From a virus, in IMG/VR virus record IMGVR_UViG_3300037493_005292, positions 34,877 to 98,876 of that record: a stretch of 64,000 bases of DNA; one strand, written 5' to 3'. The notes below the pieces were generated by a model that saw only the letters and a program-made list of their open reading frames with translations, was not told where the DNA came from and made no database searches. The stretch's first letter is position 1. Every line of letters starts with the position of its first letter. This document shows positions 1 to 64,000 of this stretch, one piece after another. A program made the position numbers and the translations under genes.

Positions 1-318
1 GAATGTTTGCAGGATCGCTCTAGGGTTGCTGCTGCCAAGTATAACTTCGCAGCGCAGCACCGTGCAGCTAACGATAAACGGGGCAATAACGCGGTGTACT
101 ACGCGCGAATCTACTCGTTGACACAGGGTCCCGGGGATCCCAATGGCGCGATTATCCAGGGCATCACAAACGTGGGTGCGGATGGTGGTCCGGTAGCTAG
201 CGGGTACTGGAGCATCATAAACCGCGACTCCGGCGTAGCGCAGACGCGGCGCAATTGGGACGAGATGCTAATCCGCTATCGTACTATTGTTCGAGAGAAT
301 CAACTCATAAAGGGTTAA
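1..318 (+). CDS. 3' end of a gene that starts before the window; hypothetical, probably virion-associated
   Basis: The frame is open from base 1 to TAA at 316-318, 3 nt before the next gene. No recognisable motif. Confidence 0.55.
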   Translation, partial: ECLQDRSRVAAAKYNFAAQHRAANDKRGNNAVYYARIYSLTQGPGDPNGAIIQGITNVGADGGPVASGYWSIINRDSGVAQTRRNWDEMLIRYRTIVRENQLIKG

Positions 319-321
319 AAA

Positions 322-1020
322 ATGCCGTCTGATCGCCAGCAGCAAGACCTTGATATTTGGCGGGAGTGGCATAACACGCATGACCCGCAGAAGTTGAATC
401 AGCTCCTGCTCAGGCTTGATCCGCTCATCCAGAGTGAGGTCAATAAGTGGGGTTCTGCTGTTCCGCGCCCCGCGCTCGAAGCTAAGGCACGCCTTTTGGC
501 TGTTGAGGCACTGGAACAGTACAACCCCAACAAGGGAGCGGCAATTGGAACGCACGTAGCGAGCCGGCTACGGAAGCTCTCGCGGTCAGTGTACCCCTAC
601 CAAAACGTCGCACGCATCCCCGAGAACCAGCAGCTCTACTACAACACCTTTCAGGTGGCGCACAACAAGCTCGAAGAGAACTTGGGGCGCGCTCCGACTG
701 TCCCAGAGCTCTCAGATGACTTGGGGTGGAGTGCGCGGCGTGTTACAACGTTTCAGAAGTCTTTTGGACGTCGTGAATTAGTGGAGTCCGAGGGTTCGTA
801 CTGGAAGACAGAGGAAGACGACGGGCTGGTGGACTTCTACTACCACGGGCTGGCGCCGCGTGACCAGAAAGTGTTTGGGGACATCGTAGGGTACAAAGGG
901 GCGAAGCCGCTGAGTAACACGGAGTTGATGAAAAAATACAACATGACGCAGGGGCAGTTGAGCTATCAGAAACGAAAGTTCATCGACGACCTTGAGCGCG
1001 TGCAGCACGGGCATACCTGA
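322..1020 (+). CDS. Sigma-70 family (FliA/SigF-like) RNA polymerase sigma factor
   Basis: Region 2-like 'LAVEALEQYNPNKGAAIGTHVASRLR', region 3 'LEENLGRAPTVPELSDDLGWS', and a C-terminal HTH-like region 4. Confidence 0.8.
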   Translation: MPSDRQQQDLDIWREWHNTHDPQKLNQLLLRLDPLIQSEVNKWGSAVPRPALEAKARLLAVEALEQYNPNKGAAIGTHVASRLRKLSRSVYPYQNVARIPENQQLYYNTFQVAHNKLEENLGRAPTVPELSDDLGWSARRVTTFQKSFGRRELVESEGSYWKTEEDDGLVDFYYHGLAPRDQKVFGDIVGYKGAKPLSNTELMKKYNMTQGQLSYQKRKFIDDLERVQHGHT

Positions 1021-2444
1021 TGGCATTACGGGAAGACCAGTTAAGTCGGTTATCCGAAGCGGGGAAGTCTAACGCGTTAAAGGGCCGGTATGTTGCTGAC
1101 CACATGATGGTTGGAAGCAGCGAGGCACCGGAGGAAGCTGCGGATAAGACTTGGCTTGCGTATCTGTCTGATATGTCAACGGACATGGCGGACAATGCCA
1201 GGGTGATGCTCAACGCTGGTACGCGTTCTGCGGTTGCGTTTTCGCGTTCGATGTTGGTTTTGAGCTCAGAAGGTTTTGCGTCAGACATCAAAGTAAACTA
1301 CATGTTTCTGAATCCCGGGTCGTATATGCCGTGGATCAGCGATGTAGCGCGCGATGTGAAACAGGTAGTTCTGCATTCTTTTGGTCAACAGTGGCACGCC
1401 TTTGAAGCGAGTGGCACGTGGCAGGGGTACATGAACCCCACATCGGAGAGGGTGGGGGGAGCTTCAGCGCTAGAGTACTACGCGACTTCAGAGCAGATTA
1501 AGCCCACGATTGTGTGGGTTCCAAAGGGCACAGCTCCTTATCGTGGTATGGCGCACCCCGTTCGGATTGCTACGGCGTTGCGTTCGCTGGTTACGTCAGC
1601 GGAAGGAACCGTTGGGGTTCATTTTATTATCGACCGCGAAGGCAACCTTTACGTGATGAGTGACTGCAACAACATCTTGCGGTCATCGGGCGTTTTAAGT
1701 GACACGTGCGTGTCTATCGCGCTTGAAGAAGCTCTGTACGCAGATTCACTGAGTGCTGGCGGACACCCGATTCCTTATACGTGGTACCCTGATGAGAGTG
1801 GCAATTTAACAGCTTGGGATTTTTCTGATTTCCAATACAACACGTTAGCTGCGTTAATCGCCAAACTGAGACTGGCGTACCCTAACCTGCGAACGTCAAA
1901 TTACTCAACGAGTCGTAATAGCGTAGACAGGTCGTTTGTCGGTTACACCATGCATGGGCATGTTGCGGACGCTAAAGCGGACCACATCGATGTCGCACCG
2001 CATTTTGCAACATCAGAGAAGTGGGAACAGTTTTTCGCGTTAGTTGATGGGCAGTCGCAGATGACGAAAGTCCCGGTTTGGCAGAAGATTGAAAAGGGGT
2101 ACAAGGGCAGGCTTGCCTGGGTAACTGAAATCACAAAAACCATGGGGACAGATTCTCTAGGGTTTAACAAACAAGCTACCATCAATCCGTCAATTCCTAT
2201 CCTGGCAGGCGCATACCGTGCGCAACTTGAAGCCTGCAAAACTTCAGCGTACTACGCCGAGAAAAGTGCGAGATACTCGGTGAACGAGAGTCAGCTGCAG
2301 AGCATGCGTCAGAGTGTTGGGACTGAGCTAGAATCTATAGCGAGATCACCGCTGGTGCTGCCGGCGTCAGAGCCTATTCCGGCAGACCAGTCCGTGGATG
2401 ATCAGCGACATTCTGGGCAAGGCGATGAAGGGCTTTTTGGATGA
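1020..2444 (+). CDS. Putative virion-associated protein with an N-acetylmuramoyl-L-alanine amidase-like domain
   Basis: Amidase_2-like segments 'VGVHFIIDREGNLY', 'SIALE', 'QYNTLAALIAKL', 'HGHV'. It lies directly upstream of the baseplate genes. Confidence 0.55.
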   Translation: MALREDQLSRLSEAGKSNALKGRYVADHMMVGSSEAPEEAADKTWLAYLSDMSTDMADNARVMLNAGTRSAVAFSRSMLVLSSEGFASDIKVNYMFLNPGSYMPWISDVARDVKQVVLHSFGQQWHAFEASGTWQGYMNPTSERVGGASALEYYATSEQIKPTIVWVPKGTAPYRGMAHPVRIATALRSLVTSAEGTVGVHFIIDREGNLYVMSDCNNILRSSGVLSDTCVSIALEEALYADSLSAGGHPIPYTWYPDESGNLTAWDFSDFQYNTLAALIAKLRLAYPNLRTSNYSTSRNSVDRSFVGYTMHGHVADAKADHIDVAPHFATSEKWEQFFALVDGQSQMTKVPVWQKIEKGYKGRLAWVTEITKTMGTDSLGFNKQATINPSIPILAGAYRAQLEACKTSAYYAEKSARYSVNESQLQSMRQSVGTELESIARSPLVLPASEPIPADQSVDDQRHSGQGDEGLFG

Positions 2445-2893
2445 CAACTTACGACGTCCATTTTCAGCCAGTACAGCGTTCCAACGCTATGAGCGCTAAG
2501 GCGTTTACGTTTGGGTATGCGTCCTCTTTGAAAGTCACAGGGTTTCAAGCGCTGGTCAATCGTTGGGTTAAGACGTTTCTGACGCCCCGCGGAAGTGACC
2601 TGCTTCATCCAAATGAGGGGACGGACTTTTCTAATGTCATACGGTCTAACGCTCCTGCAGGGAGCACGTCAGATGTGCATGACATCGTGGTTATAGCGAT
2701 AGAAGACGCGAATGACCAAGTAAGAGCCCAGGATATGCAGGGCATGTACTCAGACGAAGAGTCCTTACAAGAAGCTAAGATCGTCGGATTTCAAGCAAGT
2801 ACGGTAGGGGACGGAGTGGACATCTGGGTGGACATCCGAAACCTGGCTGGAACTGATTTGATAATTCGCCTAGCCGAGTTAGGTACGAGGTAG
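2441..2893 (+). CDS. Baseplate wedge protein, gp25/GPW-like
   Basis: 150 aa with 'FLTPRGSDLLHPNEGTDF', matching the gp25-like TxxGxxxxxPxxG pattern. It precedes a baseplate J-like gene. Confidence 0.7.
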   Translation: MTTYDVHFQPVQRSNAMSAKAFTFGYASSLKVTGFQALVNRWVKTFLTPRGSDLLHPNEGTDFSNVIRSNAPAGSTSDVHDIVVIAIEDANDQVRAQDMQGMYSDEESLQEAKIVGFQASTVGDGVDIWVDIRNLAGTDLIIRLAELGTR

Positions 2894-2895
2894 CT

Positions 2896-5043
2896 ATGCA
2901 GTTCGAGCTCAAAGATTCTGACCTAATCGACGCAGAAAACTTTCTCGTAGAGTACCTAACTGAGAAAGTTCCCGAGGCTAATTTTCAAGCAGGGACAGCT
3001 GTCCGGGATCTACTCGTAAAGGCGTTTACTCCTCTGTATGCCTTCTTGCGCGCGACCGCTGCAAAACAAGAACTTCTACAGTCCCTGACGCGGATTCAAG
3101 TCGAGCTTGGTAAGGGCGAGACTAGCATATTGAACTCGACCGAGGTATCGCAGGCGGTCGACGAAGTGATGTCCAACTGGTTCATCTCGCGGCGGGGTGG
3201 CCAGCAAGCTCGGGTAACCGCAACACTGCATTTCACGAGGCGTGCGTCCGTAGCGATACGTAGTGACACCAAGTTTTGGCGTACGAGTGCCCTGGCATTC
3301 TATTTGGATATCACCAGTAACGTTTACGTGATTTCGGAAAATCAGATGCGGCCGGTATTTGATACGCGTGGACGCTTGATTGATTACGTAGCGTCCATCC
3401 CGCTCGTGTCCTCTAAGGCAGGCACCGAGTACAACTTTGACCCGGGTCGGTTTACTCGAGTAGAAGCGGCAGGTGGTTTGCCGTTCTTCTCATACGCCGA
3501 GCACAAAGACAAGGTAAGTAGCGGAACTTCTACCGAGGATACTCAAGACCTAATTGATCGAGCTCCTACGGCGATCTCCGTGCGCAATTTGATTAACAAC
3601 AGATCAATTGACGCAACCATCTTAGAAGAATTTCCCGCAGTAAAGAGCACGATTACCGTTGGTATGGGTGAGCCGGAGATGGTCAGAGACCGGATATCTG
3701 ACGTGTATCCGGGCATGGAGCTGCATATCGGGGGTCATGCGGATACGTACGTAGATATGCCGCTTACCACTGTGGAAGAGGTAGGTCTGGTAGGTGGGTA
3801 TTATCCGCGGGCAGACGGCATCATCAACGTGTTCAGAGACCCGCTGCTGACTCGAGATGGTACGAATACAACGTTCACCGACCTCGGTGTACAGGCTGGG
3901 TACATCTTGTACATCTCGGAAGGCATTCTAGGTGCTCCGAGGGGTTTCCCCATTACTGCTGTGACCGAGCACGAGCTCTTGGTGAGTGAGCGTACACCTT
4001 TTGGTGAAGCGTCTGATGAGCTCGATACGAATGCGGTGCGCTATTCGATTGGGTGGTTAGCGCCGGACTACCAGGAAATCGACTTTGATACCGCTCCCTT
4101 GACACACCAGTACCTTCGAATTGCCGCGGTAAGCACTAATCCGCTTTATAGCAACGTCCCTCCTGGCACCTCGCGTCACATATGCGAGCCCGGGTGCATG
4201 CTGCTTAGCGGTCAGCCAATACAAGACATATTGACAGTTGAGGTTACAGACCCCGACGCGGGGGATGCTTTCTTGGACCCGTCTACAGGGACAGTTAGGT
4301 TCCCTGTACGGTCTAACTACCCGCCTATTCGTGGGTCGGTAATGGGAACGTCGCAGTTTCAGTTGGAAGTTTTGAATCCAGAAAAGGGTCAGTCTGCGTT
4401 AGCGGTTTCGTTACTGCGTGTAGGGTATCCGGATCCACCGGCTGTAGTGCCGGCGTATGAGGGAAAAACTCTGCGCGTATCGTACATGACGCTTCAAGAT
4501 TTTGCGCCCATTCACTGGTACGTTACCAACTTTGATACCCGCGTATTGGCGGAGAATCACTTAGTTCGAGCACGAAATCCGATATGGGTTTCGATGACAA
4601 TCCCCTTTAGGTACAAGCCTACGTCGCAGTCTACAATCGACACGAGCGAAGCGGCTGGTCGCGTAGCTGCACACATCGATGTCTTTGACGCGAATGATGA
4701 TTTGGATATGTCGGACATTTCGGCGCTTATCCGAGATGCGTATCCAGATAGCGTAGGAACGGTGTTTCCGTTTACCATTGAGTACGACCTCTATACTCCG
4801 GATGGTCAGCTTCTCCAGTTTACTACGACGGATATTGTTTCCATCTATCCGACTACGAGTAACGGAGTAACGCTTCTCAATGGAGATGACATCGTAGTTC
4901 CGACGAGTTTGCAAGTGAAGGGGATTACGCGCATCGTTACTGCGTCTGATCTCAGTAATTTGTACGCAGTATACGGGATATCAGACAGGACCGTGGTGTA
5001 CCGCTCGCGCGCCGAGCTCATTTACTTTGTTTTGAGAGGTTAG
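2896..5043 (+). CDS. Baseplate J / gp6-like wedge protein
   Basis: N-terminal 'GTAVRDLLVK', plus 'GTEYN' and 'SGTSTEDTQDLIDR', are typical of baseplate J. Synteny after the gp25-like gene agrees. Confidence 0.7.
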   Translation: MQFELKDSDLIDAENFLVEYLTEKVPEANFQAGTAVRDLLVKAFTPLYAFLRATAAKQELLQSLTRIQVELGKGETSILNSTEVSQAVDEVMSNWFISRRGGQQARVTATLHFTRRASVAIRSDTKFWRTSALAFYLDITSNVYVISENQMRPVFDTRGRLIDYVASIPLVSSKAGTEYNFDPGRFTRVEAAGGLPFFSYAEHKDKVSSGTSTEDTQDLIDRAPTAISVRNLINNRSIDATILEEFPAVKSTITVGMGEPEMVRDRISDVYPGMELHIGGHADTYVDMPLTTVEEVGLVGGYYPRADGIINVFRDPLLTRDGTNTTFTDLGVQAGYILYISEGILGAPRGFPITAVTEHELLVSERTPFGEASDELDTNAVRYSIGWLAPDYQEIDFDTAPLTHQYLRIAAVSTNPLYSNVPPGTSRHICEPGCMLLSGQPIQDILTVEVTDPDAGDAFLDPSTGTVRFPVRSNYPPIRGSVMGTSQFQLEVLNPEKGQSALAVSLLRVGYPDPPAVVPAYEGKTLRVSYMTLQDFAPIHWYVTNFDTRVLAENHLVRARNPIWVSMTIPFRYKPTSQSTIDTSEAAGRVAAHIDVFDANDDLDMSDISALIRDAYPDSVGTVFPFTIEYDLYTPDGQLLQFTTTDIVSIYPTTSNGVTLLNGDDIVVPTSLQVKGITRIVTASDLSNLYAVYGISDRTVVYRSRAELIYFVLRG

Positions 5044-5044
5044 G

Positions 5045-8000
5045 ATGCCGCATCCGTTTGATATCGGAGATTACTCCTCCACGATCTTCCGCGGATTGTC
5101 AGGTTTTTGGCAACGGTTTTTCCGTGATACCAAAGACTTGCAGGCATTCTACAGGGCATCAGAGCAGTATCTAGGACAGGTTTACCTAGATTTTCTCAGT
5201 AACGTACTGAGTACCAGCGTTAGTAACTGCCCAGTGTTCAACAAAGAATACTGGAAGCTGTTCGCTATCAACGAGAATGAAGTGGTGTACCGCGAGGGCG
5301 TCACGGCAGTGGATGATCGCTTTGTCTACGACTTGCCCGGAAGCGCGGTAAATGTGGACGTTCTGCAGAACGCTATTTTTGCTCCGGACGTAACGTACGA
5401 AAAAGAAGTGGATTTTGACGTTACAAATTCAGATGGCTTTTTGCGCTTTTTTCGAGATCCTTTCCGAGAGTCTATCAACACAGAAACAGGCGAGCGTACC
5501 CCTTTAGACGGCGTAGCATGGCGCTGGCTTGATATCGAAGTCGGCAACCAGCTGCAAGATGCTTCCTTTACAGGAGACTGGATAACAAGCACCGCCGTTG
5601 AACGCGGGGACACGTTACGCTTTTTGGCGTACAAGGGTCCAACAATCCAAGACGATACCGCGGGATACTTAACCTATACCGGTGTGCTTACATTCACTTG
5701 CGCCACAGCCAGCTTTGTCGACTCACATGTGGGAGACATTATCCACATATACGACGAACCCACGCAGCAAGCCATTGGTTATTACATTGTAAAGTCCATC
5801 TTGTCGTCGACGGCCGTAGTGCTAGAAAACTCGTTTGGAGCACAGCTCATTACGACCTCACCCACGCTTGAGTGGCGGCATTACAAAGCGGTCTATTACG
5901 ATTTTTCAAGCCAAGACAAAGCGATCGATTACACAGACGGGAAGTACCTCATAGGGAATGTCGATAATCCTTATCCCATCCCAGAAGAGCAACAACCCTT
6001 TGTATACGCTATCGTGCGGGAACCGTATGACGCAACCGTTACTGGCGCTAGCGTCGACAACGTGCTGCCAACCTTTCTGGGTTTGCGGCATATTGTCCTA
6101 GACTCTGTTCACGTACATGCCACACGGAATGACGGACAAGCAGTTGAAGAGGGCGTTGACTACAAGGTAGATTACCTACGTGGTGTTATTACACCCATTC
6201 CATACGTGGGTAAGTCCGTGCAGGACGGCAGTGCGGGGTACGCGCTAAATTGGGGTGGGGTACCGTACTTCGTATCTTCTGACCCGACCGTAGAGTTCAG
6301 TTCTCCGGAGGATATCGGCGGGACAATCACTATCAATACTGGCGGAACGATCCAGACGTTCATTATCGCTGATGTAGTTTCTTCTAACATGCTTATTCTA
6401 GCGGATCCGGACGCAGAGTTACCGTATTGGCCGGCGTATATCGGGCCTATCTGGGAGACGCGTCGTTTGAGTAACGTCCCAGATTGGAATCCGCTATCGG
6501 TAAGTTCTACATGTAGGTACTCCTATATGGATGAAGTAATCCTCTCAGGCGGAGGACTGACAACCGAGAAGGTAACTGGGAGCATTAAGCAGTTATCCTT
6601 TTGGGTGCCAGAAGTATCCATCGATAGGTTCCTGCTCTATAACAATTTTGGGTATCTGTTAAACCGATTTGAGGCGTCATCGGAGACGTACAGGGCGTTC
6701 CTAAAGGGAATCATGTACCTGTATATGTCTGGCCCCATCCTCTACCGCGTGAACTCAGCGATGAATGTCGCTGCGGGTTACCCTGTTATTCAGTCTAACG
6801 GAGAAATCTTACAGCGGTATGACAGTGGAGTCTCGGCGTCGGGAACCGACGGTGTCATGGTTCCGGGAACTCAGTCGTACATCACGTCAGCATCCGCGCC
6901 GTTTACCTCTGCTATGGTAGGTGGGGATATTGTAGTAACGTCGTCGATAAACGCTATCAATAAGGGACGGTTTAGGATCATCGCATTGGTAGACGCGACG
7001 AGCGTTGAAATTGAATACACGTACACTCCCGTGGTGGAAACTGGCTTACACTGGGAAGTTACGACAACGTATACGCGGCGGGTATACACAAACACCGCGG
7101 CAGGTACATCACGTGTTTACGCTTATCCGTATTACGTACCAATTCGTGCGGATATCATCGATCCGGTTAACTGGGGGAAGTTGACCTTCAAGTCGTTTGA
7201 CTACCTGACAACTGCGTTTACGGTAACGGACTATCTCGAGGACCCGCAATGGTGGCACAACAAGTACATCCCAGATGTTTTGTGGGCCAACACTCCGCAG
7301 CTTCGGCGGCTCGCTACGAGCGTTCTTTACGAAAACGTAGTGGGCGGAGGAGATGGTCCACACGTAGGAGACCCGGGTCTTTTCGTTGGAGCAGACGAGA
7401 CGGGTATTGTGTACGCGCCGACTGACCCCAGCACAGGCGAACCTACACCAGTACACCGGCACTGCGCAGCCTTCGTATTGTTCGACCGCTTTTTGAAGTT
7501 TCACATGTTTTACATCTCTTTCGACCAGCATCTCGAGCTCTCCGACGCCTTTAGACAAGACCTGGAAAGTCTCATCCTGGTTGCTAAGCCGTCGTACACA
7601 TACCCCTACGTAGAGCCCAGTGCGTTCATGGAAGACATTGGGTCTCTGTGGGATCTGTTTGCAATTCCTGAAATTGCGTTTACGATAGGACTCGATGGAA
7701 TCGAAACAGTTAGTAAAACGCCGACGGTCGGCGAAGCGGAATTTAGGGTCGGAGATTACTACACCTACACGACCATCATTGGGGCTGCTGCCGGTGTGGT
7801 GGCGCCAGTGGCTACACCCTTTGACCTCCCCCTCCCAACAACAACAATGCGACTTGTTGCTTGGCAATTGGGAGCAGCTGTTGGAGGAAGTCGCGTCTTG
7901 GAAGGAGTTGACTATACCATCGATCTCAACCCCCTCTCGGCGACGTACCTGCGAGTAACTCCGTTAACGTCGTGGGATGCCGGGGCAGTTACATACGACG

Positions 8001-8203
8001 CGCTCGTCATTGATACTGCAAATATCGTGGATGGTTACCCAGATACGACTATCGGGTTTACGCCAATTATTGTTGGTGGGAACGATCCGCGGTACATCCG
8101 AAAGACGCTAGCAGCTCCGTCTATAACTGAGGAGATGATCGATCGTCCGCTCACCCTCACTATCGACACGAACTACCCATTGGGTGTACCGTACCATTAC
8201 TGA
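5045..8203 (+). CDS. Large baseplate/tail structural protein
   Basis: 1052 aa and beta-rich. Contains 'LYNNFGYLL..SSETYRAFLKG' and 'KPSYT' (baseplate I/gp7-like patterns) and repeated 'EGVDY' motifs. Synteny supports the call. Confidence 0.55.
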   Translation: MPHPFDIGDYSSTIFRGLSGFWQRFFRDTKDLQAFYRASEQYLGQVYLDFLSNVLSTSVSNCPVFNKEYWKLFAINENEVVYREGVTAVDDRFVYDLPGSAVNVDVLQNAIFAPDVTYEKEVDFDVTNSDGFLRFFRDPFRESINTETGERTPLDGVAWRWLDIEVGNQLQDASFTGDWITSTAVERGDTLRFLAYKGPTIQDDTAGYLTYTGVLTFTCATASFVDSHVGDIIHIYDEPTQQAIGYYIVKSILSSTAVVLENSFGAQLITTSPTLEWRHYKAVYYDFSSQDKAIDYTDGKYLIGNVDNPYPIPEEQQPFVYAIVREPYDATVTGASVDNVLPTFLGLRHIVLDSVHVHATRNDGQAVEEGVDYKVDYLRGVITPIPYVGKSVQDGSAGYALNWGGVPYFVSSDPTVEFSSPEDIGGTITINTGGTIQTFIIADVVSSNMLILADPDAELPYWPAYIGPIWETRRLSNVPDWNPLSVSSTCRYSYMDEVILSGGGLTTEKVTGSIKQLSFWVPEVSIDRFLLYNNFGYLLNRFEASSETYRAFLKGIMYLYMSGPILYRVNSAMNVAAGYPVIQSNGEILQRYDSGVSASGTDGVMVPGTQSYITSASAPFTSAMVGGDIVVTSSINAINKGRFRIIALVDATSVEIEYTYTPVVETGLHWEVTTTYTRRVYTNTAAGTSRVYAYPYYVPIRADIIDPVNWGKLTFKSFDYLTTAFTVTDYLEDPQWWHNKYIPDVLWANTPQLRRLATSVLYENVVGGGDGPHVGDPGLFVGADETGIVYAPTDPSTGEPTPVHRHCAAFVLFDRFLKFHMFYISFDQHLELSDAFRQDLESLILVAKPSYTYPYVEPSAFMEDIGSLWDLFAIPEIAFTIGLDGIETVSKTPTVGEAEFRVGDYYTYTTIIGAAAGVVAPVATPFDLPLPTTTMRLVAWQLGAAVGGSRVLEGVDYTIDLNPLSATYLRVTPLTSWDAGAVTYDALVIDTANIVDGYPDTTIGFTPIIVGGNDPRYIRKTLAAPSITEEMIDRPLTLTIDTNYPLGVPYHY

Positions 8204-8216
8204 AATCGAGGAAGAC

Positions 8217-8777
8217 ATGCCCAAGAAATTTGACGCAGCAGGACTTTACGGACGCATGACGGTGACAGTGTATGATGAAGGCGTGAAGGTCTACCGCTGT
8301 GTGAAAATGAACCAGATTACGGACAAGGGGCGTGAGAGCGTGCTCGAGCTCTTGGCCCAAATTCTTCCGGCGGCAATTCCTCCAGCGGTAGGTATTCCGC
8401 AGGCTAATCCTACGTATAACAAGATTTGGTCCCTAAGCGTTGGAGAAGACCCCACTCCCCCAGCTTCCACACAAATAGCGCTTCTTTCGCCAGTCTGGAC
8501 TTCCGCGTTAGATATTCCTGCAGAGCGTCAGTACATACCGTCTCTATTCGAAATTTACGTACATAAGGAAATTCCCGCGGGCACAGCGACTGGCGCGGTG
8601 TTGGCTGAGGCGGGAATTTTTACGCGGGGGTCTCTCGATGAACCCGCTCCAGGTGACGCGTGGGAGACTATTCAGCATCGTCGAATGTACGCGCGTCAGA
8701 TTTTCCCGGCTATCACAAAGGGCGCCACAATGTCCATCGTTTTTGATTGGCACCTGGGCATGACGATCCAGGCGTGA
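8217..8777 (+). CDS. Tail fibre attachment / baseplate-associated protein
   Basis: 'NQITDKGR', 'LAEAGIF' and 'MYARQIFPAITK' resemble phage tail-fibre N-terminal domains. Start moved to ATG 8217, behind a GAGGA SD. Confidence 0.55.
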   Translation: MPKKFDAAGLYGRMTVTVYDEGVKVYRCVKMNQITDKGRESVLELLAQILPAAIPPAVGIPQANPTYNKIWSLSVGEDPTPPASTQIALLSPVWTSALDIPAERQYIPSLFEIYVHKEIPAGTATGAVLAEAGIFTRGSLDEPAPGDAWETIQHRRMYARQIFPAITKGATMSIVFDWHLGMTIQA

Positions 8778-8792
8778 TCTGAGGAGATACAA

Positions 8793-11669
8793 ATGGCTGG
8801 CAAACAGTATATCGATTTTGAGCACGGTACGGACACTGGCGAGCGCACAGACAGTGATTCCATTCAACCTATCATCGACGGTGAGTCCGTATTGGGTGCG
8901 GTTCTCAATCGCCCGCCTGAAAATCTCAGATACCGCACGGAGCTTCTTCGCGCCTTTGGGGATGATACGCTGTACCGACTGGACAGCGACCGTTGGATCA
9001 TCACAGGCGGTACCGCCGCTGGTGTAGGTGCTGCTGCTCCGGTGCTGACGTCGTGGTCATCTACCACGGGCATTTTTGTCACAACAGGCGACATGGTGCT
9101 GCAGCCCTTGATGGGTCCGAATACGGACGTGAACGAAGTAGGGACTTTCCCGATCGTGGATGGGGGCCTATCAGCGACGTTTACAGTTACTACAACGCGT
9201 AGAGCGTATGCGCATGGTAATGAATCGAGAATCATCTTTGAAGAAGCTCCTACAGCGGAGCTCCCAGGTGGTAACGTAGCCGCAACGCTTGAAGGCTCAC
9301 CGCTTCATACACTGCGTGTCATCGTACGGGATGATGGGCTAACGACGGTTACGCAAGTTTACAACGCCATCGTGGCGCTTGGTGGCGGCGCAACAGTTGG
9401 TATGACCATCGTTTTGACGGGCGACGCAGCTACGAAGATTGACCTTGATCTCATTCCCGCGGAATACCACATATGGCAAGCCACCAAGGTGGCTGACCGT
9501 GAGTTGAACCACATTCCCGCGAGTTCTTTCGCAGCGTTCTTTGTCACATCGGCTAACCGCTTAGCTGATGGGGATTCGATTGGTATCTACTTTCCGTACA
9601 TGGTGGACCCAACAGGAAATAGTGGTGGTCGGCGTGAGTCGACTGTTACGACAACTGACCCAGGGTCTGGGAGTCCCCCGAATACGGGCGTAGCGTACAC
9701 GCAGCTCTTCAACTCGCGCGTACATCCGGAGTACCTTCCGTACGCGATTCCTCTTTGCCGGAGGATTGGAACAAGTCTCATTTTTGTTGACGGTACGGTG
9801 GTTGAGGCGACTGCTACGGATCCGCGGGCCTTTGGTTCGGGGCACATCGTAGCGCATCTACACCACTCCCCACACGCATCAGCTGATACGTTTGATATCA
9901 CCGCGGGGTCTGTGCAGTCGGTGCTGCAGGCATTGCAGCTGTTCGTAAACGATAAGGCGTCGTTGGATGCTGTCGAAACGGTAACTGGTGCGTGGACTAT
10001 TACGGGTGCGTTGAAGTACGCTTCGGCGTATTACTACACACCAACGCCTACTCCAATTGAAGGAAGCATCACCCTCCTGTGGCGTTATCCCGAAGTGGCG
10101 AATGCGAGTGTGGATTGGGATACTATCTCTGCGTATCTAGTAAAAACTTCCAGTGCAGTGTCCGGGATCAACAGCACGCGGTATGTTATTGTTAATGGAG
10201 CTACGCTAGAGTGGCAGGGTTCCGGGCATTATCATGTTAATATCCACACGGCTCCTGTACGCACTACCGGTGATACGGGCTATGTGTCAGTTAACGTTCT
10301 GTCGCACGGTAAAGATGAGGGGACCGCACTAGGTGAGTGTATAACTGGATGGGTTAAGTTCCCGTACATCGCTGGTAACACAACGTTCACACTGGCTGAA
10401 GTATCCCCAATTCAATCAGCAGTCGCGTCTTATCCGGCATTAGCAGCAACTGTTGCAGTCGGTGTGTATCACAATTTCCACGGTGCTTCAGTCGCTGCAG
10501 GATCTGAACTTGTGCTAGCCGCGGGAGGTGGTGATCTTGCATACCACCATAACATAAATCGTAAGGTTACTTATGACTACACGTTAACAGGTACCCATGC
10601 GGCTAAGCGGCTATCTACTGATTTAGACTGCATAAATGGCAGTAGTTACCGCGTTTTTAACCGCGTTCTAAACGGCATGTGTGTACGGCCTGCTAATACT
10701 GACTCAACATACCCTGACGATCGTGGACGTTGGCCGCTGAACTATATCTCAATCGGGCGCGGCAGGGCTATTGTAAACGGCGGGATGTACTACGATGAAT
10801 CCGGTTCGGCCATTGCTGACGTCATGGGGGCAATGACTCCAGGTACAGCAGCTTTGATAGGCTTAACTACGGAGTGTAAGTGGTTTGGGGTATACCTACG
10901 CAGCGATGGTAATTACCGAATCGGGCCGTTACCGTCTTCTTATCACCAGAATAACACTGGGATAGTTGGTGGTACGTTGCACCTTATACCTGATGCGAAT
11001 AAGGATAGCCACTATGGCCAGATAGATTACACCTTAGTTGATGTTATCTGGAAGTATCAAGGAACTGACTCATCAACTGCTCGTTTTGCAAATGTCGAGC
11101 ATGTTGCGGGTAATTTGCACCTAATTCCGGTTGCAAAGGTATATGATTACGGCTCAAGTACCTTTACGAATACGTTGAATCCCGATATCGTAATGCCGAG
11201 CACTACTACGCAGGTACAACTCCAGCTAGAGACGACGGCTCCTTCTACCTATTCGGGAGATCGCACAATTGGTGTTCCCCGAATTTCTGATCGTGCGCTA
11301 TTTGCCGTGTATTTTGATATTTTGTCCGGATCTACAGCAGGATCAACCTCGTCGATGGGGTTGTCATCTGGACACAGTGGCACGGCTCCGAACGACCATG
11401 GAGATCCGTATCTCTGGGGATATAGGACACTGTGGTCAGAAAGAGCTCACGGTGATACGCAGTATCGGCAGGGTAATTCGATTGTGGATCTTCCCATTAT
11501 CGGACGAAACATGGACCATGATGGCTCTAATAGTTATGTGTACGCTTCCGCTAGTCTCGGTACTGGCGGTTCCGTTAGTGGTACTATCAGTCTTTTAGGG
11601 TTCTTCTGGGACAGATTCTGCATGGGAGTATCCGCAATAAACGAGGAATGGTTTACTCCCCAACCCTGA
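8793..11669 (+). CDS. Putative tail fibre / receptor-binding protein
   Basis: 958 aa, rich in G/T/S. N-terminal 'VLNRPPENLRYRT' is a fibre anchor-like motif. GAGGAG SD; last gene of the tail module. Confidence 0.55.
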   Translation: MAGKQYIDFEHGTDTGERTDSDSIQPIIDGESVLGAVLNRPPENLRYRTELLRAFGDDTLYRLDSDRWIITGGTAAGVGAAAPVLTSWSSTTGIFVTTGDMVLQPLMGPNTDVNEVGTFPIVDGGLSATFTVTTTRRAYAHGNESRIIFEEAPTAELPGGNVAATLEGSPLHTLRVIVRDDGLTTVTQVYNAIVALGGGATVGMTIVLTGDAATKIDLDLIPAEYHIWQATKVADRELNHIPASSFAAFFVTSANRLADGDSIGIYFPYMVDPTGNSGGRRESTVTTTDPGSGSPPNTGVAYTQLFNSRVHPEYLPYAIPLCRRIGTSLIFVDGTVVEATATDPRAFGSGHIVAHLHHSPHASADTFDITAGSVQSVLQALQLFVNDKASLDAVETVTGAWTITGALKYASAYYYTPTPTPIEGSITLLWRYPEVANASVDWDTISAYLVKTSSAVSGINSTRYVIVNGATLEWQGSGHYHVNIHTAPVRTTGDTGYVSVNVLSHGKDEGTALGECITGWVKFPYIAGNTTFTLAEVSPIQSAVASYPALAATVAVGVYHNFHGASVAAGSELVLAAGGGDLAYHHNINRKVTYDYTLTGTHAAKRLSTDLDCINGSSYRVFNRVLNGMCVRPANTDSTYPDDRGRWPLNYISIGRGRAIVNGGMYYDESGSAIADVMGAMTPGTAALIGLTTECKWFGVYLRSDGNYRIGPLPSSYHQNNTGIVGGTLHLIPDANKDSHYGQIDYTLVDVIWKYQGTDSSTARFANVEHVAGNLHLIPVAKVYDYGSSTFTNTLNPDIVMPSTTTQVQLQLETTAPSTYSGDRTIGVPRISDRALFAVYFDILSGSTAGSTSSMGLSSGHSGTAPNDHGDPYLWGYRTLWSERAHGDTQYRQGNSIVDLPIIGRNMDHDGSNSYVYASASLGTGGSVSGTISLLGFFWDRFCMGVSAINEEWFTPQP

Positions 11670-11676
11670 TCTCCGA

Positions 11677-12147
11677 CTATAAAATAGGAATTCCCGTAAC
11701 CGTCCCGATCGTACAAGCCCACCCCGTACTAAACCACAAAAAATAGCCGTTAGCCAAGACCGTCTTGGCTGTGGCGTTATCTGGCTGTTGTGCGGTAAGC
11801 ATTGGGGGCAAAATAGTGGCAAGAGGTACGATGGGCGCCGCGGCTATAACCGACGGCCATATCGTCGTAAAGGGGGCGAGCAGCGACACCACTGCAATCT
11901 GAAACAGACTGCAGTGGGTCGCCGGATCCAACGCTCTAAACGATGTGATGGTGTTTTGTACGAAGATAGCACGCGTTGTCTCGAGCGCTACCGGAACCGC
12001 GGGGACAGCACCTACGGCTGAGAGTCCCATCCACGTGATGAAGGCGTTACAGAACTTGGCTGCAGCGTCTTCGACTGTGGCACTTCCGGCTTCGTCGTTT
12101 GCAACGAGTGTGCTGATAAAGGCAGGTTGGGCTACGGAGAGGGGCAT
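11677..12147 (-). CDS. Hypothetical protein
   Basis: ORF track entry 11677-12204. The likely start is ATG 12147, just after the upstream stop at 12149-12151. Confidence 0.5.
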   Translation of the reverse strand: MPLSVAQPAFISTLVANDEAGSATVEDAAAKFCNAFITWMGLSAVGAVPAVPVALETTRAIFVQNTITSFRALDPATHCSLFQIAVVSLLAPFTTIWPSVIAAAPIVPLATILPPMLTAQQPDNATAKTVLANGYFLWFSTGWACTIGTVTGIPIL

Positions 12148-12148
12148 G

Positions 12149-12355
12149 TCAGATAACTTTGTCCAGGAAGGTTGCAGTGCTGACAGCGTATGTCGCAGCT
12201 TCACGCGCTAGGACAACTCGAATACCGGGACTTTCGTTGATGCAGTCCGCGCAGATGAATCCAACGGGATCACCGTTGTAGGTGAATTCGAGGGATCCTG
12301 GCCCGGGTCCATTCTCGCACTCCTCCATGGAACAGAGGTCAAATCCATTTTTCAT
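12149..12355 (-). CDS. Small Cys-containing hypothetical protein
   Basis: ATGA overlap with the RNR stop. Has CxxxxC and CxxC motifs. Confidence 0.55.
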   Translation of the reverse strand: MKNGFDLCSMEECENGPGPGSLEFTYNGDPVGFICADCINESPGIRVVLAREAATYAVSTATFLDKVI

Positions 12356-15030
12356 GAACACACTCCAGTTTGGTTTGAGCAGTTACGGCAAGCGTAGCAG
12401 GTAGCGCCAGTCTTCACCATGGGGTGTCCGCACTCTGGGCAGATGTCTGTTCCAAGGTCGGGGATGGCGTCGTCGATATCTGGGATGCTCGACATGCCGT
12501 TTTCGTAGTTGTTCCCGGGTTCGGGGACATCGACATGTAGGAAGCGGATCTTCATCCACCGCGCGATGTAGTCCATGAGGGACCCCGCGGTACGGATCTT
12601 GGGATTGCCAGTCAGTCCCTGGGGTGGGAACTTGCTTCCGTCCATATGGCTGAGGAGCTCCTCGAGGGGCAGACCAAACTGGAGCGCCTTGGACAACAGT
12701 GTAGCGTAGGAGTCGAGGAGCCCGCCGATGGTCGAGCCGAAGCGCGCCATGCGGATGAAGACCTCCATCGGCTGCTGTGTATCGGGGTCGAGCCCCACGT
12801 GAAGGTAGCCTTTGTGGCCGGCGACCTCGAAGTGGTGGCGTACTGAGGGAACTTCGTCCGGCAGAATCTTGCGCTGCAGCTTGTGCTCGACTTGCACTTT
12901 GGCGATGGCCTCGCGCACGCGCATGGGTTCGTTGAGCTTGGACCCCTGGCGGTAGACCGTGATGGCTTTGACCCCTTTCTCCCACGCCTGCAGGAAGACG
13001 TTTCTCACTTCTGAGACAGTTGCTTCGTGGGGCATGTTGAAGGTTTTTGAGATGGCGCCAGAGACGAAGGGTTGGGCTGCAGCGACCATGCCGATGTGCC
13101 CGTCGATAGAGATGGACCGTGTGCCGGCCGTCATGGAGCAGTCGAACACCGGGAGGTGCGCAGGCTTGAGGATGGAACCCTCGAGGTGCCCGTGCTTCTC
13201 CGCGTACATGACGAGCTCGTCGATGTCCCCGGTGTCGTAGCCGAGCGCGCGGAGCGCCTGCGGGACCAGCGGGTTGACATAGTCGATGCTGCCTCCGCCA
13301 ACCAGGCTCTTGAACTTCTTGAGGCCGAAGTCGGGCTCGACGCCGGTAGTGGCACAATCCATCATGAAGGCGATGGTTCCCGTCGGTGCCAGAAGGGTGG
13401 TTTGGGCGTTGCGGAAGCCGACGCCCTCTGTTGTGGTCTTGTCCCGAGAGCGTTTCCCGAAGCCGAGGGCGAAGGCGTCTTTCCAGCGCTGAGAGGCGAC
13501 GTGCTGGATGCCCGCGATGTCTTTGGCCAGTTTGCTGGTCGCACTCGCATGTTTTGTGAGCACGTCGTCCATGGGGACGCGGTTGACATCGAAGCGCTCA
13601 AACGCTCCTACCGTTTGTGCCAGCTCAGCACTGGTGAGATACGCCTGGGCAGTCATTAAGCTGGTGATGCTGGCAGTCAAATCCCGAGCTGGTTGGCTGT
13701 CGTAGGGAAGACCCCAACTCATCAGCAATCCACCTAGGTTGGCGTAACCCAATCCTAGTGTTCGGTATTTGCGACTGTTCTCGCGTATTTTATCGGTGGG
13801 GTAGTGCGCTCTATCTACGATGATGTCCTGCGCTGTTATCATAATGCGCACGACGTGGCTGAACTTCTTATGGTCGAACTCGCGTTCGTCCTTTTCAGTT
13901 TTAGGAGCGTTAATGAACTTGCACAGATTGATGGAGCTCAAATTACAAGCTGAATCGTCTAGCCACATAAACTCGGAACATGGATTACTGGAATTTATCT
14001 CACCATCATTAGCGCATGTGTTCATGCGGTTAATGTGGTCATGGAACTGCATGCCGGGATCTCCACAAGCGTGCGTGGCCTCTGCGACGCAGTCGATGAT
14101 GTCCCGTGCTTTTACCGTACGAGCAACGCTCCCATCCGTACGGTTAATGAGTTTCCATTCTTGGTCAGCGTTGTAGAACAACCCTTGATGCGCCGCGTGC
14201 ATGAACTCGTTTGTAGCTCTAACCGAGTTGTTACCCGTTTGGTGTCGTGCTGCAGCGTACGCACCTTCACGGTCATTGAAGTCGCTTGAAAGCCCCGACT
14301 GCACGAGGCGCTCAACGAGGGCTTCCTGTTTGACCTTGCAGTTGATGAACTTTTCGATGTCTGGATGGTCAGCGTTGAGGATGCACATGCGTGCTGCCCG
14401 GCGTGTGCGCCCTCCAGAGAGGATGACATCCGCGAAGGCGTCATACCCCTGCATGAAAGACACTGGGCCGGAGGCGTTGCCACCTCCGCGGATGGCCTCG
14501 GAAGATGCACGCAGTTTAGAGAAATTCACACCACTGCCGGCGCCTTCCTTGAAGATCAAGCCCTCGGTCGTGGCTAGTCCAAGGATGCTGGACATTGAGT
14601 CATCGACGCTGTTGATGAAGCACGCGGAACAGAGGGGGTGGTCATTGCCAGGGACACCCATGTTGAACCAAACAGGGCTGTTGAACGAAGCCATCTGATG
14701 CAGGAGAATCATCCGGAGCTCATCTGCGAAGTTGTTCGCGTGTTCCTCGTCAAAATAGGACTGCTCGAGTCCCCATGCTTTGAGAGTTCCCACGACGCGT
14801 TCGAGCATTTGTCGGACACTGGTTTCCTGGTAACTATCGATACGGGAGGCGCGGAAGTATTTGGTAGCAACAATCTTTTTAGCGACATCAGACCAAGAGC
14901 TAGGAAATACGCCGTTGGGATGGTGGAATAACACGTCCCCGTTAATATTGGTTACGGTAACGGGAAAGGTGGTGTATTCCACAGTTTGGTAGGGGTCTTT
15001 GTCCCCTGCGAACAGCCTATCAAATTTCAC
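12352..15030 (-). CDS. nrdJ: Vitamin B12-dependent (class II) ribonucleotide reductase with C-terminal TSCPD-like and Zn-ribbon domains
   Basis: 'FNSPVWFN', 'CSACFI', 'SGGRTRRAA', 'NPCSEF', 'LAPTGTI', 'GAISKT', and C-terminal CPEC..CRNC. Confidence 0.93.
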   Translation of the reverse strand: MKFDRLFAGDKDPYQTVEYTTFPVTVTNINGDVLFHHPNGVFPSSWSDVAKKIVATKYFRASRIDSYQETSVRQMLERVVGTLKAWGLEQSYFDEEHANNFADELRMILLHQMASFNSPVWFNMGVPGNDHPLCSACFINSVDDSMSSILGLATTEGLIFKEGAGSGVNFSKLRASSEAIRGGGNASGPVSFMQGYDAFADVILSGGRTRRAARMCILNADHPDIEKFINCKVKQEALVERLVQSGLSSDFNDREGAYAAARHQTGNNSVRATNEFMHAAHQGLFYNADQEWKLINRTDGSVARTVKARDIIDCVAEATHACGDPGMQFHDHINRMNTCANDGEINSSNPCSEFMWLDDSACNLSSINLCKFINAPKTEKDEREFDHKKFSHVVRIMITAQDIIVDRAHYPTDKIRENSRKYRTLGLGYANLGGLLMSWGLPYDSQPARDLTASITSLMTAQAYLTSAELAQTVGAFERFDVNRVPMDDVLTKHASATSKLAKDIAGIQHVASQRWKDAFALGFGKRSRDKTTTEGVGFRNAQTTLLAPTGTIAFMMDCATTGVEPDFGLKKFKSLVGGGSIDYVNPLVPQALRALGYDTGDIDELVMYAEKHGHLEGSILKPAHLPVFDCSMTAGTRSISIDGHIGMVAAAQPFVSGAISKTFNMPHEATVSEVRNVFLQAWEKGVKAITVYRQGSKLNEPMRVREAIAKVQVEHKLQRKILPDEVPSVRHHFEVAGHKGYLHVGLDPDTQQPMEVFIRMARFGSTIGGLLDSYATLLSKALQFGLPLEELLSHMDGSKFPPQGLTGNPKIRTAGSLMDYIARWMKIRFLHVDVPEPGNNYENGMSSIPDIDDAIPDLGTDICPECGHPMVKTGATCYACRNCSNQTGVCS

Positions 15031-15039
15031 GATTCCTCC

Positions 15040-15633
15040 TCATAGGTCCAGGATTCTTTTGCCTGGGATCCGTGTCTCAGTTGAATCTTCTTTTAGTGTG
15101 AGAATGACTTCTGCTTGTTTACGTGTATGTACCTTATCTGTCAATAACGAATGCGCAATATGTGCTAACCATAACGCGTCTGCAATATCATCGTTAATCT
15201 TTGTAGAGTCGAGGTAAGGCCATCGGTATAACGCGGCTGCAATCATCGCATCTTTTTGTGCGGCACCGCTGCGCGTCGCAAACTTCTTCAGCATGGTGGG
15301 TTGGATTACCGTGGCGTGTATTTTGAAATCAGCCAGGGCCACGAGAAATACGCCCCTAACTTGACCGAGAGTGTCGGCCTTATTGATTGCTTTGAGCGCA
15401 GGTCCTTCGATACAGGCCGTTGACATACCGTGTACCGGGACGTGTTGGGATAGTACTTCACGGAGTCCATCCCGTAAAAATAACAGGCGGTCTTGCTCAC
15501 GTAACTTGCGCGGTATGATACACGCAGTATCAATGACCTCGCCGTCTATCCCGAGAACAGCAATACCTGTGCTCTGAGCCGATGGGTCTATTCCGACGAA
15601 CCGGGTAATCAACGTTGACTCGTAGTTTTGCAT
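15040..15633 (-). CDS. ruvC: RuvC-like Holliday junction resolvase
   Basis: 'VGIDPSAQSTG', 'CIEG', 'PTMLKKFAT', 'DDIADAL'. Confidence 0.85.
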   Translation of the reverse strand: MQNYESTLITRFVGIDPSAQSTGIAVLGIDGEVIDTACIIPRKLREQDRLLFLRDGLREVLSQHVPVHGMSTACIEGPALKAINKADTLGQVRGVFLVALADFKIHATVIQPTMLKKFATRSGAAQKDAMIAAALYRWPYLDSTKINDDIADALWLAHIAHSLLTDKVHTRKQAEVILTLKEDSTETRIPGKRILDL

Positions 15634-15643
15634 CGACTACCAT
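15615..15643 (+). promoter_or_regulatory. Sigma-70-like promoter for the 15675 gene cluster
   Basis: TTGACT (15615-15620), 17-nt spacer, TACCAT (15638-15643), at a divergent junction. Confidence 0.5.
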
Positions 15644-15674
15644 TCTCTGAGACTTCCCTACCGAAGGCAAGCAA

Positions 15675-16325
15675 ATGGCAAAGATAGAAATCACATACAC
15701 GAAAGCGTCGCTCGACAGCGGCTATTTCCTCGAGACTGTGGTTCACCCATACCCCGAAACAGATCCCACGACGTTGGAAGAGTGTCTGATCATCAACGTT
15801 TCTACTGGTGATCTGGTGCGCGTGGCGACCATCGCAGAGCTCACGTCTATTGCGGCTGCTCCGACTATCCGCTGGGTTAACATTCCCACGCTAATCGTGG
15901 GTAGCACGGTTGAAGCTGGGGATGTTATCCGATTCACATCTGTGCCAGACGAGTGGGAGTATTTGGGAGTTACAACGCCGTATAACGTGTCGGTATCAGC
16001 GCTTGGGACAGACGCACCGATTACGGCGATATTGGCAACAGCGGACCTACCGTGTGAGTTCAGCGCGGAGGTAACGGTGGGACTCTATACCTCTACGGGT
16101 ACTGAGAAGCTGCCTCCTATGGCGCATACCGTTACCGTCAATCGGCATGACCCGGCTGCTACAGGTTTGCCTACCTACTGGCGTTGTGAGAGCGTCGTTA
16201 GTATGTACGATACGCTCAATGATGCCGAGAACTATTTGGCAGCGGTGCAGGCGGGCGCAGAAGCGCTAGTACTTGAGTACCGTGCCAATTCGTTCGTGGG
16301 GGTACTCACGGAGATTTACGAATGA
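15675..16325 (+). CDS. Hypothetical protein, probably structural (paralog family member 1)
   Basis: 216-aa ORF sharing a motif with the next two genes. Confidence 0.6.
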   Translation: MAKIEITYTKASLDSGYFLETVVHPYPETDPTTLEECLIINVSTGDLVRVATIAELTSIAAAPTIRWVNIPTLIVGSTVEAGDVIRFTSVPDEWEYLGVTTPYNVSVSALGTDAPITAILATADLPCEFSAEVTVGLYTSTGTEKLPPMAHTVTVNRHDPAATGLPTYWRCESVVSMYDTLNDAENYLAAVQAGAEALVLEYRANSFVGVLTEIYE

Positions 16326-16693
16326 GCGTAACGATCTCAATACGGGAAACACGTACGCTGGAGCCCGACAACTTATACCAAGTACGTGAAGAAGTTACGG
16401 CGTCTTCAGAGATCGCGTCGAGCATCTTTGTATTCCGGACAGTGGACCAGACCTTTGACCATGTAGCTGTGCCCTGGGATATGGAGAATTTGCCGTATGA
16501 GACGCAGGATGATGCAGAAACGAATGGGGCCGAGTTCTATCGATTGGACACGGTAGTCCGTTCGTTTACCCAGCAGAGTCGCGCCTTAGACTTTTCGACA
16601 TACACGCTAGCGCGTATTAACTGGTTGGCAGAAGAGTACGGGTCTGCAACACATGACTTCGTGGGTGTACGTTATTACACCTATACGGTGTGA
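16322..16693 (+). CDS. Hypothetical protein (paralog family member 2)
   Basis: 123 aa, ATGA overlap, 'IFVF..FDHVA..DM'. Confidence 0.65.
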   Translation: MSVTISIRETRTLEPDNLYQVREEVTASSEIASSIFVFRTVDQTFDHVAVPWDMENLPYETQDDAETNGAEFYRLDTVVRSFTQQSRALDFSTYTLARINWLAEEYGSATHDFVGVRYYTYTV

Positions 16694-16696
16694 ACT

Positions 16697-17749
16697 ATGC
16701 AATTTACGCGCGTCAGCCAGGCATGTACGACCTTCCCTCAGTCAGATGGGACAATGGTCTACGACATCACCTCGACGGTGCTTGACCAGGGAGAGCTTCC
16801 GCACGCGAATATCTTCCTGTTCACCATCCTTGATCCTGTAGATCCCAACAGGGATTCGTTTACGCGCCTGGCGAATCCATACGATATCTTGCACGTGGCA
16901 CAAACGCGGGATTCAGCGATAGCTGCGGACGAGACCACCTACCTGGCGTCCGTGATGACGCGTAGGTATACGGATATCGAGGTTGCGGTACAGGCCAAAG
17001 ATGCTGTGCGCTCGCGCATTGATAACTGCGTAAATTCATGGGTCACGTACGATACGCAGTTTCAAGGTACGCTCGAGATCCTGCATCCAACGGCAGAACC
17101 CACATATGAGCAACAGCTCTCGGACGCGTATGCTGCGGCTCGGGATGAGCGTATCGCAGCAGAGGCAACCGTAGTACTTGCGAATGCCGCAGTGGATTTG
17201 GCGCGGGTAACAGCGACCGATTCTCAAGAGTTCGCGGACGCATATAAGAGTGAGACAGAGTACTGCGTTAGCGCCCATAACGCGACCACTGGGTACTTGT
17301 CTATGTACCTTAATGGTCTTGGAACAATCAGCGGTGTTACCGGGTTGCTCGCGGCGTCGAATACCTTCTTGGCAACAAGTAAGGTAGAGTTTGAGACGTT
17401 GTCTGGCTATCCGTATACACCCTCGGGCGTTATCGTAGGACTAGACCCCTCGTTTAACGCGTGGCTTACGGCTATCCGAGCGCACGACGCGGCAACATCG
17501 ACTTTCAAGCAGAACAGCGCAAGCTACGTCACGACGTTTACCAGCGCTCAGACTGCGTTCTGCCAGAACGCTAATACGAAGTACGCGGAGAAGGTCGTGG
17601 AATCCGCGCAGGACAAGGGCGCGTTGGCAGACGCTATTAAAGCAAAAGAAGAGGCCGACGCTACATTGGTTGCCAAGGAGTCTGCGGAAGCAGCAGCTCT
17701 CGCCGCTGCTCGCGCAGTCTGCCCTGATTTTGACCCCAATGATGCGTGA
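16697..17749 (+). CDS. Hypothetical protein with an Ala-rich coiled-coil C-terminus (paralog family member 3)
   Basis: 350 aa, with N-terminal 'IFLF..FTRLA..DI'. Confidence 0.65.
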   Translation: MQFTRVSQACTTFPQSDGTMVYDITSTVLDQGELPHANIFLFTILDPVDPNRDSFTRLANPYDILHVAQTRDSAIAADETTYLASVMTRRYTDIEVAVQAKDAVRSRIDNCVNSWVTYDTQFQGTLEILHPTAEPTYEQQLSDAYAAARDERIAAEATVVLANAAVDLARVTATDSQEFADAYKSETEYCVSAHNATTGYLSMYLNGLGTISGVTGLLAASNTFLATSKVEFETLSGYPYTPSGVIVGLDPSFNAWLTAIRAHDAATSTFKQNSASYVTTFTSAQTAFCQNANTKYAEKVVESAQDKGALADAIKAKEEADATLVAKESAEAAALAAARAVCPDFDPNDA

Positions 17750-17760
17750 CCTCTTCTACC

Positions 17761-19116
17761 TTACCTGTTTCGGTTGAACTCAGTGCTGTTGGTCATGGCT
17801 CCTATCCCCCAGTAAGAAACGAAATCCAACGGGTTTGAGATGTCGATCTGATACCAACTACGTATCTCGTAGTTGCACAATGCGGATAGCCTAACTTCGC
17901 CGCCGTACCGCGTTTCTATAAACGCGATGGGATAGTCAACGGTGCGAAAACCCCGGCTATGCGTGGGACTTCTGGACCTAGTGGAAGCCATATAGAGCAT
18001 GGCTTTTTGCTGTTTGGTCATTTCGAGGTACGCAGGTGGATCTTTAGCATCGTCACCTAGAAGGCCCAATACTGCATCGAATCCTTGTATTTTGATGTCT
18101 TTGAAGCGGTAAGGGTCCCGCTTATGCCGCAGTACAGCGACCAGCTTATCTCCGTTGTGGTACTGCTGTGTTAGGGTTAGGTAAACTACACGTCTTTTGT
18201 ACCGGCGTGAAAGTAACCCGCTGTTGTATGCAATGTACGCAAGCTGTTTGTCGGTGTACTCTGTTTCCATCCCTTGGATAACAGTGTCGAGATACTGATC
18301 CCAGTTATCGTACTTGAAGGTTCCCGTACAATACCTGGCGTGGTAGAAGTTCTTTCCGTTTTTACCTTCTCCCGTGCATCCCTTGTAGAGCAGACACGTT
18401 GTACACGTCTTGCGCTTAAAGCGCACGAGAGCGGCAGACTTAATAGACCTATCACGTTTTTCGTATACGTTTTCTGTGATCAACTCAAAGTGATGTTGGT
18501 CTAGTCTGCGTACGCTGTTTTCAAAACTCTTAGCGGCAGTCATCGTCGGGCTTACGTATTCAAAACCTGCGATGACTCGATTGCGCTTCTTACGCGCCCA
18601 TTCAATGATGTCTTCAGCTCCCTTATCAGATTCTTCTCCGTCATCCTTGAGGGCTAGTTCTTTAGGGCGACAGTGGTTGGTGGTGTCGGGGATTTCCATG
18701 CAGCCGCTACACCCCAGAACGTACTTGTGTGGAAGCGCGCAGCGGTCGTACACGGTAGCTGCGTCAAATGACTCGATGCCGTCTCTGTGCACAATGTCAA
18801 ATGTGCCCCGAGTTACGTCTAGTTTATTGACGTAGTTTTTCGTGTCATACGACGCAATGAGCAATTGGTATTGCCGGTCTTTAGACTCTAGGTCGTATAT
18901 ACGGGGTATAACGATGTACGGGAATCCTAGAAATTCTCGTAGTTGTGGGTTGTTTGAGATGGCGTGTACGATGTCAGGCGTGTGGATGCTGGGAGCGTCG
19001 CCAAAGTCATCAAGATTGATGAATACCAGAATGGGGCGTTTGGAGTTAGTCGCATAACCCCGGGCTGGTACTAATCCGCTCTCCTCCGTCGCTACTGTCC
19101 AGTATAGTTTTCCCAT
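17761..19116 (-). CDS. Hypothetical basic, Cys-rich protein downstream of the RT (candidate partner/effector)
   Basis: 451 aa with Cys clusters (CSGC..HC; CTTCLLYKGC..YC). Overlaps the RT 3' end by 71 nt. Confidence 0.65.
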   Translation of the reverse strand: MGKLYWTVATEESGLVPARGYATNSKRPILVFINLDDFGDAPSIHTPDIVHAISNNPQLREFLGFPYIVIPRIYDLESKDRQYQLLIASYDTKNYVNKLDVTRGTFDIVHRDGIESFDAATVYDRCALPHKYVLGCSGCMEIPDTTNHCRPKELALKDDGEESDKGAEDIIEWARKKRNRVIAGFEYVSPTMTAAKSFENSVRRLDQHHFELITENVYEKRDRSIKSAALVRFKRKTCTTCLLYKGCTGEGKNGKNFYHARYCTGTFKYDNWDQYLDTVIQGMETEYTDKQLAYIAYNSGLLSRRYKRRVVYLTLTQQYHNGDKLVAVLRHKRDPYRFKDIKIQGFDAVLGLLGDDAKDPPAYLEMTKQQKAMLYMASTRSRSPTHSRGFRTVDYPIAFIETRYGGEVRLSALCNYEIRSWYQIDISNPLDFVSYWGIGAMTNSTEFNRNR

Positions 19117-20239
19117 GGTCTAGTGCCAGCTCAAGTTCTTTGGCCAGCTTGGCTCCTTTCGTAGGCATGATGTGGCGGTAGTAGTTGAGTTTACCCTTTA
19201 GCCAGGTAATGAATGTTTCGACGTCGTTAAACCCAGCACGCTCGTACTGCGTATCTGCCCCCCAAACAAAGCAGTTGTGTACAATCGCTTTTATCTGGAG
19301 GTAATCGTGCCGCGCGATGTTGGGTCGCTGGTTAAACACAAGTCCTAGCATCTGTTTACGGAAATTCTCGCTGTGTAGTTTGGTTTTGCCCGTATTGGGT
19401 TGATACCCTGCAGCGTAAATAACCTGGTAAAAGCGGCGTAGGATGTGTTCTTTTTCGATTAAAGAGAAGTCTCTTCCACACGTGAAAGAGAGGTCGTCGG
19501 CATACCGCGAGTAAACCCACCGATATGCACCTTCCAGTTGGTACTGCTGGTTCATGGATTCAAGAAGTTGAAGCATGGGGATGTCGAGCACACGGTCAGC
19601 AACTAGATTGCAGATGCTTCCGGCGGTTGGGTTACCTTGCGGAACACCACAGAAGAATGGTGGTGCGGTCGTTTCAGGAACGTAGTGCGTGTTGGGAATG
19701 CCCGACACGGTAAACATTCCTCCCAATAGACTCGCAGTCTCATGGGGGTATCCCAGGCTCTTAAAGTAGTTACGGACCTTGCTCTTGCTGGTAGTAGAGA
19801 AGAAGTCTTGCAGGTCGATTTGGATGTAGGCACCGCGGCGAGGACACCGGTGTTTAGGCGGGGTATAGGATGGGTCACCGTTATTGTCACAAACAATGCA
19901 TGGAGCAATGTGTCGCGCCACAGCGTCCTTGATGCTTTGGCCGGTACGGTAGGCGGTGACGTGTCCCCCTAATTGCTGGTGTAGGGGTTCAAGGAAGGTC
20001 TTGTTGAGGATTTTCATGAGGGCTTTCATTAACGGCTCCGGGGCGTGGATAACGCGGAATCCTCCTTTCTTCTTGGGTATTTTGAACACATGGTAACGTT
20101 GTTTGACGGGAGCTACAATGGTGTACCACAGGACTTTGTTTCTCATTCCCAGGTGGTAAGCCAATGAGAAGTCATCGAATGGGAGATGATTTTCTACGTC
20201 ATAGCCCGTTATCGTCGTTTCCGGGTACCCTGGCGGCAT
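19046..20239 (-). CDS. Retron-like reverse transcriptase
   Basis: 'IPKKKGGFRVIHAP', 'AYRTG', 'AVARH' (region X NAxxH-like), 'IDLQDFF', 'PQGNPTAG', catalytic 'YSRYADDLSFT', and 'MLGL' at the VTG position. AAAGGAG SD. Confidence 0.9.
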   Translation of the reverse strand: MPPGYPETTITGYDVENHLPFDDFSLAYHLGMRNKVLWYTIVAPVKQRYHVFKIPKKKGGFRVIHAPEPLMKALMKILNKTFLEPLHQQLGGHVTAYRTGQSIKDAVARHIAPCIVCDNNGDPSYTPPKHRCPRRGAYIQIDLQDFFSTTSKSKVRNYFKSLGYPHETASLLGGMFTVSGIPNTHYVPETTAPPFFCGVPQGNPTAGSICNLVADRVLDIPMLQLLESMNQQYQLEGAYRWVYSRYADDLSFTCGRDFSLIEKEHILRRFYQVIYAAGYQPNTGKTKLHSENFRKQMLGLVFNQRPNIARHDYLQIKAIVHNCFVWGADTQYERAGFNDVETFITWLKGKLNYYRHIMPTKGAKLAKELELALDHGKTILDSSDGGERISTSPGLCD

Positions 20240-20843
20240 CGTCGGTATCTCCTTTAGTTATCCGGGGTACGGCAACTTGCATGTTTTTCGCACAGCTACT
20301 ATGACCAGGGGTGCATGCATTTTCGTAATACAGGTGGATGCTATCGCACACAGCACATACGCACGGTATGCGTTTTCCTGGTGTTAAGAAGTAGGACTCG
20401 AGCGCAGGAACTTTTTGAGCGATGTGGTGTTTGTACGCCTGACTGAAGGAGTACGAGACTTGGCGTGGGACGCTGTCTTTTGAGGATATTTTGCTTGCAA
20501 AGGTCGGAACGACCAGTAACCAATCCTCGTAGAACGGAATTATGCGGTCTTCCATTAGACGCGTCGTTGAGTAGGAGGATTCTCGGTGTTGCCGTTGGTG
20601 GTTTACTACCTCAACTGTTTTAGTACCAACCATGTGGTACAGTGCGAGGGCTAGTTCTATGGTGAGTTTGTAAACAAAGGCGTAACGCCAGTGTACGGGG
20701 ATTTGGTCTTCGTGGTTTACCGGCCATAAGTAACACCTATCGAATGGAAACCTGTCGTAGGTGTGGGGTCTTCGTGAGTGATCTTCCATCGTCACAATGT
20801 TGCCCTTGTACTCTTGGTGGATTTTCACGCAGTAGACGCGCAT
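20199..20843 (-). CDS. Hypothetical protein upstream of the RT with a C-terminal Cys cluster
   Basis: 214 aa with 'CVCAVC..C..C'. Starts 1 nt after the VWA stop and overlaps the RT start by 41 nt. Confidence 0.65.
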   Translation of the reverse strand: MRVYCVKIHQEYKGNIVTMEDHSRRPHTYDRFPFDRCYLWPVNHEDQIPVHWRYAFVYKLTIELALALYHMVGTKTVEVVNHQRQHRESSYSTTRLMEDRIIPFYEDWLLVVPTFASKISSKDSVPRQVSYSFSQAYKHHIAQKVPALESYFLTPGKRIPCVCAVCDSIHLYYENACTPGHSSCAKNMQVAVPRITKGDTDDAARVPGNDDNGL

Positions 20844-20844
20844 G

Positions 20845-22383
20845 TTACTCCGTTATTTGGATAGTGCGATCTCCCATAGCGGGGTCGGCCTTTCCAGAGG
20901 GTGTTAGTACCCAGATAACTGGGCAGTTTGGGTAGAGGGCTGGTGCAGGACCACCGTGGTCAGAGCTAACGGGCGCATACCCATCAGTGAACATGAGGAA
21001 GAGGTCAATACGGGGAAGACGTTCGACAATACGGTGTTCTGTTTTATCATCCCACAACGACTCGTCCTGCTTACCGCACACCCGTCTGAACGCGGGACAG
21101 AAGTCAGTACCGCCATAACCGTAGCGGTATAACTCGCGCTTCAACTTTGAAATATCCGCTTCGTTTTCGGTGTCTATCCAGGTCTCAAACTGGATAGCAG
21201 CATCGAACATCATGAGATGGATGCGTACACCCTTATGAGACTTAGGAATGTTGAGAATTTCAGAGATAAACCGGACAAACTCGTCGTCTCCTACTGACCC
21301 ACTCGTGTCCACGGCAATGCTGAGCACGAACGTAAAGTCATTTTGGAAACCAGGGTAAGGTTCGATGCCGTCGTCCATGACCGGAAACAACGCTGTATTG
21401 GGTAGGCAGACGCTCTCTACCAACTTGGAACTGATAACTGATTTGATCTGTCCCTTGAGAACGGTTTCCCAGGGAATTGTTGCAGGGGTTAGGAAATCCT
21501 GCAGTGCCTTGGCGATACCTCCTGGGATAGTTCCGCGGCCACGCTCCGTTTGTTCGATAGCTGTTTTGATGATTTTCTTTCCTTCGCGTTTGGCGCGGTC
21601 GAGCATCCTTTCGACTTCAGCAGAGGTCATCTCACTGAGGTCGTGGGTGATGTCGATGGGCTTGAGCTTGGAACTTTCTACCAATGACTTGAACCACCCG
21701 GGAAGTTTTTCGTCGAGCTCTTGCTGCTTAGCGGATCCGGGGGCTACATCGGGATCCTCTTCCGAATTACCCCCAGCTCCTCCAGAACCCTGTTGGTTAC
21801 TCTCGGATGATTCTTGCGGAGCGTTACCGGTAAGTGCTTGGCCAATCTGTTTGTCTGTGTCCAACACGTTCTGCATGTCGTACCCAGACTTCTTGAGGTC
21901 ATCGAGGAGCATGTCCAAATACTCCTCAAAGCTCTTTCCAACGGGGTATTCGCGGTCCTCTGGCCAGATGAAATCGCTCCGGAAGTCCCCAAAATTATGA
22001 CCGTACGCTTTATCCGTCAGGAAGGGACGCACAGCTACGTCGTTGACGCACATGTCTGCCGCGACGTTGACTACTGGATGGAGCCTTTGCGCAGCTACCG
22101 GACTGAGGTTGGCAAGGACGCGAGACATGCGTTCAACATGGCGTAACGCCAGGTGTCCTGCCTCATGGATGACCACCAAGATGCGAAAGCCTTGGGCAGT
22201 GGACTCAAACCACGCTGTGTCGTACATAAATAGGTATCTACCAGATTTGGGTAGTGTTACACCGCAGGTTCCGAGTCCGGGAGCAGGTATCTGGACGCAC
22301 TGGTTGAGTAATCGGCCGTAAAAATTGTTGCCTCCACGAGGAGAACAGGTCCATTGAAGAACCTCACTGAGAGCAGTTCCCAT
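20845..22383 (-). CDS. DUF2201-like protein: N-terminal HExxH metallopeptidase-like domain plus C-terminal VWA domain
   Basis: 'HEAGHLALRH', 'NVAADMCVN', MIDAS 'DTSGS', 'GGTDF', 'FTDG'. Start moved to ATG 22383. Confidence 0.85.
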   Translation of the reverse strand: MGTALSEVLQWTCSPRGGNNFYGRLLNQCVQIPAPGLGTCGVTLPKSGRYLFMYDTAWFESTAQGFRILVVIHEAGHLALRHVERMSRVLANLSPVAAQRLHPVVNVAADMCVNDVAVRPFLTDKAYGHNFGDFRSDFIWPEDREYPVGKSFEEYLDMLLDDLKKSGYDMQNVLDTDKQIGQALTGNAPQESSESNQQGSGGAGGNSEEDPDVAPGSAKQQELDEKLPGWFKSLVESSKLKPIDITHDLSEMTSAEVERMLDRAKREGKKIIKTAIEQTERGRGTIPGGIAKALQDFLTPATIPWETVLKGQIKSVISSKLVESVCLPNTALFPVMDDGIEPYPGFQNDFTFVLSIAVDTSGSVGDDEFVRFISEILNIPKSHKGVRIHLMMFDAAIQFETWIDTENEADISKLKRELYRYGYGGTDFCPAFRRVCGKQDESLWDDKTEHRIVERLPRIDLFLMFTDGYAPVSSDHGGPAPALYPNCPVIWVLTPSGKADPAMGDRTIQITE

Positions 22384-22444
22384 CTCTTTCTTGTCCTTTC
22401 TTTTGCTGCTATACTTGCAGCGGGTTTCTACTATGAGGTGTGTA

Positions 22445-23449
22445 ATGATTGACCAGACATCGGACGCCGGGTTTGCCACGCTGCGCACACTTGCGGATAT
22501 GTTTCCGCAGCTCGAAGAACTCGCAAAGACCGCGGAGCTGGATCCGGGGGAGTTTGAGGCTCTTCCTGATTCAGCGTTTGCGTGGCCCGAAGCGCGCCGA
22601 CTTCCAATTCATAACCGTGAGCACACCGCGATCTCGTTAGCGTACGAGAAAGTTGCGGTCGAGTTGCCCAAGTATGCGCACCATGCTCTACAACAAGCCG
22701 CTGTTGCTTACGGACTGGATGCAGAGATATTTGACCGACCCCTTCGATTGGTCAAGACTGCTTCAGCACCTGAATTCTGGCTCCTCCCGACGCACCAGCG
22801 TTTCCGTGTTACCTCCGCAGAAGACGTCAAGCTCGCGGAGCAAGCGATCCAAGCGCGCAGTAAAGACCTGCCGCCCAACGAGCGCGCCGAAGCCATGATC
22901 AATCTGGAGAAGGTGGCGACGTTCTTCGGGGTTTCTCTAGCACCTTCTACCAAGAAGATCGCTGGCTTTACGCTGACGAATACGCGTACGTTGCGCGATT
23001 GGCTGCAGGCCAGGCAAGAAGCGGCAGAGAAGGTGGGATCGGACTTGTCTGCGACTTACGGAGAGCTGGCGCAGCAGTTCGACGGCGTGAACACGCACAT
23101 CGCGAATCGCGACTACCAGGTAAAGTTGGCGAGCGCCATCAATGACCTGGACCAGAAGTCCGGTGTTTCGAAGTTCTACGGAAAGTCACTGCTGGACCCC
23201 ATTGAGACAGTTTGGAACACCACCAAGTTGTCCGCGGACACAATCGACGTCAATGGGGTGATGCTCGATAAGGGCATGCTGGCTTCCCTGCCCATCACGT
23301 TCTGGCAGGATGTGATTGGGCCGGACATGGCCCAGGAGATCGCTCCCAGTGGGCAGGTCGACCCGGAGCTCTTGGCGCAGATCATCCCCACTCTTCCGGC
23401 AGACCTCAAGTCTGTGCTGGTCACGCAGCTATCCGCCTACCGTTCATGA
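22445..23449 (+). CDS. Hypothetical protein, putative head/internal protein rich in K-x-A motifs
   Basis: GAGGTG SD before ATG 22445. Motifs include KTAE, KVAV, KTAS, KVAT, KIAG, KLAS. Confidence 0.65.
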   Translation: MIDQTSDAGFATLRTLADMFPQLEELAKTAELDPGEFEALPDSAFAWPEARRLPIHNREHTAISLAYEKVAVELPKYAHHALQQAAVAYGLDAEIFDRPLRLVKTASAPEFWLLPTHQRFRVTSAEDVKLAEQAIQARSKDLPPNERAEAMINLEKVATFFGVSLAPSTKKIAGFTLTNTRTLRDWLQARQEAAEKVGSDLSATYGELAQQFDGVNTHIANRDYQVKLASAINDLDQKSGVSKFYGKSLLDPIETVWNTTKLSADTIDVNGVMLDKGMLASLPITFWQDVIGPDMAQEIAPSGQVDPELLAQIIPTLPADLKSVLVTQLSAYRS

Positions 23450-24225
23450 TCCACGAGCAGCTCCAGGAGTTTATGCAGTACGTTCCGCGGCTGCATGCCG
23501 GCATGCTTAAGACGGCTGCCGCCGTGCTCTCAGCACGCGAGATGTTACAGAACCCGCATCAGGCAACGGCTGTGGGACTGTACCTCGCTGCGAAGGCGCT
23601 CTACGGAGAGGACCTTTTGCAGTGGGAACCGGAGACTCTCTGGCTTACCCTGGAAAAGGATAAGATTGACCTTACGGAGCTCGAGCGTAATAAACTTCAA
23701 GCGGCCATCACGCTCACTACGAACCCCGCGTTCTACTGGGATAACTTGGTGTTTCAGCGCACAGTCCACGCGTTATGCGAGGAGTACTACGATTCGGAAT
23801 CGTTACTTGAGTGCAGTGTGGCGCATATGTGTTGGGCGGTTTATGAAGCTGGTATTCTTCGGGGGTTAGACCAGGAGACTCCGCAGATTCCGGAGTTTGA
23901 TGAAGACGTTCAGCAGTATGTCGCGGTGTGCTTATCCCGCGCCGGCTATGCCCTCCCCCCACCCCCTTTGGTGGAGTTTTGCGAGGATAACCTCGACGCG
24001 CTTTTCGCCAAAGGTTCTGAGTTCGCAGAGCTAAAAAAAGAGCTCAAGTACGCATGGGCTAAGCTGGACAAGAGCGCCCTCGAAAGAACTGAGTTCTCCG
24101 AGGACGCTCTTGGTATCCAGCTTTCCCGCCTTTCCTTCTGTTATTTGTACGTCAGCGAGCGTGCCGACGCCGTTGCTGCAGACCTGGCCAAACTAGGCAG
24201 TCATACCAAGGTCACTTCGTTCTGA
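23446..24225 (+). CDS. Hypothetical protein
   Basis: 259 aa, ATGA overlap, N-proximal 'MLKTAAA'. Confidence 0.65.
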   Translation: MIHEQLQEFMQYVPRLHAGMLKTAAAVLSAREMLQNPHQATAVGLYLAAKALYGEDLLQWEPETLWLTLEKDKIDLTELERNKLQAAITLTTNPAFYWDNLVFQRTVHALCEEYYDSESLLECSVAHMCWAVYEAGILRGLDQETPQIPEFDEDVQQYVAVCLSRAGYALPPPPLVEFCEDNLDALFAKGSEFAELKKELKYAWAKLDKSALERTEFSEDALGIQLSRLSFCYLYVSERADAVAADLAKLGSHTKVTSF

Positions 24226-25456
24226 TCTTCTCTTCCACTGACTTGTACGCAGAGTCCACGCGCTGATGCCACTCAATGAATCCCTCTTGGTTCTGCATGC
24301 CACGCATGAAGTCCTTGAGGTATTCCTTGGCGTCTGACTCGGCAGCGATAGCCCGTTGTTGTTGCAGCATCATGGCGCCCTGTTCATTGGGAAGGTCAAT
24401 CAAGAACTGTACAAAGTTCCCGACTGTTTTGTCGATGCTGGGCTTGACTGCGAACAGCGTTTTGAGAACGTTATGGCACAGGTCGGTAAGGACCTCCATG
24501 CGCCCGTCTGTAATGAGCTTCTTGATTTTGGACTTGACGGTTCCGTAGCTCTCGAGCACATCGCCCGCGTTAATCAAGGTGTTGTGGTCCTTGATGTACG
24601 CGCAGATTTGTTCTGCAGCATGCACGCCCACGGACGCAGCGAATCTGTTAATGGCGGTTTCGCCGTACAGACTCTTGCCGCTCTTTTCGAGGACGTACGC
24701 ACTGAGGCTCAGCGTCTCAACCGTGGCGGGACACATGAACTGCTTGTTGTTCTTCAGTGCCTCTTCATCGTACAGCAGCTTCGGCGCTGCTTTGATGGGT
24801 CCCAGGATGGCGGGATGACACGGTTTGCCATCTTCGCCAATCGCTTTACAGACACGGTCTGCGTAATGGAAATCGTTTGTTTTTGCGTGGTTCAGCCAGT
24901 CAGCGTACGATGGTACTAGAAATACTTTACGCAAGCGCCTGTTAAGCGCTGCATTGTTTTCGATCTGTTGGACGTTGTAGTTGGCGCCGGCCGGATTCAT
25001 AAGCGCCACGACGATTGCGTCATCGGGAAGCTGGTAGTCGTACATGTTCCGGTCCTCAATGAGGCTGAAGAACATGGCAATGGCGTGCTGCAGACCCTGA
25101 TTGATTTCGTCGAACAGGACAATCGCTTTTTCGCCTTTGCGCGGGAACATCTCAGGAAGCTTCACCTTGAAGAAGCCTTCATCAGAATCCCGTACGGATG
25201 GGATTCCGGCTCCCATAAGTCCATATTGCGCAGTACGGATCACGCATACGCGGTATCCGTGTTTGCGGGCGAGTTGGTTGATGACCTGCGTCTTACCAAC
25301 TCCTGCTGGTCCAATAACACACCAGCAGCCGCGGAGTTCGCGCTCGAGCATTGTCATCTCGAATTGTGAGCCGAACTCCCTAAGACCCATGCGGGGTATG
25401 TCGAGTAACTCAGCGTAATCAGGGGTGGTTTTGGTCTCTTCTTGCTTCTTAGCCAT
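24212..25456 (-). CDS. MoxR-like AAA+ ATPase, likely partner of the DUF2201/VWA protein
   Basis: Walker A 'GPAGVGKT', Walker B 'VLFDEIN', 'ALMNP', Arg finger 'ALNRR'. Confidence 0.85.
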   Translation of the reverse strand: MAKKQEETKTTPDYAELLDIPRMGLREFGSQFEMTMLERELRGCWCVIGPAGVGKTQVINQLARKHGYRVCVIRTAQYGLMGAGIPSVRDSDEGFFKVKLPEMFPRKGEKAIVLFDEINQGLQHAIAMFFSLIEDRNMYDYQLPDDAIVVALMNPAGANYNVQQIENNAALNRRLRKVFLVPSYADWLNHAKTNDFHYADRVCKAIGEDGKPCHPAILGPIKAAPKLLYDEEALKNNKQFMCPATVETLSLSAYVLEKSGKSLYGETAINRFAASVGVHAAEQICAYIKDHNTLINAGDVLESYGTVKSKIKKLITDGRMEVLTDLCHNVLKTLFAVKPSIDKTVGNFVQFLIDLPNEQGAMMLQQQRAIAAESDAKEYLKDFMRGMQNQEGFIEWHQRVDSAYKSVEEKIRTK

Positions 25457-25485
25457 TTGTCTTTCCTTTGTTGATTGGTTATACT
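25457..25485 (+). promoter_or_regulatory. Sigma-70-like promoter of the terminase gene, possibly giving a leaderless transcript
   Basis: TTGTCT (25457-25462), 17-nt spacer, TATACT (25480-25485). The ATG lies 6 nt downstream with no SD. Confidence 0.55.
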
Positions 25486-25491
25486 GTACGC

Positions 25492-27111
25492 ATGGTTGCT
25501 AAAACTAGCGCAACACTTAGTGAGGTTGCTGAAGCGTGGTTACGCCTCAATGGTCGTCCGTTTTCATTAGAATACTGGCCAATGCACCGGGCATTCTACG
25601 ATGGACGTTATCGTAGAACTTTATTCAAAACAAGTCGACAGGTCGCTAAGTCCACCACCTTAGCGAACTTCGCCATCATTGAGTGCGCTCTTATACCACA
25701 CTTTTCTACGGTATTCGTTAGTCCAACTAAAGAGCAAACCACTCGATTTTCTAACACACGCGTCTTAAAGGTAATGCGGTATTCGCCCATTATCAATTCC
25801 CGTTTTCTTAACCCGGAACTAGCTGATCGCGTATTCCATAAGCAATTCTCGAACGGCGCGGAAATGCTCTTCACGTATGCGCTGGATGACGCCGATCGCT
25901 TACGTGGCCCGTCGTCTGACCGCAATATGTACGACGAGGTCCAGGATCTTTTGTATGACCCAGTTATTACGGTGGGTAACGAAACCCTGTCACACTCGCA
26001 CTACGGTTTTGAGACGTACGCAGGTACGCCGAAGACTATGGACAATACTGTCCAATATCTGTGGGAATCGAGCAGCCAAACCGAGTGGGTTATTAAGTGT
26101 GATTCCTGTGGATCGCATCAGTACATCGATTCGGATAAAGCCATAGGTGCTACGGGTATCATCTGTCTTAAGTGCAAATCCTACTTAAACCCATTTAAGG
26201 GTAAATGGATTGATACCTACGCGTTTCCAAATTCGAACATTCCTGAGTCCCAGCGGTTGAAGGGTTTCCACATCAGCCAGTTGATGATGCCCGAGAACAA
26301 TCCACTGGCTATGAAAGCCATTGGTGCGGGAACGGAGATGGAAGCGTTTGCGCTGCAGCAGTGGCAGCGCATTCTGCTCAAACACGAGACTCTGCCTACT
26401 GCGACGTTTAACAACGAGGTATTGGGGATTTCAGACGCCGTCGGTACACGGATGATTTCCAAAGAGGAGCTCGAGGAGCTCTGTACCGGTCAGCCGTTGC
26501 AGCTGTATCCAAAACAGGACACGTTCGTTGGCTTGAATCACGTAGTTGGTGGGGTTGACTGGTCAGGCGGAGGAACCACAGGCGTGTCACGAACAGTGAT
26601 ATGGATTTGGGGATTTAGGCAATCAGACAGACGTATGCTGACGCTGCTGTACAAGGTGTACCCAGGCATTAACCCCGTAAACATCATCGACGAAATCGCC
26701 AACATCTTTGCGTGTTACCGCGTAGAAATCGTGATCGGTGATGCTGGTGAGGGGCATACCGCCAATGACCTCCTACGGAAAAAGCTTGGGTATCACCGTG
26801 TACAGCAGGTACAGTACGCGTCTGCTACTAAGGCGTTTGTTTGGAACGATTACGACAGGTACATTGCGGATCGTACAACAGTTATCGATAACTACTTCAT
26901 GGACATTAAGCAGAAGAAGCTCGAGTTTGGTCCTCTGCACGAGATGAAGGAAGCGATAGATGACATCCTAAACGTGTACGAGGACATCACGACCATGGGG
27001 AAGAAGGTGTGGAGACACTCGCCGTCTAAATCTGACGACTGTCTCCACGCAGGACTCTTTGGCTGGCTGGCAATGAAGATGGTTTTGAACGACGTGAAGT
27101 TTTACCAGTAA
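25492..27111 (+). CDS. Terminase large subunit (GpA-like)
   Basis: Walker A-like 'KTSRQVAKST', Walker B 'MYDEVQD', 'GTPK', Zn finger CDSC..CLKC, 'GFHISQL', nuclease 'GVDW' and 'DDCLHA'. Confidence 0.85.
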   Translation: MVAKTSATLSEVAEAWLRLNGRPFSLEYWPMHRAFYDGRYRRTLFKTSRQVAKSTTLANFAIIECALIPHFSTVFVSPTKEQTTRFSNTRVLKVMRYSPIINSRFLNPELADRVFHKQFSNGAEMLFTYALDDADRLRGPSSDRNMYDEVQDLLYDPVITVGNETLSHSHYGFETYAGTPKTMDNTVQYLWESSSQTEWVIKCDSCGSHQYIDSDKAIGATGIICLKCKSYLNPFKGKWIDTYAFPNSNIPESQRLKGFHISQLMMPENNPLAMKAIGAGTEMEAFALQQWQRILLKHETLPTATFNNEVLGISDAVGTRMISKEELEELCTGQPLQLYPKQDTFVGLNHVVGGVDWSGGGTTGVSRTVIWIWGFRQSDRRMLTLLYKVYPGINPVNIIDEIANIFACYRVEIVIGDAGEGHTANDLLRKKLGYHRVQQVQYASATKAFVWNDYDRYIADRTTVIDNYFMDIKQKKLEFGPLHEMKEAIDDILNVYEDITTMGKKVWRHSPSKSDDCLHAGLFGWLAMKMVLNDVKFYQ

Positions 27112-30100
27112 CTAGATCGCTTTGGAGAGGGCCTCTTCAAGGATGGCTTCTTCTAGCTCGTTACGGATGTCACACTCCATAAAGTCTTCTTCGACTTCGA
27201 TCACCTGCAACGTGTCCATGGTGTCTAAGTACTTCCGGGCTGATATGAGCTCACCGTAGGACGGTCCCATCTCTACGTCCCACTGGAATGGAACGGGTAA
27301 CCAGGGGTACTTCTTGGCGACAGCATCAACACCGTGTTTTTGGATGAAGTCTGGAATCTGGTGCAGGTACTTTTTGGGTATTTGCATCACGAGGGAGTCG
27401 TGCACCGTATTCATCAACTGTCCACCAAAGTCACCCCGGATGGCGTCGTCTACAGACGCCATGACATCCATGACGATGTCGGAGCTCGTGCTCTGGATCT
27501 TGAAGTTGATGCTCTGGCGCTCGGCACGGCTGCGTTGCCAAGAGGTGAGCTTCTTCAGGTCAAAGCGTCTGCGTCGACCGATAAACGTTTCTACCATCCC
27601 GAAGGACCTAAGCTGCTGCTGCGTTATGGCGATGTAGTTGGGGATGGACGGGAACATCTTAAACAGCGTGTCGATAACGATCTGTGCTTGCTCGTCCGGG
27701 ATACCTACTATAGACGCGATCTTTTTCTTCGCGGCACCGTAAAGGATTCCGAACACAACGCGCTTAACGATGGTGCGCAGCTTGTCTAGCATGATGCCAT
27801 AAGCGCGGTCATTGCTTTCCTCGCTTGAGTCACGCACGCAGAAGTCGTTGTAGTTCCAGGCGTGGTTCTCATCGATTCCCACAGTGCTGAGAACTTTGTG
27901 CTTATCCCCGGGAGACACGCCGCTCAGAACGTTTGCGGGGTTATACACGATGGAAGCGAAGAAACTGTGCGGGTCCATGCCTTTGTTCAAGGCGTCGATA
28001 AGGTTCTTATCGTGGCTGTAGGCAGCGTAGATGCGCACTTCCGCGGCTTTTGCGTCGGTGTTCACAATAGCGAATGTCTCCGAGTCAGTCGGTACGAACA
28101 TCCTCTTGATGTTGTGTCCACCGATTTTCTTGGGGATATTCTGCATGTTCTCTTGCGACGAAGAGTTGTGGTTAACAAAGCCATGCGCGACGTAGGAGTG
28201 GTCAACTGCTACTTGGATATCCCATACGCCCATAACTCCTATAGGCGTAACTTTTATTATTCGGCTAACGCCAAACATATTTGTGTTATAACGTGTGGGA
28301 GCTTTTCCTCTACCTCCTTCGTTGTGAAACGAAGTGTTTTGTACCCCAAGCGTACCGCTTCTTTCTGCTTGGATATATCTCTTTTCGTGGTATCGGCTTG
28401 TGCGTGGAAGCTCCCGTCTATTTCTACTAGAAGTTTGTGACCTGGAAACCCAAAGTCTGCGAGGTAGTTTTTGTAGAAGGCTACCTGGCGTGTATGTGGT
28501 ATTTTTGAGTCCGTTAACGCCATAGATAGCAGCATCTCGTGCCTGTTTAAGCTCCAACATATATTGTCTGCAGGGACTTGCCCACGTCCTTTGTACTGAT
28601 TGTAATTCCGGGCCTGTTCTTTTATAAACCAAGTCAGCTCTATGACATGGGAAAATGCTTCGTACAGCTTTTTGTAATAAGCGTGCGGGTCCTGGTAGAA
28701 CTGCGTTACCGTTTTCATTAACCCGGGAGCGTACTGCTCTAAATCGCGCAGCTGTTCCATATCTGTAGCGAGTATTTTGTAGGTCAGCTTTTTTTCGGGC
28801 GTCATACCGTATGCCCGCATATTCTGACGCACGAACCACGCACTGACATTTAGTACTTTGGCAGTCATGGAGTAGGTGTACCCTCTGTCTACACATTCCT
28901 GTAGTCTCTCGCGCGGGATAACGACCCCGGGTTGGGCTTTTATACCGTGAGTATTTCCCTTTAACGCAGCTGAGTAATTGAGGTACTTTCTCTCGCGTAT
29001 CTGTGTGGCATACTTTTCTTTGTATGCCCGAACAGAATTGCTGAGTATTTTGTACGACACTCCCAAATCCAAAAACGCTTGACCGGATAACCTTTCTTCT
29101 AAGTAAAGGCGCACAAACGTCGCCTCTTCTATAACGGTTCCCCCGTACTGTGCGATTAACGGTATCTGCGGTATACGTAATAACTTCGGACCCATATGTG
29201 AGATTCTTGAGGTGCTGGAATCCTTTGTCTGTGTAGAATCTGTGATTTTCTGTGACCTCGATGCTGTTACCGTTTTCGAGTTCGACACGGTACATTTCCT
29301 CCTTTCCTTTGTAGTAAACTGCTTCGATAGCGCGCCATTCTCCAGTATGTGTGCGTATTGATACTTTTGGTACCTTAGATAAGTCTAAGTTTGAGATTTT
29401 GAAGGTACCGTTATCTGTGTCTAGCTGCGTGTTCTCTGAGACACATAACCGCCCACTTGAGGTGCCGTGTTGGTGGAAGTTACTATGCATGCGGCCATCT
29501 TCCGCACTCAGTACGAGGATGTTTTCTACGAACGTGTTGCGCGCCTTCTTGATGGCACGGTGCCGAAGGAGCGCAGCACAGAACGCACAGTTATGCTCAG
29601 TGACCAACCGTCTTAAGAACGAGGCGTTCGTGGATATTTGTCCGGTATCCGTACGCGGCGGTTCGACGCGACCATTGTAACAGACGCACTCTTTTGTTTC
29701 GGGGTGCACGTACCCGCGGCTGTATAGAATGGCGGCAATCTGCTGGGAACTCTCAGGGTTCAAGGCGTCCTTAGTCCCTGAAATCAGCATTGAATTGAGC
29801 TCAATGTGGGACAGGATTAAGGAGGAGTCCATCTTGGTTGCGAGCTCGAGCGCATACTCCCTATCAACGGGCATGCCGTGCAGTTCCATCCGCGCCAGGA
29901 CACGCATGGTTGGGATGGTGCGCGTCTTCATGATGTTTTCAAGCGGCGTCTGGGTATCGCAGTGCGGGATGGCGCCGGCTTTGACCAGCGGTTGAGGGCT
30001 TTTGCGGGCTTCGATGCGTGCTTCGTAGAGTTTGACGTCCTCGCGACGCATGCGTTTCATTTGCATAGGTCGGATACGCCACGTTGCTTCGCCGTCAATC

Positions 30101-31410
30101 GCGCCGTAAGAGTTGAGAAGGTCCAGCCCGATGTTGATAAAACCGTCGTCCTCGATCAAGAGTTTTGCGATGCCCTTGATCTTAGGCGCACCACTGTCTT
30201 CAGCCTCTGCAGCTTTGATTTCTTTTGTTTTCTTATCTTTATTGAGGATACGGTGTAGCTCGTCTTCGTAGTTGGCGAACTCAGGCACATCCAGCTTTAC
30301 GATTTCTTTTAAGCCGTAAAACCCCTTCTTATCTTCCGCTAGAAGGTGCTCCCCGAGCATGGTATCCCAGTAGATGTTGTTGACCTCAAATCCTTTACGC
30401 CAAAGTACCTTAAGATCGAACTTAGCGTTCTGGAAGATCTTGGGTTTTGGGCACATAAAGAGTTTGTTCAACATCGGACGGACATCTTCGAGAGACCAGG
30501 TACTTTCAGGATGCTCCACTGGAATGGAGGTAGCTTTTCCGTAGCCCCACGAGACGATGACCGTAAGGAGCTTGAGCTTTTCGCGGTGTGGATACTTGGT
30601 ATTGGTTTCTGTATCGATAGAGATGGAATGTTTTTCGGGTGAAGTATTCTGCGGAATATGGAAACCGATGATATGGTCGATAGTATCCGACACTTCTTGG
30701 AGTGTTTTCGGAAAGATGTAGTTGCGCGTGATTTCAGCGGTAGTTTTTGTGCACTGGAGGGTTTTGCCTTCAACGTTATTCTGTACTGCTTTTAGAAATA
30801 GTTCGACTTGCTGCGCGGCAACTTCAGAGAATCCCGCTTTGGCGTCGATTTGCCGCTTGGAAAGTCCCCCGTAAACTACGACCTTGCGACCGCTGAGCTC
30901 GATTTCGGTGTAGTTTCCCTGGTAGTCGCCATATTTCTTTGCGGAAATACCGAGGGCTTTGAGCACTGTAATGCCCATGGCGAATACCATGATGGGACGG
31001 TCTTTCACCGCACGTTCGAGGATACGGGCGCGAAGAAAGTGCTGGCAGGCTTTGAGGTGCTTAGCAGAGGGTTTATCGATTGTGCACCGGACAGCATACG
31101 TAAAGTCCCCGGCGAAGGTGCGCATGCCTCCATTCTTTTCCTGTATCGTTTTGAAGGTGTGGTAGATAACCCGCTCAGCGTCCGTGTCCCAGCAGGAGTG
31201 GCCGTTGATAGTGCGAGAGACCGGGCTCAGGGTGGGAGACTCAGCGACACAGAAGTAGTCGCAGTTCCGTAGAGGACCAATGCCTTCAGCGTAATGGTCT
31301 TCTTTGTAGCTCGGGCAACTGGTGCAGGTCTCGTCGGGCCACGCCCCGGATTTGTTACAGAGGTCGCAGTCTCTGCCAATGATCGTTTCCGTACGTTGGT
31401 TTTTAATCAT
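27112..31410 (-). CDS. polA: Family A DNA polymerase with N-terminal uracil-DNA-glycosylase-like domain, 3'-5' exonuclease and an intein
   Basis: Exonuclease 'SIDTET' and 'FQNAKFDL'; 'TSSGRL|SS'; motif A 'DAKAAEVR'; motif B 'KRVVFGILYG'; motif C 'VHDS'. Likely start is ATG 31410, overlapping the primase stop. Confidence 0.9.
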   Translation of the reverse strand: MIKNQRTETIIGRDCDLCNKSGAWPDETCTSCPSYKEDHYAEGIGPLRNCDYFCVAESPTLSPVSRTINGHSCWDTDAERVIYHTFKTIQEKNGGMRTFAGDFTYAVRCTIDKPSAKHLKACQHFLRARILERAVKDRPIMVFAMGITVLKALGISAKKYGDYQGNYTEIELSGRKVVVYGGLSKRQIDAKAGFSEVAAQQVELFLKAVQNNVEGKTLQCTKTTAEITRNYIFPKTLQEVSDTIDHIIGFHIPQNTSPEKHSISIDTETNTKYPHREKLKLLTVIVSWGYGKATSIPVEHPESTWSLEDVRPMLNKLFMCPKPKIFQNAKFDLKVLWRKGFEVNNIYWDTMLGEHLLAEDKKGFYGLKEIVKLDVPEFANYEDELHRILNKDKKTKEIKAAEAEDSGAPKIKGIAKLLIEDDGFINIGLDLLNSYGAIDGEATWRIRPMQMKRMRREDVKLYEARIEARKSPQPLVKAGAIPHCDTQTPLENIMKTRTIPTMRVLARMELHGMPVDREYALELATKMDSSLILSHIELNSMLISGTKDALNPESSQQIAAILYSRGYVHPETKECVCYNGRVEPPRTDTGQISTNASFLRRLVTEHNCAFCAALLRHRAIKKARNTFVENILVLSAEDGRMHSNFHQHGTSSGRLCVSENTQLDTDNGTFKISNLDLSKVPKVSIRTHTGEWRAIEAVYYKGKEEMYRVELENGNSIEVTENHRFYTDKGFQHLKNLTYGSEVITYTADTVNRTVRGNRYRRGDVCAPLLRRKVIRSSVFGFGSVVQNTQQFCSGIQRKVCHTDTREKVPQLLSCVKGKYSRYKSPTRGRYPARETTGMCRQRVHLLHDCQSTKCQCVVRASEYAGIRYDARKKADLQNTRYRYGTAARFRAVRSRVNENGNAVLPGPARLLQKAVRSIFPCHRADLVYKRTGPELQSVQRTWASPCRQYMLELKQARDAAIYGVNGLKNTTYTPGSLLQKLPRRLWVSRSQTSSRNRRELPRTSRYHEKRYIQAERSGTLGVQNTSFHNEGGRGKAPTRYNTNMFGVSRIIKVTPIGVMGVWDIQVAVDHSYVAHGFVNHNSSSQENMQNIPKKIGGHNIKRMFVPTDSETFAIVNTDAKAAEVRIYAAYSHDKNLIDALNKGMDPHSFFASIVYNPANVLSGVSPGDKHKVLSTVGIDENHAWNYNDFCVRDSSEESNDRAYGIMLDKLRTIVKRVVFGILYGAAKKKIASIVGIPDEQAQIVIDTLFKMFPSIPNYIAITQQQLRSFGMVETFIGRRRRFDLKKLTSWQRSRAERQSINFKIQSTSSDIVMDVMASVDDAIRGDFGGQLMNTVHDSLVMQIPKKYLHQIPDFIQKHGVDAVAKKYPWLPVPFQWDVEMGPSYGELISARKYLDTMDTLQVIEVEEDFMECDIRNELEEAILEEALSKAI
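28165..29445 (-). mobile_element. Intein in DNA polymerase (427 aa)
   Basis: Starts 'CVSENT' after GRL, has block B 'IEVTENHRF', and ends 'VWDIQV..HSYVAHGFVNHN' followed by Ser. Excision restores the GRLSS motif. Confidence 0.92.
28257..29288 (-). CDS. Nested +1-frame endonuclease (HTH-like N-terminal part plus DUF559/Vsr-like domain) overprinted inside the polymerase intein
   Basis: 343-aa ORF containing 'QVAFYKNYLADFGFPGHKLLVEIDGSFH..RD..LGYKTLRFTTKEV'. SD AAGGAGG at 29304-29298 lies 9 nt before GTG 29288. Confidence 0.82.
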   Translation of the reverse strand: MSNSKTVTASRSQKITDSTQTKDSSTSRISHMGPKLLRIPQIPLIAQYGGTVIEEATFVRLYLEERLSGQAFLDLGVSYKILSNSVRAYKEKYATQIRERKYLNYSAALKGNTHGIKAQPGVVIPRERLQECVDRGYTYSMTAKVLNVSAWFVRQNMRAYGMTPEKKLTYKILATDMEQLRDLEQYAPGLMKTVTQFYQDPHAYYKKLYEAFSHVIELTWFIKEQARNYNQYKGRGQVPADNICWSLNRHEMLLSMALTDSKIPHTRQVAFYKNYLADFGFPGHKLLVEIDGSFHAQADTTKRDISKQKEAVRLGYKTLRFTTKEVEEKLPHVITQICLALAE

Positions 31411-34400
31411 CGTCGCTTGTCGCCTCCAGGTCACGTTCAGCGTCAGTGAGTTCGCGCTCATCCATTGGAGTTGAGGGGCGTGCCGCAGGAACGTCAGATG
31501 ACGTTATCCAGTCTCGTGCGCGTATTCCGCAGACGTCCTGTGGATCAATGCCTGTTCCAAGGTAATTTTTCATTCGGTCTAGTATCCCCAGTTTTACCAA
31601 GTCATCGGGTGGTATCGCGTCATGGTGACGGTCTAAGATGGATTTAAGCACAGGGCTGTTTAGATGACGGGCAGCTCGGTAATGCTGAGGGATGAGTGTA
31701 CTAATCGCGGGTTCAAGGTGAACCACCATGATCTCTGTTACGTCGTCGTAGTAGATTCCGTTAGGATAGGAGTTGATGGTTAGGCGTTGTCCAGGGTTAG
31801 CTAGCAGCATCGCTACAGAGTACTTGCGCTGGTTTGAACGGTCTTCGCAGACTGGATTCGTGAGCATTGCGTTAAGGTACATGCTCGACTCGGATATGCG
31901 CGCACCGCGTTCGATCATATCCTGGTTGGCCGTTACGAAATCCAGAAAAATCTTTTTCCAATCCATTCCAAGAAATTCTGCAACCGCAAACATCCCCACG
32001 AAAGAGGAGATGTACCTGGGCTCGAGTCGTGACTTAAGCGGGATGGTCGCTGCGTAAGTCGAGAGCTCGAGTCTGACGGTATCGTACAGCGCGTGGATTT
32101 CGTGGGCGTGTGCGTACATCGCAGTATTGAGGCGGTACGCCATGTCATAGATTTTTTCTGGAGTAAAACCGGCGCGCTTGAGACAGATGAAGGAGGACTC
32201 TCTTCCTATTTGCTTGAGTGTTTCGATTACGAGGAGGCGGTTATAGTCCTGCGGTTTTTCAGTGGTGTTAATGGCCGCGAAGATGACGTTCATTTTCAAG
32301 CGCTTGGACACTGAGCGTCCGGACATACCCATGCGTTTGCGCTCTGTCGCACCGCTCACGGTTCCGCGGACGGATTCCATGATGTTCTGGGCGCGCTTAC
32401 CGCGGGCGCTATCTTCACCTGTTTCGAATTCATCGAAAATCATGGCGCGCGTGTCGTAGTTACACTCATCGGCCATGCTCGCTTCCGTCGCGTTATCTGA
32501 ACCGTGGGAACTCCACAGCAGTAGTAGCTCACGGTAGAACGCGTAGAAAGTGGAGAGAAGCGAAGATTTTCCTGAGTTAGATTCACCAGTGAAGAACGCC
32601 AAGAGGGTACGTTCAAACGCGTCGGAAATCGGAAACGACATGATCATAAGGGGCAGGAGTGGGATTGTTTCGGCGTGATTCTTAAGGACGAATCCCACAT
32701 CGTAAAAACGGAATAAGTCTTTTTGCAGTTGCTGTACATCGACGGTCTTACCAAAGTTGAGGTCTTCGACTGTTAAGCGCTTCTTCGGACCAAACCAACC
32801 TTCTGGGACGGTTCCACTGTACCCAACGTCGAAGATGATATCTTCGTCTCGTGGTACCGACAGTAACTCGTAATCTGTTCCAGAATTTGTACGGATAATC
32901 TTTAAAACATCTGGGCCGCAAACGATGTACTCTTTTCCTTCACCGAACCAGTGGTATCCCTGACGTGGCAGGTTATCCACGTTAAGGGTTGGGATACCCC
33001 GAGCCATGTTGGTAACGGCTTCACGGAAGTAGAAGCGTAGCTTGCGGTCGATGTTGGCTAGCTTATCCCCGCCCTTTTCGGCTGTTATAAAGGAGGGGAT
33101 ACCCAAGTGTTTTAAAGCGAACGCGTGTAACGTACCTTCCACCTGCGCAAGCTGTTGCGCGACGCTCGAAGCGTCATCCAAACAGATTGTGTGGTACTCC
33201 CGGCGTTGAACGTTGTAGGTGACAAGGAGCTTTGCAGAGCCTCCTTCGATATTGCGAATGCCGACGATTTGAAGGATGCTCCTGATGGATTCTTCACAGC
33301 GTAGGATATAGCCGTGTTCGTCGTCTACTTGTGACGCCAGGTCGCGTATTAGAACTTCTGCGTTAATCCGTCCTGTGTACTTATTGGATAGTTCTTCTGC
33401 GTAGTATTCGTGGTCTTGCCGGTTTTGTAAGCAGGCGCCCTGTGCTTTAGCGATCTCAGATAGCTTTCGGTGGTCCTGTGCGTCCACCTGGTCCATCTCG
33501 ATAACGGCGCGGTCGAACACCCAGCGCCAGGGCATCGCCGTATTGGCGGGATTGCCCAGGGTCTTCATGAGTACGTCGTATCCGAGACTGGGTGTGTTAA
33601 CTACCTCGTCAAAGTCCTTGGCGGGATGTAGGTCTTTCCATCCGTCGAATATGTACGTGTTCAGTTCTTTGATGTCACTGAGCCAGACGCGAACAATCTT
33701 GTCTCCAGCCTCGTTTGGGGAATCACCGATAAGGAATGCTTCAGAGATTCCCGAAGACTTTAGAATGTCCTCTAGCTGACTGCCGCCACCGCCTCCTCCT
33801 ACGCTGATGATGGGGTACTCGCACGCGCCACGCAGCACATACTGCGACATGGTAGTGAGAGCGTCCATCTCACCTTCTACAAGGTATGCGCGTGACACGT
33901 CCCCCTGGGGATTATGCAGAAGGGGTCCATAGAGCTCCCAGCCTAATCCGAATATGCCGTGGTGCTCTACGTAGTCGTCGTCTACCATCAGCCAGTTATG
34001 ACCTGACTGCGGGACGCGAATCTTTACGCGTCCAATTTCTGTGGGGGATATGTGCAGAGGAAATACGAGTGCGCCGGCATACTTCGCGCCGCTACGGTAT
34101 GCGGGTTCTATGTAGGTGACAGCGGCTTCGGCAATGTTGTCAGGTTTTTGTAGCGTGGTGGGGTTGTTCATCCACGCTTTTGTTAACTGAGTGTGCTCGG
34201 CCTCCAACGCGACGGAGATTTCGGCAAGAGGAGGGAGAATACCAACAGGGAGAGAGGGGAGTGTGTCAATGTGAATACGGCGTGTTTGGAGCAACCATTC
34301 GAGGGATTCTTTAGCTCCCGCGTACTTTGCGTTAGTTGGGTCGCTAGCTGCTCGGCACATGTAGTCATGCGTTACCCTACACACCGCCGTTTTAGCGAGG

Positions 34401-34783
34401 GTGTTTAGACGCATTGCTTCGAACTCGGCGGTAGTCTTCTTAGGAAGACCTTTAATGTTATAGTCTTCTATTATCGCCTTATAAGCAGCGTCGCGAGACT
34501 GATTCGTGATTATCGCATAGAGCTCAATTGGGTTAGAGGTGTGCTTTTTACACCCAAAGCATTTGGCATAATGCTTGTGAGTATAGATGTTAAAAGAGGG
34601 GTTAGTGTCTGGGTGGTCCGGGTGGACACATAGCCCTAGGAGCGTCCCCTCCGATCTGGTTATAAAGCGACCAGCAGGTTGGTGTGCTTTTACAAGCTGC
34701 TCCCAACCTTGGTGTCCAATCGCTTCCCAAATTTTGCTAAGCTGTGCTCCCGTCAGACCCGCTGTTTTCTTGATGTCTGTCAT
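31403..34783 (-). CDS. DNA primase (CHC2 Zn finger + TOPRIM) fused to a C-terminal P-loop helicase-like domain
   Basis: 'CVHPDHPDTNPSF..CFGC', TOPRIM 'VEGEMDA', P-loop 'GESNSGKS', 'IFDEFE'. Confidence 0.8.
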   Translation of the reverse strand: MTDIKKTAGLTGAQLSKIWEAIGHQGWEQLVKAHQPAGRFITRSEGTLLGLCVHPDHPDTNPSFNIYTHKHYAKCFGCKKHTSNPIELYAIITNQSRDAAYKAIIEDYNIKGLPKKTTAEFEAMRLNTLAKTAVCRVTHDYMCRAASDPTNAKYAGAKESLEWLLQTRRIHIDTLPSLPVGILPPLAEISVALEAEHTQLTKAWMNNPTTLQKPDNIAEAAVTYIEPAYRSGAKYAGALVFPLHISPTEIGRVKIRVPQSGHNWLMVDDDYVEHHGIFGLGWELYGPLLHNPQGDVSRAYLVEGEMDALTTMSQYVLRGACEYPIISVGGGGGGSQLEDILKSSGISEAFLIGDSPNEAGDKIVRVWLSDIKELNTYIFDGWKDLHPAKDFDEVVNTPSLGYDVLMKTLGNPANTAMPWRWVFDRAVIEMDQVDAQDHRKLSEIAKAQGACLQNRQDHEYYAEELSNKYTGRINAEVLIRDLASQVDDEHGYILRCEESIRSILQIVGIRNIEGGSAKLLVTYNVQRREYHTICLDDASSVAQQLAQVEGTLHAFALKHLGIPSFITAEKGGDKLANIDRKLRFYFREAVTNMARGIPTLNVDNLPRQGYHWFGEGKEYIVCGPDVLKIIRTNSGTDYELLSVPRDEDIIFDVGYSGTVPEGWFGPKKRLTVEDLNFGKTVDVQQLQKDLFRFYDVGFVLKNHAETIPLLPLMIMSFPISDAFERTLLAFFTGESNSGKSSLLSTFYAFYRELLLLWSSHGSDNATEASMADECNYDTRAMIFDEFETGEDSARGKRAQNIMESVRGTVSGATERKRMGMSGRSVSKRLKMNVIFAAINTTEKPQDYNRLLVIETLKQIGRESSFICLKRAGFTPEKIYDMAYRLNTAMYAHAHEIHALYDTVRLELSTYAATIPLKSRLEPRYISSFVGMFAVAEFLGMDWKKIFLDFVTANQDMIERGARISESSMYLNAMLTNPVCEDRSNQRKYSVAMLLANPGQRLTINSYPNGIYYDDVTEIMVVHLEPAISTLIPQHYRAARHLNSPVLKSILDRHHDAIPPDDLVKLGILDRMKNYLGTGIDPQDVCGIRARDWITSSDVPAARPSTPMDERELTDAERDLEATSDDD

Positions 34784-35576
34784 GGTTACCCAGAACGTAT
34801 GCCGGACACTCTGCGCGGTTGTCACACCAGTTACACAGTGGTCCGGTTTTTGTTTTGTCGAAATCTGCCGTGTTGACCGTAGCTTGATTCAGGCGCGTCA
34901 TCACGTTGTTGTAGAGTTTATCGAGATCGTCAACAGCCACTCTCTTTTCGGCCAATTCAATCGCGCCTTCCTGCACCCAGTGGATACCCGGTATCACGTG
35001 TGTGACTTCGGGATAATTCACTTTGATGAGGTAGTAATACGCTTCGAACTGATGTGCGTAATACTCCAGGCTTCTCCTAGAACCGGTCTTGTGGTCAATT
35101 ACCACGAAAAAAGGAGAGTGTGCTATACACAACCCTACGTCGAGAACTCCGCGAAGCATGCCGCTGTTATCAAAAAACTTGAGGGCCTTGTCATCATAGC
35201 TAGCGGCGAGTTTTTTCTCTACTAGCAAGTTACCGCGTACACCGTGTTTTGTGCAGTACGCGCTAAAGCGACGCAGAAAACTCTCCACTGATGGCACCAT
35301 GTCCAACACGCGGGTCCGTTCAGGAGTGCACAATTTGTGCAGCTCCATGGAATTTCTTGTTGCGATCTCTACCGACATACCGTTGAGCGCAACTTCAATG
35401 ATACTGTGAACGGCTTTACCAACCAGTGCGTCAGCGTTATACGATTCCACTTTGCGTTTTAACACATAGGAAAAATGAAACTTTTTAGGACATTGCGCAG
35501 CTGTGTCCGCTTTAGACGTAGACCAAGGAGCATGCGCAGATACGAATGCAGAAGGTGTAACCCGATTCAACGACAT
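34737..35576 (-). CDS. PD-(D/E)xK nuclease, Cas4/RecB-like
   Basis: N-terminal 'CPKKF', 'GKAVH', 'GVLD..IDHKTG', C-terminal 'CNWC..C' (split Fe-S ligands). Confidence 0.8.
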   Translation of the reverse strand: MSLNRVTPSAFVSAHAPWSTSKADTAAQCPKKFHFSYVLKRKVESYNADALVGKAVHSIIEVALNGMSVEIATRNSMELHKLCTPERTRVLDMVPSVESFLRRFSAYCTKHGVRGNLLVEKKLAASYDDKALKFFDNSGMLRGVLDVGLCIAHSPFFVVIDHKTGSRRSLEYYAHQFEAYYYLIKVNYPEVTHVIPGIHWVQEGAIELAEKRVAVDDLDKLYNNVMTRLNQATVNTADFDKTKTGPLCNWCDNRAECPAYVLGNHDRHQENSGSDGSTA

Positions 35577-35592
35577 GGGGAATTCTCCTACG

Positions 35593-35662
35593 AAAAAAAG
35601 AGACTGGAAAACTGCTACAGTGACCGTGGGGGGAACAAGTCACTGCAGCAGTTTCCAGTCTC
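35593..35662 (-). terminator. Long hairpin followed by a U-tract (intrinsic terminator or processing stem)
   Basis: Arms 35600-35624 and 35639-35662 are complementary apart from one bulge and one G-U pair. A T7 run follows on the - strand. Confidence 0.7.
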
Positions 35663-35677
35663 AGGAACAAACGCCGA

Positions 35678-36673
35678 CTACATCTTACCGGTTTCGCTCG
35701 CCAGGTCTTCCGACCCTTCACCAACGGCGTCAGGGTCCGCAGGTGGAACGATGTTCATGCCGCCGCCTTCCTTTACGATTGCAGCGTCATCGACCGCGCC
35801 CTGAGCTTCGCGGTAAACGGTCGCTGTGGTCGCCAGGACGTAGTCCCGCTCTGCAGCCGCAGACATCGCGTCGCAGAAGGGATAGATGGCAACGGGTACG
35901 CGCTCCTCGTTGATCGGAGCCACGGTCATGACAAACCAGCGCATGGACTTGTCGGTCGCGCTTTTGCGCTCTTCGGTGCCAATCTTGTACCACCTCATCC
36001 AGGGCACGCTTGTGCGCTGAGCGAAGTTGATTAGCTGCCGGCCAGCGGAGTTACTGGTCTTCTGGAAGCGAACGAGAACGATGTCGTTGAGGTTGCGGCG
36101 AAGCATGAACGCGTTGACTTCGTCGCGGCATGACTGGTTGACAGGCATGCTCTTGTCGCGCCAGGGGCGGTAGTAACAATCGGCGCATTTGCCGTGTGCG
36201 TTCCCGTACTTGCGATCGTTAGAACGGCAGAGGACCTGGAAGCCGTTCTCACTGTTGTTGTCGGTGGTGAGTGTGCGGCTCTCCCAAACGACGAGCGGAG
36301 TGCCTTCGAAAAATTTCCCTACGAATTCATTGCTGGTAAGGAAGAAATTGCCGGGAGCCATGTCTTCGGGACGGTTCGGGTTCGCGCCTACGCCGTGGTA
36401 CAGCTTGAGCTCGGTGTATACGGGGTTGGTGCTGTCGGTCAGGACACCCCTCTTGTTGGGGTTGAGCTGCGCGAGGATCTTCAGCAGATTCTCTTGGTAC
36501 TCTTCGGGGAAGCTGAAGATCGCATCTTCGATCTCTTCCCGGGTTTTGATGTCTTGCTCGACACGCAGGAGCCGTTGGCCGTACTCACGCAGAAAAAGGT
36601 CGTTACCTTCAAAGCGTGCGAGAGCGTTACCGGTATCCACCGTGGCGAGCGCATCCATTTTTGTCTCAGTCAT
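35678..36673 (-). CDS. Hypothetical protein, candidate ssDNA-binding/annealing protein
   Basis: Sits in the replication cluster, has an acidic flexible C-tail and a Cys cluster, and is followed by a terminator. Start is 36673 or 36697. Confidence 0.5.
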   Translation of the reverse strand: MTETKMDALATVDTGNALARFEGNDLFLREYGQRLLRVEQDIKTREEIEDAIFSFPEEYQENLLKILAQLNPNKRGVLTDSTNPVYTELKLYHGVGANPNRPEDMAPGNFFLTSNEFVGKFFEGTPLVVWESRTLTTDNNSENGFQVLCRSNDRKYGNAHGKCADCYYRPWRDKSMPVNQSCRDEVNAFMLRRNLNDIVLVRFQKTSNSAGRQLINFAQRTSVPWMRWYKIGTEERKSATDKSMRWFVMTVAPINEERVPVAIYPFCDAMSAAAERDYVLATTATVYREAQGAVDDAAIVKEGGGMNIVPPADPDAVGEGSEDLASETGKM

Positions 36674-36736
36674 GTGTTCTCCGTGTTCCTTTGTCACTGT
36701 TGGTTTGTTTGAGGCCCTAGTACTAGCATCATCCGC

Positions 36737-36765
36737 TTGCCCTGTCTAGGATGTTAAGGTAGAAC
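36737..36765 (+). promoter_or_regulatory. Sigma-70-like promoter for the second sigma factor
   Basis: TTGCCC, 17-nt spacer, TAGAAC, then GGAGG SD before ATG 36790. Confidence 0.4.
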
Positions 36766-36789
36766 TACATTAACGTACAGGAGGGTGAC

Positions 36790-37803
36790 ATGTCGGATGA
36801 TTTCTTCTCTGACCGTACCTTTAAAACCTATTATGACGACGTGGGCAAACATACCGTGCTCACAACCCTCCAAGAGCGTGAGCTCTTGTTACGCTATAAG
36901 ACATGCCCGCTGTGCCATCAACGTTTACCGCACCTAATCCGTCGACCGAATTGTCCGCACTGCGGAGAGATATCGCCACAACGCGGTGATGGTAAAGCAG
37001 CTACTTGTACCACATGTGGCAAGCGTTTTGACTTGATCATACCTCCGTCGTACTGCCCGGATTGCGGGTCATCCCGTGACACCGTTGCACGAGAACAAAT
37101 CCTAGTTACAAATTTGCGTTTCGTTGTAAAGATGGCGAAGAAGTACTCGCGCCATCCCTCGCATATACAGCGTTTAGTGTCAGCAGGTAACGTAGGTCTG
37201 ATCGTAGCTCTCGACAAATTCGAGATTGAGCGTGGTACCAAATTTCTAACGTACGCTGCCTGGTGGATACAGAAGGAAATCAGAGAAGAACTCTATAACG
37301 GTGGTCTTGTCCGAATTCCTTCCCATAAACAAAAGACACAAAGAAAGAAGCAGAAGTTAGGCGCTTACACGTGCGTGGCTTGCGGGATGCAAGCCCATGA
37401 TCCGTTAGTCGCGTGCAAGTGTTCCCCTGGACTATCCCCTGAATACTTTCAGACGGAAACACTCGAGGATGAGTGTTTAACAACGCTGGTACCGATTGAT
37501 AACGTTACGCTAATCGACGAGGATGATGCAGAGTTTCAGTACATCGACTCTACGATGGCCGACGCCCTTCGAGAAGCAATAACCTCGCTAGCAGTGCGTG
37601 TCCGTGACCAATTCATCTTAATCCAGTACTACGACGTTGCAAGAGATGACCGCAAAAATGGAAGTAAGACACTTCCAGAGATTGCAGAAATCTCCGGGGT
37701 TACTCCAGAGAGAGTCCGGCAGGTGAAGATGAAAGTCCTCAAGGAGCTCAAGAAAGAGCTTCAGAGGAGATCACTTCGGGGGTCTGAGGATATCTGCAGG
37801 TAG
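36790..37803 (+). CDS. Sigma-70 family factor with zinc-ribbon insertions
   Basis: Region 1.2 'YYDDVGKHTVLTTLQEREL', region 2 'NLRFVVKMAKKY..GNVGLIVALDKFE..KFLTYAAWWI', region 4 'TLPEIAEISGVTPERVRQ'. Confidence 0.88.
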   Translation: MSDDFFSDRTFKTYYDDVGKHTVLTTLQERELLLRYKTCPLCHQRLPHLIRRPNCPHCGEISPQRGDGKAATCTTCGKRFDLIIPPSYCPDCGSSRDTVAREQILVTNLRFVVKMAKKYSRHPSHIQRLVSAGNVGLIVALDKFEIERGTKFLTYAAWWIQKEIREELYNGGLVRIPSHKQKTQRKKQKLGAYTCVACGMQAHDPLVACKCSPGLSPEYFQTETLEDECLTTLVPIDNVTLIDEDDAEFQYIDSTMADALREAITSLAVRVRDQFILIQYYDVARDDRKNGSKTLPEIAEISGVTPERVRQVKMKVLKELKKELQRRSLRGSEDICR

Positions 37804-37805
37804 GC

Positions 37806-38699
37806 TTATTTGCTGAGGTCGGGGAGGTCGACTACCTCGAGCTTGCAGTTGTGTTTGCACGCGGCAATCCAACCCTCGAAGTACGCCTTGCGCTTGGGGC
37901 TCTGGGCCTTGGCGCGGTAGGTCTCGCCGTACACCAGCGCCTGGACATACGACTCTTTGGCGGTCTCGGGCTTCATCAGCTTCTTGACCGCGGCGTCGGT
38001 ATAGTCCACGAACTTCGGAGCGCGCGGGGACTTCTTCTTGTTGTCGCCCTTCTCCTTGTCTTTGGAACCACCTTCGACGCTCTTCATCTTGTCGAGGAAA
38101 CGGGTGGTCGCTTCCTCAACCCAGTACGGATTCGCGCCGTCCTTTACGATAGCGTCGACCAGGCGGTTCATGGCACGGACGTGCTTCGGGTTCTCAGCGT
38201 CGAGCCGGCACAGGTTGCGCGCCTGGGAGAAGTTGATCTTGTCCTGAGCCACGTACTTCTGGATCTCTTCCGGGAGAGCCATGAGCGCGAGGTACTGGTT
38301 GATGCTCGCGATCGAGACACCGAACTTGGCTGCGAGGTCCTTGACCGACCGCTTGGCTTCCGTCTTCAGGAAGAAGTACTCCTTCGCGATTTCCATGGGC
38401 GCATTGTCCTTGCGCGCCAGGTTGACCACGAGGGCCTTTTCCCGGTAGTCCGCTTCGTCGGCGATTTCGGTGATGACGACGAGAGCGGTTTCCATCCCCG
38501 CTTCCTTTAGGGCCGTGTACCGGCGGCGACCGTCAACGAGGTAGTACTTGCCGGTCTCGGAGTCCTGGCTGATGTTGATGGGGACCAGCTGTCCCTCGTT
38601 CTTGATACTCTGTACCAAGCCGGAGATGTCACCGATCTTCTCCCGGTTCCAGTGCTCACGGAGGTTAATTTCAGACAGGGGTAGCGTGAGATTTTCCAT
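37806..38699 (-). CDS. ParB/Spo0J-like protein
   Basis: 'LVQSIKNEGQLVPI', 'LVDGRRRY', 'NLARKD', and HTH 'KDLAAKFGVS'. Confidence 0.85.
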   Translation of the reverse strand: MENLTLPLSEINLREHWNREKIGDISGLVQSIKNEGQLVPINISQDSETGKYYLVDGRRRYTALKEAGMETALVVITEIADEADYREKALVVNLARKDNAPMEIAKEYFFLKTEAKRSVKDLAAKFGVSIASINQYLALMALPEEIQKYVAQDKINFSQARNLCRLDAENPKHVRAMNRLVDAIVKDGANPYWVEEATTRFLDKMKSVEGGSKDKEKGDNKKKSPRAPKFVDYTDAAVKKLMKPETAKESYVQALVYGETYRAKAQSPKRKAYFEGWIAACKHNCKLEVVDLPDLSK

Positions 38700-38713
38700 C
38701 TCAATTCCTTTCT

Positions 38714-38944
38714 TCAGGTCTCAGTGGTTGCGTGTTGCAGCTCGTATAAGACCGCGGACTTGTTGATTTGATGAAGCTCTAGGCACTCCACCGGTTTGCC
38801 TTCCAAGATCGCACCGACGGCGTGAAAAAGCTCCACTGCTTGCGGAATGATGCTCCGTGAATCGTTGTACGTTACCATGTACAGCGCACGTATCGCCTGG
38901 AGCTTATCTTCCGCTTTTCCCTTGTTCGAACGGGCTCGTACCAT
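38714..38944 (-). CDS. Hypothetical protein
   Basis: ORF track entry 38714-38974; the probable start is ATG 38944. Confidence 0.5.
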   Translation of the reverse strand: MVRARSNKGKAEDKLQAIRALYMVTYNDSRSIIPQAVELFHAVGAILEGKPVECLELHQINKSAVLYELQHATTET

Positions 38945-39068
38945 GCACTGGGCACTTGTAGACGCCGACTTCATCCAGCACCTCCAAAGGTGCGCCGCAG
39001 AGCGGGCACTTATCTGTCGCGAGTTTTTCGAATTCGGGTTTCGCTTCGTCCACGCCGTACTTTTCCAT
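38904..39068 (-). CDS. Small Zn-ribbon protein (54 aa, absent from the ORF track)
   Basis: Manual translation gives MEKYGVDEAKPEFEKLATDKCPLCGAPLEVLDEVGVYKCPVHGTSPFEQGKSGR. TGATG overlap with the upstream stop. Confidence 0.7.
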   Translation of the reverse strand: MEKYGVDEAKPEFEKLATDKCPLCGAPLEVLDEVGVYKCPVHGTSPFEQGKSGR

Positions 39069-39535
39069 CAGGCGTCCCCGGCCGCTTCGGTCGTCTCAGT
39101 CTCTTCTTCCGTCTCATCTTCACCGTCACCTGCGATATCCTCGAGTTCCTGTGACAGCTTCTCATCGGGAGGGAGCTCTTTCTCCTTCTTCTCTTTCTTG
39201 GGCTTCACAGGCTTGTCACCGGTGTTGAAGGCGTCCGCGATGAGATCCGCAACGCGAGCGCGGCAACCCCGGCGCTTCTTCTCTTCGCCCTCGTTGGAGC
39301 AGAGGTTGTCGAGGGTGTTGATGACATAGGCGTCGGTACCGCGCCCCTTAATCATGACAATCACCTCGGGCAGATCCTGCACGTTCGGGTAGCTTGCGAT
39401 GGCTTCCTTGAACTTGGCCAGGGCCACCCGGCGCTCGTTCTCCGCGGCAACCATGCCTTGGACTTCGTCGAGCTCGCGCTGAGTCTCTTCCTTCTTCCCA
39501 CACCGGCCGCAAATGGTCTCTACCTTGACTTTCAT
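39068..39535 (-). CDS. Hypothetical protein with CxxC and an acidic tail
   Basis: 155 aa, GGAGG SD, strong codon bias. Confidence 0.7.
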   Translation of the reverse strand: MKVKVETICGRCGKKEETQRELDEVQGMVAAENERRVALAKFKEAIASYPNVQDLPEVIVMIKGRGTDAYVINTLDNLCSNEGEEKKRRGCRARVADLIADAFNTGDKPVKPKKEKKEKELPPDEKLSQELEDIAGDGEDETEEETETTEAAGDA

Positions 39536-39543
39536 TGTTCCTC

Positions 39544-40686
39544 CTAGTTTTTCCGTGTTTCTCTGATGGCGGCTTGAGTCTGCGGACCTGCAATACCATC
39601 AACCTTTAGCAACTTCTCTTCTTCACGGTCGTGCTGAATGTTCCAATGGTTTTGGAAAGTCACCACGGCTTGGTGCGTTCTTGGCCCATACACGCCGTCT
39701 ACGGTAAGGGCATACCCGAGTTTAAGGAGCGCGTCTTGGATGTCCGGTATCGACATCAGTGCAGCGGCAGCAACGTCGGCATCCTTAATCGCATCAGTAC
39801 CATACTCTGGTGAATGCTGTTCTTCAATCTCTGGGATGCTTCCTGCCCACTTTTTATCGAGGTGTGCGTCCTCGATATCCCGTAGAAACGAATTCTCGCT
39901 GATATCGATGGCATCAAACGCCGCGCTATTGACATCTGCGAAAGGCCATAGCGGACCCATGTCGGATTTACCGATCTGCCAGTCGGAATGCTGCGACATA
40001 CGGAGAGGGCTAAAGCGCGTCGGATCTGCCGCGATTACGAGGCGCTTGAGCTTAATGTTGTTGATGAGCTGGTCTGGTGTGAAAGGTTGCATATAATGTG
40101 CCCCCCTCCATGGCTTATCTAGCGGTACCGGCGGAAGTTCTTGCACGAGTCCTACGGGAATTTCCTGGGTGTATTTCTTGGGCCAATAGCACCATTTCCC
40201 CGCAGCATTTTGCTCGATTCGGCCTGCGTTAACCATCTCAACCGAAACGCTGTCGGAGTTACGCGCCGGGCAATGCCATGCCCCGTGCATAATCGGGATG
40301 ATGTAGAACGGAAAACCGTGATAATCCACGATAAAGTGGGTAGAGGCTGCTCCGTGCACCTGCATCGAGCTGAACCAATTCAGCGTTCCCCAGACGTTAA
40401 TGCCAGCGGTGTAGTGGTCGACCCACCATAGCGCCGTTTTTTTCTCGAAGCGGTTACGGCTGTACTTGGTGGTGGGGTACAGACTCGCGAGAGTGCCTTT
40501 ATGCTCCTTGATGCGCCACATGGAGTGGATGTACAAGGCATCGAGGCATTCGTGCGCTTCGGTGTTCGTGATGGGACCCTTTCCCACTTTTTCCCACAAG
40601 TGCGTGAGTTTCTCGAGAGCCCCTTGATGGTTTAGGTCAACCATCTTCCACATCTCCTGGGGCTTCAGGGCTAGAAAATCGATCAT
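39544..40686 (-). CDS. Endolysin-like N-acetylmuramoyl-L-alanine amidase with a C-terminal peptidoglycan-binding domain
   Basis: 'DHYTAG', 'ASTHFIVD', 'AWH', 'SVEMVN', 'QHSD..KSDMGP'. PG-binding motifs 'VDGVYGPRT' and 'VDGIAGPQT'. Confidence 0.85.
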   Translation of the reverse strand: MIDFLALKPQEMWKMVDLNHQGALEKLTHLWEKVGKGPITNTEAHECLDALYIHSMWRIKEHKGTLASLYPTTKYSRNRFEKKTALWWVDHYTAGINVWGTLNWFSSMQVHGAASTHFIVDYHGFPFYIIPIMHGAWHCPARNSDSVSVEMVNAGRIEQNAAGKWCYWPKKYTQEIPVGLVQELPPVPLDKPWRGAHYMQPFTPDQLINNIKLKRLVIAADPTRFSPLRMSQHSDWQIGKSDMGPLWPFADVNSAAFDAIDISENSFLRDIEDAHLDKKWAGSIPEIEEQHSPEYGTDAIKDADVAAAALMSIPDIQDALLKLGYALTVDGVYGPRTHQAVVTFQNHWNIQHDREEEKLLKVDGIAGPQTQAAIRETRKN

Positions 40687-41525
40687 GCTCTACCTCGGCA
40701 CCGGTTGTAGTACCCGCAGAATTTGAGGGTACAGGTATAAGACGTCGGGTCGCACCGGGGGAAGTAGCCGGCCTTGATTTGGTCCACCACTTCTCCTACA
40801 TCCTCGATTAACAGGCGCTTATCAATGGCGTCGCGCACTGTTCTCATTGGTTTGTAAGATACCCCTTTCTTTTGGTCAAGGAGTAAGTCGACTCTTACGC
40901 GGTGGGTACCCTCTGCTAACGCATAAAAGGTCATTTGAGGGTCTTGTCGGAGCTTTTGCTCCGTCCAAGTTGTCGATGTGGTCTTAAGGTCGGATACGAC
41001 TTCGACGCGGTTCGGATTTTCCGGGTCATTTTCTAGCGACATCTCGGTGTCGATGATCCGGTCGACGAGGTCGATGACGCCGTACACGGGGACCTCCCCT
41101 ACTTTGATGGCAAAGGGGTGCTCAGACTTGACTGGAGTGATGTAGGGTACCGCGTCCCGGTAGTAGACCCGCATACCGCGTATTGAGTCGTCCTTGACTG
41201 CTCCGGAAGTCGTTTCCTCCCAGTTTTCAATACCTTCCGAGCGTTTTTCGAAATCGTCAGCCAGGTACTGTACGACTTCATCGATGGGCGCGGGGCTCCC
41301 CGTAGCAATAGTTCGTTTGTGGGTGATCTCTACGCCTTTGTGGATGAGTGTCCCCTTCAACATCGAGATGCTGGGTGGGGCAACAAGTCCTAGAACGTAC
41401 CGAAAGTACCACTGCTTTGGGCAGCGCCTAAACATGTTGAATTGCGACGGGGAAAGGTATCCGCGAGGGAGCGTGGGGTCTAAGAACCCCTCAGGGAATA
41501 CCCGATCTTCGGCTTCAATGGCCAC
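40683..41525 (-). CDS. PD-(D/E)xK nuclease, Cas4/RecB-like (second copy)
   Basis: 'LSPSQFNMFRRCP', 'GTLIH', 'GVIDLVD', 'DLKT', 'Q..FY', C-terminal C..C..C. Confidence 0.8.
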   Translation of the reverse strand: MAIEAEDRVFPEGFLDPTLPRGYLSPSQFNMFRRCPKQWYFRYVLGLVAPPSISMLKGTLIHKGVEITHKRTIATGSPAPIDEVVQYLADDFEKRSEGIENWEETTSGAVKDDSIRGMRVYYRDAVPYITPVKSEHPFAIKVGEVPVYGVIDLVDRIIDTEMSLENDPENPNRVEVVSDLKTTSTTWTEQKLRQDPQMTFYALAEGTHRVRVDLLLDQKKGVSYKPMRTVRDAIDKRLLIEDVGEVVDQIKAGYFPRCDPTSYTCTLKFCGYYNRCRGRA

Positions 41526-41554
41526 AGTGTTCTCCTTTGTAGTGATTGGGTGTC

Positions 41555-41908
41555 TTAACGGACAGGTGGCTGCGGAATTGCGGTGCTACCTTCGATTGGG
41601 TCATAAGGCGGCGGGTCATAGGATTCGTTGTCGCTTGAGGGGCGTAAAACAACGAAGTCTTCGGGGTCTGGCTTCGATAAGACTGGGGATGTTTTGGACT
41701 TTACCGCAGGGGGAGTAACGGGGGCTGTAGCCGCAATTGATGGTGCACTGCTTGTACCACCAATTGTGACGAGATCCTGCAAACTCAGGTCGCAGAGCGT
41801 GAGCTCTCCTGTTGCCGGGTCAAATTTCGCTGCAGAGTGATGAAGGTCACACCCTAGGGCTTTCCCTAGAAGCTGCAGCACATCGTGTCTCTCGAATTTA
41901 ATCTGCAT
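41555..41908 (-). CDS. Hypothetical protein
   Basis: 117-aa ORF coupled to the helicase stop. Confidence 0.55.
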   Translation of the reverse strand: MQIKFERHDVLQLLGKALGCDLHHSAAKFDPATGELTLCDLSLQDLVTIGGTSSAPSIAATAPVTPPAVKSKTSPVLSKPDPEDFVVLRPSSDNESYDPPPYDPIEGSTAIPQPPVR

Positions 41909-43949
41909 TTCCGATGATCCTTGCCCGTGTGGTGAAGCGCGTAACCGCGCGTGAAAGGCAACACCCCGTTGCCCACGGGGTTATACCATGTGCCTGGCAC
42001 TTACTGAAGTCTTCGCACGTAAGACACGTGTACTTTTCTGTAAGTAGTTTCGAAATATTCTCTTTTGAATCCAGGGCGTAGAGCTGTGCGTACTCCAGGG
42101 TCTTATCCCCGCATAGGCGGTATACCACTACCTTTTGCTTTTGGCCGATACGGTAGTTACGTGCCCTGGATTGCTGCCAGTGTTCCAAAGACCAGGAGCG
42201 ACTGTAGTACACGGAATGCCGTGCGCATGTTAGGTTAATGGCAATTCCGGTTGCTTCCTGACCGAGGTAAACGCGGCACGCAGGATTCGTCATGAACTCT
42301 TTTTCGAGTTTCTTGATATGCTGCGTGGTACTGCCGTCAACTCGAACATAAGGCCAGTTACGCAGTTTAAGAAGACCCTCGATGTCGTCGAGTTCTGCTC
42401 CAAAGTTTGCCCACACGATTGCTTTTTCGGTGGGTTCCTGGAGGATATCGACTAGCAGGTCATCGAGTGCATCAAGTTTGGGGTTAGTGGGAAACCGCAG
42501 AGTTTCTCGTGCAGGCATCGGTATGTTACCGAGTTCTTCTTTTCGGGCACACTCATAAGTACCTGGGCGAACTCCGTTCGCGGTACATGTAATCAAATGG
42601 GGACATTCATCGCAAACTTCAGCAAACCGGTCCTCTTGCCAGTAGATAAAGCCGCTACACACCTGAAGCAGTTTAGCTAAACGTATCGCAGGATTAGCTA
42701 ACGTTACCGAGATACTTCCAACATCAATTGTCGCATCCTCCGTCTTTATAATTTCGTCATACACTTCGATCTGTTCGTCGGATAAGGTGTACGTAACGTT
42801 CTGATCGGTGATGCCCGGCATATCGATGCAGTCTTCGAGACGACAAGTACTGGATAAGGCCCCTACGCGCTCATTGATTGCGTTTAGGCACTTGTAGCTC
42901 GTAACGACGTGGGTGTTACGCTCTGAAAACACGCAGTGAGTCTGCACGAACTTGGTGTAGCTCGTAGTAAACTCATAATGGTTAGATATAGCGCGAATCT
43001 GCGGGTACAAATCCCGGGGATCACCGAGAGACAACGTACCCGTGAGAAGATACCGACGGGCTGCCTTTTTGGCTAACTCCGTTATCGCTACGGTTCTTTT
43101 GCTGTGATAGTTCTTTATTCGGTGGGATTCATCGAGGATAATCGTCTTGTAATCGATGTCACTTATGAAGGGGTGGGTAGGCATGGTTGCGGCTTCTGCG
43201 ATGATACTGGCTTCGTCTCGCCCTCTAAGCCACTCGTTGAATAGCCGGGCAACGGTGGGCATCCCCAGTACTCTGAGTACGGTGTTCCAAAACTTGGGAG
43301 ATGGCGATATACCGCGTTGTTTTAGTGCCTTCTCGAATAGCCTGGGAACATGCGGCGCGGAGTACAGTCTGGCGGTGTCGTACGGAACGATGATTACGTC
43401 GCAGTCCTGCGCTTGTGCTAAGAGCTCGTACTTTTTTGTTTTCGTAGTGGAAGCTATGGCCAAAGTTTTGAGCGTCCCACCGGAGTGCATCGCAACTTCT
43501 CTGACCCAGTTATCCACCGCGATAAGCGGGCAAATAACTAATGCGCGTTGTTTTAGCACGTTAAGTGCTTCAATGGCTACTTTGGTTTTTCCTGTTCCCA
43601 TTTCCCACTGGAGAATCCACCTCCAGTTGTGAAGAAATTCCGCCAAACCTTTGAGCTGGTGCTCGTAGCACTGAATCCCGCCGGGGCTTATATGCGCAGC
43701 CGCCTGGGCAACCGCATCTTCAAAAGTGGTCCTAGAAGCGATAAATAGTTGAGCTTCTTCGGTGAACTGCACGCCGGGCTGGACCTGCGGGAGGTCGTGA
43801 AGTACTCTCTCAAGGAATGGCGGATACGCGGGAAAAGCCCAAGTCTGATTTTTGTTGATACGGGTCGCTCCGAAGACGCGTGACCATACGGGGTTTTCGG
43901 TGTCGATTGCTAGGACGGGTACGTTGTAGTTGATTAGCTTGACTTCCAT
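41898..43949 (-). CDS. SNF2-family (SF2) helicase
   Basis: 'EMGTGKT', 'ILDESHRIKN', 'LTGT', 'QSRARNYRIGQ'. Confidence 0.9.
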   Translation of the reverse strand: MEVKLINYNVPVLAIDTENPVWSRVFGATRINKNQTWAFPAYPPFLERVLHDLPQVQPGVQFTEEAQLFIASRTTFEDAVAQAAAHISPGGIQCYEHQLKGLAEFLHNWRWILQWEMGTGKTKVAIEALNVLKQRALVICPLIAVDNWVREVAMHSGGTLKTLAIASTTKTKKYELLAQAQDCDVIIVPYDTARLYSAPHVPRLFEKALKQRGISPSPKFWNTVLRVLGMPTVARLFNEWLRGRDEASIIAEAATMPTHPFISDIDYKTIILDESHRIKNYHSKRTVAITELAKKAARRYLLTGTLSLGDPRDLYPQIRAISNHYEFTTSYTKFVQTHCVFSERNTHVVTSYKCLNAINERVGALSSTCRLEDCIDMPGITDQNVTYTLSDEQIEVYDEIIKTEDATIDVGSISVTLANPAIRLAKLLQVCSGFIYWQEDRFAEVCDECPHLITCTANGVRPGTYECARKEELGNIPMPARETLRFPTNPKLDALDDLLVDILQEPTEKAIVWANFGAELDDIEGLLKLRNWPYVRVDGSTTQHIKKLEKEFMTNPACRVYLGQEATGIAINLTCARHSVYYSRSWSLEHWQQSRARNYRIGQKQKVVVYRLCGDKTLEYAQLYALDSKENISKLLTEKYTCLTCEDFSKCQAHGITPWATGCCLSRAVTRFTTRARIIGNAD

Positions 43950-44004
43950 GGGTTTACTCCTCGTATCATTTGTTGTCTCGACGTTGTCTTTTAAGGAGAG
44001 CTAG

Positions 44005-45780
44005 ATGGCACAAGACCTAATGATGTCGGATGCTGCGCTGTGGAACCAGAACGGGGGGACACATTCTAACCCGTACTACACCTTCAGCCAGCTCTACAGT
44101 CCTAAACGGCTCAAAGAGCTCTTCAAAATGTGCGAGTACCTCTTCTACCAAAGCCCGCAAATCTTCGCGGCTTTGCGTAAGTTTGGGGAATACCCTATCA
44201 CAGAAGTAACGTATGAGACCACCAATGAATCTCTTAAACGTCAGCATAAGGACCTCCTCGAGCGGGTAATCCGCGTTAGAGAGTTTTTGCTCAAGTGTTC
44301 TCTCGATAAGTGGATCTACGGCAACGCGTTTATTACGATGTATCAACCGTTTGTGCGCTATCTCAAGTGCCCCTCCTGCAGCGCGCTGACGAACATTAAG
44401 CACATCAAATACAAGTTCAACGTGAAGGGCCTTACGTTTACATACTCCTGTGACTGTTGCCATAAGGAAGTCGTCGCCAAAGAGAAGGACATTCAAGACC
44501 GAAAGCTGATGCTCAGTCGCAGTATCAATTTCATTCGGTGGGACCCCAAGAACATGGAGATCGACCATAACGCCATGACAGGCGAGTCGGTCTATTACTA
44601 TAAGATTCCGCAGTCAGACGTCGAGAAAGTAAACCGCGGGCATAAGACTTTCATTGACACGCTGCCCATCGGTTTTCTGAAGGCCATCCAGAAATCGAAG
44701 CCCTTCAAGTTTGCCGATGGTGCCATCTTCCACATGAAATTTGGGTCGCCGGCCGGTATCAACCCACAGTGGGGTATGCCCCCGTTGCTGCCAGCGTTGG
44801 ACCGATTCTTTTATACGCAGATTTTGCGAAAGGCTAACGAAGCCATCGCGCTCGACCATCTGGTTCCTTTCCGCATCCTGCACCCGCTGCAGTCGACTGC
44901 GGTGGCGGATCCGATGCAGACCATCAGTCTTTCGAACTGGAAGTACAACCTCGACCAGAACATCCGCAGGTTCCGTAAGGATCCCCTCCATATCATGTAC
45001 TCCCCTATTCCTGTGGGCGTGGTGCAGGTAGGTGGACAGGGTCGAGCCTTGCTGACCCTGGGTGAGGTTCAAGAAGCTGAGAAGAGCATCATCGCCGCTC
45101 TCGGTATCCCGATGGAGTTTATCTACGGTGGACTCACCGGACAGGGGATGAACGCTACGATGCGTCTCATCGAGAACCAGCTCGAGACGCACATCGCGGA
45201 CATCATCAACTTGTTGCAGTGGGTGGACGATAGCTGCGCGAAGTTCCTGGGTTGGGAAAAGATCCAAGTGGGTCTGACGCCGTTCAAGATCATCGATGAC
45301 TTGAACAAGCAGAACACCATACTCAGTATCTGGACCCAGGGTAAGACTGGGCAGGGGCCACAGATCATCTCGGATTCGACCATGGCTGAGATGAACGACA
45401 TCGATCTGGATAAGGAATACAAGCGCATCAAGCAGGAGACCTTGGACAACTTCCGGATGCAGCAGGATACCAACGTCGAAATCCAGAAGATGCAGAATGC
45501 CGCGGCATCCCAGGCGCAGCAGCAAGCAGCTGCCGGGGGTCCGCAGCAGTACAACCAGCAGCAGATCATCTCTAACGCTGACCAGCTCGTGGCTGAAGTC
45601 TCAGCTCTCGACCAGGGGTCGCGCAAGAGTCGGCTGTACCAGCTCATGCAGGAAGACTTCGTTCTGTACTCTGTGGTGGTTCAACGGCTCGAGCAGCAGA
45701 ATAACACGACGCGGCAACAGGCCACTGCGAGTATCCAGCAGCAACAGCAAACGCCGCAGCAACCACCACAGCAGGGGTAG
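44005..45780 (+). CDS. Portal protein
   Basis: 591 aa with a portal-like layout: 'IYGNAF', 'WGMPPL', 'LRKANEAIA', 'IIAALGIP'. Has a Zn-finger insert and a Gln-rich tail, and begins the head module. AAGGAG SD. Confidence 0.7.
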   Translation: MAQDLMMSDAALWNQNGGTHSNPYYTFSQLYSPKRLKELFKMCEYLFYQSPQIFAALRKFGEYPITEVTYETTNESLKRQHKDLLERVIRVREFLLKCSLDKWIYGNAFITMYQPFVRYLKCPSCSALTNIKHIKYKFNVKGLTFTYSCDCCHKEVVAKEKDIQDRKLMLSRSINFIRWDPKNMEIDHNAMTGESVYYYKIPQSDVEKVNRGHKTFIDTLPIGFLKAIQKSKPFKFADGAIFHMKFGSPAGINPQWGMPPLLPALDRFFYTQILRKANEAIALDHLVPFRILHPLQSTAVADPMQTISLSNWKYNLDQNIRRFRKDPLHIMYSPIPVGVVQVGGQGRALLTLGEVQEAEKSIIAALGIPMEFIYGGLTGQGMNATMRLIENQLETHIADIINLLQWVDDSCAKFLGWEKIQVGLTPFKIIDDLNKQNTILSIWTQGKTGQGPQIISDSTMAEMNDIDLDKEYKRIKQETLDNFRMQQDTNVEIQKMQNAAASQAQQQAAAGGPQQYNQQQIISNADQLVAEVSALDQGSRKSRLYQLMQEDFVLYSVVVQRLEQQNNTTRQQATASIQQQQQTPQQPPQQG

Positions 45781-45783
45781 GAC

Positions 45784-46332
45784 ATGGCACTTGGACCAAG
45801 CGAAAGTTTTGTAGACAGTCTCAACAAGGCGCGCGAGATACCGACGAGTCAGAGCGGCAGTGGGTACGACATGCCCAGCGTTTTTGGCCCAATGCCGGGG
45901 TCCGGCGCCGGGGCACAAAACGAGGGAGCAGTCGGGACCAAGTTGCCCTGCGTGGCCCACTCAAAGGTGTTCACGATCTGGCGCGACTGGGAGGGATGTA
46001 AGCGCTGCCTCTCCGACATCGACCATCAAGTCGTGACGCTTCCCGCTTCTGGGGACTACACCTGTCCGCACACCAGCGAAGCCGAGTTCAAGATGACGCT
46101 GGATCGTTGTCTCGCAGGTGACGGAGCGCTGCAGTCGAAAGAGTTCTTCAACCTGCAAAATGGAACACGCTGTGCGCACGTCGTGTGGATGGAAGCAGAT
46201 GAAAAGCGCCTGGGAGAGATGAAAAAGGCGGAAGAGGAAAAGGATAAAAACTGGGTATATCCCCCGAGGCTCGACCAGGTGTTTGGAGAACAAAACGCGG
46301 CAGCAAAAAAGGCCGCGGACGGCCTGAAGTGA
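45784..46332 (+). CDS. Hypothetical protein
   Basis: 182-aa ORF directly after the portal; contains CxxC. Confidence 0.65.
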   Translation: MALGPSESFVDSLNKAREIPTSQSGSGYDMPSVFGPMPGSGAGAQNEGAVGTKLPCVAHSKVFTIWRDWEGCKRCLSDIDHQVVTLPASGDYTCPHTSEAEFKMTLDRCLAGDGALQSKEFFNLQNGTRCAHVVWMEADEKRLGEMKKAEEEKDKNWVYPPRLDQVFGEQNAAAKKAADGLK

Positions 46333-46384
46333 ACACCATCAGCATCCGCCCGCGGCTAGATTCCTCTTTTACAGGGACTCGGGT

Positions 46385-46432
46385 CTAATCCCAGAGTATC
46401 CCAACGAGGATGCTGATGAACTGGATGAGCAT
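46385..46432 (-). CDS. Putative 15-aa hydrophobic peptide MLIQFISILVGILWD
   Basis: A perfect AAAGGAGG SD sits a few nt before ATG 46432, within a structured intergenic region. Confidence 0.4.
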   Translation of the reverse strand: MLIQFISILVGILWD

Positions 46433-46500
46433 ACGCCCTCCTTTGTACATGAGCAACGTGATTACTGCTCATCTTCTTTTACCAAAAGTGGAGTGCTGAT

Positions 46501-49500
46501 ATGACTACGGAACTTACACCGCTATTGGTGCACCCCGACGTTAAGCGTGAAGCGATACGGCAAAAGGTTATTGAGGGTATTCACGAGTCTTTCCCGATGC
46601 GCTCGCGTAACAAGTTAGTTGAAATCACCGATGTGAAATTCACCCCCGAGAACTTCACATCGCGTGAACAAAAATCAGCTATCTTGCGCGGAGACACGCT
46701 GTTTGAGGCGGTAAAGGGAACAGTCGTTGTTAAGGACCGGGACTCGGGGCACGTCATTGATACGGCTAAAAATTTCTTGCTGGCTAAAGTACCGTGGTTT
46801 ACACCACGTCACACAGTGATAGTTGGCGGTAACGAGTATTCGATCTCGAGCATGGTTCGTCCAAAACCGGGGGTGTACACACGCAAGCGCGCCAACGGTG
46901 TTCTCGAAGCAAACTTCAACGTTGTTGGCACCAAGAATTTCAACATCACAATGGATCCTGAAAAGGGTGAGCCTGAGCTAGAGTACGACTCTACCCACAT
47001 TCCGCTATACCCAATCCTGCGCAAGTCGGGGCTATCACACGATCAGATTGCATCTGCGTGGGGGAGGCAACTGGCTGACGTAAACCAAACGCGTTTGATG
47101 AAAAACGCAGATGGTGCAGTCAGCAAGTTGTACACGAAAGCTGTTCCTGAGTATTTTCATAAGCCTGGGCTCTCGGCAGAAGAGAAAGCTCAAGAGATTT
47201 TTAGTCGTTATACCGGGGCGCACATGGACCCCGAAGTTAATAAGCAAACTCTTGGCGTGGCCCACAGCAAAATCACGCCGCACAGCCTGCTCGACGCGTC
47301 GTCGAAGATGCTAAAGATTTTCAGGAACGATGCAGAAGTTGATGACCGTGACAACCTTGATTTCAAGGTGATAAAGGGAATCGACGATTACTTTAAAGAG
47401 CGTATCAAGCTTGATGCGCGTGAAGTATCCAAGAAGGTTGCGATCAAGATTGACGCGCACCCTGACATTCGACAGGCCATTCCTACTGGCGTTTTTACGA
47501 AGGGTATTCTGCAGTTCATCAACAGCTCATCGCTGTCTACGGTCCCAACGCAAACCAACCCCATGGAGCTCGTGGACGCCGCACTTCGTATCACCGCGTT
47601 AGGTGAGGGCGGTATTGGTTCAGAGCGTGCCATTCCCATGGACGCACGGATGGTACATCCCACACAAATTGGCGCGCTGGACCCCGTGCGTACTCCTGAG
47701 TCGTTTGCTGCCGGCGTTGACGTCCGAGCTGCAATGATGGTCAAAAAGGACAAGGATGGAAACATCCATGTTCCTATGATCGACTTCAGAACTGGCAGAG
47801 GTAAGTATGTACGCGCCGGAGAGATCATCAGTAAGGTAGTAGCGTTCCCCACGACTACTCCGCTAAAAGGCAAAGTTGACGCGCTGGTAAACGGCGTTGT
47901 GCGTAAAGTAGATGTGTCGCAGGTGGACTACCAGTTGCCGCACCCGACTTCTATGTACAGCCCGGCGGCTAACCTGATTCCATTCTTAGAGTCGAACCAG
48001 GGTAACCGCTTAGTGATGGGGTCGAAGTACCAGACCCAAGCACTCTCACTGATTGACCGTGAAGAGCCGCATGTGCAGGTGATGTCGCAGTCAGGCAAGT
48101 CCTTTGAAGAGCTCATGGGCACTTTGATTAACCCCATAGCGTCTGTGACTGGGACGGTTTCTAAGATAGACGGGGACTTTGTACATATCCGTGCGGACAA
48201 GGACTATAAGACTGCCGCAAAAGAAGACATGCATCAGGTATCCTACGACACGTTTTTGCCGATGGCCGCGAAAACGTATTTACACCACACCCTCACGGTA
48301 AAAGAGGGTGACCGTGTTATTACAGGACAGTCGCTGGCTGACTCCAACTTTACCAAGAACGGCAAGTTGGCATTAGGCAAAAACTTGAGCGTCGCGTACA
48401 TGCCCTATTACGGTGACAACTCTAACGATGCAGTTGTCATTAGTGAAGGTGCAGCAAAGAAACTGACATCAGAGCGCATGTACAAGGTTGTTATCGACCG
48501 GGATCCTGACCTCACGTTTAACCGAGACAAACACCGAACGTACTATGGACATAATTACACGAAGGACCATTACGGTAAGCTCGATGAAGATGGAATCGTA
48601 AAACCCGGTACAGTCGTTATGCCAGGGGACATCGTAGTAGCTGGTCTGCGTAAGTCATTGATGACTTCAGACGACATACTTCTCGGACGTTTGCATAAGT
48701 CTCTAGCGCGCCCGTACCGCGAGAGTACTGAATCTTGGGATCATGAGCATGCTGGAGAAGTGGTCGATGTAGTCAAGACGCCAAAACGTTATGCACTCAC
48801 GATTAGAACCAAAGAACCGATGACAATCGGAGATAAAATCGCTGGGCGGTTCGGGGATAAGGGAGTGGTATCCCGAATTATCCCAGATTCGCAGATGGTC
48901 AAAGATGAAAGCGGGAAGCCTATTGATGTTATCGTGACATCTGCTGGCGTAGTTGGACGTATTAACCCAGCGCAGATTCTTGAAGGTGCGCTAGGCAAAG
49001 TTGTCGAAAAGACGGGTAAACCGATCCTAATAGAGAACCTTACTGGGCGTAATAACGTACAGTATGTCCGCGGGATTTTAAAAGAGCACGGTATCAAAGA
49101 CAAAGAAACCGTATATGACCCAATCGCGGATAAGCAGATACCGAATGTGTTCGTTGGCAATCGGTACATGCTGAAGCTGTTTAAGTCTACAGATACTAAT
49201 TACGACGCTAGAGGTATTGGGAGCTACGACGCAAACATGCAGCCTACGAAGGGCGGCGTGATGAGCTCTAAGGCGCTAGGCAAGATGGAGTTTGATGCTC
49301 TTGTAGCGCATAACGCACGCAGCGTGTTGCAAGAGGTTGTTACGCTGAAGAGCCAAAAAAACGATGAGTACTGGCGTGCATTACAGTTGGGTCTACCTGC
49401 GCCCCCACCAAAGACTACCTTCGCATCTAATAAGTTCTTGAACATGCTTACGGGTGCTGGCGTACGCGTTGACCGTAAGGGGAGCAAGATCTCATTAGCG

Positions 49501-52359
49501 CCCCTAACAGACAAAGACATCATGCAGATGTCGTCGGGAGCTATTACTGAGGCTAAGCTCGTACGTGCCAAAGATTTGATGCCTGAGAAGAATGGGTTGT
49601 TTGACCCAGTCATTACGGGCGGAGTCCGCGGGGAGAAGTGGTCGCACATTGAGCTAGCGGAGCCGATTGTCAATCCCATGTTCGTAGACCCAGTACGCCG
49701 TTTACTGGGCATGAACAACGCACAGCTAGTTCAAACCATCCGTGAAAAGGGTGGAGCGCACATAAAGACGGAGTTGGGTAAGATCGACTTGTCTGAAAAA
49801 GAGCGCGAGCTTCTGAATAAGACCAAGACGCTGACTGGAGCGTCGTTGGATAACGCGGTAAAACAGATCAAGTACATTCGTGCGTTGAAGTCGCAAAACC
49901 TCCGACCCGGAGATGCGTACGTCGTATCAAAAGTCCCCGTAGTTCCTCCGGTCATCCGTCCTGTTCTGCCCAGCAAGGGCGGGCAAGAGCTCATGTACGG
50001 GGACATCAATCCGCTGTACCGCGATCTCATCTACGTGAACAATCAGCTCAAAGAGCTGAAAGAGTCGGGGAAACTTCCTGAAGAAGAAGCCAAGCTCCGA
50101 GATACCCTGCACGGCGCCGTAGGTGCGGTGTACGGTACGAACGAGCCGATTACGCAGAAGTCCCAGGCGCGTGGTCACAAGGGTTTTCTGACGTACATCG
50201 CGGGAGTTGGCAGTCCCAAGTTTGGGTACTTCCAGAAAAAGCTCATGTCGAGGTCGCAGGATGTCACGGGTCGCGGCACCATCGTCCCGGATAGCACGCT
50301 TGGAATCGACGAGGTTGGTCTTCCCGAGAACATGATCTGGGGGATGTATGAACCCTTCCTCATCCGTAATCTGGTACGCCAGGGTTACCCCGCGCTCCAG
50401 GCGCGAGACATGGTGAAGGACAAACATCCTGCTGCTCGAGACTCAATGCTGCGGGAGATCAAAGAGCGGCCGGTCATGATTAACCGCGCGCCAACGCTGC
50501 ACCGGTACAACATCATCGGGGCTTATCCGGTTCCAGTCCCGGGTAAAACAATTCGCACGAGCCCATTCCTAGAGGTGGGAATGAACGCCGACTACGACGG
50601 TGACTGTGCTGATTGTACCCTAGATATCGGTACTTGCGTAGGCACGCGGCTTGTACTACAACGTCTCCACATCGGGGATTTCCCCCACAACGAGGAGACG
50701 AAGAAAGTGACTGGAAACAAAGAGCTCTACGAAGTCCCGGCGAACACGTTTGTCTTTGGATACAGCGAGAAGAACCAGCGAGTGCAACTTTGCGAGGTGT
50801 CGCACTTCTCCGTGCACCACGACTTGGAGATGCTAACCGTCACACTGGCTAGCGGGAGATCAGTCAAGGTTTCGCGCGACGCCAGCATGTTTGGGATGAA
50901 CCCCCTGACCGGTGAGCTATCACGCTTCAAAGCGGAGGACGGAATCGGCTGGGGAACACCCAAACCCCGCAAGTTGTACGTAGAGCAAAAGAAGGAGTAC
51001 TTGCGTCCCAGCCAGGATGCCCCCGACATGCTTAAAGTGCCGGTCGACTTTAACTTAGGCTGGGTGCTTGGCGCGTGGGCGGGTGACGGCTGGGTTGGCT
51101 ACAAGGATGCGGAGACAACGCGCTACATCGGACTGGCAAAAATTGATCCGATGGTGCGGCATACCTTTGCACAGCGCATGGACCGCTATAAGGAAAACGC
51201 GAGTATCAGAGAGTACACCGCGACCCACGCGTTTGGCGGCGGAGCATATCAGTCCACCAAGATGCACTTGAACGATACGGGTTTGGCAACCTGGTTCGCG
51301 GATGTCACAGAAGGTATCCGGGGTTCCAAGAAGAAGAAACTCCCAAGTTGGTTCATGCATGGTAAAGAGGACTTCCTTCTAGGGCTCCTGAGTGGGCTAT
51401 TGGACACAGACGGTACGGTGTGTAGCGTCCAAGCTAAGGCCAAAAACAAACCACAGATAATGGCCACGTATCACTCGATATCCCGTGACCTAGCGGTAGA
51501 CGTGTCCACCCTCCTGTGCCTCTTGGGTGTAAAGTCGCGCATTCATCCGTACACTAAAAAAGAAAGCATGGAGACGTATTACAACGTAGTAATCTCCGTG
51601 CCGGACCTACAGCGCATTGCGGGGCAGTTGGAGCTAGCTACCAAGGACAAAGCACAAGTCTTGGAAGAGCTCGCCAAAAACCCCTATAACATGGACGCCG
51701 CGGAAAACTCCCGGTGGGACATGGTTCCGATTTTGCCGAAGATTGCCAAAGCTCTCGCGCAGGCTAATGGCGCTCCCAAGGTGGCTACTGGGGACATGAG
51801 CCCCGAGAACCTGGCGCGTAAGCAGGTTTCTACGACGTATTCCTCGCTGATCCAGGCGGTTAAGCGGGGGCGGCTGAGCCGGTCAACTCTGAACGTCCTG
51901 CGTAAACGTATCGGCGACGATATCGTGCGTGCTATCAGCGGCGACGCATGGTTCAACAACGTCACGAACGAAGAGATCCTGTGGGATTTCGTTGAGACGG
52001 TTACTTCTATTCCTGGCAGGCATACTGCCTGGGATCTCACCGTGCCGGACGGCTGTACGTTCATGACAAGCGAGCAGATTATTGTCTATGACACCCTTAT
52101 GGTTCACGCCCCCGTGTCGCAAAAGGCCATCGAAGATGTCAAGAAGATGACGCTTTCGAACCTTCTCTACGGCGACAAGTCCAAAGACGACTTGCTGGCA
52201 GTTCCCAGGCACGAGGCCATGATGGGAATTGCACACGCGTCCAGCGCGGACGACAGAGAACCCACCAAGGTTTTTGCAAATCGGGCTGACCTCATGAAGG
52301 ACTACGCTGCTGGTAAGATTGGGATGGGCACACGCATCCAAATTAAGGACAGCAAATGA
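46501..52359 (+). CDS. Phage multisubunit RNA polymerase: beta fused to the N-terminal half of beta', intein-containing
   Basis: Beta motifs 'RTPES', 'NRLVMGSKYQTQA', 'GDKIAGRFGDKGVV', 'LGKMEFDAL'. Beta' motifs 'GLFDP', 'HIEL', 'PVVPPVIRP', 'NRAPTLH' and catalytic 'NADYDGD'. Confidence 0.92.
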   Translation: MTTELTPLLVHPDVKREAIRQKVIEGIHESFPMRSRNKLVEITDVKFTPENFTSREQKSAILRGDTLFEAVKGTVVVKDRDSGHVIDTAKNFLLAKVPWFTPRHTVIVGGNEYSISSMVRPKPGVYTRKRANGVLEANFNVVGTKNFNITMDPEKGEPELEYDSTHIPLYPILRKSGLSHDQIASAWGRQLADVNQTRLMKNADGAVSKLYTKAVPEYFHKPGLSAEEKAQEIFSRYTGAHMDPEVNKQTLGVAHSKITPHSLLDASSKMLKIFRNDAEVDDRDNLDFKVIKGIDDYFKERIKLDAREVSKKVAIKIDAHPDIRQAIPTGVFTKGILQFINSSSLSTVPTQTNPMELVDAALRITALGEGGIGSERAIPMDARMVHPTQIGALDPVRTPESFAAGVDVRAAMMVKKDKDGNIHVPMIDFRTGRGKYVRAGEIISKVVAFPTTTPLKGKVDALVNGVVRKVDVSQVDYQLPHPTSMYSPAANLIPFLESNQGNRLVMGSKYQTQALSLIDREEPHVQVMSQSGKSFEELMGTLINPIASVTGTVSKIDGDFVHIRADKDYKTAAKEDMHQVSYDTFLPMAAKTYLHHTLTVKEGDRVITGQSLADSNFTKNGKLALGKNLSVAYMPYYGDNSNDAVVISEGAAKKLTSERMYKVVIDRDPDLTFNRDKHRTYYGHNYTKDHYGKLDEDGIVKPGTVVMPGDIVVAGLRKSLMTSDDILLGRLHKSLARPYRESTESWDHEHAGEVVDVVKTPKRYALTIRTKEPMTIGDKIAGRFGDKGVVSRIIPDSQMVKDESGKPIDVIVTSAGVVGRINPAQILEGALGKVVEKTGKPILIENLTGRNNVQYVRGILKEHGIKDKETVYDPIADKQIPNVFVGNRYMLKLFKSTDTNYDARGIGSYDANMQPTKGGVMSSKALGKMEFDALVAHNARSVLQEVVTLKSQKNDEYWRALQLGLPAPPPKTTFASNKFLNMLTGAGVRVDRKGSKISLAPLTDKDIMQMSSGAITEAKLVRAKDLMPEKNGLFDPVITGGVRGEKWSHIELAEPIVNPMFVDPVRRLLGMNNAQLVQTIREKGGAHIKTELGKIDLSEKERELLNKTKTLTGASLDNAVKQIKYIRALKSQNLRPGDAYVVSKVPVVPPVIRPVLPSKGGQELMYGDINPLYRDLIYVNNQLKELKESGKLPEEEAKLRDTLHGAVGAVYGTNEPITQKSQARGHKGFLTYIAGVGSPKFGYFQKKLMSRSQDVTGRGTIVPDSTLGIDEVGLPENMIWGMYEPFLIRNLVRQGYPALQARDMVKDKHPAARDSMLREIKERPVMINRAPTLHRYNIIGAYPVPVPGKTIRTSPFLEVGMNADYDGDCADCTLDIGTCVGTRLVLQRLHIGDFPHNEETKKVTGNKELYEVPANTFVFGYSEKNQRVQLCEVSHFSVHHDLEMLTVTLASGRSVKVSRDASMFGMNPLTGELSRFKAEDGIGWGTPKPRKLYVEQKKEYLRPSQDAPDMLKVPVDFNLGWVLGAWAGDGWVGYKDAETTRYIGLAKIDPMVRHTFAQRMDRYKENASIREYTATHAFGGGAYQSTKMHLNDTGLATWFADVTEGIRGSKKKKLPSWFMHGKEDFLLGLLSGLLDTDGTVCSVQAKAKNKPQIMATYHSISRDLAVDVSTLLCLLGVKSRIHPYTKKESMETYYNVVISVPDLQRIAGQLELATKDKAQVLEELAKNPYNMDAAENSRWDMVPILPKIAKALAQANGAPKVATGDMSPENLARKQVSTTYSSLIQAVKRGRLSRSTLNVLRKRIGDDIVRAISGDAWFNNVTNEEILWDFVETVTSIPGRHTAWDLTVPDGCTFMTSEQIIVYDTLMVHAPVSQKAIEDVKKMTLSNLLYGDKSKDDLLAVPRHEAMMGIAHASSADDREPTKVFANRADLMKDYAAGKIGMGTRIQIKDSK
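50605..52092 (+). mobile_element. Intein with in-frame LAGLIDADG endonuclease at the RNAP catalytic motif (496 aa, ends Tyr-Asp)
   Basis: Starts at Cys right after NADYDGD. LAGLIDADG motifs 'LGAWAGDG' and 'LSGLLDTDG'; block F 'AWDLTVPDGCTF'. Ends 'IIVYD' before Thr, and excision gives NADYDGD-TLMVH. Confidence 0.88.
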
Positions 52360-53873
52360 CGTCACCAGTACTAATCGACAACGCTGCGACCGGTCAGAAG
52401 CTCACGAAGCAAGATGTTGTCGATTATTACAATGCGCCGCACATCCGTAAAGGTATCTTGGCGGGGATGTACGGAGACGGCGTATTAACGGTGATGCAGC
52501 GCGAGCCTGGAAAGCCCATATACAGGCGGTATCTGGCCAAGGACCGTCCGATAGAGCTCCGTACTCCAGCGCACATGGAGCAGCTTACTAACCAGCGAAC
52601 AGTGGAGATTCACCCGAGCGTCGGGGCGTCCACCAACGTTCTCTGGGTAGACCTCGATCCTGGAGAACACGTTGACCTCGATACTACCAAGGACACGGTC
52701 AGGCAAGTACACAGTCTGATGCGTACGCTGCCCGACGTGGTACATACGGATATTGCATTTTCTGGTGGTCGGGGTTTTTACGTTCGCTCGTTCCTGTCTT
52801 CTCCGATGAACACGGACAAAGCGCGTATGTTGCTCACGTCGAAACTCTCTCCGTTGGTGAATAGCGACGCAAAGTTGACTATGGAACCTCCTGGAAAGGG
52901 TCAGATACGTTTAGACGTTTCTACGCTGCACGATAAGGGCTCGATTCGCGCGCTTTACTCGCTCAATGCAGCCACAGGACTTGCGTCTGTTCCGGTAAAA
53001 ACACGGGAACTGGACGAGTTCAATCCACACGTAGACGCGGATCCTAGACGTCTCTTGTCTGACAAAAAAATCTCGGAATTTGCTCCTGGAATTCCAAAAG
53101 CACGGGTTACGCACCCGCTTCCAGAGGGCTCTGGGCACTCGTGGACGATGTCCGTGCAGCACCACAATGCCGATAAAGCCGGACCCCACTGGGATTTACG
53201 CTTAGTAGACCCCGAGACATCCCACGCGCATTCGTGGGCAATACCGCGTGCGAATTTCCCCCCTCCAGGGGAACGACCGTATTTGGCGATTAGAACACCT
53301 ACGCACTCGGCGGAGTACGCGCTGAATTTTGGTCAAGATGGTCCACGAGTAATCGGCGCTGGATACGGTAAAGGGACTGTTGAGATAAAGCACAAGGAAC
53401 CCGTCAAAGTTATTTCAACATCCCCGCGTGCTATAAAATTTGAACGGACTCTTGAAGGTGGTTCAAAAGAGCAGTATGCGCTGTTCCACACCCATTCCGA
53501 TAAGTGGTTGTTACGAAACACCACTAGACAGGATGAACCCGTGAATTTTGCAAAAGAAGCCTTCATGCTCGGATATGCTACAGCGTTGGAGAAGCTGGGT
53601 GTGGGTACCTCAGGTACATCAGGACAGTCGGGAAAGAACGTGTCGCATTCTATGTCGACCAACCCACTGGAAATGGGGGACGAGAATCTGCCCGCAGGTC
53701 AGCTTGCGTCGGCACTCTCGCAGTTACAAGAGCCCAGTCAGACGAACACCATGAAGAATGAAGAGTCGGCGGAAGACCGTTTGAATCGGGATATCAGCTG
53801 GTCAGAGCCTGTCACGATGCCTACGGATTCTGGCCGGCAAGGTGCTTCGGCGGTTATACCTGGAGCGTTCTGA
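52356..53873 (+). CDS. LigD-like protein: primase-polymerase (AEP) domain plus 3'-phosphoesterase domain, no ligase domain
   Basis: Pol domain 'LTKQDVVDYY', 'VEIH', 'DLDPG', 'FSGGRGF'. PE domain 'QHH..PHWDLRL', 'SWAIP', 'LAIRTPTH..Y', 'GYGKG'. Confidence 0.8.
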   Translation: MTSPVLIDNAATGQKLTKQDVVDYYNAPHIRKGILAGMYGDGVLTVMQREPGKPIYRRYLAKDRPIELRTPAHMEQLTNQRTVEIHPSVGASTNVLWVDLDPGEHVDLDTTKDTVRQVHSLMRTLPDVVHTDIAFSGGRGFYVRSFLSSPMNTDKARMLLTSKLSPLVNSDAKLTMEPPGKGQIRLDVSTLHDKGSIRALYSLNAATGLASVPVKTRELDEFNPHVDADPRRLLSDKKISEFAPGIPKARVTHPLPEGSGHSWTMSVQHHNADKAGPHWDLRLVDPETSHAHSWAIPRANFPPPGERPYLAIRTPTHSAEYALNFGQDGPRVIGAGYGKGTVEIKHKEPVKVISTSPRAIKFERTLEGGSKEQYALFHTHSDKWLLRNTTRQDEPVNFAKEAFMLGYATALEKLGVGTSGTSGQSGKNVSHSMSTNPLEMGDENLPAGQLASALSQLQEPSQTNTMKNEESAEDRLNRDISWSEPVTMPTDSGRQGASAVIPGAF

Positions 53874-55678
53874 TGGCTGGGACTGAGGAACAGACGTTTG
53901 GAAAGTTCTTGCTTAACGAGGCGTTGCCCCCGGGCTATAAGGCGACTGGACCTCTTACCAGCAAGAATTTTTCATCGATGATGTCGCGTATGGCGCACGA
54001 TGACCCACGTCTATATGCGCAGGTTGTTCCTCATTTGAAACGGGTAGGGGACTCGATCGCTACTACTGAGGGGTTATCAATTGGGCTCGATGACATTGAG
54101 CCTGATTATAAAACTCGGGATGCTGCGCTAGCCCCACATATTAAAAAGTTTGACGCGGCTACCAACGACACTGCCCGTAAAGCGATAGTCGAAGACGCTC
54201 AGTCTTACATGCAGAACAACGCCATGGAACACAAAGGAACCATGACGCAGCAAGTAAAGAGTGGCTCACGTGGTAAGGCGGTGCAGTATACCGCAATCGT
54301 ATCTACTCCTACGTATGCTCGAGATGGACGTGGCAGCACAGAACCTTGGCTTATCCGTCACTCATACAGTGAGGGGTTGCATCCGTCTGAAAACTGGATT
54401 GCAGGTAACGAAGCAATCCTGAACACTATCAAATCAAGAACGTCGATCGCTGAGCCTGGTGAAATTTCCAAGATCCTCATTAACAACCTGTCTGATATCA
54501 TCATTACGGAGTCAGACTGTGGTACACACAATGGCATCCAAATGGACCCGCGTAATCCCGACGTTGTTGATCGTTTTCTGGCTAAAGCGACGCAAGGCTT
54601 TCCGTACAACACCCTGATAACGCCGCTCAATCAACCAAAGCTTATTGCCTCTGCTCCTAAAGTTTTGGTTAGGTCTCCAATGACGTGCGAAGCAGGCGAC
54701 GGTGTTTGTCAAAAATGCCAGGGTCTCAATGAAAAAGGTGCGATTCACGACGTTGGCACAAACATCGGAGTGCGCGCGGCACAGGCGATGTCTGAGCCGT
54801 TGACGCAGTTTGCGCTCAACGTTAGACACGGCGTACGAATTGCAGCGGATGATCGTCTACAGGTAGGTGGTATTTCAGGACTCCGCCAAATCATGGAGTC
54901 CCCTCAGCAGTTCATAAATAAGTCCACGTTGTCTTCCATTCCAGGTAAGGTCACAAAGATAGAAGAGGCACCTCAAGGTGGCCATTTTGTTTACGTGAAT
55001 ACCGTGCAGTTTTACGTAACTCCCAATTTGAAGGTCATCGTAAAAATCGGTGATTACGTAGAACCCGGGGACATGCTCAGTGAGGGAATTCCGAAACCAG
55101 ACGAAGTCGTAAAGTACAAGGGTCTCGGACACGGGCGGCAGTACATTGTCGATTCTCTAAAGAAACTGTATATCGGCCAGGGCAAGGACATGGACCAACG
55201 CCACTTCGAGATATTGGCCAAGGGGGAACTCAACCATGTCAGAATTATTAACGACCCTAGCAGTACGTTTCTAAACGGCGACATCATTAGTTATAACGCT
55301 CTCCGTGCTTCCATAGGCAAGAACATCAAAATCGTCCCTACTGAAGATGCGCTCGGAGAAACTCTGGGTAAGGAGTACCTGGGATACTCAGTAGGAACGC
55401 GCATCACGCCACCGGCAATAAAGTTTCTAAAGGAACGCGGTGTGAAAGAGGTTGTTGTGGCTCCACGAGCTCCTGAAGTAGAGTTTGTGATGAAGCCTGC
55501 GACGCGTGCTCCGCTGCTCAATCCGGACTGGCTAGCACGGCTAGCACATCGTAGTTTGAAGACCACGCTTCAGCAGGCGGCGCATTTTGGTGAAGTCTCG
55601 GACATACACGGAACCCACCCGGTCCCCGCATACGTATTTGGTGTAGAATTTGGCCAAGGCGAAAAGGGACGATACTAA
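53873..55678 (+). CDS. RNA polymerase beta' C-terminal subunit
   Basis: 'SGSRG', 'SYSEGL', 'DCGT', 'RSPMTC..GVCQKC', 'IGVRAAQAMSEPLTQFAL', 'RHFEIL'. Confidence 0.9.
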   Translation: MAGTEEQTFGKFLLNEALPPGYKATGPLTSKNFSSMMSRMAHDDPRLYAQVVPHLKRVGDSIATTEGLSIGLDDIEPDYKTRDAALAPHIKKFDAATNDTARKAIVEDAQSYMQNNAMEHKGTMTQQVKSGSRGKAVQYTAIVSTPTYARDGRGSTEPWLIRHSYSEGLHPSENWIAGNEAILNTIKSRTSIAEPGEISKILINNLSDIIITESDCGTHNGIQMDPRNPDVVDRFLAKATQGFPYNTLITPLNQPKLIASAPKVLVRSPMTCEAGDGVCQKCQGLNEKGAIHDVGTNIGVRAAQAMSEPLTQFALNVRHGVRIAADDRLQVGGISGLRQIMESPQQFINKSTLSSIPGKVTKIEEAPQGGHFVYVNTVQFYVTPNLKVIVKIGDYVEPGDMLSEGIPKPDEVVKYKGLGHGRQYIVDSLKKLYIGQGKDMDQRHFEILAKGELNHVRIINDPSSTFLNGDIISYNALRASIGKNIKIVPTEDALGETLGKEYLGYSVGTRITPPAIKFLKERGVKEVVVAPRAPEVEFVMKPATRAPLLNPDWLARLAHRSLKTTLQQAAHFGEVSDIHGTHPVPAYVFGVEFGQGEKGRY

Positions 55679-56254
55679 ATGCAAGACGCGTACGAAGCTG
55701 GAGTAGTAGCAGGTTTCCAAAGTCTCGGTTTGGAGAAGGAAGCTGCAGGTTTTGCCGCAAGAGCTATTCCGAAAGCTATCCGATTTGCCAAAGATGTTGG
55801 TACGTCCATCTACGGACAGCCCCTGAAATTTATCCACCAACTTCGACGTGGCACAGCGATGGCTCCTGGCAGTGTTTTACGTGAAGGGTTTTTTCCAAAA
55901 AGTGGTTTAGGAAAGGCTCTCACTTGGGGTATCCCAGCTGCGATGGCCCTTCCAGTCATAAAAGGAAATGACCCAGATAAAGCAGAACAACTGGGTGGTT
56001 TGGCTATCGGTTCTGCTTTAAGCAATGTGGCGTTTGGACCGCTAGGGGGACTGGGAGCGTCTTTGTTGTACGGGCCGGGGGAAGCTATCGGTAAGAAAGT
56101 AGTAGGGTTAGGACGCGGGATCCTGGGTAAACCTGCCGCAACTCCCCTACCACCTAGGCATATGTCGCAGAATCAGTACTACGCAGCGTACCAAAGGCAG
56201 CAGCATCCTGATAATATTCAGGAACCATCAAGCGGTCCCTATGTAGGAAACTGA
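55679..56254 (+). CDS. Hypothetical Gly-rich protein, putative virion internal protein
   Basis: N-terminal 'DAYEAGVVAGFQSLGLEKEA' followed by hydrophobic Gly-rich segments. Confidence 0.6.
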   Translation: MQDAYEAGVVAGFQSLGLEKEAAGFAARAIPKAIRFAKDVGTSIYGQPLKFIHQLRRGTAMAPGSVLREGFFPKSGLGKALTWGIPAAMALPVIKGNDPDKAEQLGGLAIGSALSNVAFGPLGGLGASLLYGPGEAIGKKVVGLGRGILGKPAATPLPPRHMSQNQYYAAYQRQQHPDNIQEPSSGPYVGN

Positions 56255-56296
56255 AAACCGCGTATATTTACGGCGGACTAAACGGAGAACCCCTGG

Positions 56297-56716
56297 ATGA
56301 CCAACAACGAAATTCTCGGACTTGTAAAACAGGCGTACGCTTATGGCGCAGCGACTGCTCTGCAGGAATTTGGAGTATCTCCAAGTCAGGCTGAGCAGAC
56401 GGCCCTTAAGCTAGCCGCGGAGCATGAGGACGACGGCGGTCACCCGATTGCCGGCGCTTTGGGTGGCGCAGCTGCAGGCGGCGCGCTGAGTGTTGCCTCT
56501 AACTTCCTTCCTGGGCGCTGGGGTGTCGGTGGCCGGGCAGTGTCCCGCGCCCTAAAAGGAAAGAAACCGCGCAGTGCGGCCGGTCTTGGCGAGAGCATGA
56601 AAGACATTGGTCAGCGCGGTCACGCGATGAAAGGGTCACAAAGAGAAGGGCGCCTTCGTGCAGGAGCTGGCGCAGGTGTTGGAGCACTAGGCGGAGCCAT
56701 CGCGGGTAGCGATTGA
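56297..56716 (+). CDS. Hypothetical glycine-zipper protein, putative virion internal protein
   Basis: 'KQAYAYGAATALQEFG' and GxxxG repeats. Confidence 0.6.
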   Translation: MTNNEILGLVKQAYAYGAATALQEFGVSPSQAEQTALKLAAEHEDDGGHPIAGALGGAAAGGALSVASNFLPGRWGVGGRAVSRALKGKKPRSAAGLGESMKDIGQRGHAMKGSQREGRLRAGAGAGVGALGGAIAGSD

Positions 56717-56754
56717 GCTAGTCTCGCGTTGAACAAAGGAAAAAGGAGATAACA

Positions 56755-57681
56755 ATGGGTCTTTTCAAACGTGCACATGTCCGCGGGATCAACCACGGTC
56801 TCATGCGTATGGGCCTCATCAGCTACCCAAACGAGAAAATCGCCGAGGAAGCCGCTGACGCTGTCGCCGATGAGATGCCTGACGAGCAGATTCCGGAAGT
56901 CACCGACGAGACGGGTCTCTCTCACGAAGAGCTGCAGCTGATCATGCAGAAGCTCAATGAGATCGCGGAAGCTCTCGCCATCAAGACGGGCGGGGCTCGT
57001 GACCTCGAGCTCAACAAGCTCGCCGCGAGTTTCGACCTCGGTGCTGCTGCCTCGGCGCATGCGAATGCGCTGATGGAGAAGGCTGCTCTCGAAGCCGGTA
57101 CCAACAACCCGGGTCAGGGTTCTCCGAGCATGGAGACAGGCACTGTCGAAGCGAAGATCGACGCTGCGAATACGCCGTCGGCAGCGCTCGTGGTTCCGAA
57201 GGGTGACACGTCCCTCGACACCTCTCCGGGCGAAGTCGGCGCGCAGTCGATTCACACGAATCAGCCGGGCACCCAAGAGGGTGGTGGCAACGACGTGCTC
57301 AAGACGGGTGGCGTCAATGCGCTTCTCGCCAAGCTGTCGGCGGACGGCGTTCTTCCGGCCGGCGCCCCGCGTAAAGACCTGGACACCAACGCCGACATGG
57401 GCAAGAACATGATCGTTTCTCAGGGAACGACCAAGTCTTCTACCCCGGCGGAGCCCGTCCCACTCAAGCCCAACCCCGCGGCCAAGGGCGTGAAAGAGGA
57501 CAGCAAGCCCGGTACCGACATGCAGGACGACGTCAAGAAAGCGGCGGAAGTCCTGATGGCGACTGACCAGGGTCGCCAGATCATCGCCAAGCTGGCGCAG
57601 GACCAGGCACAGAAGAGAGCCGAGCTCGGTCTCGCTGAGCAGACCCTTCTGACCGCTCTTCAGCAAACCCGCGGTCGCTGA
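56755..57681 (+). CDS. Hypothetical acidic, probably abundant head/scaffold-like protein
   Basis: Strong AAGGAG SD, strong codon bias, several K-x-A sites. Confidence 0.65.
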   Translation: MGLFKRAHVRGINHGLMRMGLISYPNEKIAEEAADAVADEMPDEQIPEVTDETGLSHEELQLIMQKLNEIAEALAIKTGGARDLELNKLAASFDLGAAASAHANALMEKAALEAGTNNPGQGSPSMETGTVEAKIDAANTPSAALVVPKGDTSLDTSPGEVGAQSIHTNQPGTQEGGGNDVLKTGGVNALLAKLSADGVLPAGAPRKDLDTNADMGKNMIVSQGTTKSSTPAEPVPLKPNPAAKGVKEDSKPGTDMQDDVKKAAEVLMATDQGRQIIAKLAQDQAQKRAELGLAEQTLLTALQQTRGR

Positions 57682-57683
57682 CC

Positions 57684-57712
57684 TTCCACAACCCCCGTTT
57701 CTCCCATATAAT
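57684..57712 (+). promoter_or_regulatory. Sigma-70-like promoter
   Basis: TTCCAC, 17-nt spacer, TATAAT (57707-57712), in an intergenic gap. Confidence 0.45.
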
Positions 57713-57750
57713 TCCATTCGAACTCCGAACAGGAGAACGAAGGAGCCAAC

Positions 57751-60414
57751 ATGCCCCCGATGTCTATGTCCCCTGAAGTCAATGCTTATGGACAACTCCC
57801 CTCAGCTGAGCAAGCGGAGGAAGTGTTCAAGCAGCGGTTCTCAGAAATGGCGTATAACGTTTTGTTCGCGAAATTCGCGGACCTTGCTCCTCAAGTCGTT
57901 ACTTTCAAAATGCTCGATTCTGATGCCACGACGGGTAAAGCCGTTGGCGCCTTTATCCTGCTGTTCGAGAGTAAACCCATTTACATCCCTGTTATCATGG
58001 TAGACAGCTCGCTCAAGCCGATGGACCTGTTCTACTTTAAAGAGCTCAACATCTTCCTCCCCCTCTCTAAGGAGTGGCTCGAGGAAGTTTCGAAGATGTC
58101 TCTTAACTCACAGGGTGACCCAGCGGACATTCCCTCGCAGGTTCCGCAAGATGTGAATATCCGCGACCTCATTCTGCCGCCGGTTATGCCTTACGGCCGC
58201 GTAGGACTGGCGTCGGCGGACGACCTGACAAAAGAATCCACCGATTTCTACGTCAGGCACATGTTCAAAGAGGCGCAGCGGAACAACAGCTTGAAAGTTC
58301 CTCTGCGTTTTTTGGAGTTCGTCGAGAACGCGCCGACAAACGTCTTGGACGGTATCAAAATCGCGTTTGAGAGGCACCCCAATTTCCTCAAGAAGGCGGT
58401 AGCGGTATACGGTAAGACAGCTTTCGTTTCGGCGTTCCAGAACGGGTACGCGAAGAACGCGAGAACGGTAAAGACTGCCGCTGCTCCTGCTGGCAGTGTT
58501 TACGTCTTTACGGGAAGTTCCGATGTGAACCAACTGCGTAGTGTGTGCGGTACGCGCTCCAGTGCAGTGTATTCGGATCTCCTGAAAATTGGCGCGGCGG
58601 CTGTGGATACGCGGGATAAGACCAACAACACGGTTATCAAAACAGAAAACACCGTGCGTCTGCAGTCTCCGGGTCCTAAGGGTGGGTTTTTCAAGCTGTT
58701 CTTTTTGGACGCGCCTGCGGATACCTACTACGTTGCGCCGTTGCACAATCTTCGTGGTAGCTCCTGCAGTCATACTGGGTATTATGAGGGTAACTGGGCG
58801 AAGCCCTGCAGCCAGCAATATCTGGTTATCAGCAAAGACGGCAAGGTAGTGTGGAAAGATAAGGACATTGTCGGCAATCCCATTGACGACCGTACGGAGA
58901 TCGCAGGAACGCGTATTTTCAAGATGCTCGAGAACAACAGCGGTGGGGACACGCCCAAGACCAATGATTACGGATTCTTCCTGTACAACTCTCCGAAGGG
59001 TCCGCAGGTAACAGAGCCTCAGACCATTTCGAGCGTGTGGGAGTCGGACGGGCGTACCCGTATTCAAACGCGTTGGAGTGACCCCACGTACATCATCGAT
59101 GAGGCGAACACCCGGCAGAAGATCGATTACGCGAACGACGGCAAGTTCGTGTTTCTGCCAAAGGGCGCAATGTGGGTATCTCTCGCCACGGCGAAGGATG
59201 GGGAAAACCCCGAGTACTCGGAGGAGTATTCGAATCTGCACCGCACCTCGATTATCAAAGACACCCGCGTTTTGTCTCGTTGGTTGAACGACACGCTGAA
59301 GTCCACTGGGGCTACCGAAGTGGAAGTCAAACGTGCCAGTGCAACCGAGTGGTGGATTGGTAAAGAGGGTCGGGCGTACGGGTTGGCGGATGCGCTGAAG
59401 AAGGTGGCCCTCGAGCATGACCTTTCCGTCAAGGACGCGGCTGAAGTTCTGATTGACGCACACCTGAACGGGAAATGCCGTGCTCTCAAAGTGACGACGA
59501 AGACAGCCCGCGCGCTGTTGAAGCTCGCCGCTCCGGCAGGTAATGCGCAGCAAGACCCGTCGCAGATGCAGCAGCAGGGTGCGCAGCAACAGGAAGTTGC
59601 CCAGCCGCAGCCTGGTCAGGATCCGGCGATGATGGGCATGGCCCCGCCGCCTCCCCCGACGATTTCGCCGACTGACCTGGCGATTGCCGAGGCAGTTCAA
59701 ACGCTGCAACATGAGAACGAGCTCAAGATGCAGCAGATTCAGTCGCAGATTGACCAGCAGCAACAGCAGCTGCAGCAACAGCAAGAGCAGATGCAGTCGC
59801 AGATTGCGCAGCAGCAGCAGTCGCTTCAGCAGGAGTCCGACAATACCAACAAGCTCATCACGGTGTTGCAGCAGATTCAGCAGCGGTCGACCATGCTGTC
59901 ACAAGCGACTGGCGGTGTGATTCCGCAGGGCGCGGAGCAGTCGCCGATGGCTGCCGGGCAGATGTTGGCGCCAACGCCGCCTCCAGAAGAGGAGCAACCG
60001 CCGATGCCGGTTATGCCGCAAGAAGGTGGCATGAGTCCGGACATGATTGCGCAGCAGATAAACCCACAGCTTGCTGAGCAGGCTGGTGACTTGAATGACC
60101 AGGGAGTGTTCGACACATCTACTCTGTCTTCTCTTGCGGCAGCTCCAGTTCTTCAGGATCTGGTTGCTACGTACATTCCCAACCTGGAGAAGTCGGTAGA
60201 CAACCTGGGGCGTATTCTCCTCACGCTTTGGATGCGTGAAGCAGAAGTTAAAGGGACGCTTGGTGCGACCACTTACATCACGCTCGAGGACAAGCTTCGG
60301 AATGTCTTCAAGGGTATGGGTGATGTCGTGCTGCAGATTAACCGCAACGCCGCGGGAAATCAGTCGCAGGCGCAGCAGCAACAACAGCAGCAAATGGTGG
60401 GCGACCAGCAGTAA
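57751..60414 (+). CDS. Large hypothetical head-module protein with a Gln/Pro-rich C-terminal region
   Basis: 887 aa, AAGGAG SD, polyQ coiled-coil, K-x-A sites. Confidence 0.7.
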   Translation: MPPMSMSPEVNAYGQLPSAEQAEEVFKQRFSEMAYNVLFAKFADLAPQVVTFKMLDSDATTGKAVGAFILLFESKPIYIPVIMVDSSLKPMDLFYFKELNIFLPLSKEWLEEVSKMSLNSQGDPADIPSQVPQDVNIRDLILPPVMPYGRVGLASADDLTKESTDFYVRHMFKEAQRNNSLKVPLRFLEFVENAPTNVLDGIKIAFERHPNFLKKAVAVYGKTAFVSAFQNGYAKNARTVKTAAAPAGSVYVFTGSSDVNQLRSVCGTRSSAVYSDLLKIGAAAVDTRDKTNNTVIKTENTVRLQSPGPKGGFFKLFFLDAPADTYYVAPLHNLRGSSCSHTGYYEGNWAKPCSQQYLVISKDGKVVWKDKDIVGNPIDDRTEIAGTRIFKMLENNSGGDTPKTNDYGFFLYNSPKGPQVTEPQTISSVWESDGRTRIQTRWSDPTYIIDEANTRQKIDYANDGKFVFLPKGAMWVSLATAKDGENPEYSEEYSNLHRTSIIKDTRVLSRWLNDTLKSTGATEVEVKRASATEWWIGKEGRAYGLADALKKVALEHDLSVKDAAEVLIDAHLNGKCRALKVTTKTARALLKLAAPAGNAQQDPSQMQQQGAQQQEVAQPQPGQDPAMMGMAPPPPPTISPTDLAIAEAVQTLQHENELKMQQIQSQIDQQQQQLQQQQEQMQSQIAQQQQSLQQESDNTNKLITVLQQIQQRSTMLSQATGGVIPQGAEQSPMAAGQMLAPTPPPEEEQPPMPVMPQEGGMSPDMIAQQINPQLAEQAGDLNDQGVFDTSTLSSLAAAPVLQDLVATYIPNLEKSVDNLGRILLTLWMREAEVKGTLGATTYITLEDKLRNVFKGMGDVVLQINRNAAGNQSQAQQQQQQQMVGDQQ

Positions 60415-60416
60415 CC

Positions 60417-61121
60417 ATGTGGCAGCGCAGTGTACCAGATAGGAAGTGGGTGCAGTTGGTTCACGCTTGTAAAGCGCAAGCGGAACCTAACGACCCCCGG
60501 CTTGCGCGTATGTACCGCGTTATGATGGGTACTGAGCAAGACGAGACGATCGAAAACGCATTGGCCATGATCGAAACGGACTTCTACAAAAACGCTGTTA
60601 TGGCGTTCTTGTTTAGCCGTGCGACCTTATCCGAGATCATCAAGAGTCTGCAGATTTCTGCGGAAGTGATTGGTGTCATCGAGTACCTCTTGTTCAATAG
60701 CGATGAGATCCACAACAAGTTGGACCACATCTATTGGGCAAAGAAGTACATGGCGCAATTGGACAATGACGAAGACCGAAATCTGATACACAGCGCGCTA
60801 GTCGGCGGTCCTTGTGCTATCATGGACCGCTTTGCTCTCGGGGATGAAGACCCGGTATTGGATACGGGGCGAGCTGCAAAACGTATGTTGGTGACCGCGA
60901 TGAACCTGGGGCTTGTATGCCGCGGAAATTCGATCACCACAGAGGCATCAAAACAAGCGTTGAAGTGGTTCGATAGCGCGTCCAAAATGCTCATGACGTA
61001 CGACAAAATGGTCAATGACGATGACGCCGATACTGACGCTATCGTGGCCATTGAGCGTCGGAAACAGACGTACACTTTGAGTGAGATTGGTGTCGAGTCT
61101 ATAACCGACATTCTCCATTAG
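60417..61121 (+). CDS. Hypothetical protein
   Basis: 234-aa ORF within the operon. Confidence 0.65.
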   Translation: MWQRSVPDRKWVQLVHACKAQAEPNDPRLARMYRVMMGTEQDETIENALAMIETDFYKNAVMAFLFSRATLSEIIKSLQISAEVIGVIEYLLFNSDEIHNKLDHIYWAKKYMAQLDNDEDRNLIHSALVGGPCAIMDRFALGDEDPVLDTGRAAKRMLVTAMNLGLVCRGNSITTEASKQALKWFDSASKMLMTYDKMVNDDDADTDAIVAIERRKQTYTLSEIGVESITDILH

Positions 61122-61130
61122 GAGTTCACG

Positions 61131-62000
61131 ATGTGGAACCGAGAGGACTATGAACAGGCTGCTTCGAAAGTTGCTCAGGAATTTGCTGCGAGCAACGGGG
61201 AGCAGTCGATCAATCAGTTATCGACGAAACTCGCACGGGAGAACTGTTTGAATCCGGAAGGGATTCGGACACTCGTGCGCCTCTCGAATACCGCAGCGTT
61301 TCAGGAACTTTTTGCGAAGCGTGCCGGCGCGGAAGATCGCATGATCGAGTACGAGACTGGCGACCCTGAAATCGTTATTGCGAACCTGCATAACGAACAA
61401 GTAGACGCTGTTTCAAACACGTCATCGTTCAAGCTCGCGTCAACCTACGACCGGGCTCTCGATTACTTCGGGGATTTCAGCATGCAGAAGACTGCTGAAG
61501 AATGCTGTAACGACCCCTGCGATAAGGCGAGCAAAAAAGACAAAGAGGTTGAGCACTACACGGGCAAGGAAGAGGACGCTGAAGCTCCTGTGGCAGACAC
61601 AAAGCAGATGAACTTCCTGCGTGATAAAGTGCGCGGGAAACTCGACGAGGACAAGAAGGAAGCTTCTTTCCGTTGGGGTGCTGCAATTGAGAAGGCTGCT
61701 CAAGAGTACCGGGTGTCTTTTGCGGGGAAACCCAGCTTCAGTAAGGTGGGTTTTTTCCAAGATGCAGTTGCTGCGCTTGGTGCTGGGTACCTTCCGGAAC
61801 TCAAAGGGCTCAACCAGTTGGCCGGTGGGGCTAAAGACGAAGACATCTTGGGCGGGTTCAAGGCCGCGCATGTTGAGCAGTACGTGTTGCCGGTACTCGA
61901 CGCTCCAATACGTAAAGTTTATGACCACGTAAAAGAGGCATTCGAAGCGCGTCGTGAATACGAGAAGAACGAAAACGCGCTGAAGATGGTTGAAGCGTGA
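61131..62000 (+). CDS. Hypothetical putative head protein
   Basis: 289 aa, AGGAG SD, many K-x-A sites. Confidence 0.65.
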   Translation: MWNREDYEQAASKVAQEFAASNGEQSINQLSTKLARENCLNPEGIRTLVRLSNTAAFQELFAKRAGAEDRMIEYETGDPEIVIANLHNEQVDAVSNTSSFKLASTYDRALDYFGDFSMQKTAEECCNDPCDKASKKDKEVEHYTGKEEDAEAPVADTKQMNFLRDKVRGKLDEDKKEASFRWGAAIEKAAQEYRVSFAGKPSFSKVGFFQDAVAALGAGYLPELKGLNQLAGGAKDEDILGGFKAAHVEQYVLPVLDAPIRKVYDHVKEAFEARREYEKNENALKMVEA

Positions 62001-62674
62001 TGCCAGCAGGTATCGATAGAACTCTCGACAAGCTCGTCAGCTGGAACACGTTAAAAAACGTGGGAAAGCACGTGTCGTCGCATCCAGTCAAGTACACGAT
62101 TGGTGCCGGGGGTGTTCTAGCTGCTGCGGATGCGATGGGGCCGCAAGCGACTGAACTCGAATCGGAAATTATGCGGAATCGCCTCGGTACTCCAGGAGGA
62201 AAATACGTGTTTGCAGAACTTGAAGCAGTAGAGCAGCGTAAAGCCTTCGTCGAAGATTCCGCGAGTTTTTCGAAGAGTGCAGCTGGAAATTTGGGCATAG
62301 GGCCACTTCTTGAATCGATCCAGGGAGGCGTAGGACACGCGGTCGGTGCTGCAAGTACTGATTTGATACGCGGTATGCTGGGGTCTGCTATCTCGGGACT
62401 CTCCGATGTGGTATCCAGAAACCCGAAACGTCGAGCGATCCTGCTACAGATTCTTACGCGGGACCCAATCGTATCGATGTATGAGAAGCAAAATCCTGGA
62501 GCGGCGCTTAAAGCGTACGCGTCGATGGTAAATGTGGCGCCGACGCTCAGCATGGATCCCAACGTTGTTACATCCTTCTTGCGTGAAGCGGCGCAAACGG
62601 GTGGGTCAATCAACTACATGACGCTGAAACAGTTGGCGGAAGCGGAAAACGCCGTGCGCAACACAACGCGTTAG
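61997..62674 (+). CDS. Hypothetical protein
   Basis: 225 aa, overlapping the upstream stop. Confidence 0.65.
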   Translation: MMPAGIDRTLDKLVSWNTLKNVGKHVSSHPVKYTIGAGGVLAAADAMGPQATELESEIMRNRLGTPGGKYVFAELEAVEQRKAFVEDSASFSKSAAGNLGIGPLLESIQGGVGHAVGAASTDLIRGMLGSAISGLSDVVSRNPKRRAILLQILTRDPIVSMYEKQNPGAALKAYASMVNVAPTLSMDPNVVTSFLREAAQTGGSINYMTLKQLAEAENAVRNTTR

Positions 62675-62689
62675 TGAGGAGTATAACAA

Positions 62690-62905
62690 ATGCCCATGCA
62701 GACGCACGAAGTTCCTGAGTCTCTTAAGCAGCTGATTTCAAACCATCAGACGCATAAGATCGCGAAGGAACAACTGGGTATCCCAGGGACGTCCCTCGAA
62801 GAAGTTGCGCAGCACTTTGGAACCAAGATCGCTGAGCGCCAGGCGAAGTGGCGTCCGGTGTTTGAGGGTCTCAGAGCTTTGAAGGCGCTGCGCGCCGGAG
62901 GTTGA
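62690..62905 (+). CDS. Small hypothetical protein
   Basis: 71 aa, GAGGAG SD, two KIA motifs. Confidence 0.6.
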   Translation: MPMQTHEVPESLKQLISNHQTHKIAKEQLGIPGTSLEEVAQHFGTKIAERQAKWRPVFEGLRALKALRAGG

Positions 62906-62906
62906 C

Positions 62907-63287
62907 ATGTCCTCGATTGCTCAAGACTTGCGTGACATTCTTCAGCTTCATGGGCATTTAGAGTACGTGTCCATGAAAACGGCATCAGAGGAAGCAACGT
63001 ACATCGGACAGGTGCATGTTGCCAAAATCGCCAATGCTGTAACTGAGTACGTACAGCATGCTGGTGGAAATGACGTTGTTACGTTCATCTCCAAATTAGC
63101 GGAGGATTTGAGTCACCCGCTTGATGCCGTATCCAAGCTCAAAGTAGCGGCAGCTATGACGGTAGACCAAGTTTTGACCAAAGCTGCGCAGGATGTTGAG
63201 TTGTCGGCGCACGAGCGTGACGAGCTGTTGAGTACTCGCACGTACGGCCGTGAAGTGTTTGCTGAAATTCTCCGCGGAGTTCTCTGA
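62907..63287 (+). CDS. Hypothetical protein
   Basis: 126 aa, GGAGG SD; KTAS, KIAN, KLAE, KVAA, KAAQ. Confidence 0.65.
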   Translation: MSSIAQDLRDILQLHGHLEYVSMKTASEEATYIGQVHVAKIANAVTEYVQHAGGNDVVTFISKLAEDLSHPLDAVSKLKVAAAMTVDQVLTKAAQDVELSAHERDELLSTRTYGREVFAEILRGVL

Positions 63288-63294
63288 GGATTAA

Positions 63295-64000
63295 ATGATC
63301 CCAAAGATAATCCATCTCGACTCTCATTTTCCTACCGGCGAAGCCACTGTGCAGCCGGTGTTGCTCTGGGCCAATAACAAAGCGTGCTACGAGAGCATTA
63401 CGAAGCACGCCAGTGTTGGAACAGAGTTCTTTAAGACTATTCAGCCCGTTCCCGGTCACAGTTTTGTTTACGTTCTCGCAGTGAGTGACTGGGAGCATTA
63501 CGGCGAAAATAGAAATGGAGATGGATTTCCGAACGCGCCGGTTAAGCCTCTTGAGAATCCTCCGTGGATTAGCCAAGCTGAGACACTCTCTAATTGGCAT
63601 CACACGTTCGAGCAATTCGGTAACAGTTACCGGCATCATGTCAACAAAGATCCGGAGAAGCGTGTTGGTCGGGTAGTTAAGTCCTTTTGGAACAACGCGA
63701 TGCACCGTGTCGAGCTACTCATTGACCTCGAAAATGAGAAAGCTCCCGACTTGGCAGAGCGTATTCAAAACGGTGAGTTTCCTCCCGTATCTATGGGGAC
63801 TAAGGTAGCTTGGGATGTGTGTCTTTTGCCTGAAACGCTTGTACGAACTTCTACCGGACACAAGGCAATCAAGGACATCGAGATTGGCGAAACAGTACGC
63901 ACACACACCGGAGCACTGAAGCGAGTAACAGCCCACTATGTTCACGAGACAGACGAAGACCTTTACACCGTAACAGCGAGTGGCGTAGCTCACCCTATTA
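63295..64000 (+). CDS. Putative prohead (maturation) protease, truncated by the window end and absent from the ORF track
   Basis: Manual translation is open to the end: MIPKIIHLDSHF..'NRNGDGF'..'YRHHVNKD'..'VSMGTKVAWDV'. The His and Ser positions fit a herpes/HK97-type protease. GAGGA SD. Confidence 0.65.
   Translation, partial: MIPKIIHLDSHFPTGEATVQPVLLWANNKACYESITKHASVGTEFFKTIQPVPGHSFVYVLAVSDWEHYGENRNGDGFPNAPVKPLENPPWISQAETLSNWHHTFEQFGNSYRHHVNKDPEKRVGRVVKSFWNNAMHRVELLIDLENEKAPDLAERIQNGEFPPVSMGTKVAWDVCLLPETLVRTSTGHKAIKDIEIGETVRTHTGALKRVTAHYVHETDEDLYTVTASGVAHPI
63820..64000 (+). mobile_element. N-terminal part of an intein in the putative prohead protease
   Basis: 'CLLPETLVRTSTGHKAIKDIEIGETVRTHTG' is a canonical Hint block A. 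Confidence 0.85.

Follow-up and report, generated by a model that had tools for sequence, protein, structure and literature searches.

A two-chain RNA polymerase in a relative of Salmonella phage Arash: beta fused to the N-terminal part of beta' and a separately encoded beta' C-terminus

Results

The viral DNA analysed here, a stretch of 64,000 nucleotides (the window; positions 34,877 to 98,876 of IMG/VR record IMGVR_UViG_3300037493_005292), derives from an uncultured phage that is a distant relative of Salmonella phage Arash and whose sole RNA polymerase (RNAP) is encoded as two chains. With a probability of about 0.8 we regard it as encoding the single RNAP of a phage of the Arash type, roughly 180 kb in size, in which a bacterial-type catalytic core has been re-partitioned into two chains. 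An earlier note on this DNA, made from the letters alone, had proposed a fusion of beta with the N-terminal part of beta' (beta'-N) and a separate C-terminal part (beta'-C). The open reading frames, the Pfam matches and the motifs bear this out, and the fused-and-split layout is genuine, neither a singleton nor an assembly artefact. The locus consists of three open reading frames, all of them intact across 9.2 kb and coupled by their start and stop codons:

46501-52359, plus strand: ORF1, beta-beta'-N fusion whose beta' part contains an intein, 1952 aa (Pfam, motifs, 97%-identical ORF in an independent contig)
52356-53873, plus strand: LigD-like Prim-Pol with 3'-phosphoesterase, 505 aa (Pfam LigD Prim-Pol and LigD 3'-phosphoesterase domains)
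53873-55678, plus strand: ORF3, beta'-C with bridge helix, trigger-loop region and second zinc site, 601 aa (Pfam Rpb1_5, E=3e-17)

Composition of the two chains

The Pfam domains of ORF1 follow each other in the order Rpb2_3, Rpb2_6 (E=2.7e-46) and Rpb2_7, then Rpb1_1 and Rpb1_2, then Intein_splicing and LAGLIDADG_3. Within the two RNAP chains the following parts were located:

46501-49473, plus strand: beta portion, aa 1-991 (Pfam Rpb2_3/6/7; the end ...GAGVRVD aligns with the C-terminus of Salmonella beta)
48844-48864, plus strand: GRFGDKG in place of the beta motif GRHGNKG, aa 782 (read directly)
49474-50604, plus strand: N-extein of beta'-N, aa 992-1368 (alignment with Salmonella beta'; Pfam Rpb1_1, Rpb1_2)
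49594-49656, plus strand: GLFD (aa 1032)...HIEL (aa 1049), deletion site of the four-Cys beta' zinc ribbon (motifs, alignment)
50584-50604, plus strand: catalytic NADYDGD, aa 1362-1368 (read directly)
50605-52092, plus strand: intein with LAGLIDADG endonuclease, 496 aa, aa 1369-1864 (Pfam; profile break; absent in Arash and D69)
52093-52359, plus strand: C-extein of beta'-N, 88 aa, TLMVHAPVS...IKDSK, plus stop codon (rpoC_TIGR profile positions 449-535)
54518-54718, plus strand: second zinc site in beta'-C, DCGT (C216) with C272, C279 and C282 (motifs read directly)

Chain 1 comprises the whole of beta, joined head-to-tail to a beta' segment with the clamp, double-psi barrel and Mg-binding DxDGD loop, and ends 88 residues past this loop. 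The beta'-N part follows beta without a linker; its first residues, RKGSKISLAPLTD, align at about residue 14 of Salmonella beta'. Compared with Salmonella beta', 32 residues are deleted at the position of the zinc ribbon, and not a single Cys is present between GLFD and HIEL, as the earlier note had suspected; the deletion is common to four relatives aligned and is also found in the clade consensus. The reading GRFGDKG in place of GRHGNKG was likewise correct, and at this site relatives carry GRYGNKG, GLHGNKG or GRHGNKG. The three catalytic Asp residues of NADYDGD are intact. ORF1 had been described as ending just past this motif, which has to be corrected: the intein and then 88 aa of beta' (aa 1865-1952) precede the stop codon.

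Chain 2 is the remainder of beta', with the bridge helix, the trigger loop and the second zinc site. It matches bacterial beta' chains in the PDB (E about 1e-33) and covers positions 549-1065 of the rpoC_TIGR profile; the cut between the two genes falls between positions about 537 and 544 of the bacterial beta' profile. The rpoC_TIGR equivalog cut-off of 963.5 was not reached by beta'-C (170 bits) or by the beta'-N of L100 (185 bits). Because of these scores, and because no alpha or omega genes were found, assignment to a canonical alpha2-beta-beta'-omega core was rejected.

Neighbouring genes, sigma factor, alpha and omega

The RNAP genes lie between a portal gene and structural genes, which confirms the proposed location in the head module:

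36790-37803, plus strand: sigma-70 family factor with zinc-ribbon-like CxxC motifs (sigma-70 regions 2 and 4)
41898-43949, minus strand: SNF2-type helicase, homologue of Arash gp198c (homology)
44005-45780, plus strand: portal protein, homologue of Arash gp204 (E=9e-88; weak PHROG portal match)
57751-60414, plus strand: homologue of Arash virion structural protein gp218 (homology)

The sigma gene, 9.7 kb upstream of ORF1, is the only clear one in the contig, where the earlier note had implied several. Its position is conserved, since in 31 related loci a homologue precedes the RNAP gene by 8-10 kb, and sigma-70 region 2 was detected in four of five complete or near-complete relatives. The Rpb2_6 beta barrel gave one match in the phage's own contig and one in each of five relatives, and the RNAP is the sole copy in the complete relatives.

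Profile searches for alpha (PF01000, PF01193) and omega (PF01192) found neither in the 98.9-kb source contig, which extends the absence of alpha noted for the window to the whole contig. The CheckV estimate of completeness for this contig is 55%, so that gene absences in this phage rest on its relatives; the PF01000 alpha domain is absent from five complete or near-complete relatives. Activity, dependence on sigma and independence from host alpha and omega are predicted across the lineage. Promoters would probably be recognized by the phage's own sigma-70 factor, and the covalent link between beta and beta' probably stands in for the alpha dimer as an assembly aid.

Alternatively, the phage chains could assemble on the alpha dimer (and omega) of the host and replace host beta and beta', the phage sigma directing the resulting chimera. 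We consider such a hybrid enzyme unlikely. Since alpha and omega genes were not found in the phage, those of the host could be borrowed, and beta plus beta'-N is nearer to the bacterial subunits (about 27-28% identity) than to those of phiKZ/AR9 (23%), while beta'-C shows about 23-27% identity to both. Against this, alpha would largely lose its role as a platform for assembly once beta and beta' are covalently linked, in line with tethered E. coli subunits and natural Helicobacter fusions. The cores of phiKZ and AR9 function without alpha (PMC7598289), and the account of the Arash virion proteome, in the excerpted part of the paper, names the phage chains and sigma, with host alpha not among them (PMC10585845).

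Intein at the catalytic loop

The intein adjoins NADYDGD directly, with Cys1369 at its N-terminus, Tyr-Asp at its C-terminus and Thr1865 as the +1 residue. A profile of intein-free relatives stops and restarts exactly at aa 1368/1864. In these relatives DGD is followed by T/A-M-x-V-H-V-P (consensus NADFDGD-TMxVHVPV), and the predicted excision joins NADYDGD to TLMVHAPVS and restores this motif. Chain 1 would be active only after loss of the 496 aa and rejoining of these two segments. The LAGLIDADG_3 domain scores 47.1 bits (Pfam cut-off 22.5). Features of a class 1 intein are present, namely the N-terminal Cys, the Hint domain, the LAGLIDADG domain and the +1 Thr, with the Hint domain (Intein_splicing, 24.3 bits) below its Pfam cut-off of 35.8. 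The C-terminal His-Asn of class 1 inteins is absent; Tyr-Asp stands in its place, likewise in related inteins at the NADYDGD site. Splicing is predicted from these features, although the Tyr-Asp end and the sub-cut-off Hint score mean that efficient splicing is not assured.

The same features could be read as signs of a decaying or inactive copy, in which the intein with its terminal Asp instead of Asn and its weak Hint domain is not spliced, the altered beta motif GRFGDKG weakens catalysis and the gene is heading for loss. We regard this as very improbable. The three coupled ORFs are intact, the catalytic Asp residues are preserved, and this type of gene is the only RNAP in complete relatives. 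The 97%-identical relative retains the same intein, with Ser1 and the end ...YD/T, and inteins of this family, with a terminal Asp followed by Thr or Ser, also occur in about two dozen other representatives.

Distribution and phylogeny

The independent contig IMGVR_UViG_3300031746_002900 contains an ORF1 equivalent of 1951 aa with 97% identity and a downstream gene that overlaps in the same way, and the linker-less fusion junction is also present in a second contig with 60% identity. The same two-gene layout was found in Salmonella phage Arash and in the Vibrio phages D69, D148 and D181. Beta runs into beta'-N on one chain in all 150 best representatives (E<1e-216), and IMG/VR contains more than 507 loci of the split type and more than 558 of the full, unsplit type, on contigs of up to 216 kb. 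The artefact that the earlier note had wanted checked, separate rpoB-like and rpoC-like genes joined by mis-assembly or a sequencing frameshift, is practically negligible as an explanation, as the junction recurs in both contigs, in the isolate genomes of Arash and D69, in 150/150 best representatives and in more than 1000 IMG/VR loci.

For phylogenetic analysis a set of 150 rows was used, made up of the window, Arash and D69, three bacterial outgroups and 144 representatives with a length of 1370 aa or more. In this set 82 rows show the window's split and 62 consist of a complete single chain. In the single chains beta'-C homology abuts the C-extein; in P0087, for example, the two regions are residues 1375-1456 and 1457-1997. 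The position of the cut is nearly constant, with a tail of 84-92 aa after the catalytic motif in 54 of 57 split loci (88 aa in the window, intein excluded). All split forms fall into one clade (FastTree support 97; IQ-TREE SH-aLRT 100). In the tree of the shared region the window lies inside this clade as sister to P0001 and P0002, and two full-length forms are located at or near its base. An AU-constrained search yielded a better tree, with the 26 other full-length forms united in one clade (lnL 74.8 higher, p-AU 0.945), so it is not established that the split clade is nested among the full-length ones. Because unsplit single-chain relatives exist, and from outgroup logic together with the two basal full-length forms, we infer that the split in beta' is derived, a secondary fission at one fixed position; the trees themselves leave the polarity unsettled. 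The beta-beta' fusion is common to a very large phage clade, and the cut in beta' would have come later.

Comparison with other RNA polymerases

The closest described enzyme is that of Arash, which consists of gp206 (1525 aa) and gp216 (606 aa; OQ632216) and is about 35-36% identical to the window enzyme. Arash and the Vibrio phages D69, D148 and D181 share with the window the linker-less fusion, the separate downstream beta'-C, the cut in beta' about 88-90 aa past the catalytic motif, the deleted zinc ribbon, a portal gene immediately upstream, the presence of a sigma gene and the position in the same clade of the tree. Unlike the window, Arash and D69 have no intein; in D181 and D148 the fusion gene is interrupted by a homing-endonuclease ORF. 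The unsplit relatives (about 2000-2090 aa, e.g. P0087 and P0134) show the same beta/beta' junction, zinc-ribbon deletion and intein insertion site. They are 36-42% identical to the window over 1169 aa, and their beta' is continuous across the window's cut. In the Arash paper the chains are labelled simply beta and beta' and the architecture is not described (PMC10585845).

The phage cores of phiKZ and AR9 are also beta/beta'-like and lack alpha and omega, and their beta' is divided past the double-psi barrel; one form is packaged in the virion (PMC7598289). Their beta is split into two to three pieces, whereas in the window it is whole and fused to beta'-N. They possess two paralogous sets, virion and non-virion, and no sigma homologue, where the window type has one set and a sigma-70 gene on the contig. 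Similarity to the window enzyme is 23-27% and covers parts only. The mReC phages, which are uncultured and tailed, encode beta and beta' of a bacterial-like type, easily aligned with their cellular counterparts (Weinheimer & Aylward 2020, PMC7481178). In these phages beta and beta' are separate proteins, of about 1010 or 1364 aa and about 900-1010 aa, respectively (PMC7481178 supplement), unlike the fused window enzyme; 'fused' is used in that paper for crAssphage only.

As in the bacterial RpoBC fusions (NF007172, NF011417), beta and beta' are contained in one polypeptide. The unsplit P0087 scored 490 bits for NF007172 (Helicobacter-type RpoBC; cut-off 5372) and 435 bits for NF011417 (cut-off 4632); an equivalog of these fusions was rejected on these scores. 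The bacterial fusions retain alpha, omega and the zinc ribbon. Judged from the sequences, the phage fusion most likely arose independently of them. In Cyanobacteria and plastids (rpoC1-rpoC2) beta' is cut in the same general region, past the catalytic barrel, but in Cyanobacteria beta is not fused to gamma. A comparison at the level of profiles indicated that gamma profiles extend 62-68 positions beyond the phage cut and that RpoC2 profiles begin within about 10-15 residues of the phage beta'-C start. The two cuts thus appear to lie near each other but are not shown to coincide.

Taken as a whole, the claim of a distinct phage RNAP lineage holds with respect to phiKZ/AR9, but the lineage is not new. 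The window clusters with Arash, D69, D148 and D181, which have the same split, and with hundreds of IMG/VR contigs, which in part matches an outcome that the earlier note had counted against its own proposal. The window adds a further member to a recurrent lineage that has no description in the literature, where no published account of a beta-beta'-N fusion with a separate beta'-C was found.

Proposed function

Packaging of the window RNAP in the virion is plausible by analogy, because the Arash homologues are among the most abundant virion proteins: the proteome data give 3516 spectra for gp206 and 1210 for gp216 (PMC10585845), and the same source reports sigma gp10 in purified virions. Judging by its Arash homologues, the enzyme probably travels in the virion and, once injected, transcribes early genes.

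More tentatively, and with rather less than even odds, the system may represent a minimal, self-sufficient, sigma-dependent RNAP of the bacterial type, made of two phage chains and a phage sigma without alpha, omega or the beta' zinc ribbon, packed in the capsid and injected for a host-independent start, with the fission point serving as a conserved slot for co-translated accessory enzymes. On this reading the enzyme would probably be rifampicin-insensitive, as alignment to Salmonella beta places T, A and T at positions 516, 526 and 531 (E. coli numbering). If active alone, it would be the simplest sigma-dependent multisubunit RNAP known and a natural test of the need for alpha, omega and the zinc ribbon. 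Reviews up to 2026 divide large phages into those with a phiKZ-type split RNAP without sigma and those with sigma factors that use the host RNAP. The lineage breaks this two-group rule, as it combines its own bacterial-type beta-beta' enzyme with a sigma-70 factor and lacks alpha and omega. Within the clade the gene is also found fused, cut again at one constant site and, at the catalytic loop, invaded by inteins; these three states make it a clean case for studies of gene fusion and fission. Arash, a cultured member that grows on Salmonella Typhimurium, makes the predictions testable.

The gene between the split parts

The Prim-Pol-phosphoesterase gene overlaps ORF1 by ATGA and ORF3 by TGATG, and homologues occupy the same gap in 14 related loci. 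Among 57 split loci the gap measures 542-5716 nt and is never zero, and its cargo is highly variable; in Arash it spans 4.7 kb with about ten genes and in D69 about 0.6 kb with small ORFs. The gap left by the fission appears to have served from then on as a slot for changing cargo, which in the window is the translationally coupled Prim-Pol-phosphoesterase.

Gene structure of the RNAP locus

The region 46501-55678 is occupied by three ORFs on one strand. They lie in the terminal 64 kb of a viral contig of 98,876 bp from IMG/VR (CheckV completeness 55%).

Features of the RNAP locus (window positions, same strand)
46501-52359: ORF1, 1952 aa, beta fused to the N-terminal part of beta'; Pfam order Rpb2 domains 3, 6 (E=2.7e-46) and 7, Rpb1 domains 1 and 2, intein splicing domain
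50605-52092: intein within ORF1 (residues 1369-1864); Cys1, LAGLIDADG domain at 1624-1707, C-terminus ...IIVYD, +1 Thr
52356-53873: ORF2, 505 aa; LigD primase-polymerase and LigD 3'-phosphoesterase (Pfam)
53873-55678: ORF3, 601 aa, C-terminal part of beta'; Rpb1 domain 5 (Pfam)

The Pfam domain order in ORF1 and ORF3 bears out the claim of the earlier note that beta and beta'-N share one ORF and that beta'-C is a separate downstream gene. Against the PDB, ORF3 aligned with full-length bacterial beta' over residues ~660-1185 (E about 1e-33). Alignment to Salmonella beta and beta' placed the junction in ORF1 without a linker, ...GAGVRVD (aa 991) being followed by beta' from about residue 14 (RKGSKISLAPLTD). 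Consecutive ORFs overlap by ATGA (ORF1/ORF2) and TGATG (ORF2/ORF3), which suggests that translation of the three genes is coupled.

Every motif listed in the earlier note was found in the translated ORFs: GRFGDKG in place of GRHGNKG at aa 782 of ORF1, NADYDGD at aa 1362-1368, and the Zn site of the second gene as DCGT plus three more Cys in ORF3. The catalytic residues are intact. The N-terminal zinc-finger cysteines of beta' are indeed missing: no Cys is present between GLFD and HIEL, and the four-Cys zinc ribbon, which comprises 32 residues in Salmonella, is deleted in the window as well as in four relatives and the clade consensus. The statement that the beta' part stops just past NADYDGD has to be corrected, since the motif is followed by the intein and then by 88 further beta' residues (the C-extein).

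An intein at the catalytic loop

The splicing domain of ORF1 surrounds a LAGLIDADG endonuclease (Pfam). In intein-free relatives the sequence at this site is DGD followed by T/A-M-x-V-H-V-P, and a profile built from them breaks at aa 1368 of ORF1 and restarts at aa 1864; the excised product would therefore read NADYDGD-TLMVHAPVS.

The inteins found after DxDGD fall into two families, one with a terminal Asn before Thr and the other, to which the intein of the window belongs, with a terminal Asp before Thr or Ser. The residue preceding the intein is Asn in 7 of 42 intein-bearing proteins (P0006, P0011, P0053, P0129, P0132, P0145 and P0149), all from the family of the window and all with Cys1 next, and Asp at the corresponding position in all 108 intein-free proteins. 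Canonical splicing in these seven proteins would produce DxDGN and break the Mg triad. HMMER pairs the last Asp of the intein with the catalytic Asp. A relative with 60% identity (IMGVR_UViG_3300027996_003468, locus L006:3930-10028) carries two inteins, the second a LAGLIDADG intein in beta between GDKL and SGRYGNKG; thus the catalytic motif of beta is an intein target too.

Recurrence of the fused-and-split layout

An independent contig with 97% identity contains the same ORF (1951 aa), the same intein, there beginning with Ser1, and ORF2 in the same overlapping arrangement. At about 35% identity the layout is present in the phage collection in the Salmonella phage Arash (gp206, 1525 aa, and gp216, 606 aa) and the Vibrio phages D69, D148 and D181; a megablast search of this collection with 14 kb gave no matches. 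Recurrence in the independent contig and in isolate phages rules out an assembly artefact, which the earlier note had considered, and the RNAP of the window belongs to a recurrent lineage and not to a new one, as Arash, D69, D148 and D181 carry the same split. Synteny with Arash extends over the SNF2 helicase, the portal, the RNAP and then a gp218-like structural protein. According to the Arash paper, gp206 and gp216 are among the most abundant virion proteins, with the sigma factor gp10 alongside, and are labelled merely beta and beta' (PMC10585845). In D181 (L002, locus 7986-13500) and D148 the annotation divides the fusion gene into pieces on either side of a homing-endonuclease ORF, an arrangement resembling an intron or the insertion of a free-standing endonuclease; the D69 gene is uninterrupted.

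Two architectures and the direction of change

A search with ORF1 residues 200-1368 against 1.84 billion representatives gave 10,398 matches, 2,057 of them with E<=1e-30. Without exception, the best 150 of these matches (E<1e-216, 36-62% identical) cover beta into beta'-N on one chain. The tree set of 150 rows combined the window, Arash, D69 and three bacteria as outgroups with the 144 representatives that are 1370 aa or longer. Ends like that of the window, 84-90 aa past the motif with inteins discounted, were found in 82 rows; in 62 rows beta and beta' are complete on a single chain of about 2000-2090 aa, with the region homologous to ORF3 directly adjoining the C-extein, and three rows are fragments. 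Both types are common in IMG/VR (unsplit, more than 558 loci; split, more than 507), some on contigs of 160-216 kb.

Trees were calculated with FastTree (150 rows) and in a quick IQ-TREE run (62 rows), both rooted with the three bacteria. All split forms, including Arash and D69, fall into one clade (support 97 in FastTree, SH-aLRT 100 in IQ-TREE), so the window RNAP does not cluster apart from phages with the same split. The full-length proteins P0058 and P0042 are located at or near the base of this clade, and the remaining full-length forms appear basal. The nesting of the split clade among paraphyletic full-length forms was not upheld: in an AU-constrained search the better tree united the 26 other full-length forms as a clade (lnL 74.8 higher, p-AU 0.945), so the unsplit forms cannot be taken as paraphyletic. 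A derived split is still the best reading: beta' is continuous in bacteria, the two phage pieces meet between positions about 537 and 544 of the bacterial beta' profile and thus leave no part of beta' missing, and the split clade has unsplit forms at its base. Between one and three events of fission or re-fusion are required.

The post-motif tail measures 84-92 aa in all but 3 of 57 split loci. The two genes are adjacent in none of the 57, and the gap of 542-5716 nt is highly diverse in content, with PrimPol-phosphoesterase genes like ORF2 in 14 loci and other clusters elsewhere. The idea that a free-standing homing endonuclease caused the fission found no support: ten gap-cargo representatives gave no match to an endonuclease family, and ferritin-like, SNF2 helicase and unknown proteins were found instead. 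Five loci with an unsplit RNAP gene (L012, L041, L076, L161 and L165) have a homologue of the ORF2 phosphoesterase portion 0.2-5 kb downstream of that gene, and hence this domain accompanies the polymerase in both architectures.

Comparison with known RNAPs

Identity with the mReC lineage of uncultured phages is excluded, as mReC beta and beta' are separate proteins (PMC7481178 supplement). The RNAPs of phiKZ and AR9 have a split beta, occur as two enzyme sets and lack sigma (PMC7598289). In contrast, beta of the window is whole, complete genomes of the family encode a single RNAP copy, and a sigma-70 gene is present. AR9 beta' gave one Rpb1_2 match, within a 391-aa frame without DxDGD. Scores against Helicobacter-type RpoBC models fall short of the cut-offs by an order of magnitude; the phage fusion therefore does not qualify as an equivalog of those in bacteria and most likely arose independently of them. 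At the level of profiles, the phage cut may coincide with the cyanobacterial rpoC1/rpoC2 cut or may merely be near it: gamma profiles reach 62-68 positions beyond the phage cut, whereas RpoC2 profiles start near the start of ORF3; no cyanobacterial gamma or beta'' chain was among the PDB sequence-search matches. In the literature we found no account of a phage RNAP that combines a beta-beta' fusion with sigma, nor of the fused-and-split architecture. The window contributes an intein at the catalytic site, a PrimPol-phosphoesterase as cargo, evidence for the gap as a slot of varying content, and caution on the polarity claim.

Accessory subunits and proposed function

The absence of alpha from the window, already seen in the earlier note, extends to the whole 98,876-bp contig (55% complete), in which omega was not found either. 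Alpha (PF01000) is also absent from Arash, D69 and three IMG/VR genomes rated 97-100% complete. A sigma-70 gene at 36790-37803 encodes four CxxC pairs between the N-terminus and region 2, with weak double zinc-ribbon Pfam matches; in 31 related loci, sigma homologues in conserved synteny precede the RNAP gene by 8-10 kb.

We propose that the intein splices and that the core enzyme would consist of two phage chains without alpha and omega, the covalent beta-beta' link replacing the assembly platform. The phage sigma factor would guide this RNAP, which may be packed in the virion and injected as in Arash.

The rifampicin-pocket segment is encoded at window 47450-47560 (ORF1 aa about 318-352, FINSSSLSTVPTQTNPMELVDAALRIT). 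Aligned to Salmonella beta, ORF1 shows T, A and T where E. coli beta numbering would place positions 516, 526 and 531. These residues suggest that the RNAP is insensitive to rifampicin, a prediction based on established knowledge of resistance mutations.

In one locus otherwise of the full-length type (L063, IMGVR_UViG_3300025602_000002, 205 kb) the beta barrel lies inside an open frame of just 603 aa, and this RNAP may be cut at another place too.
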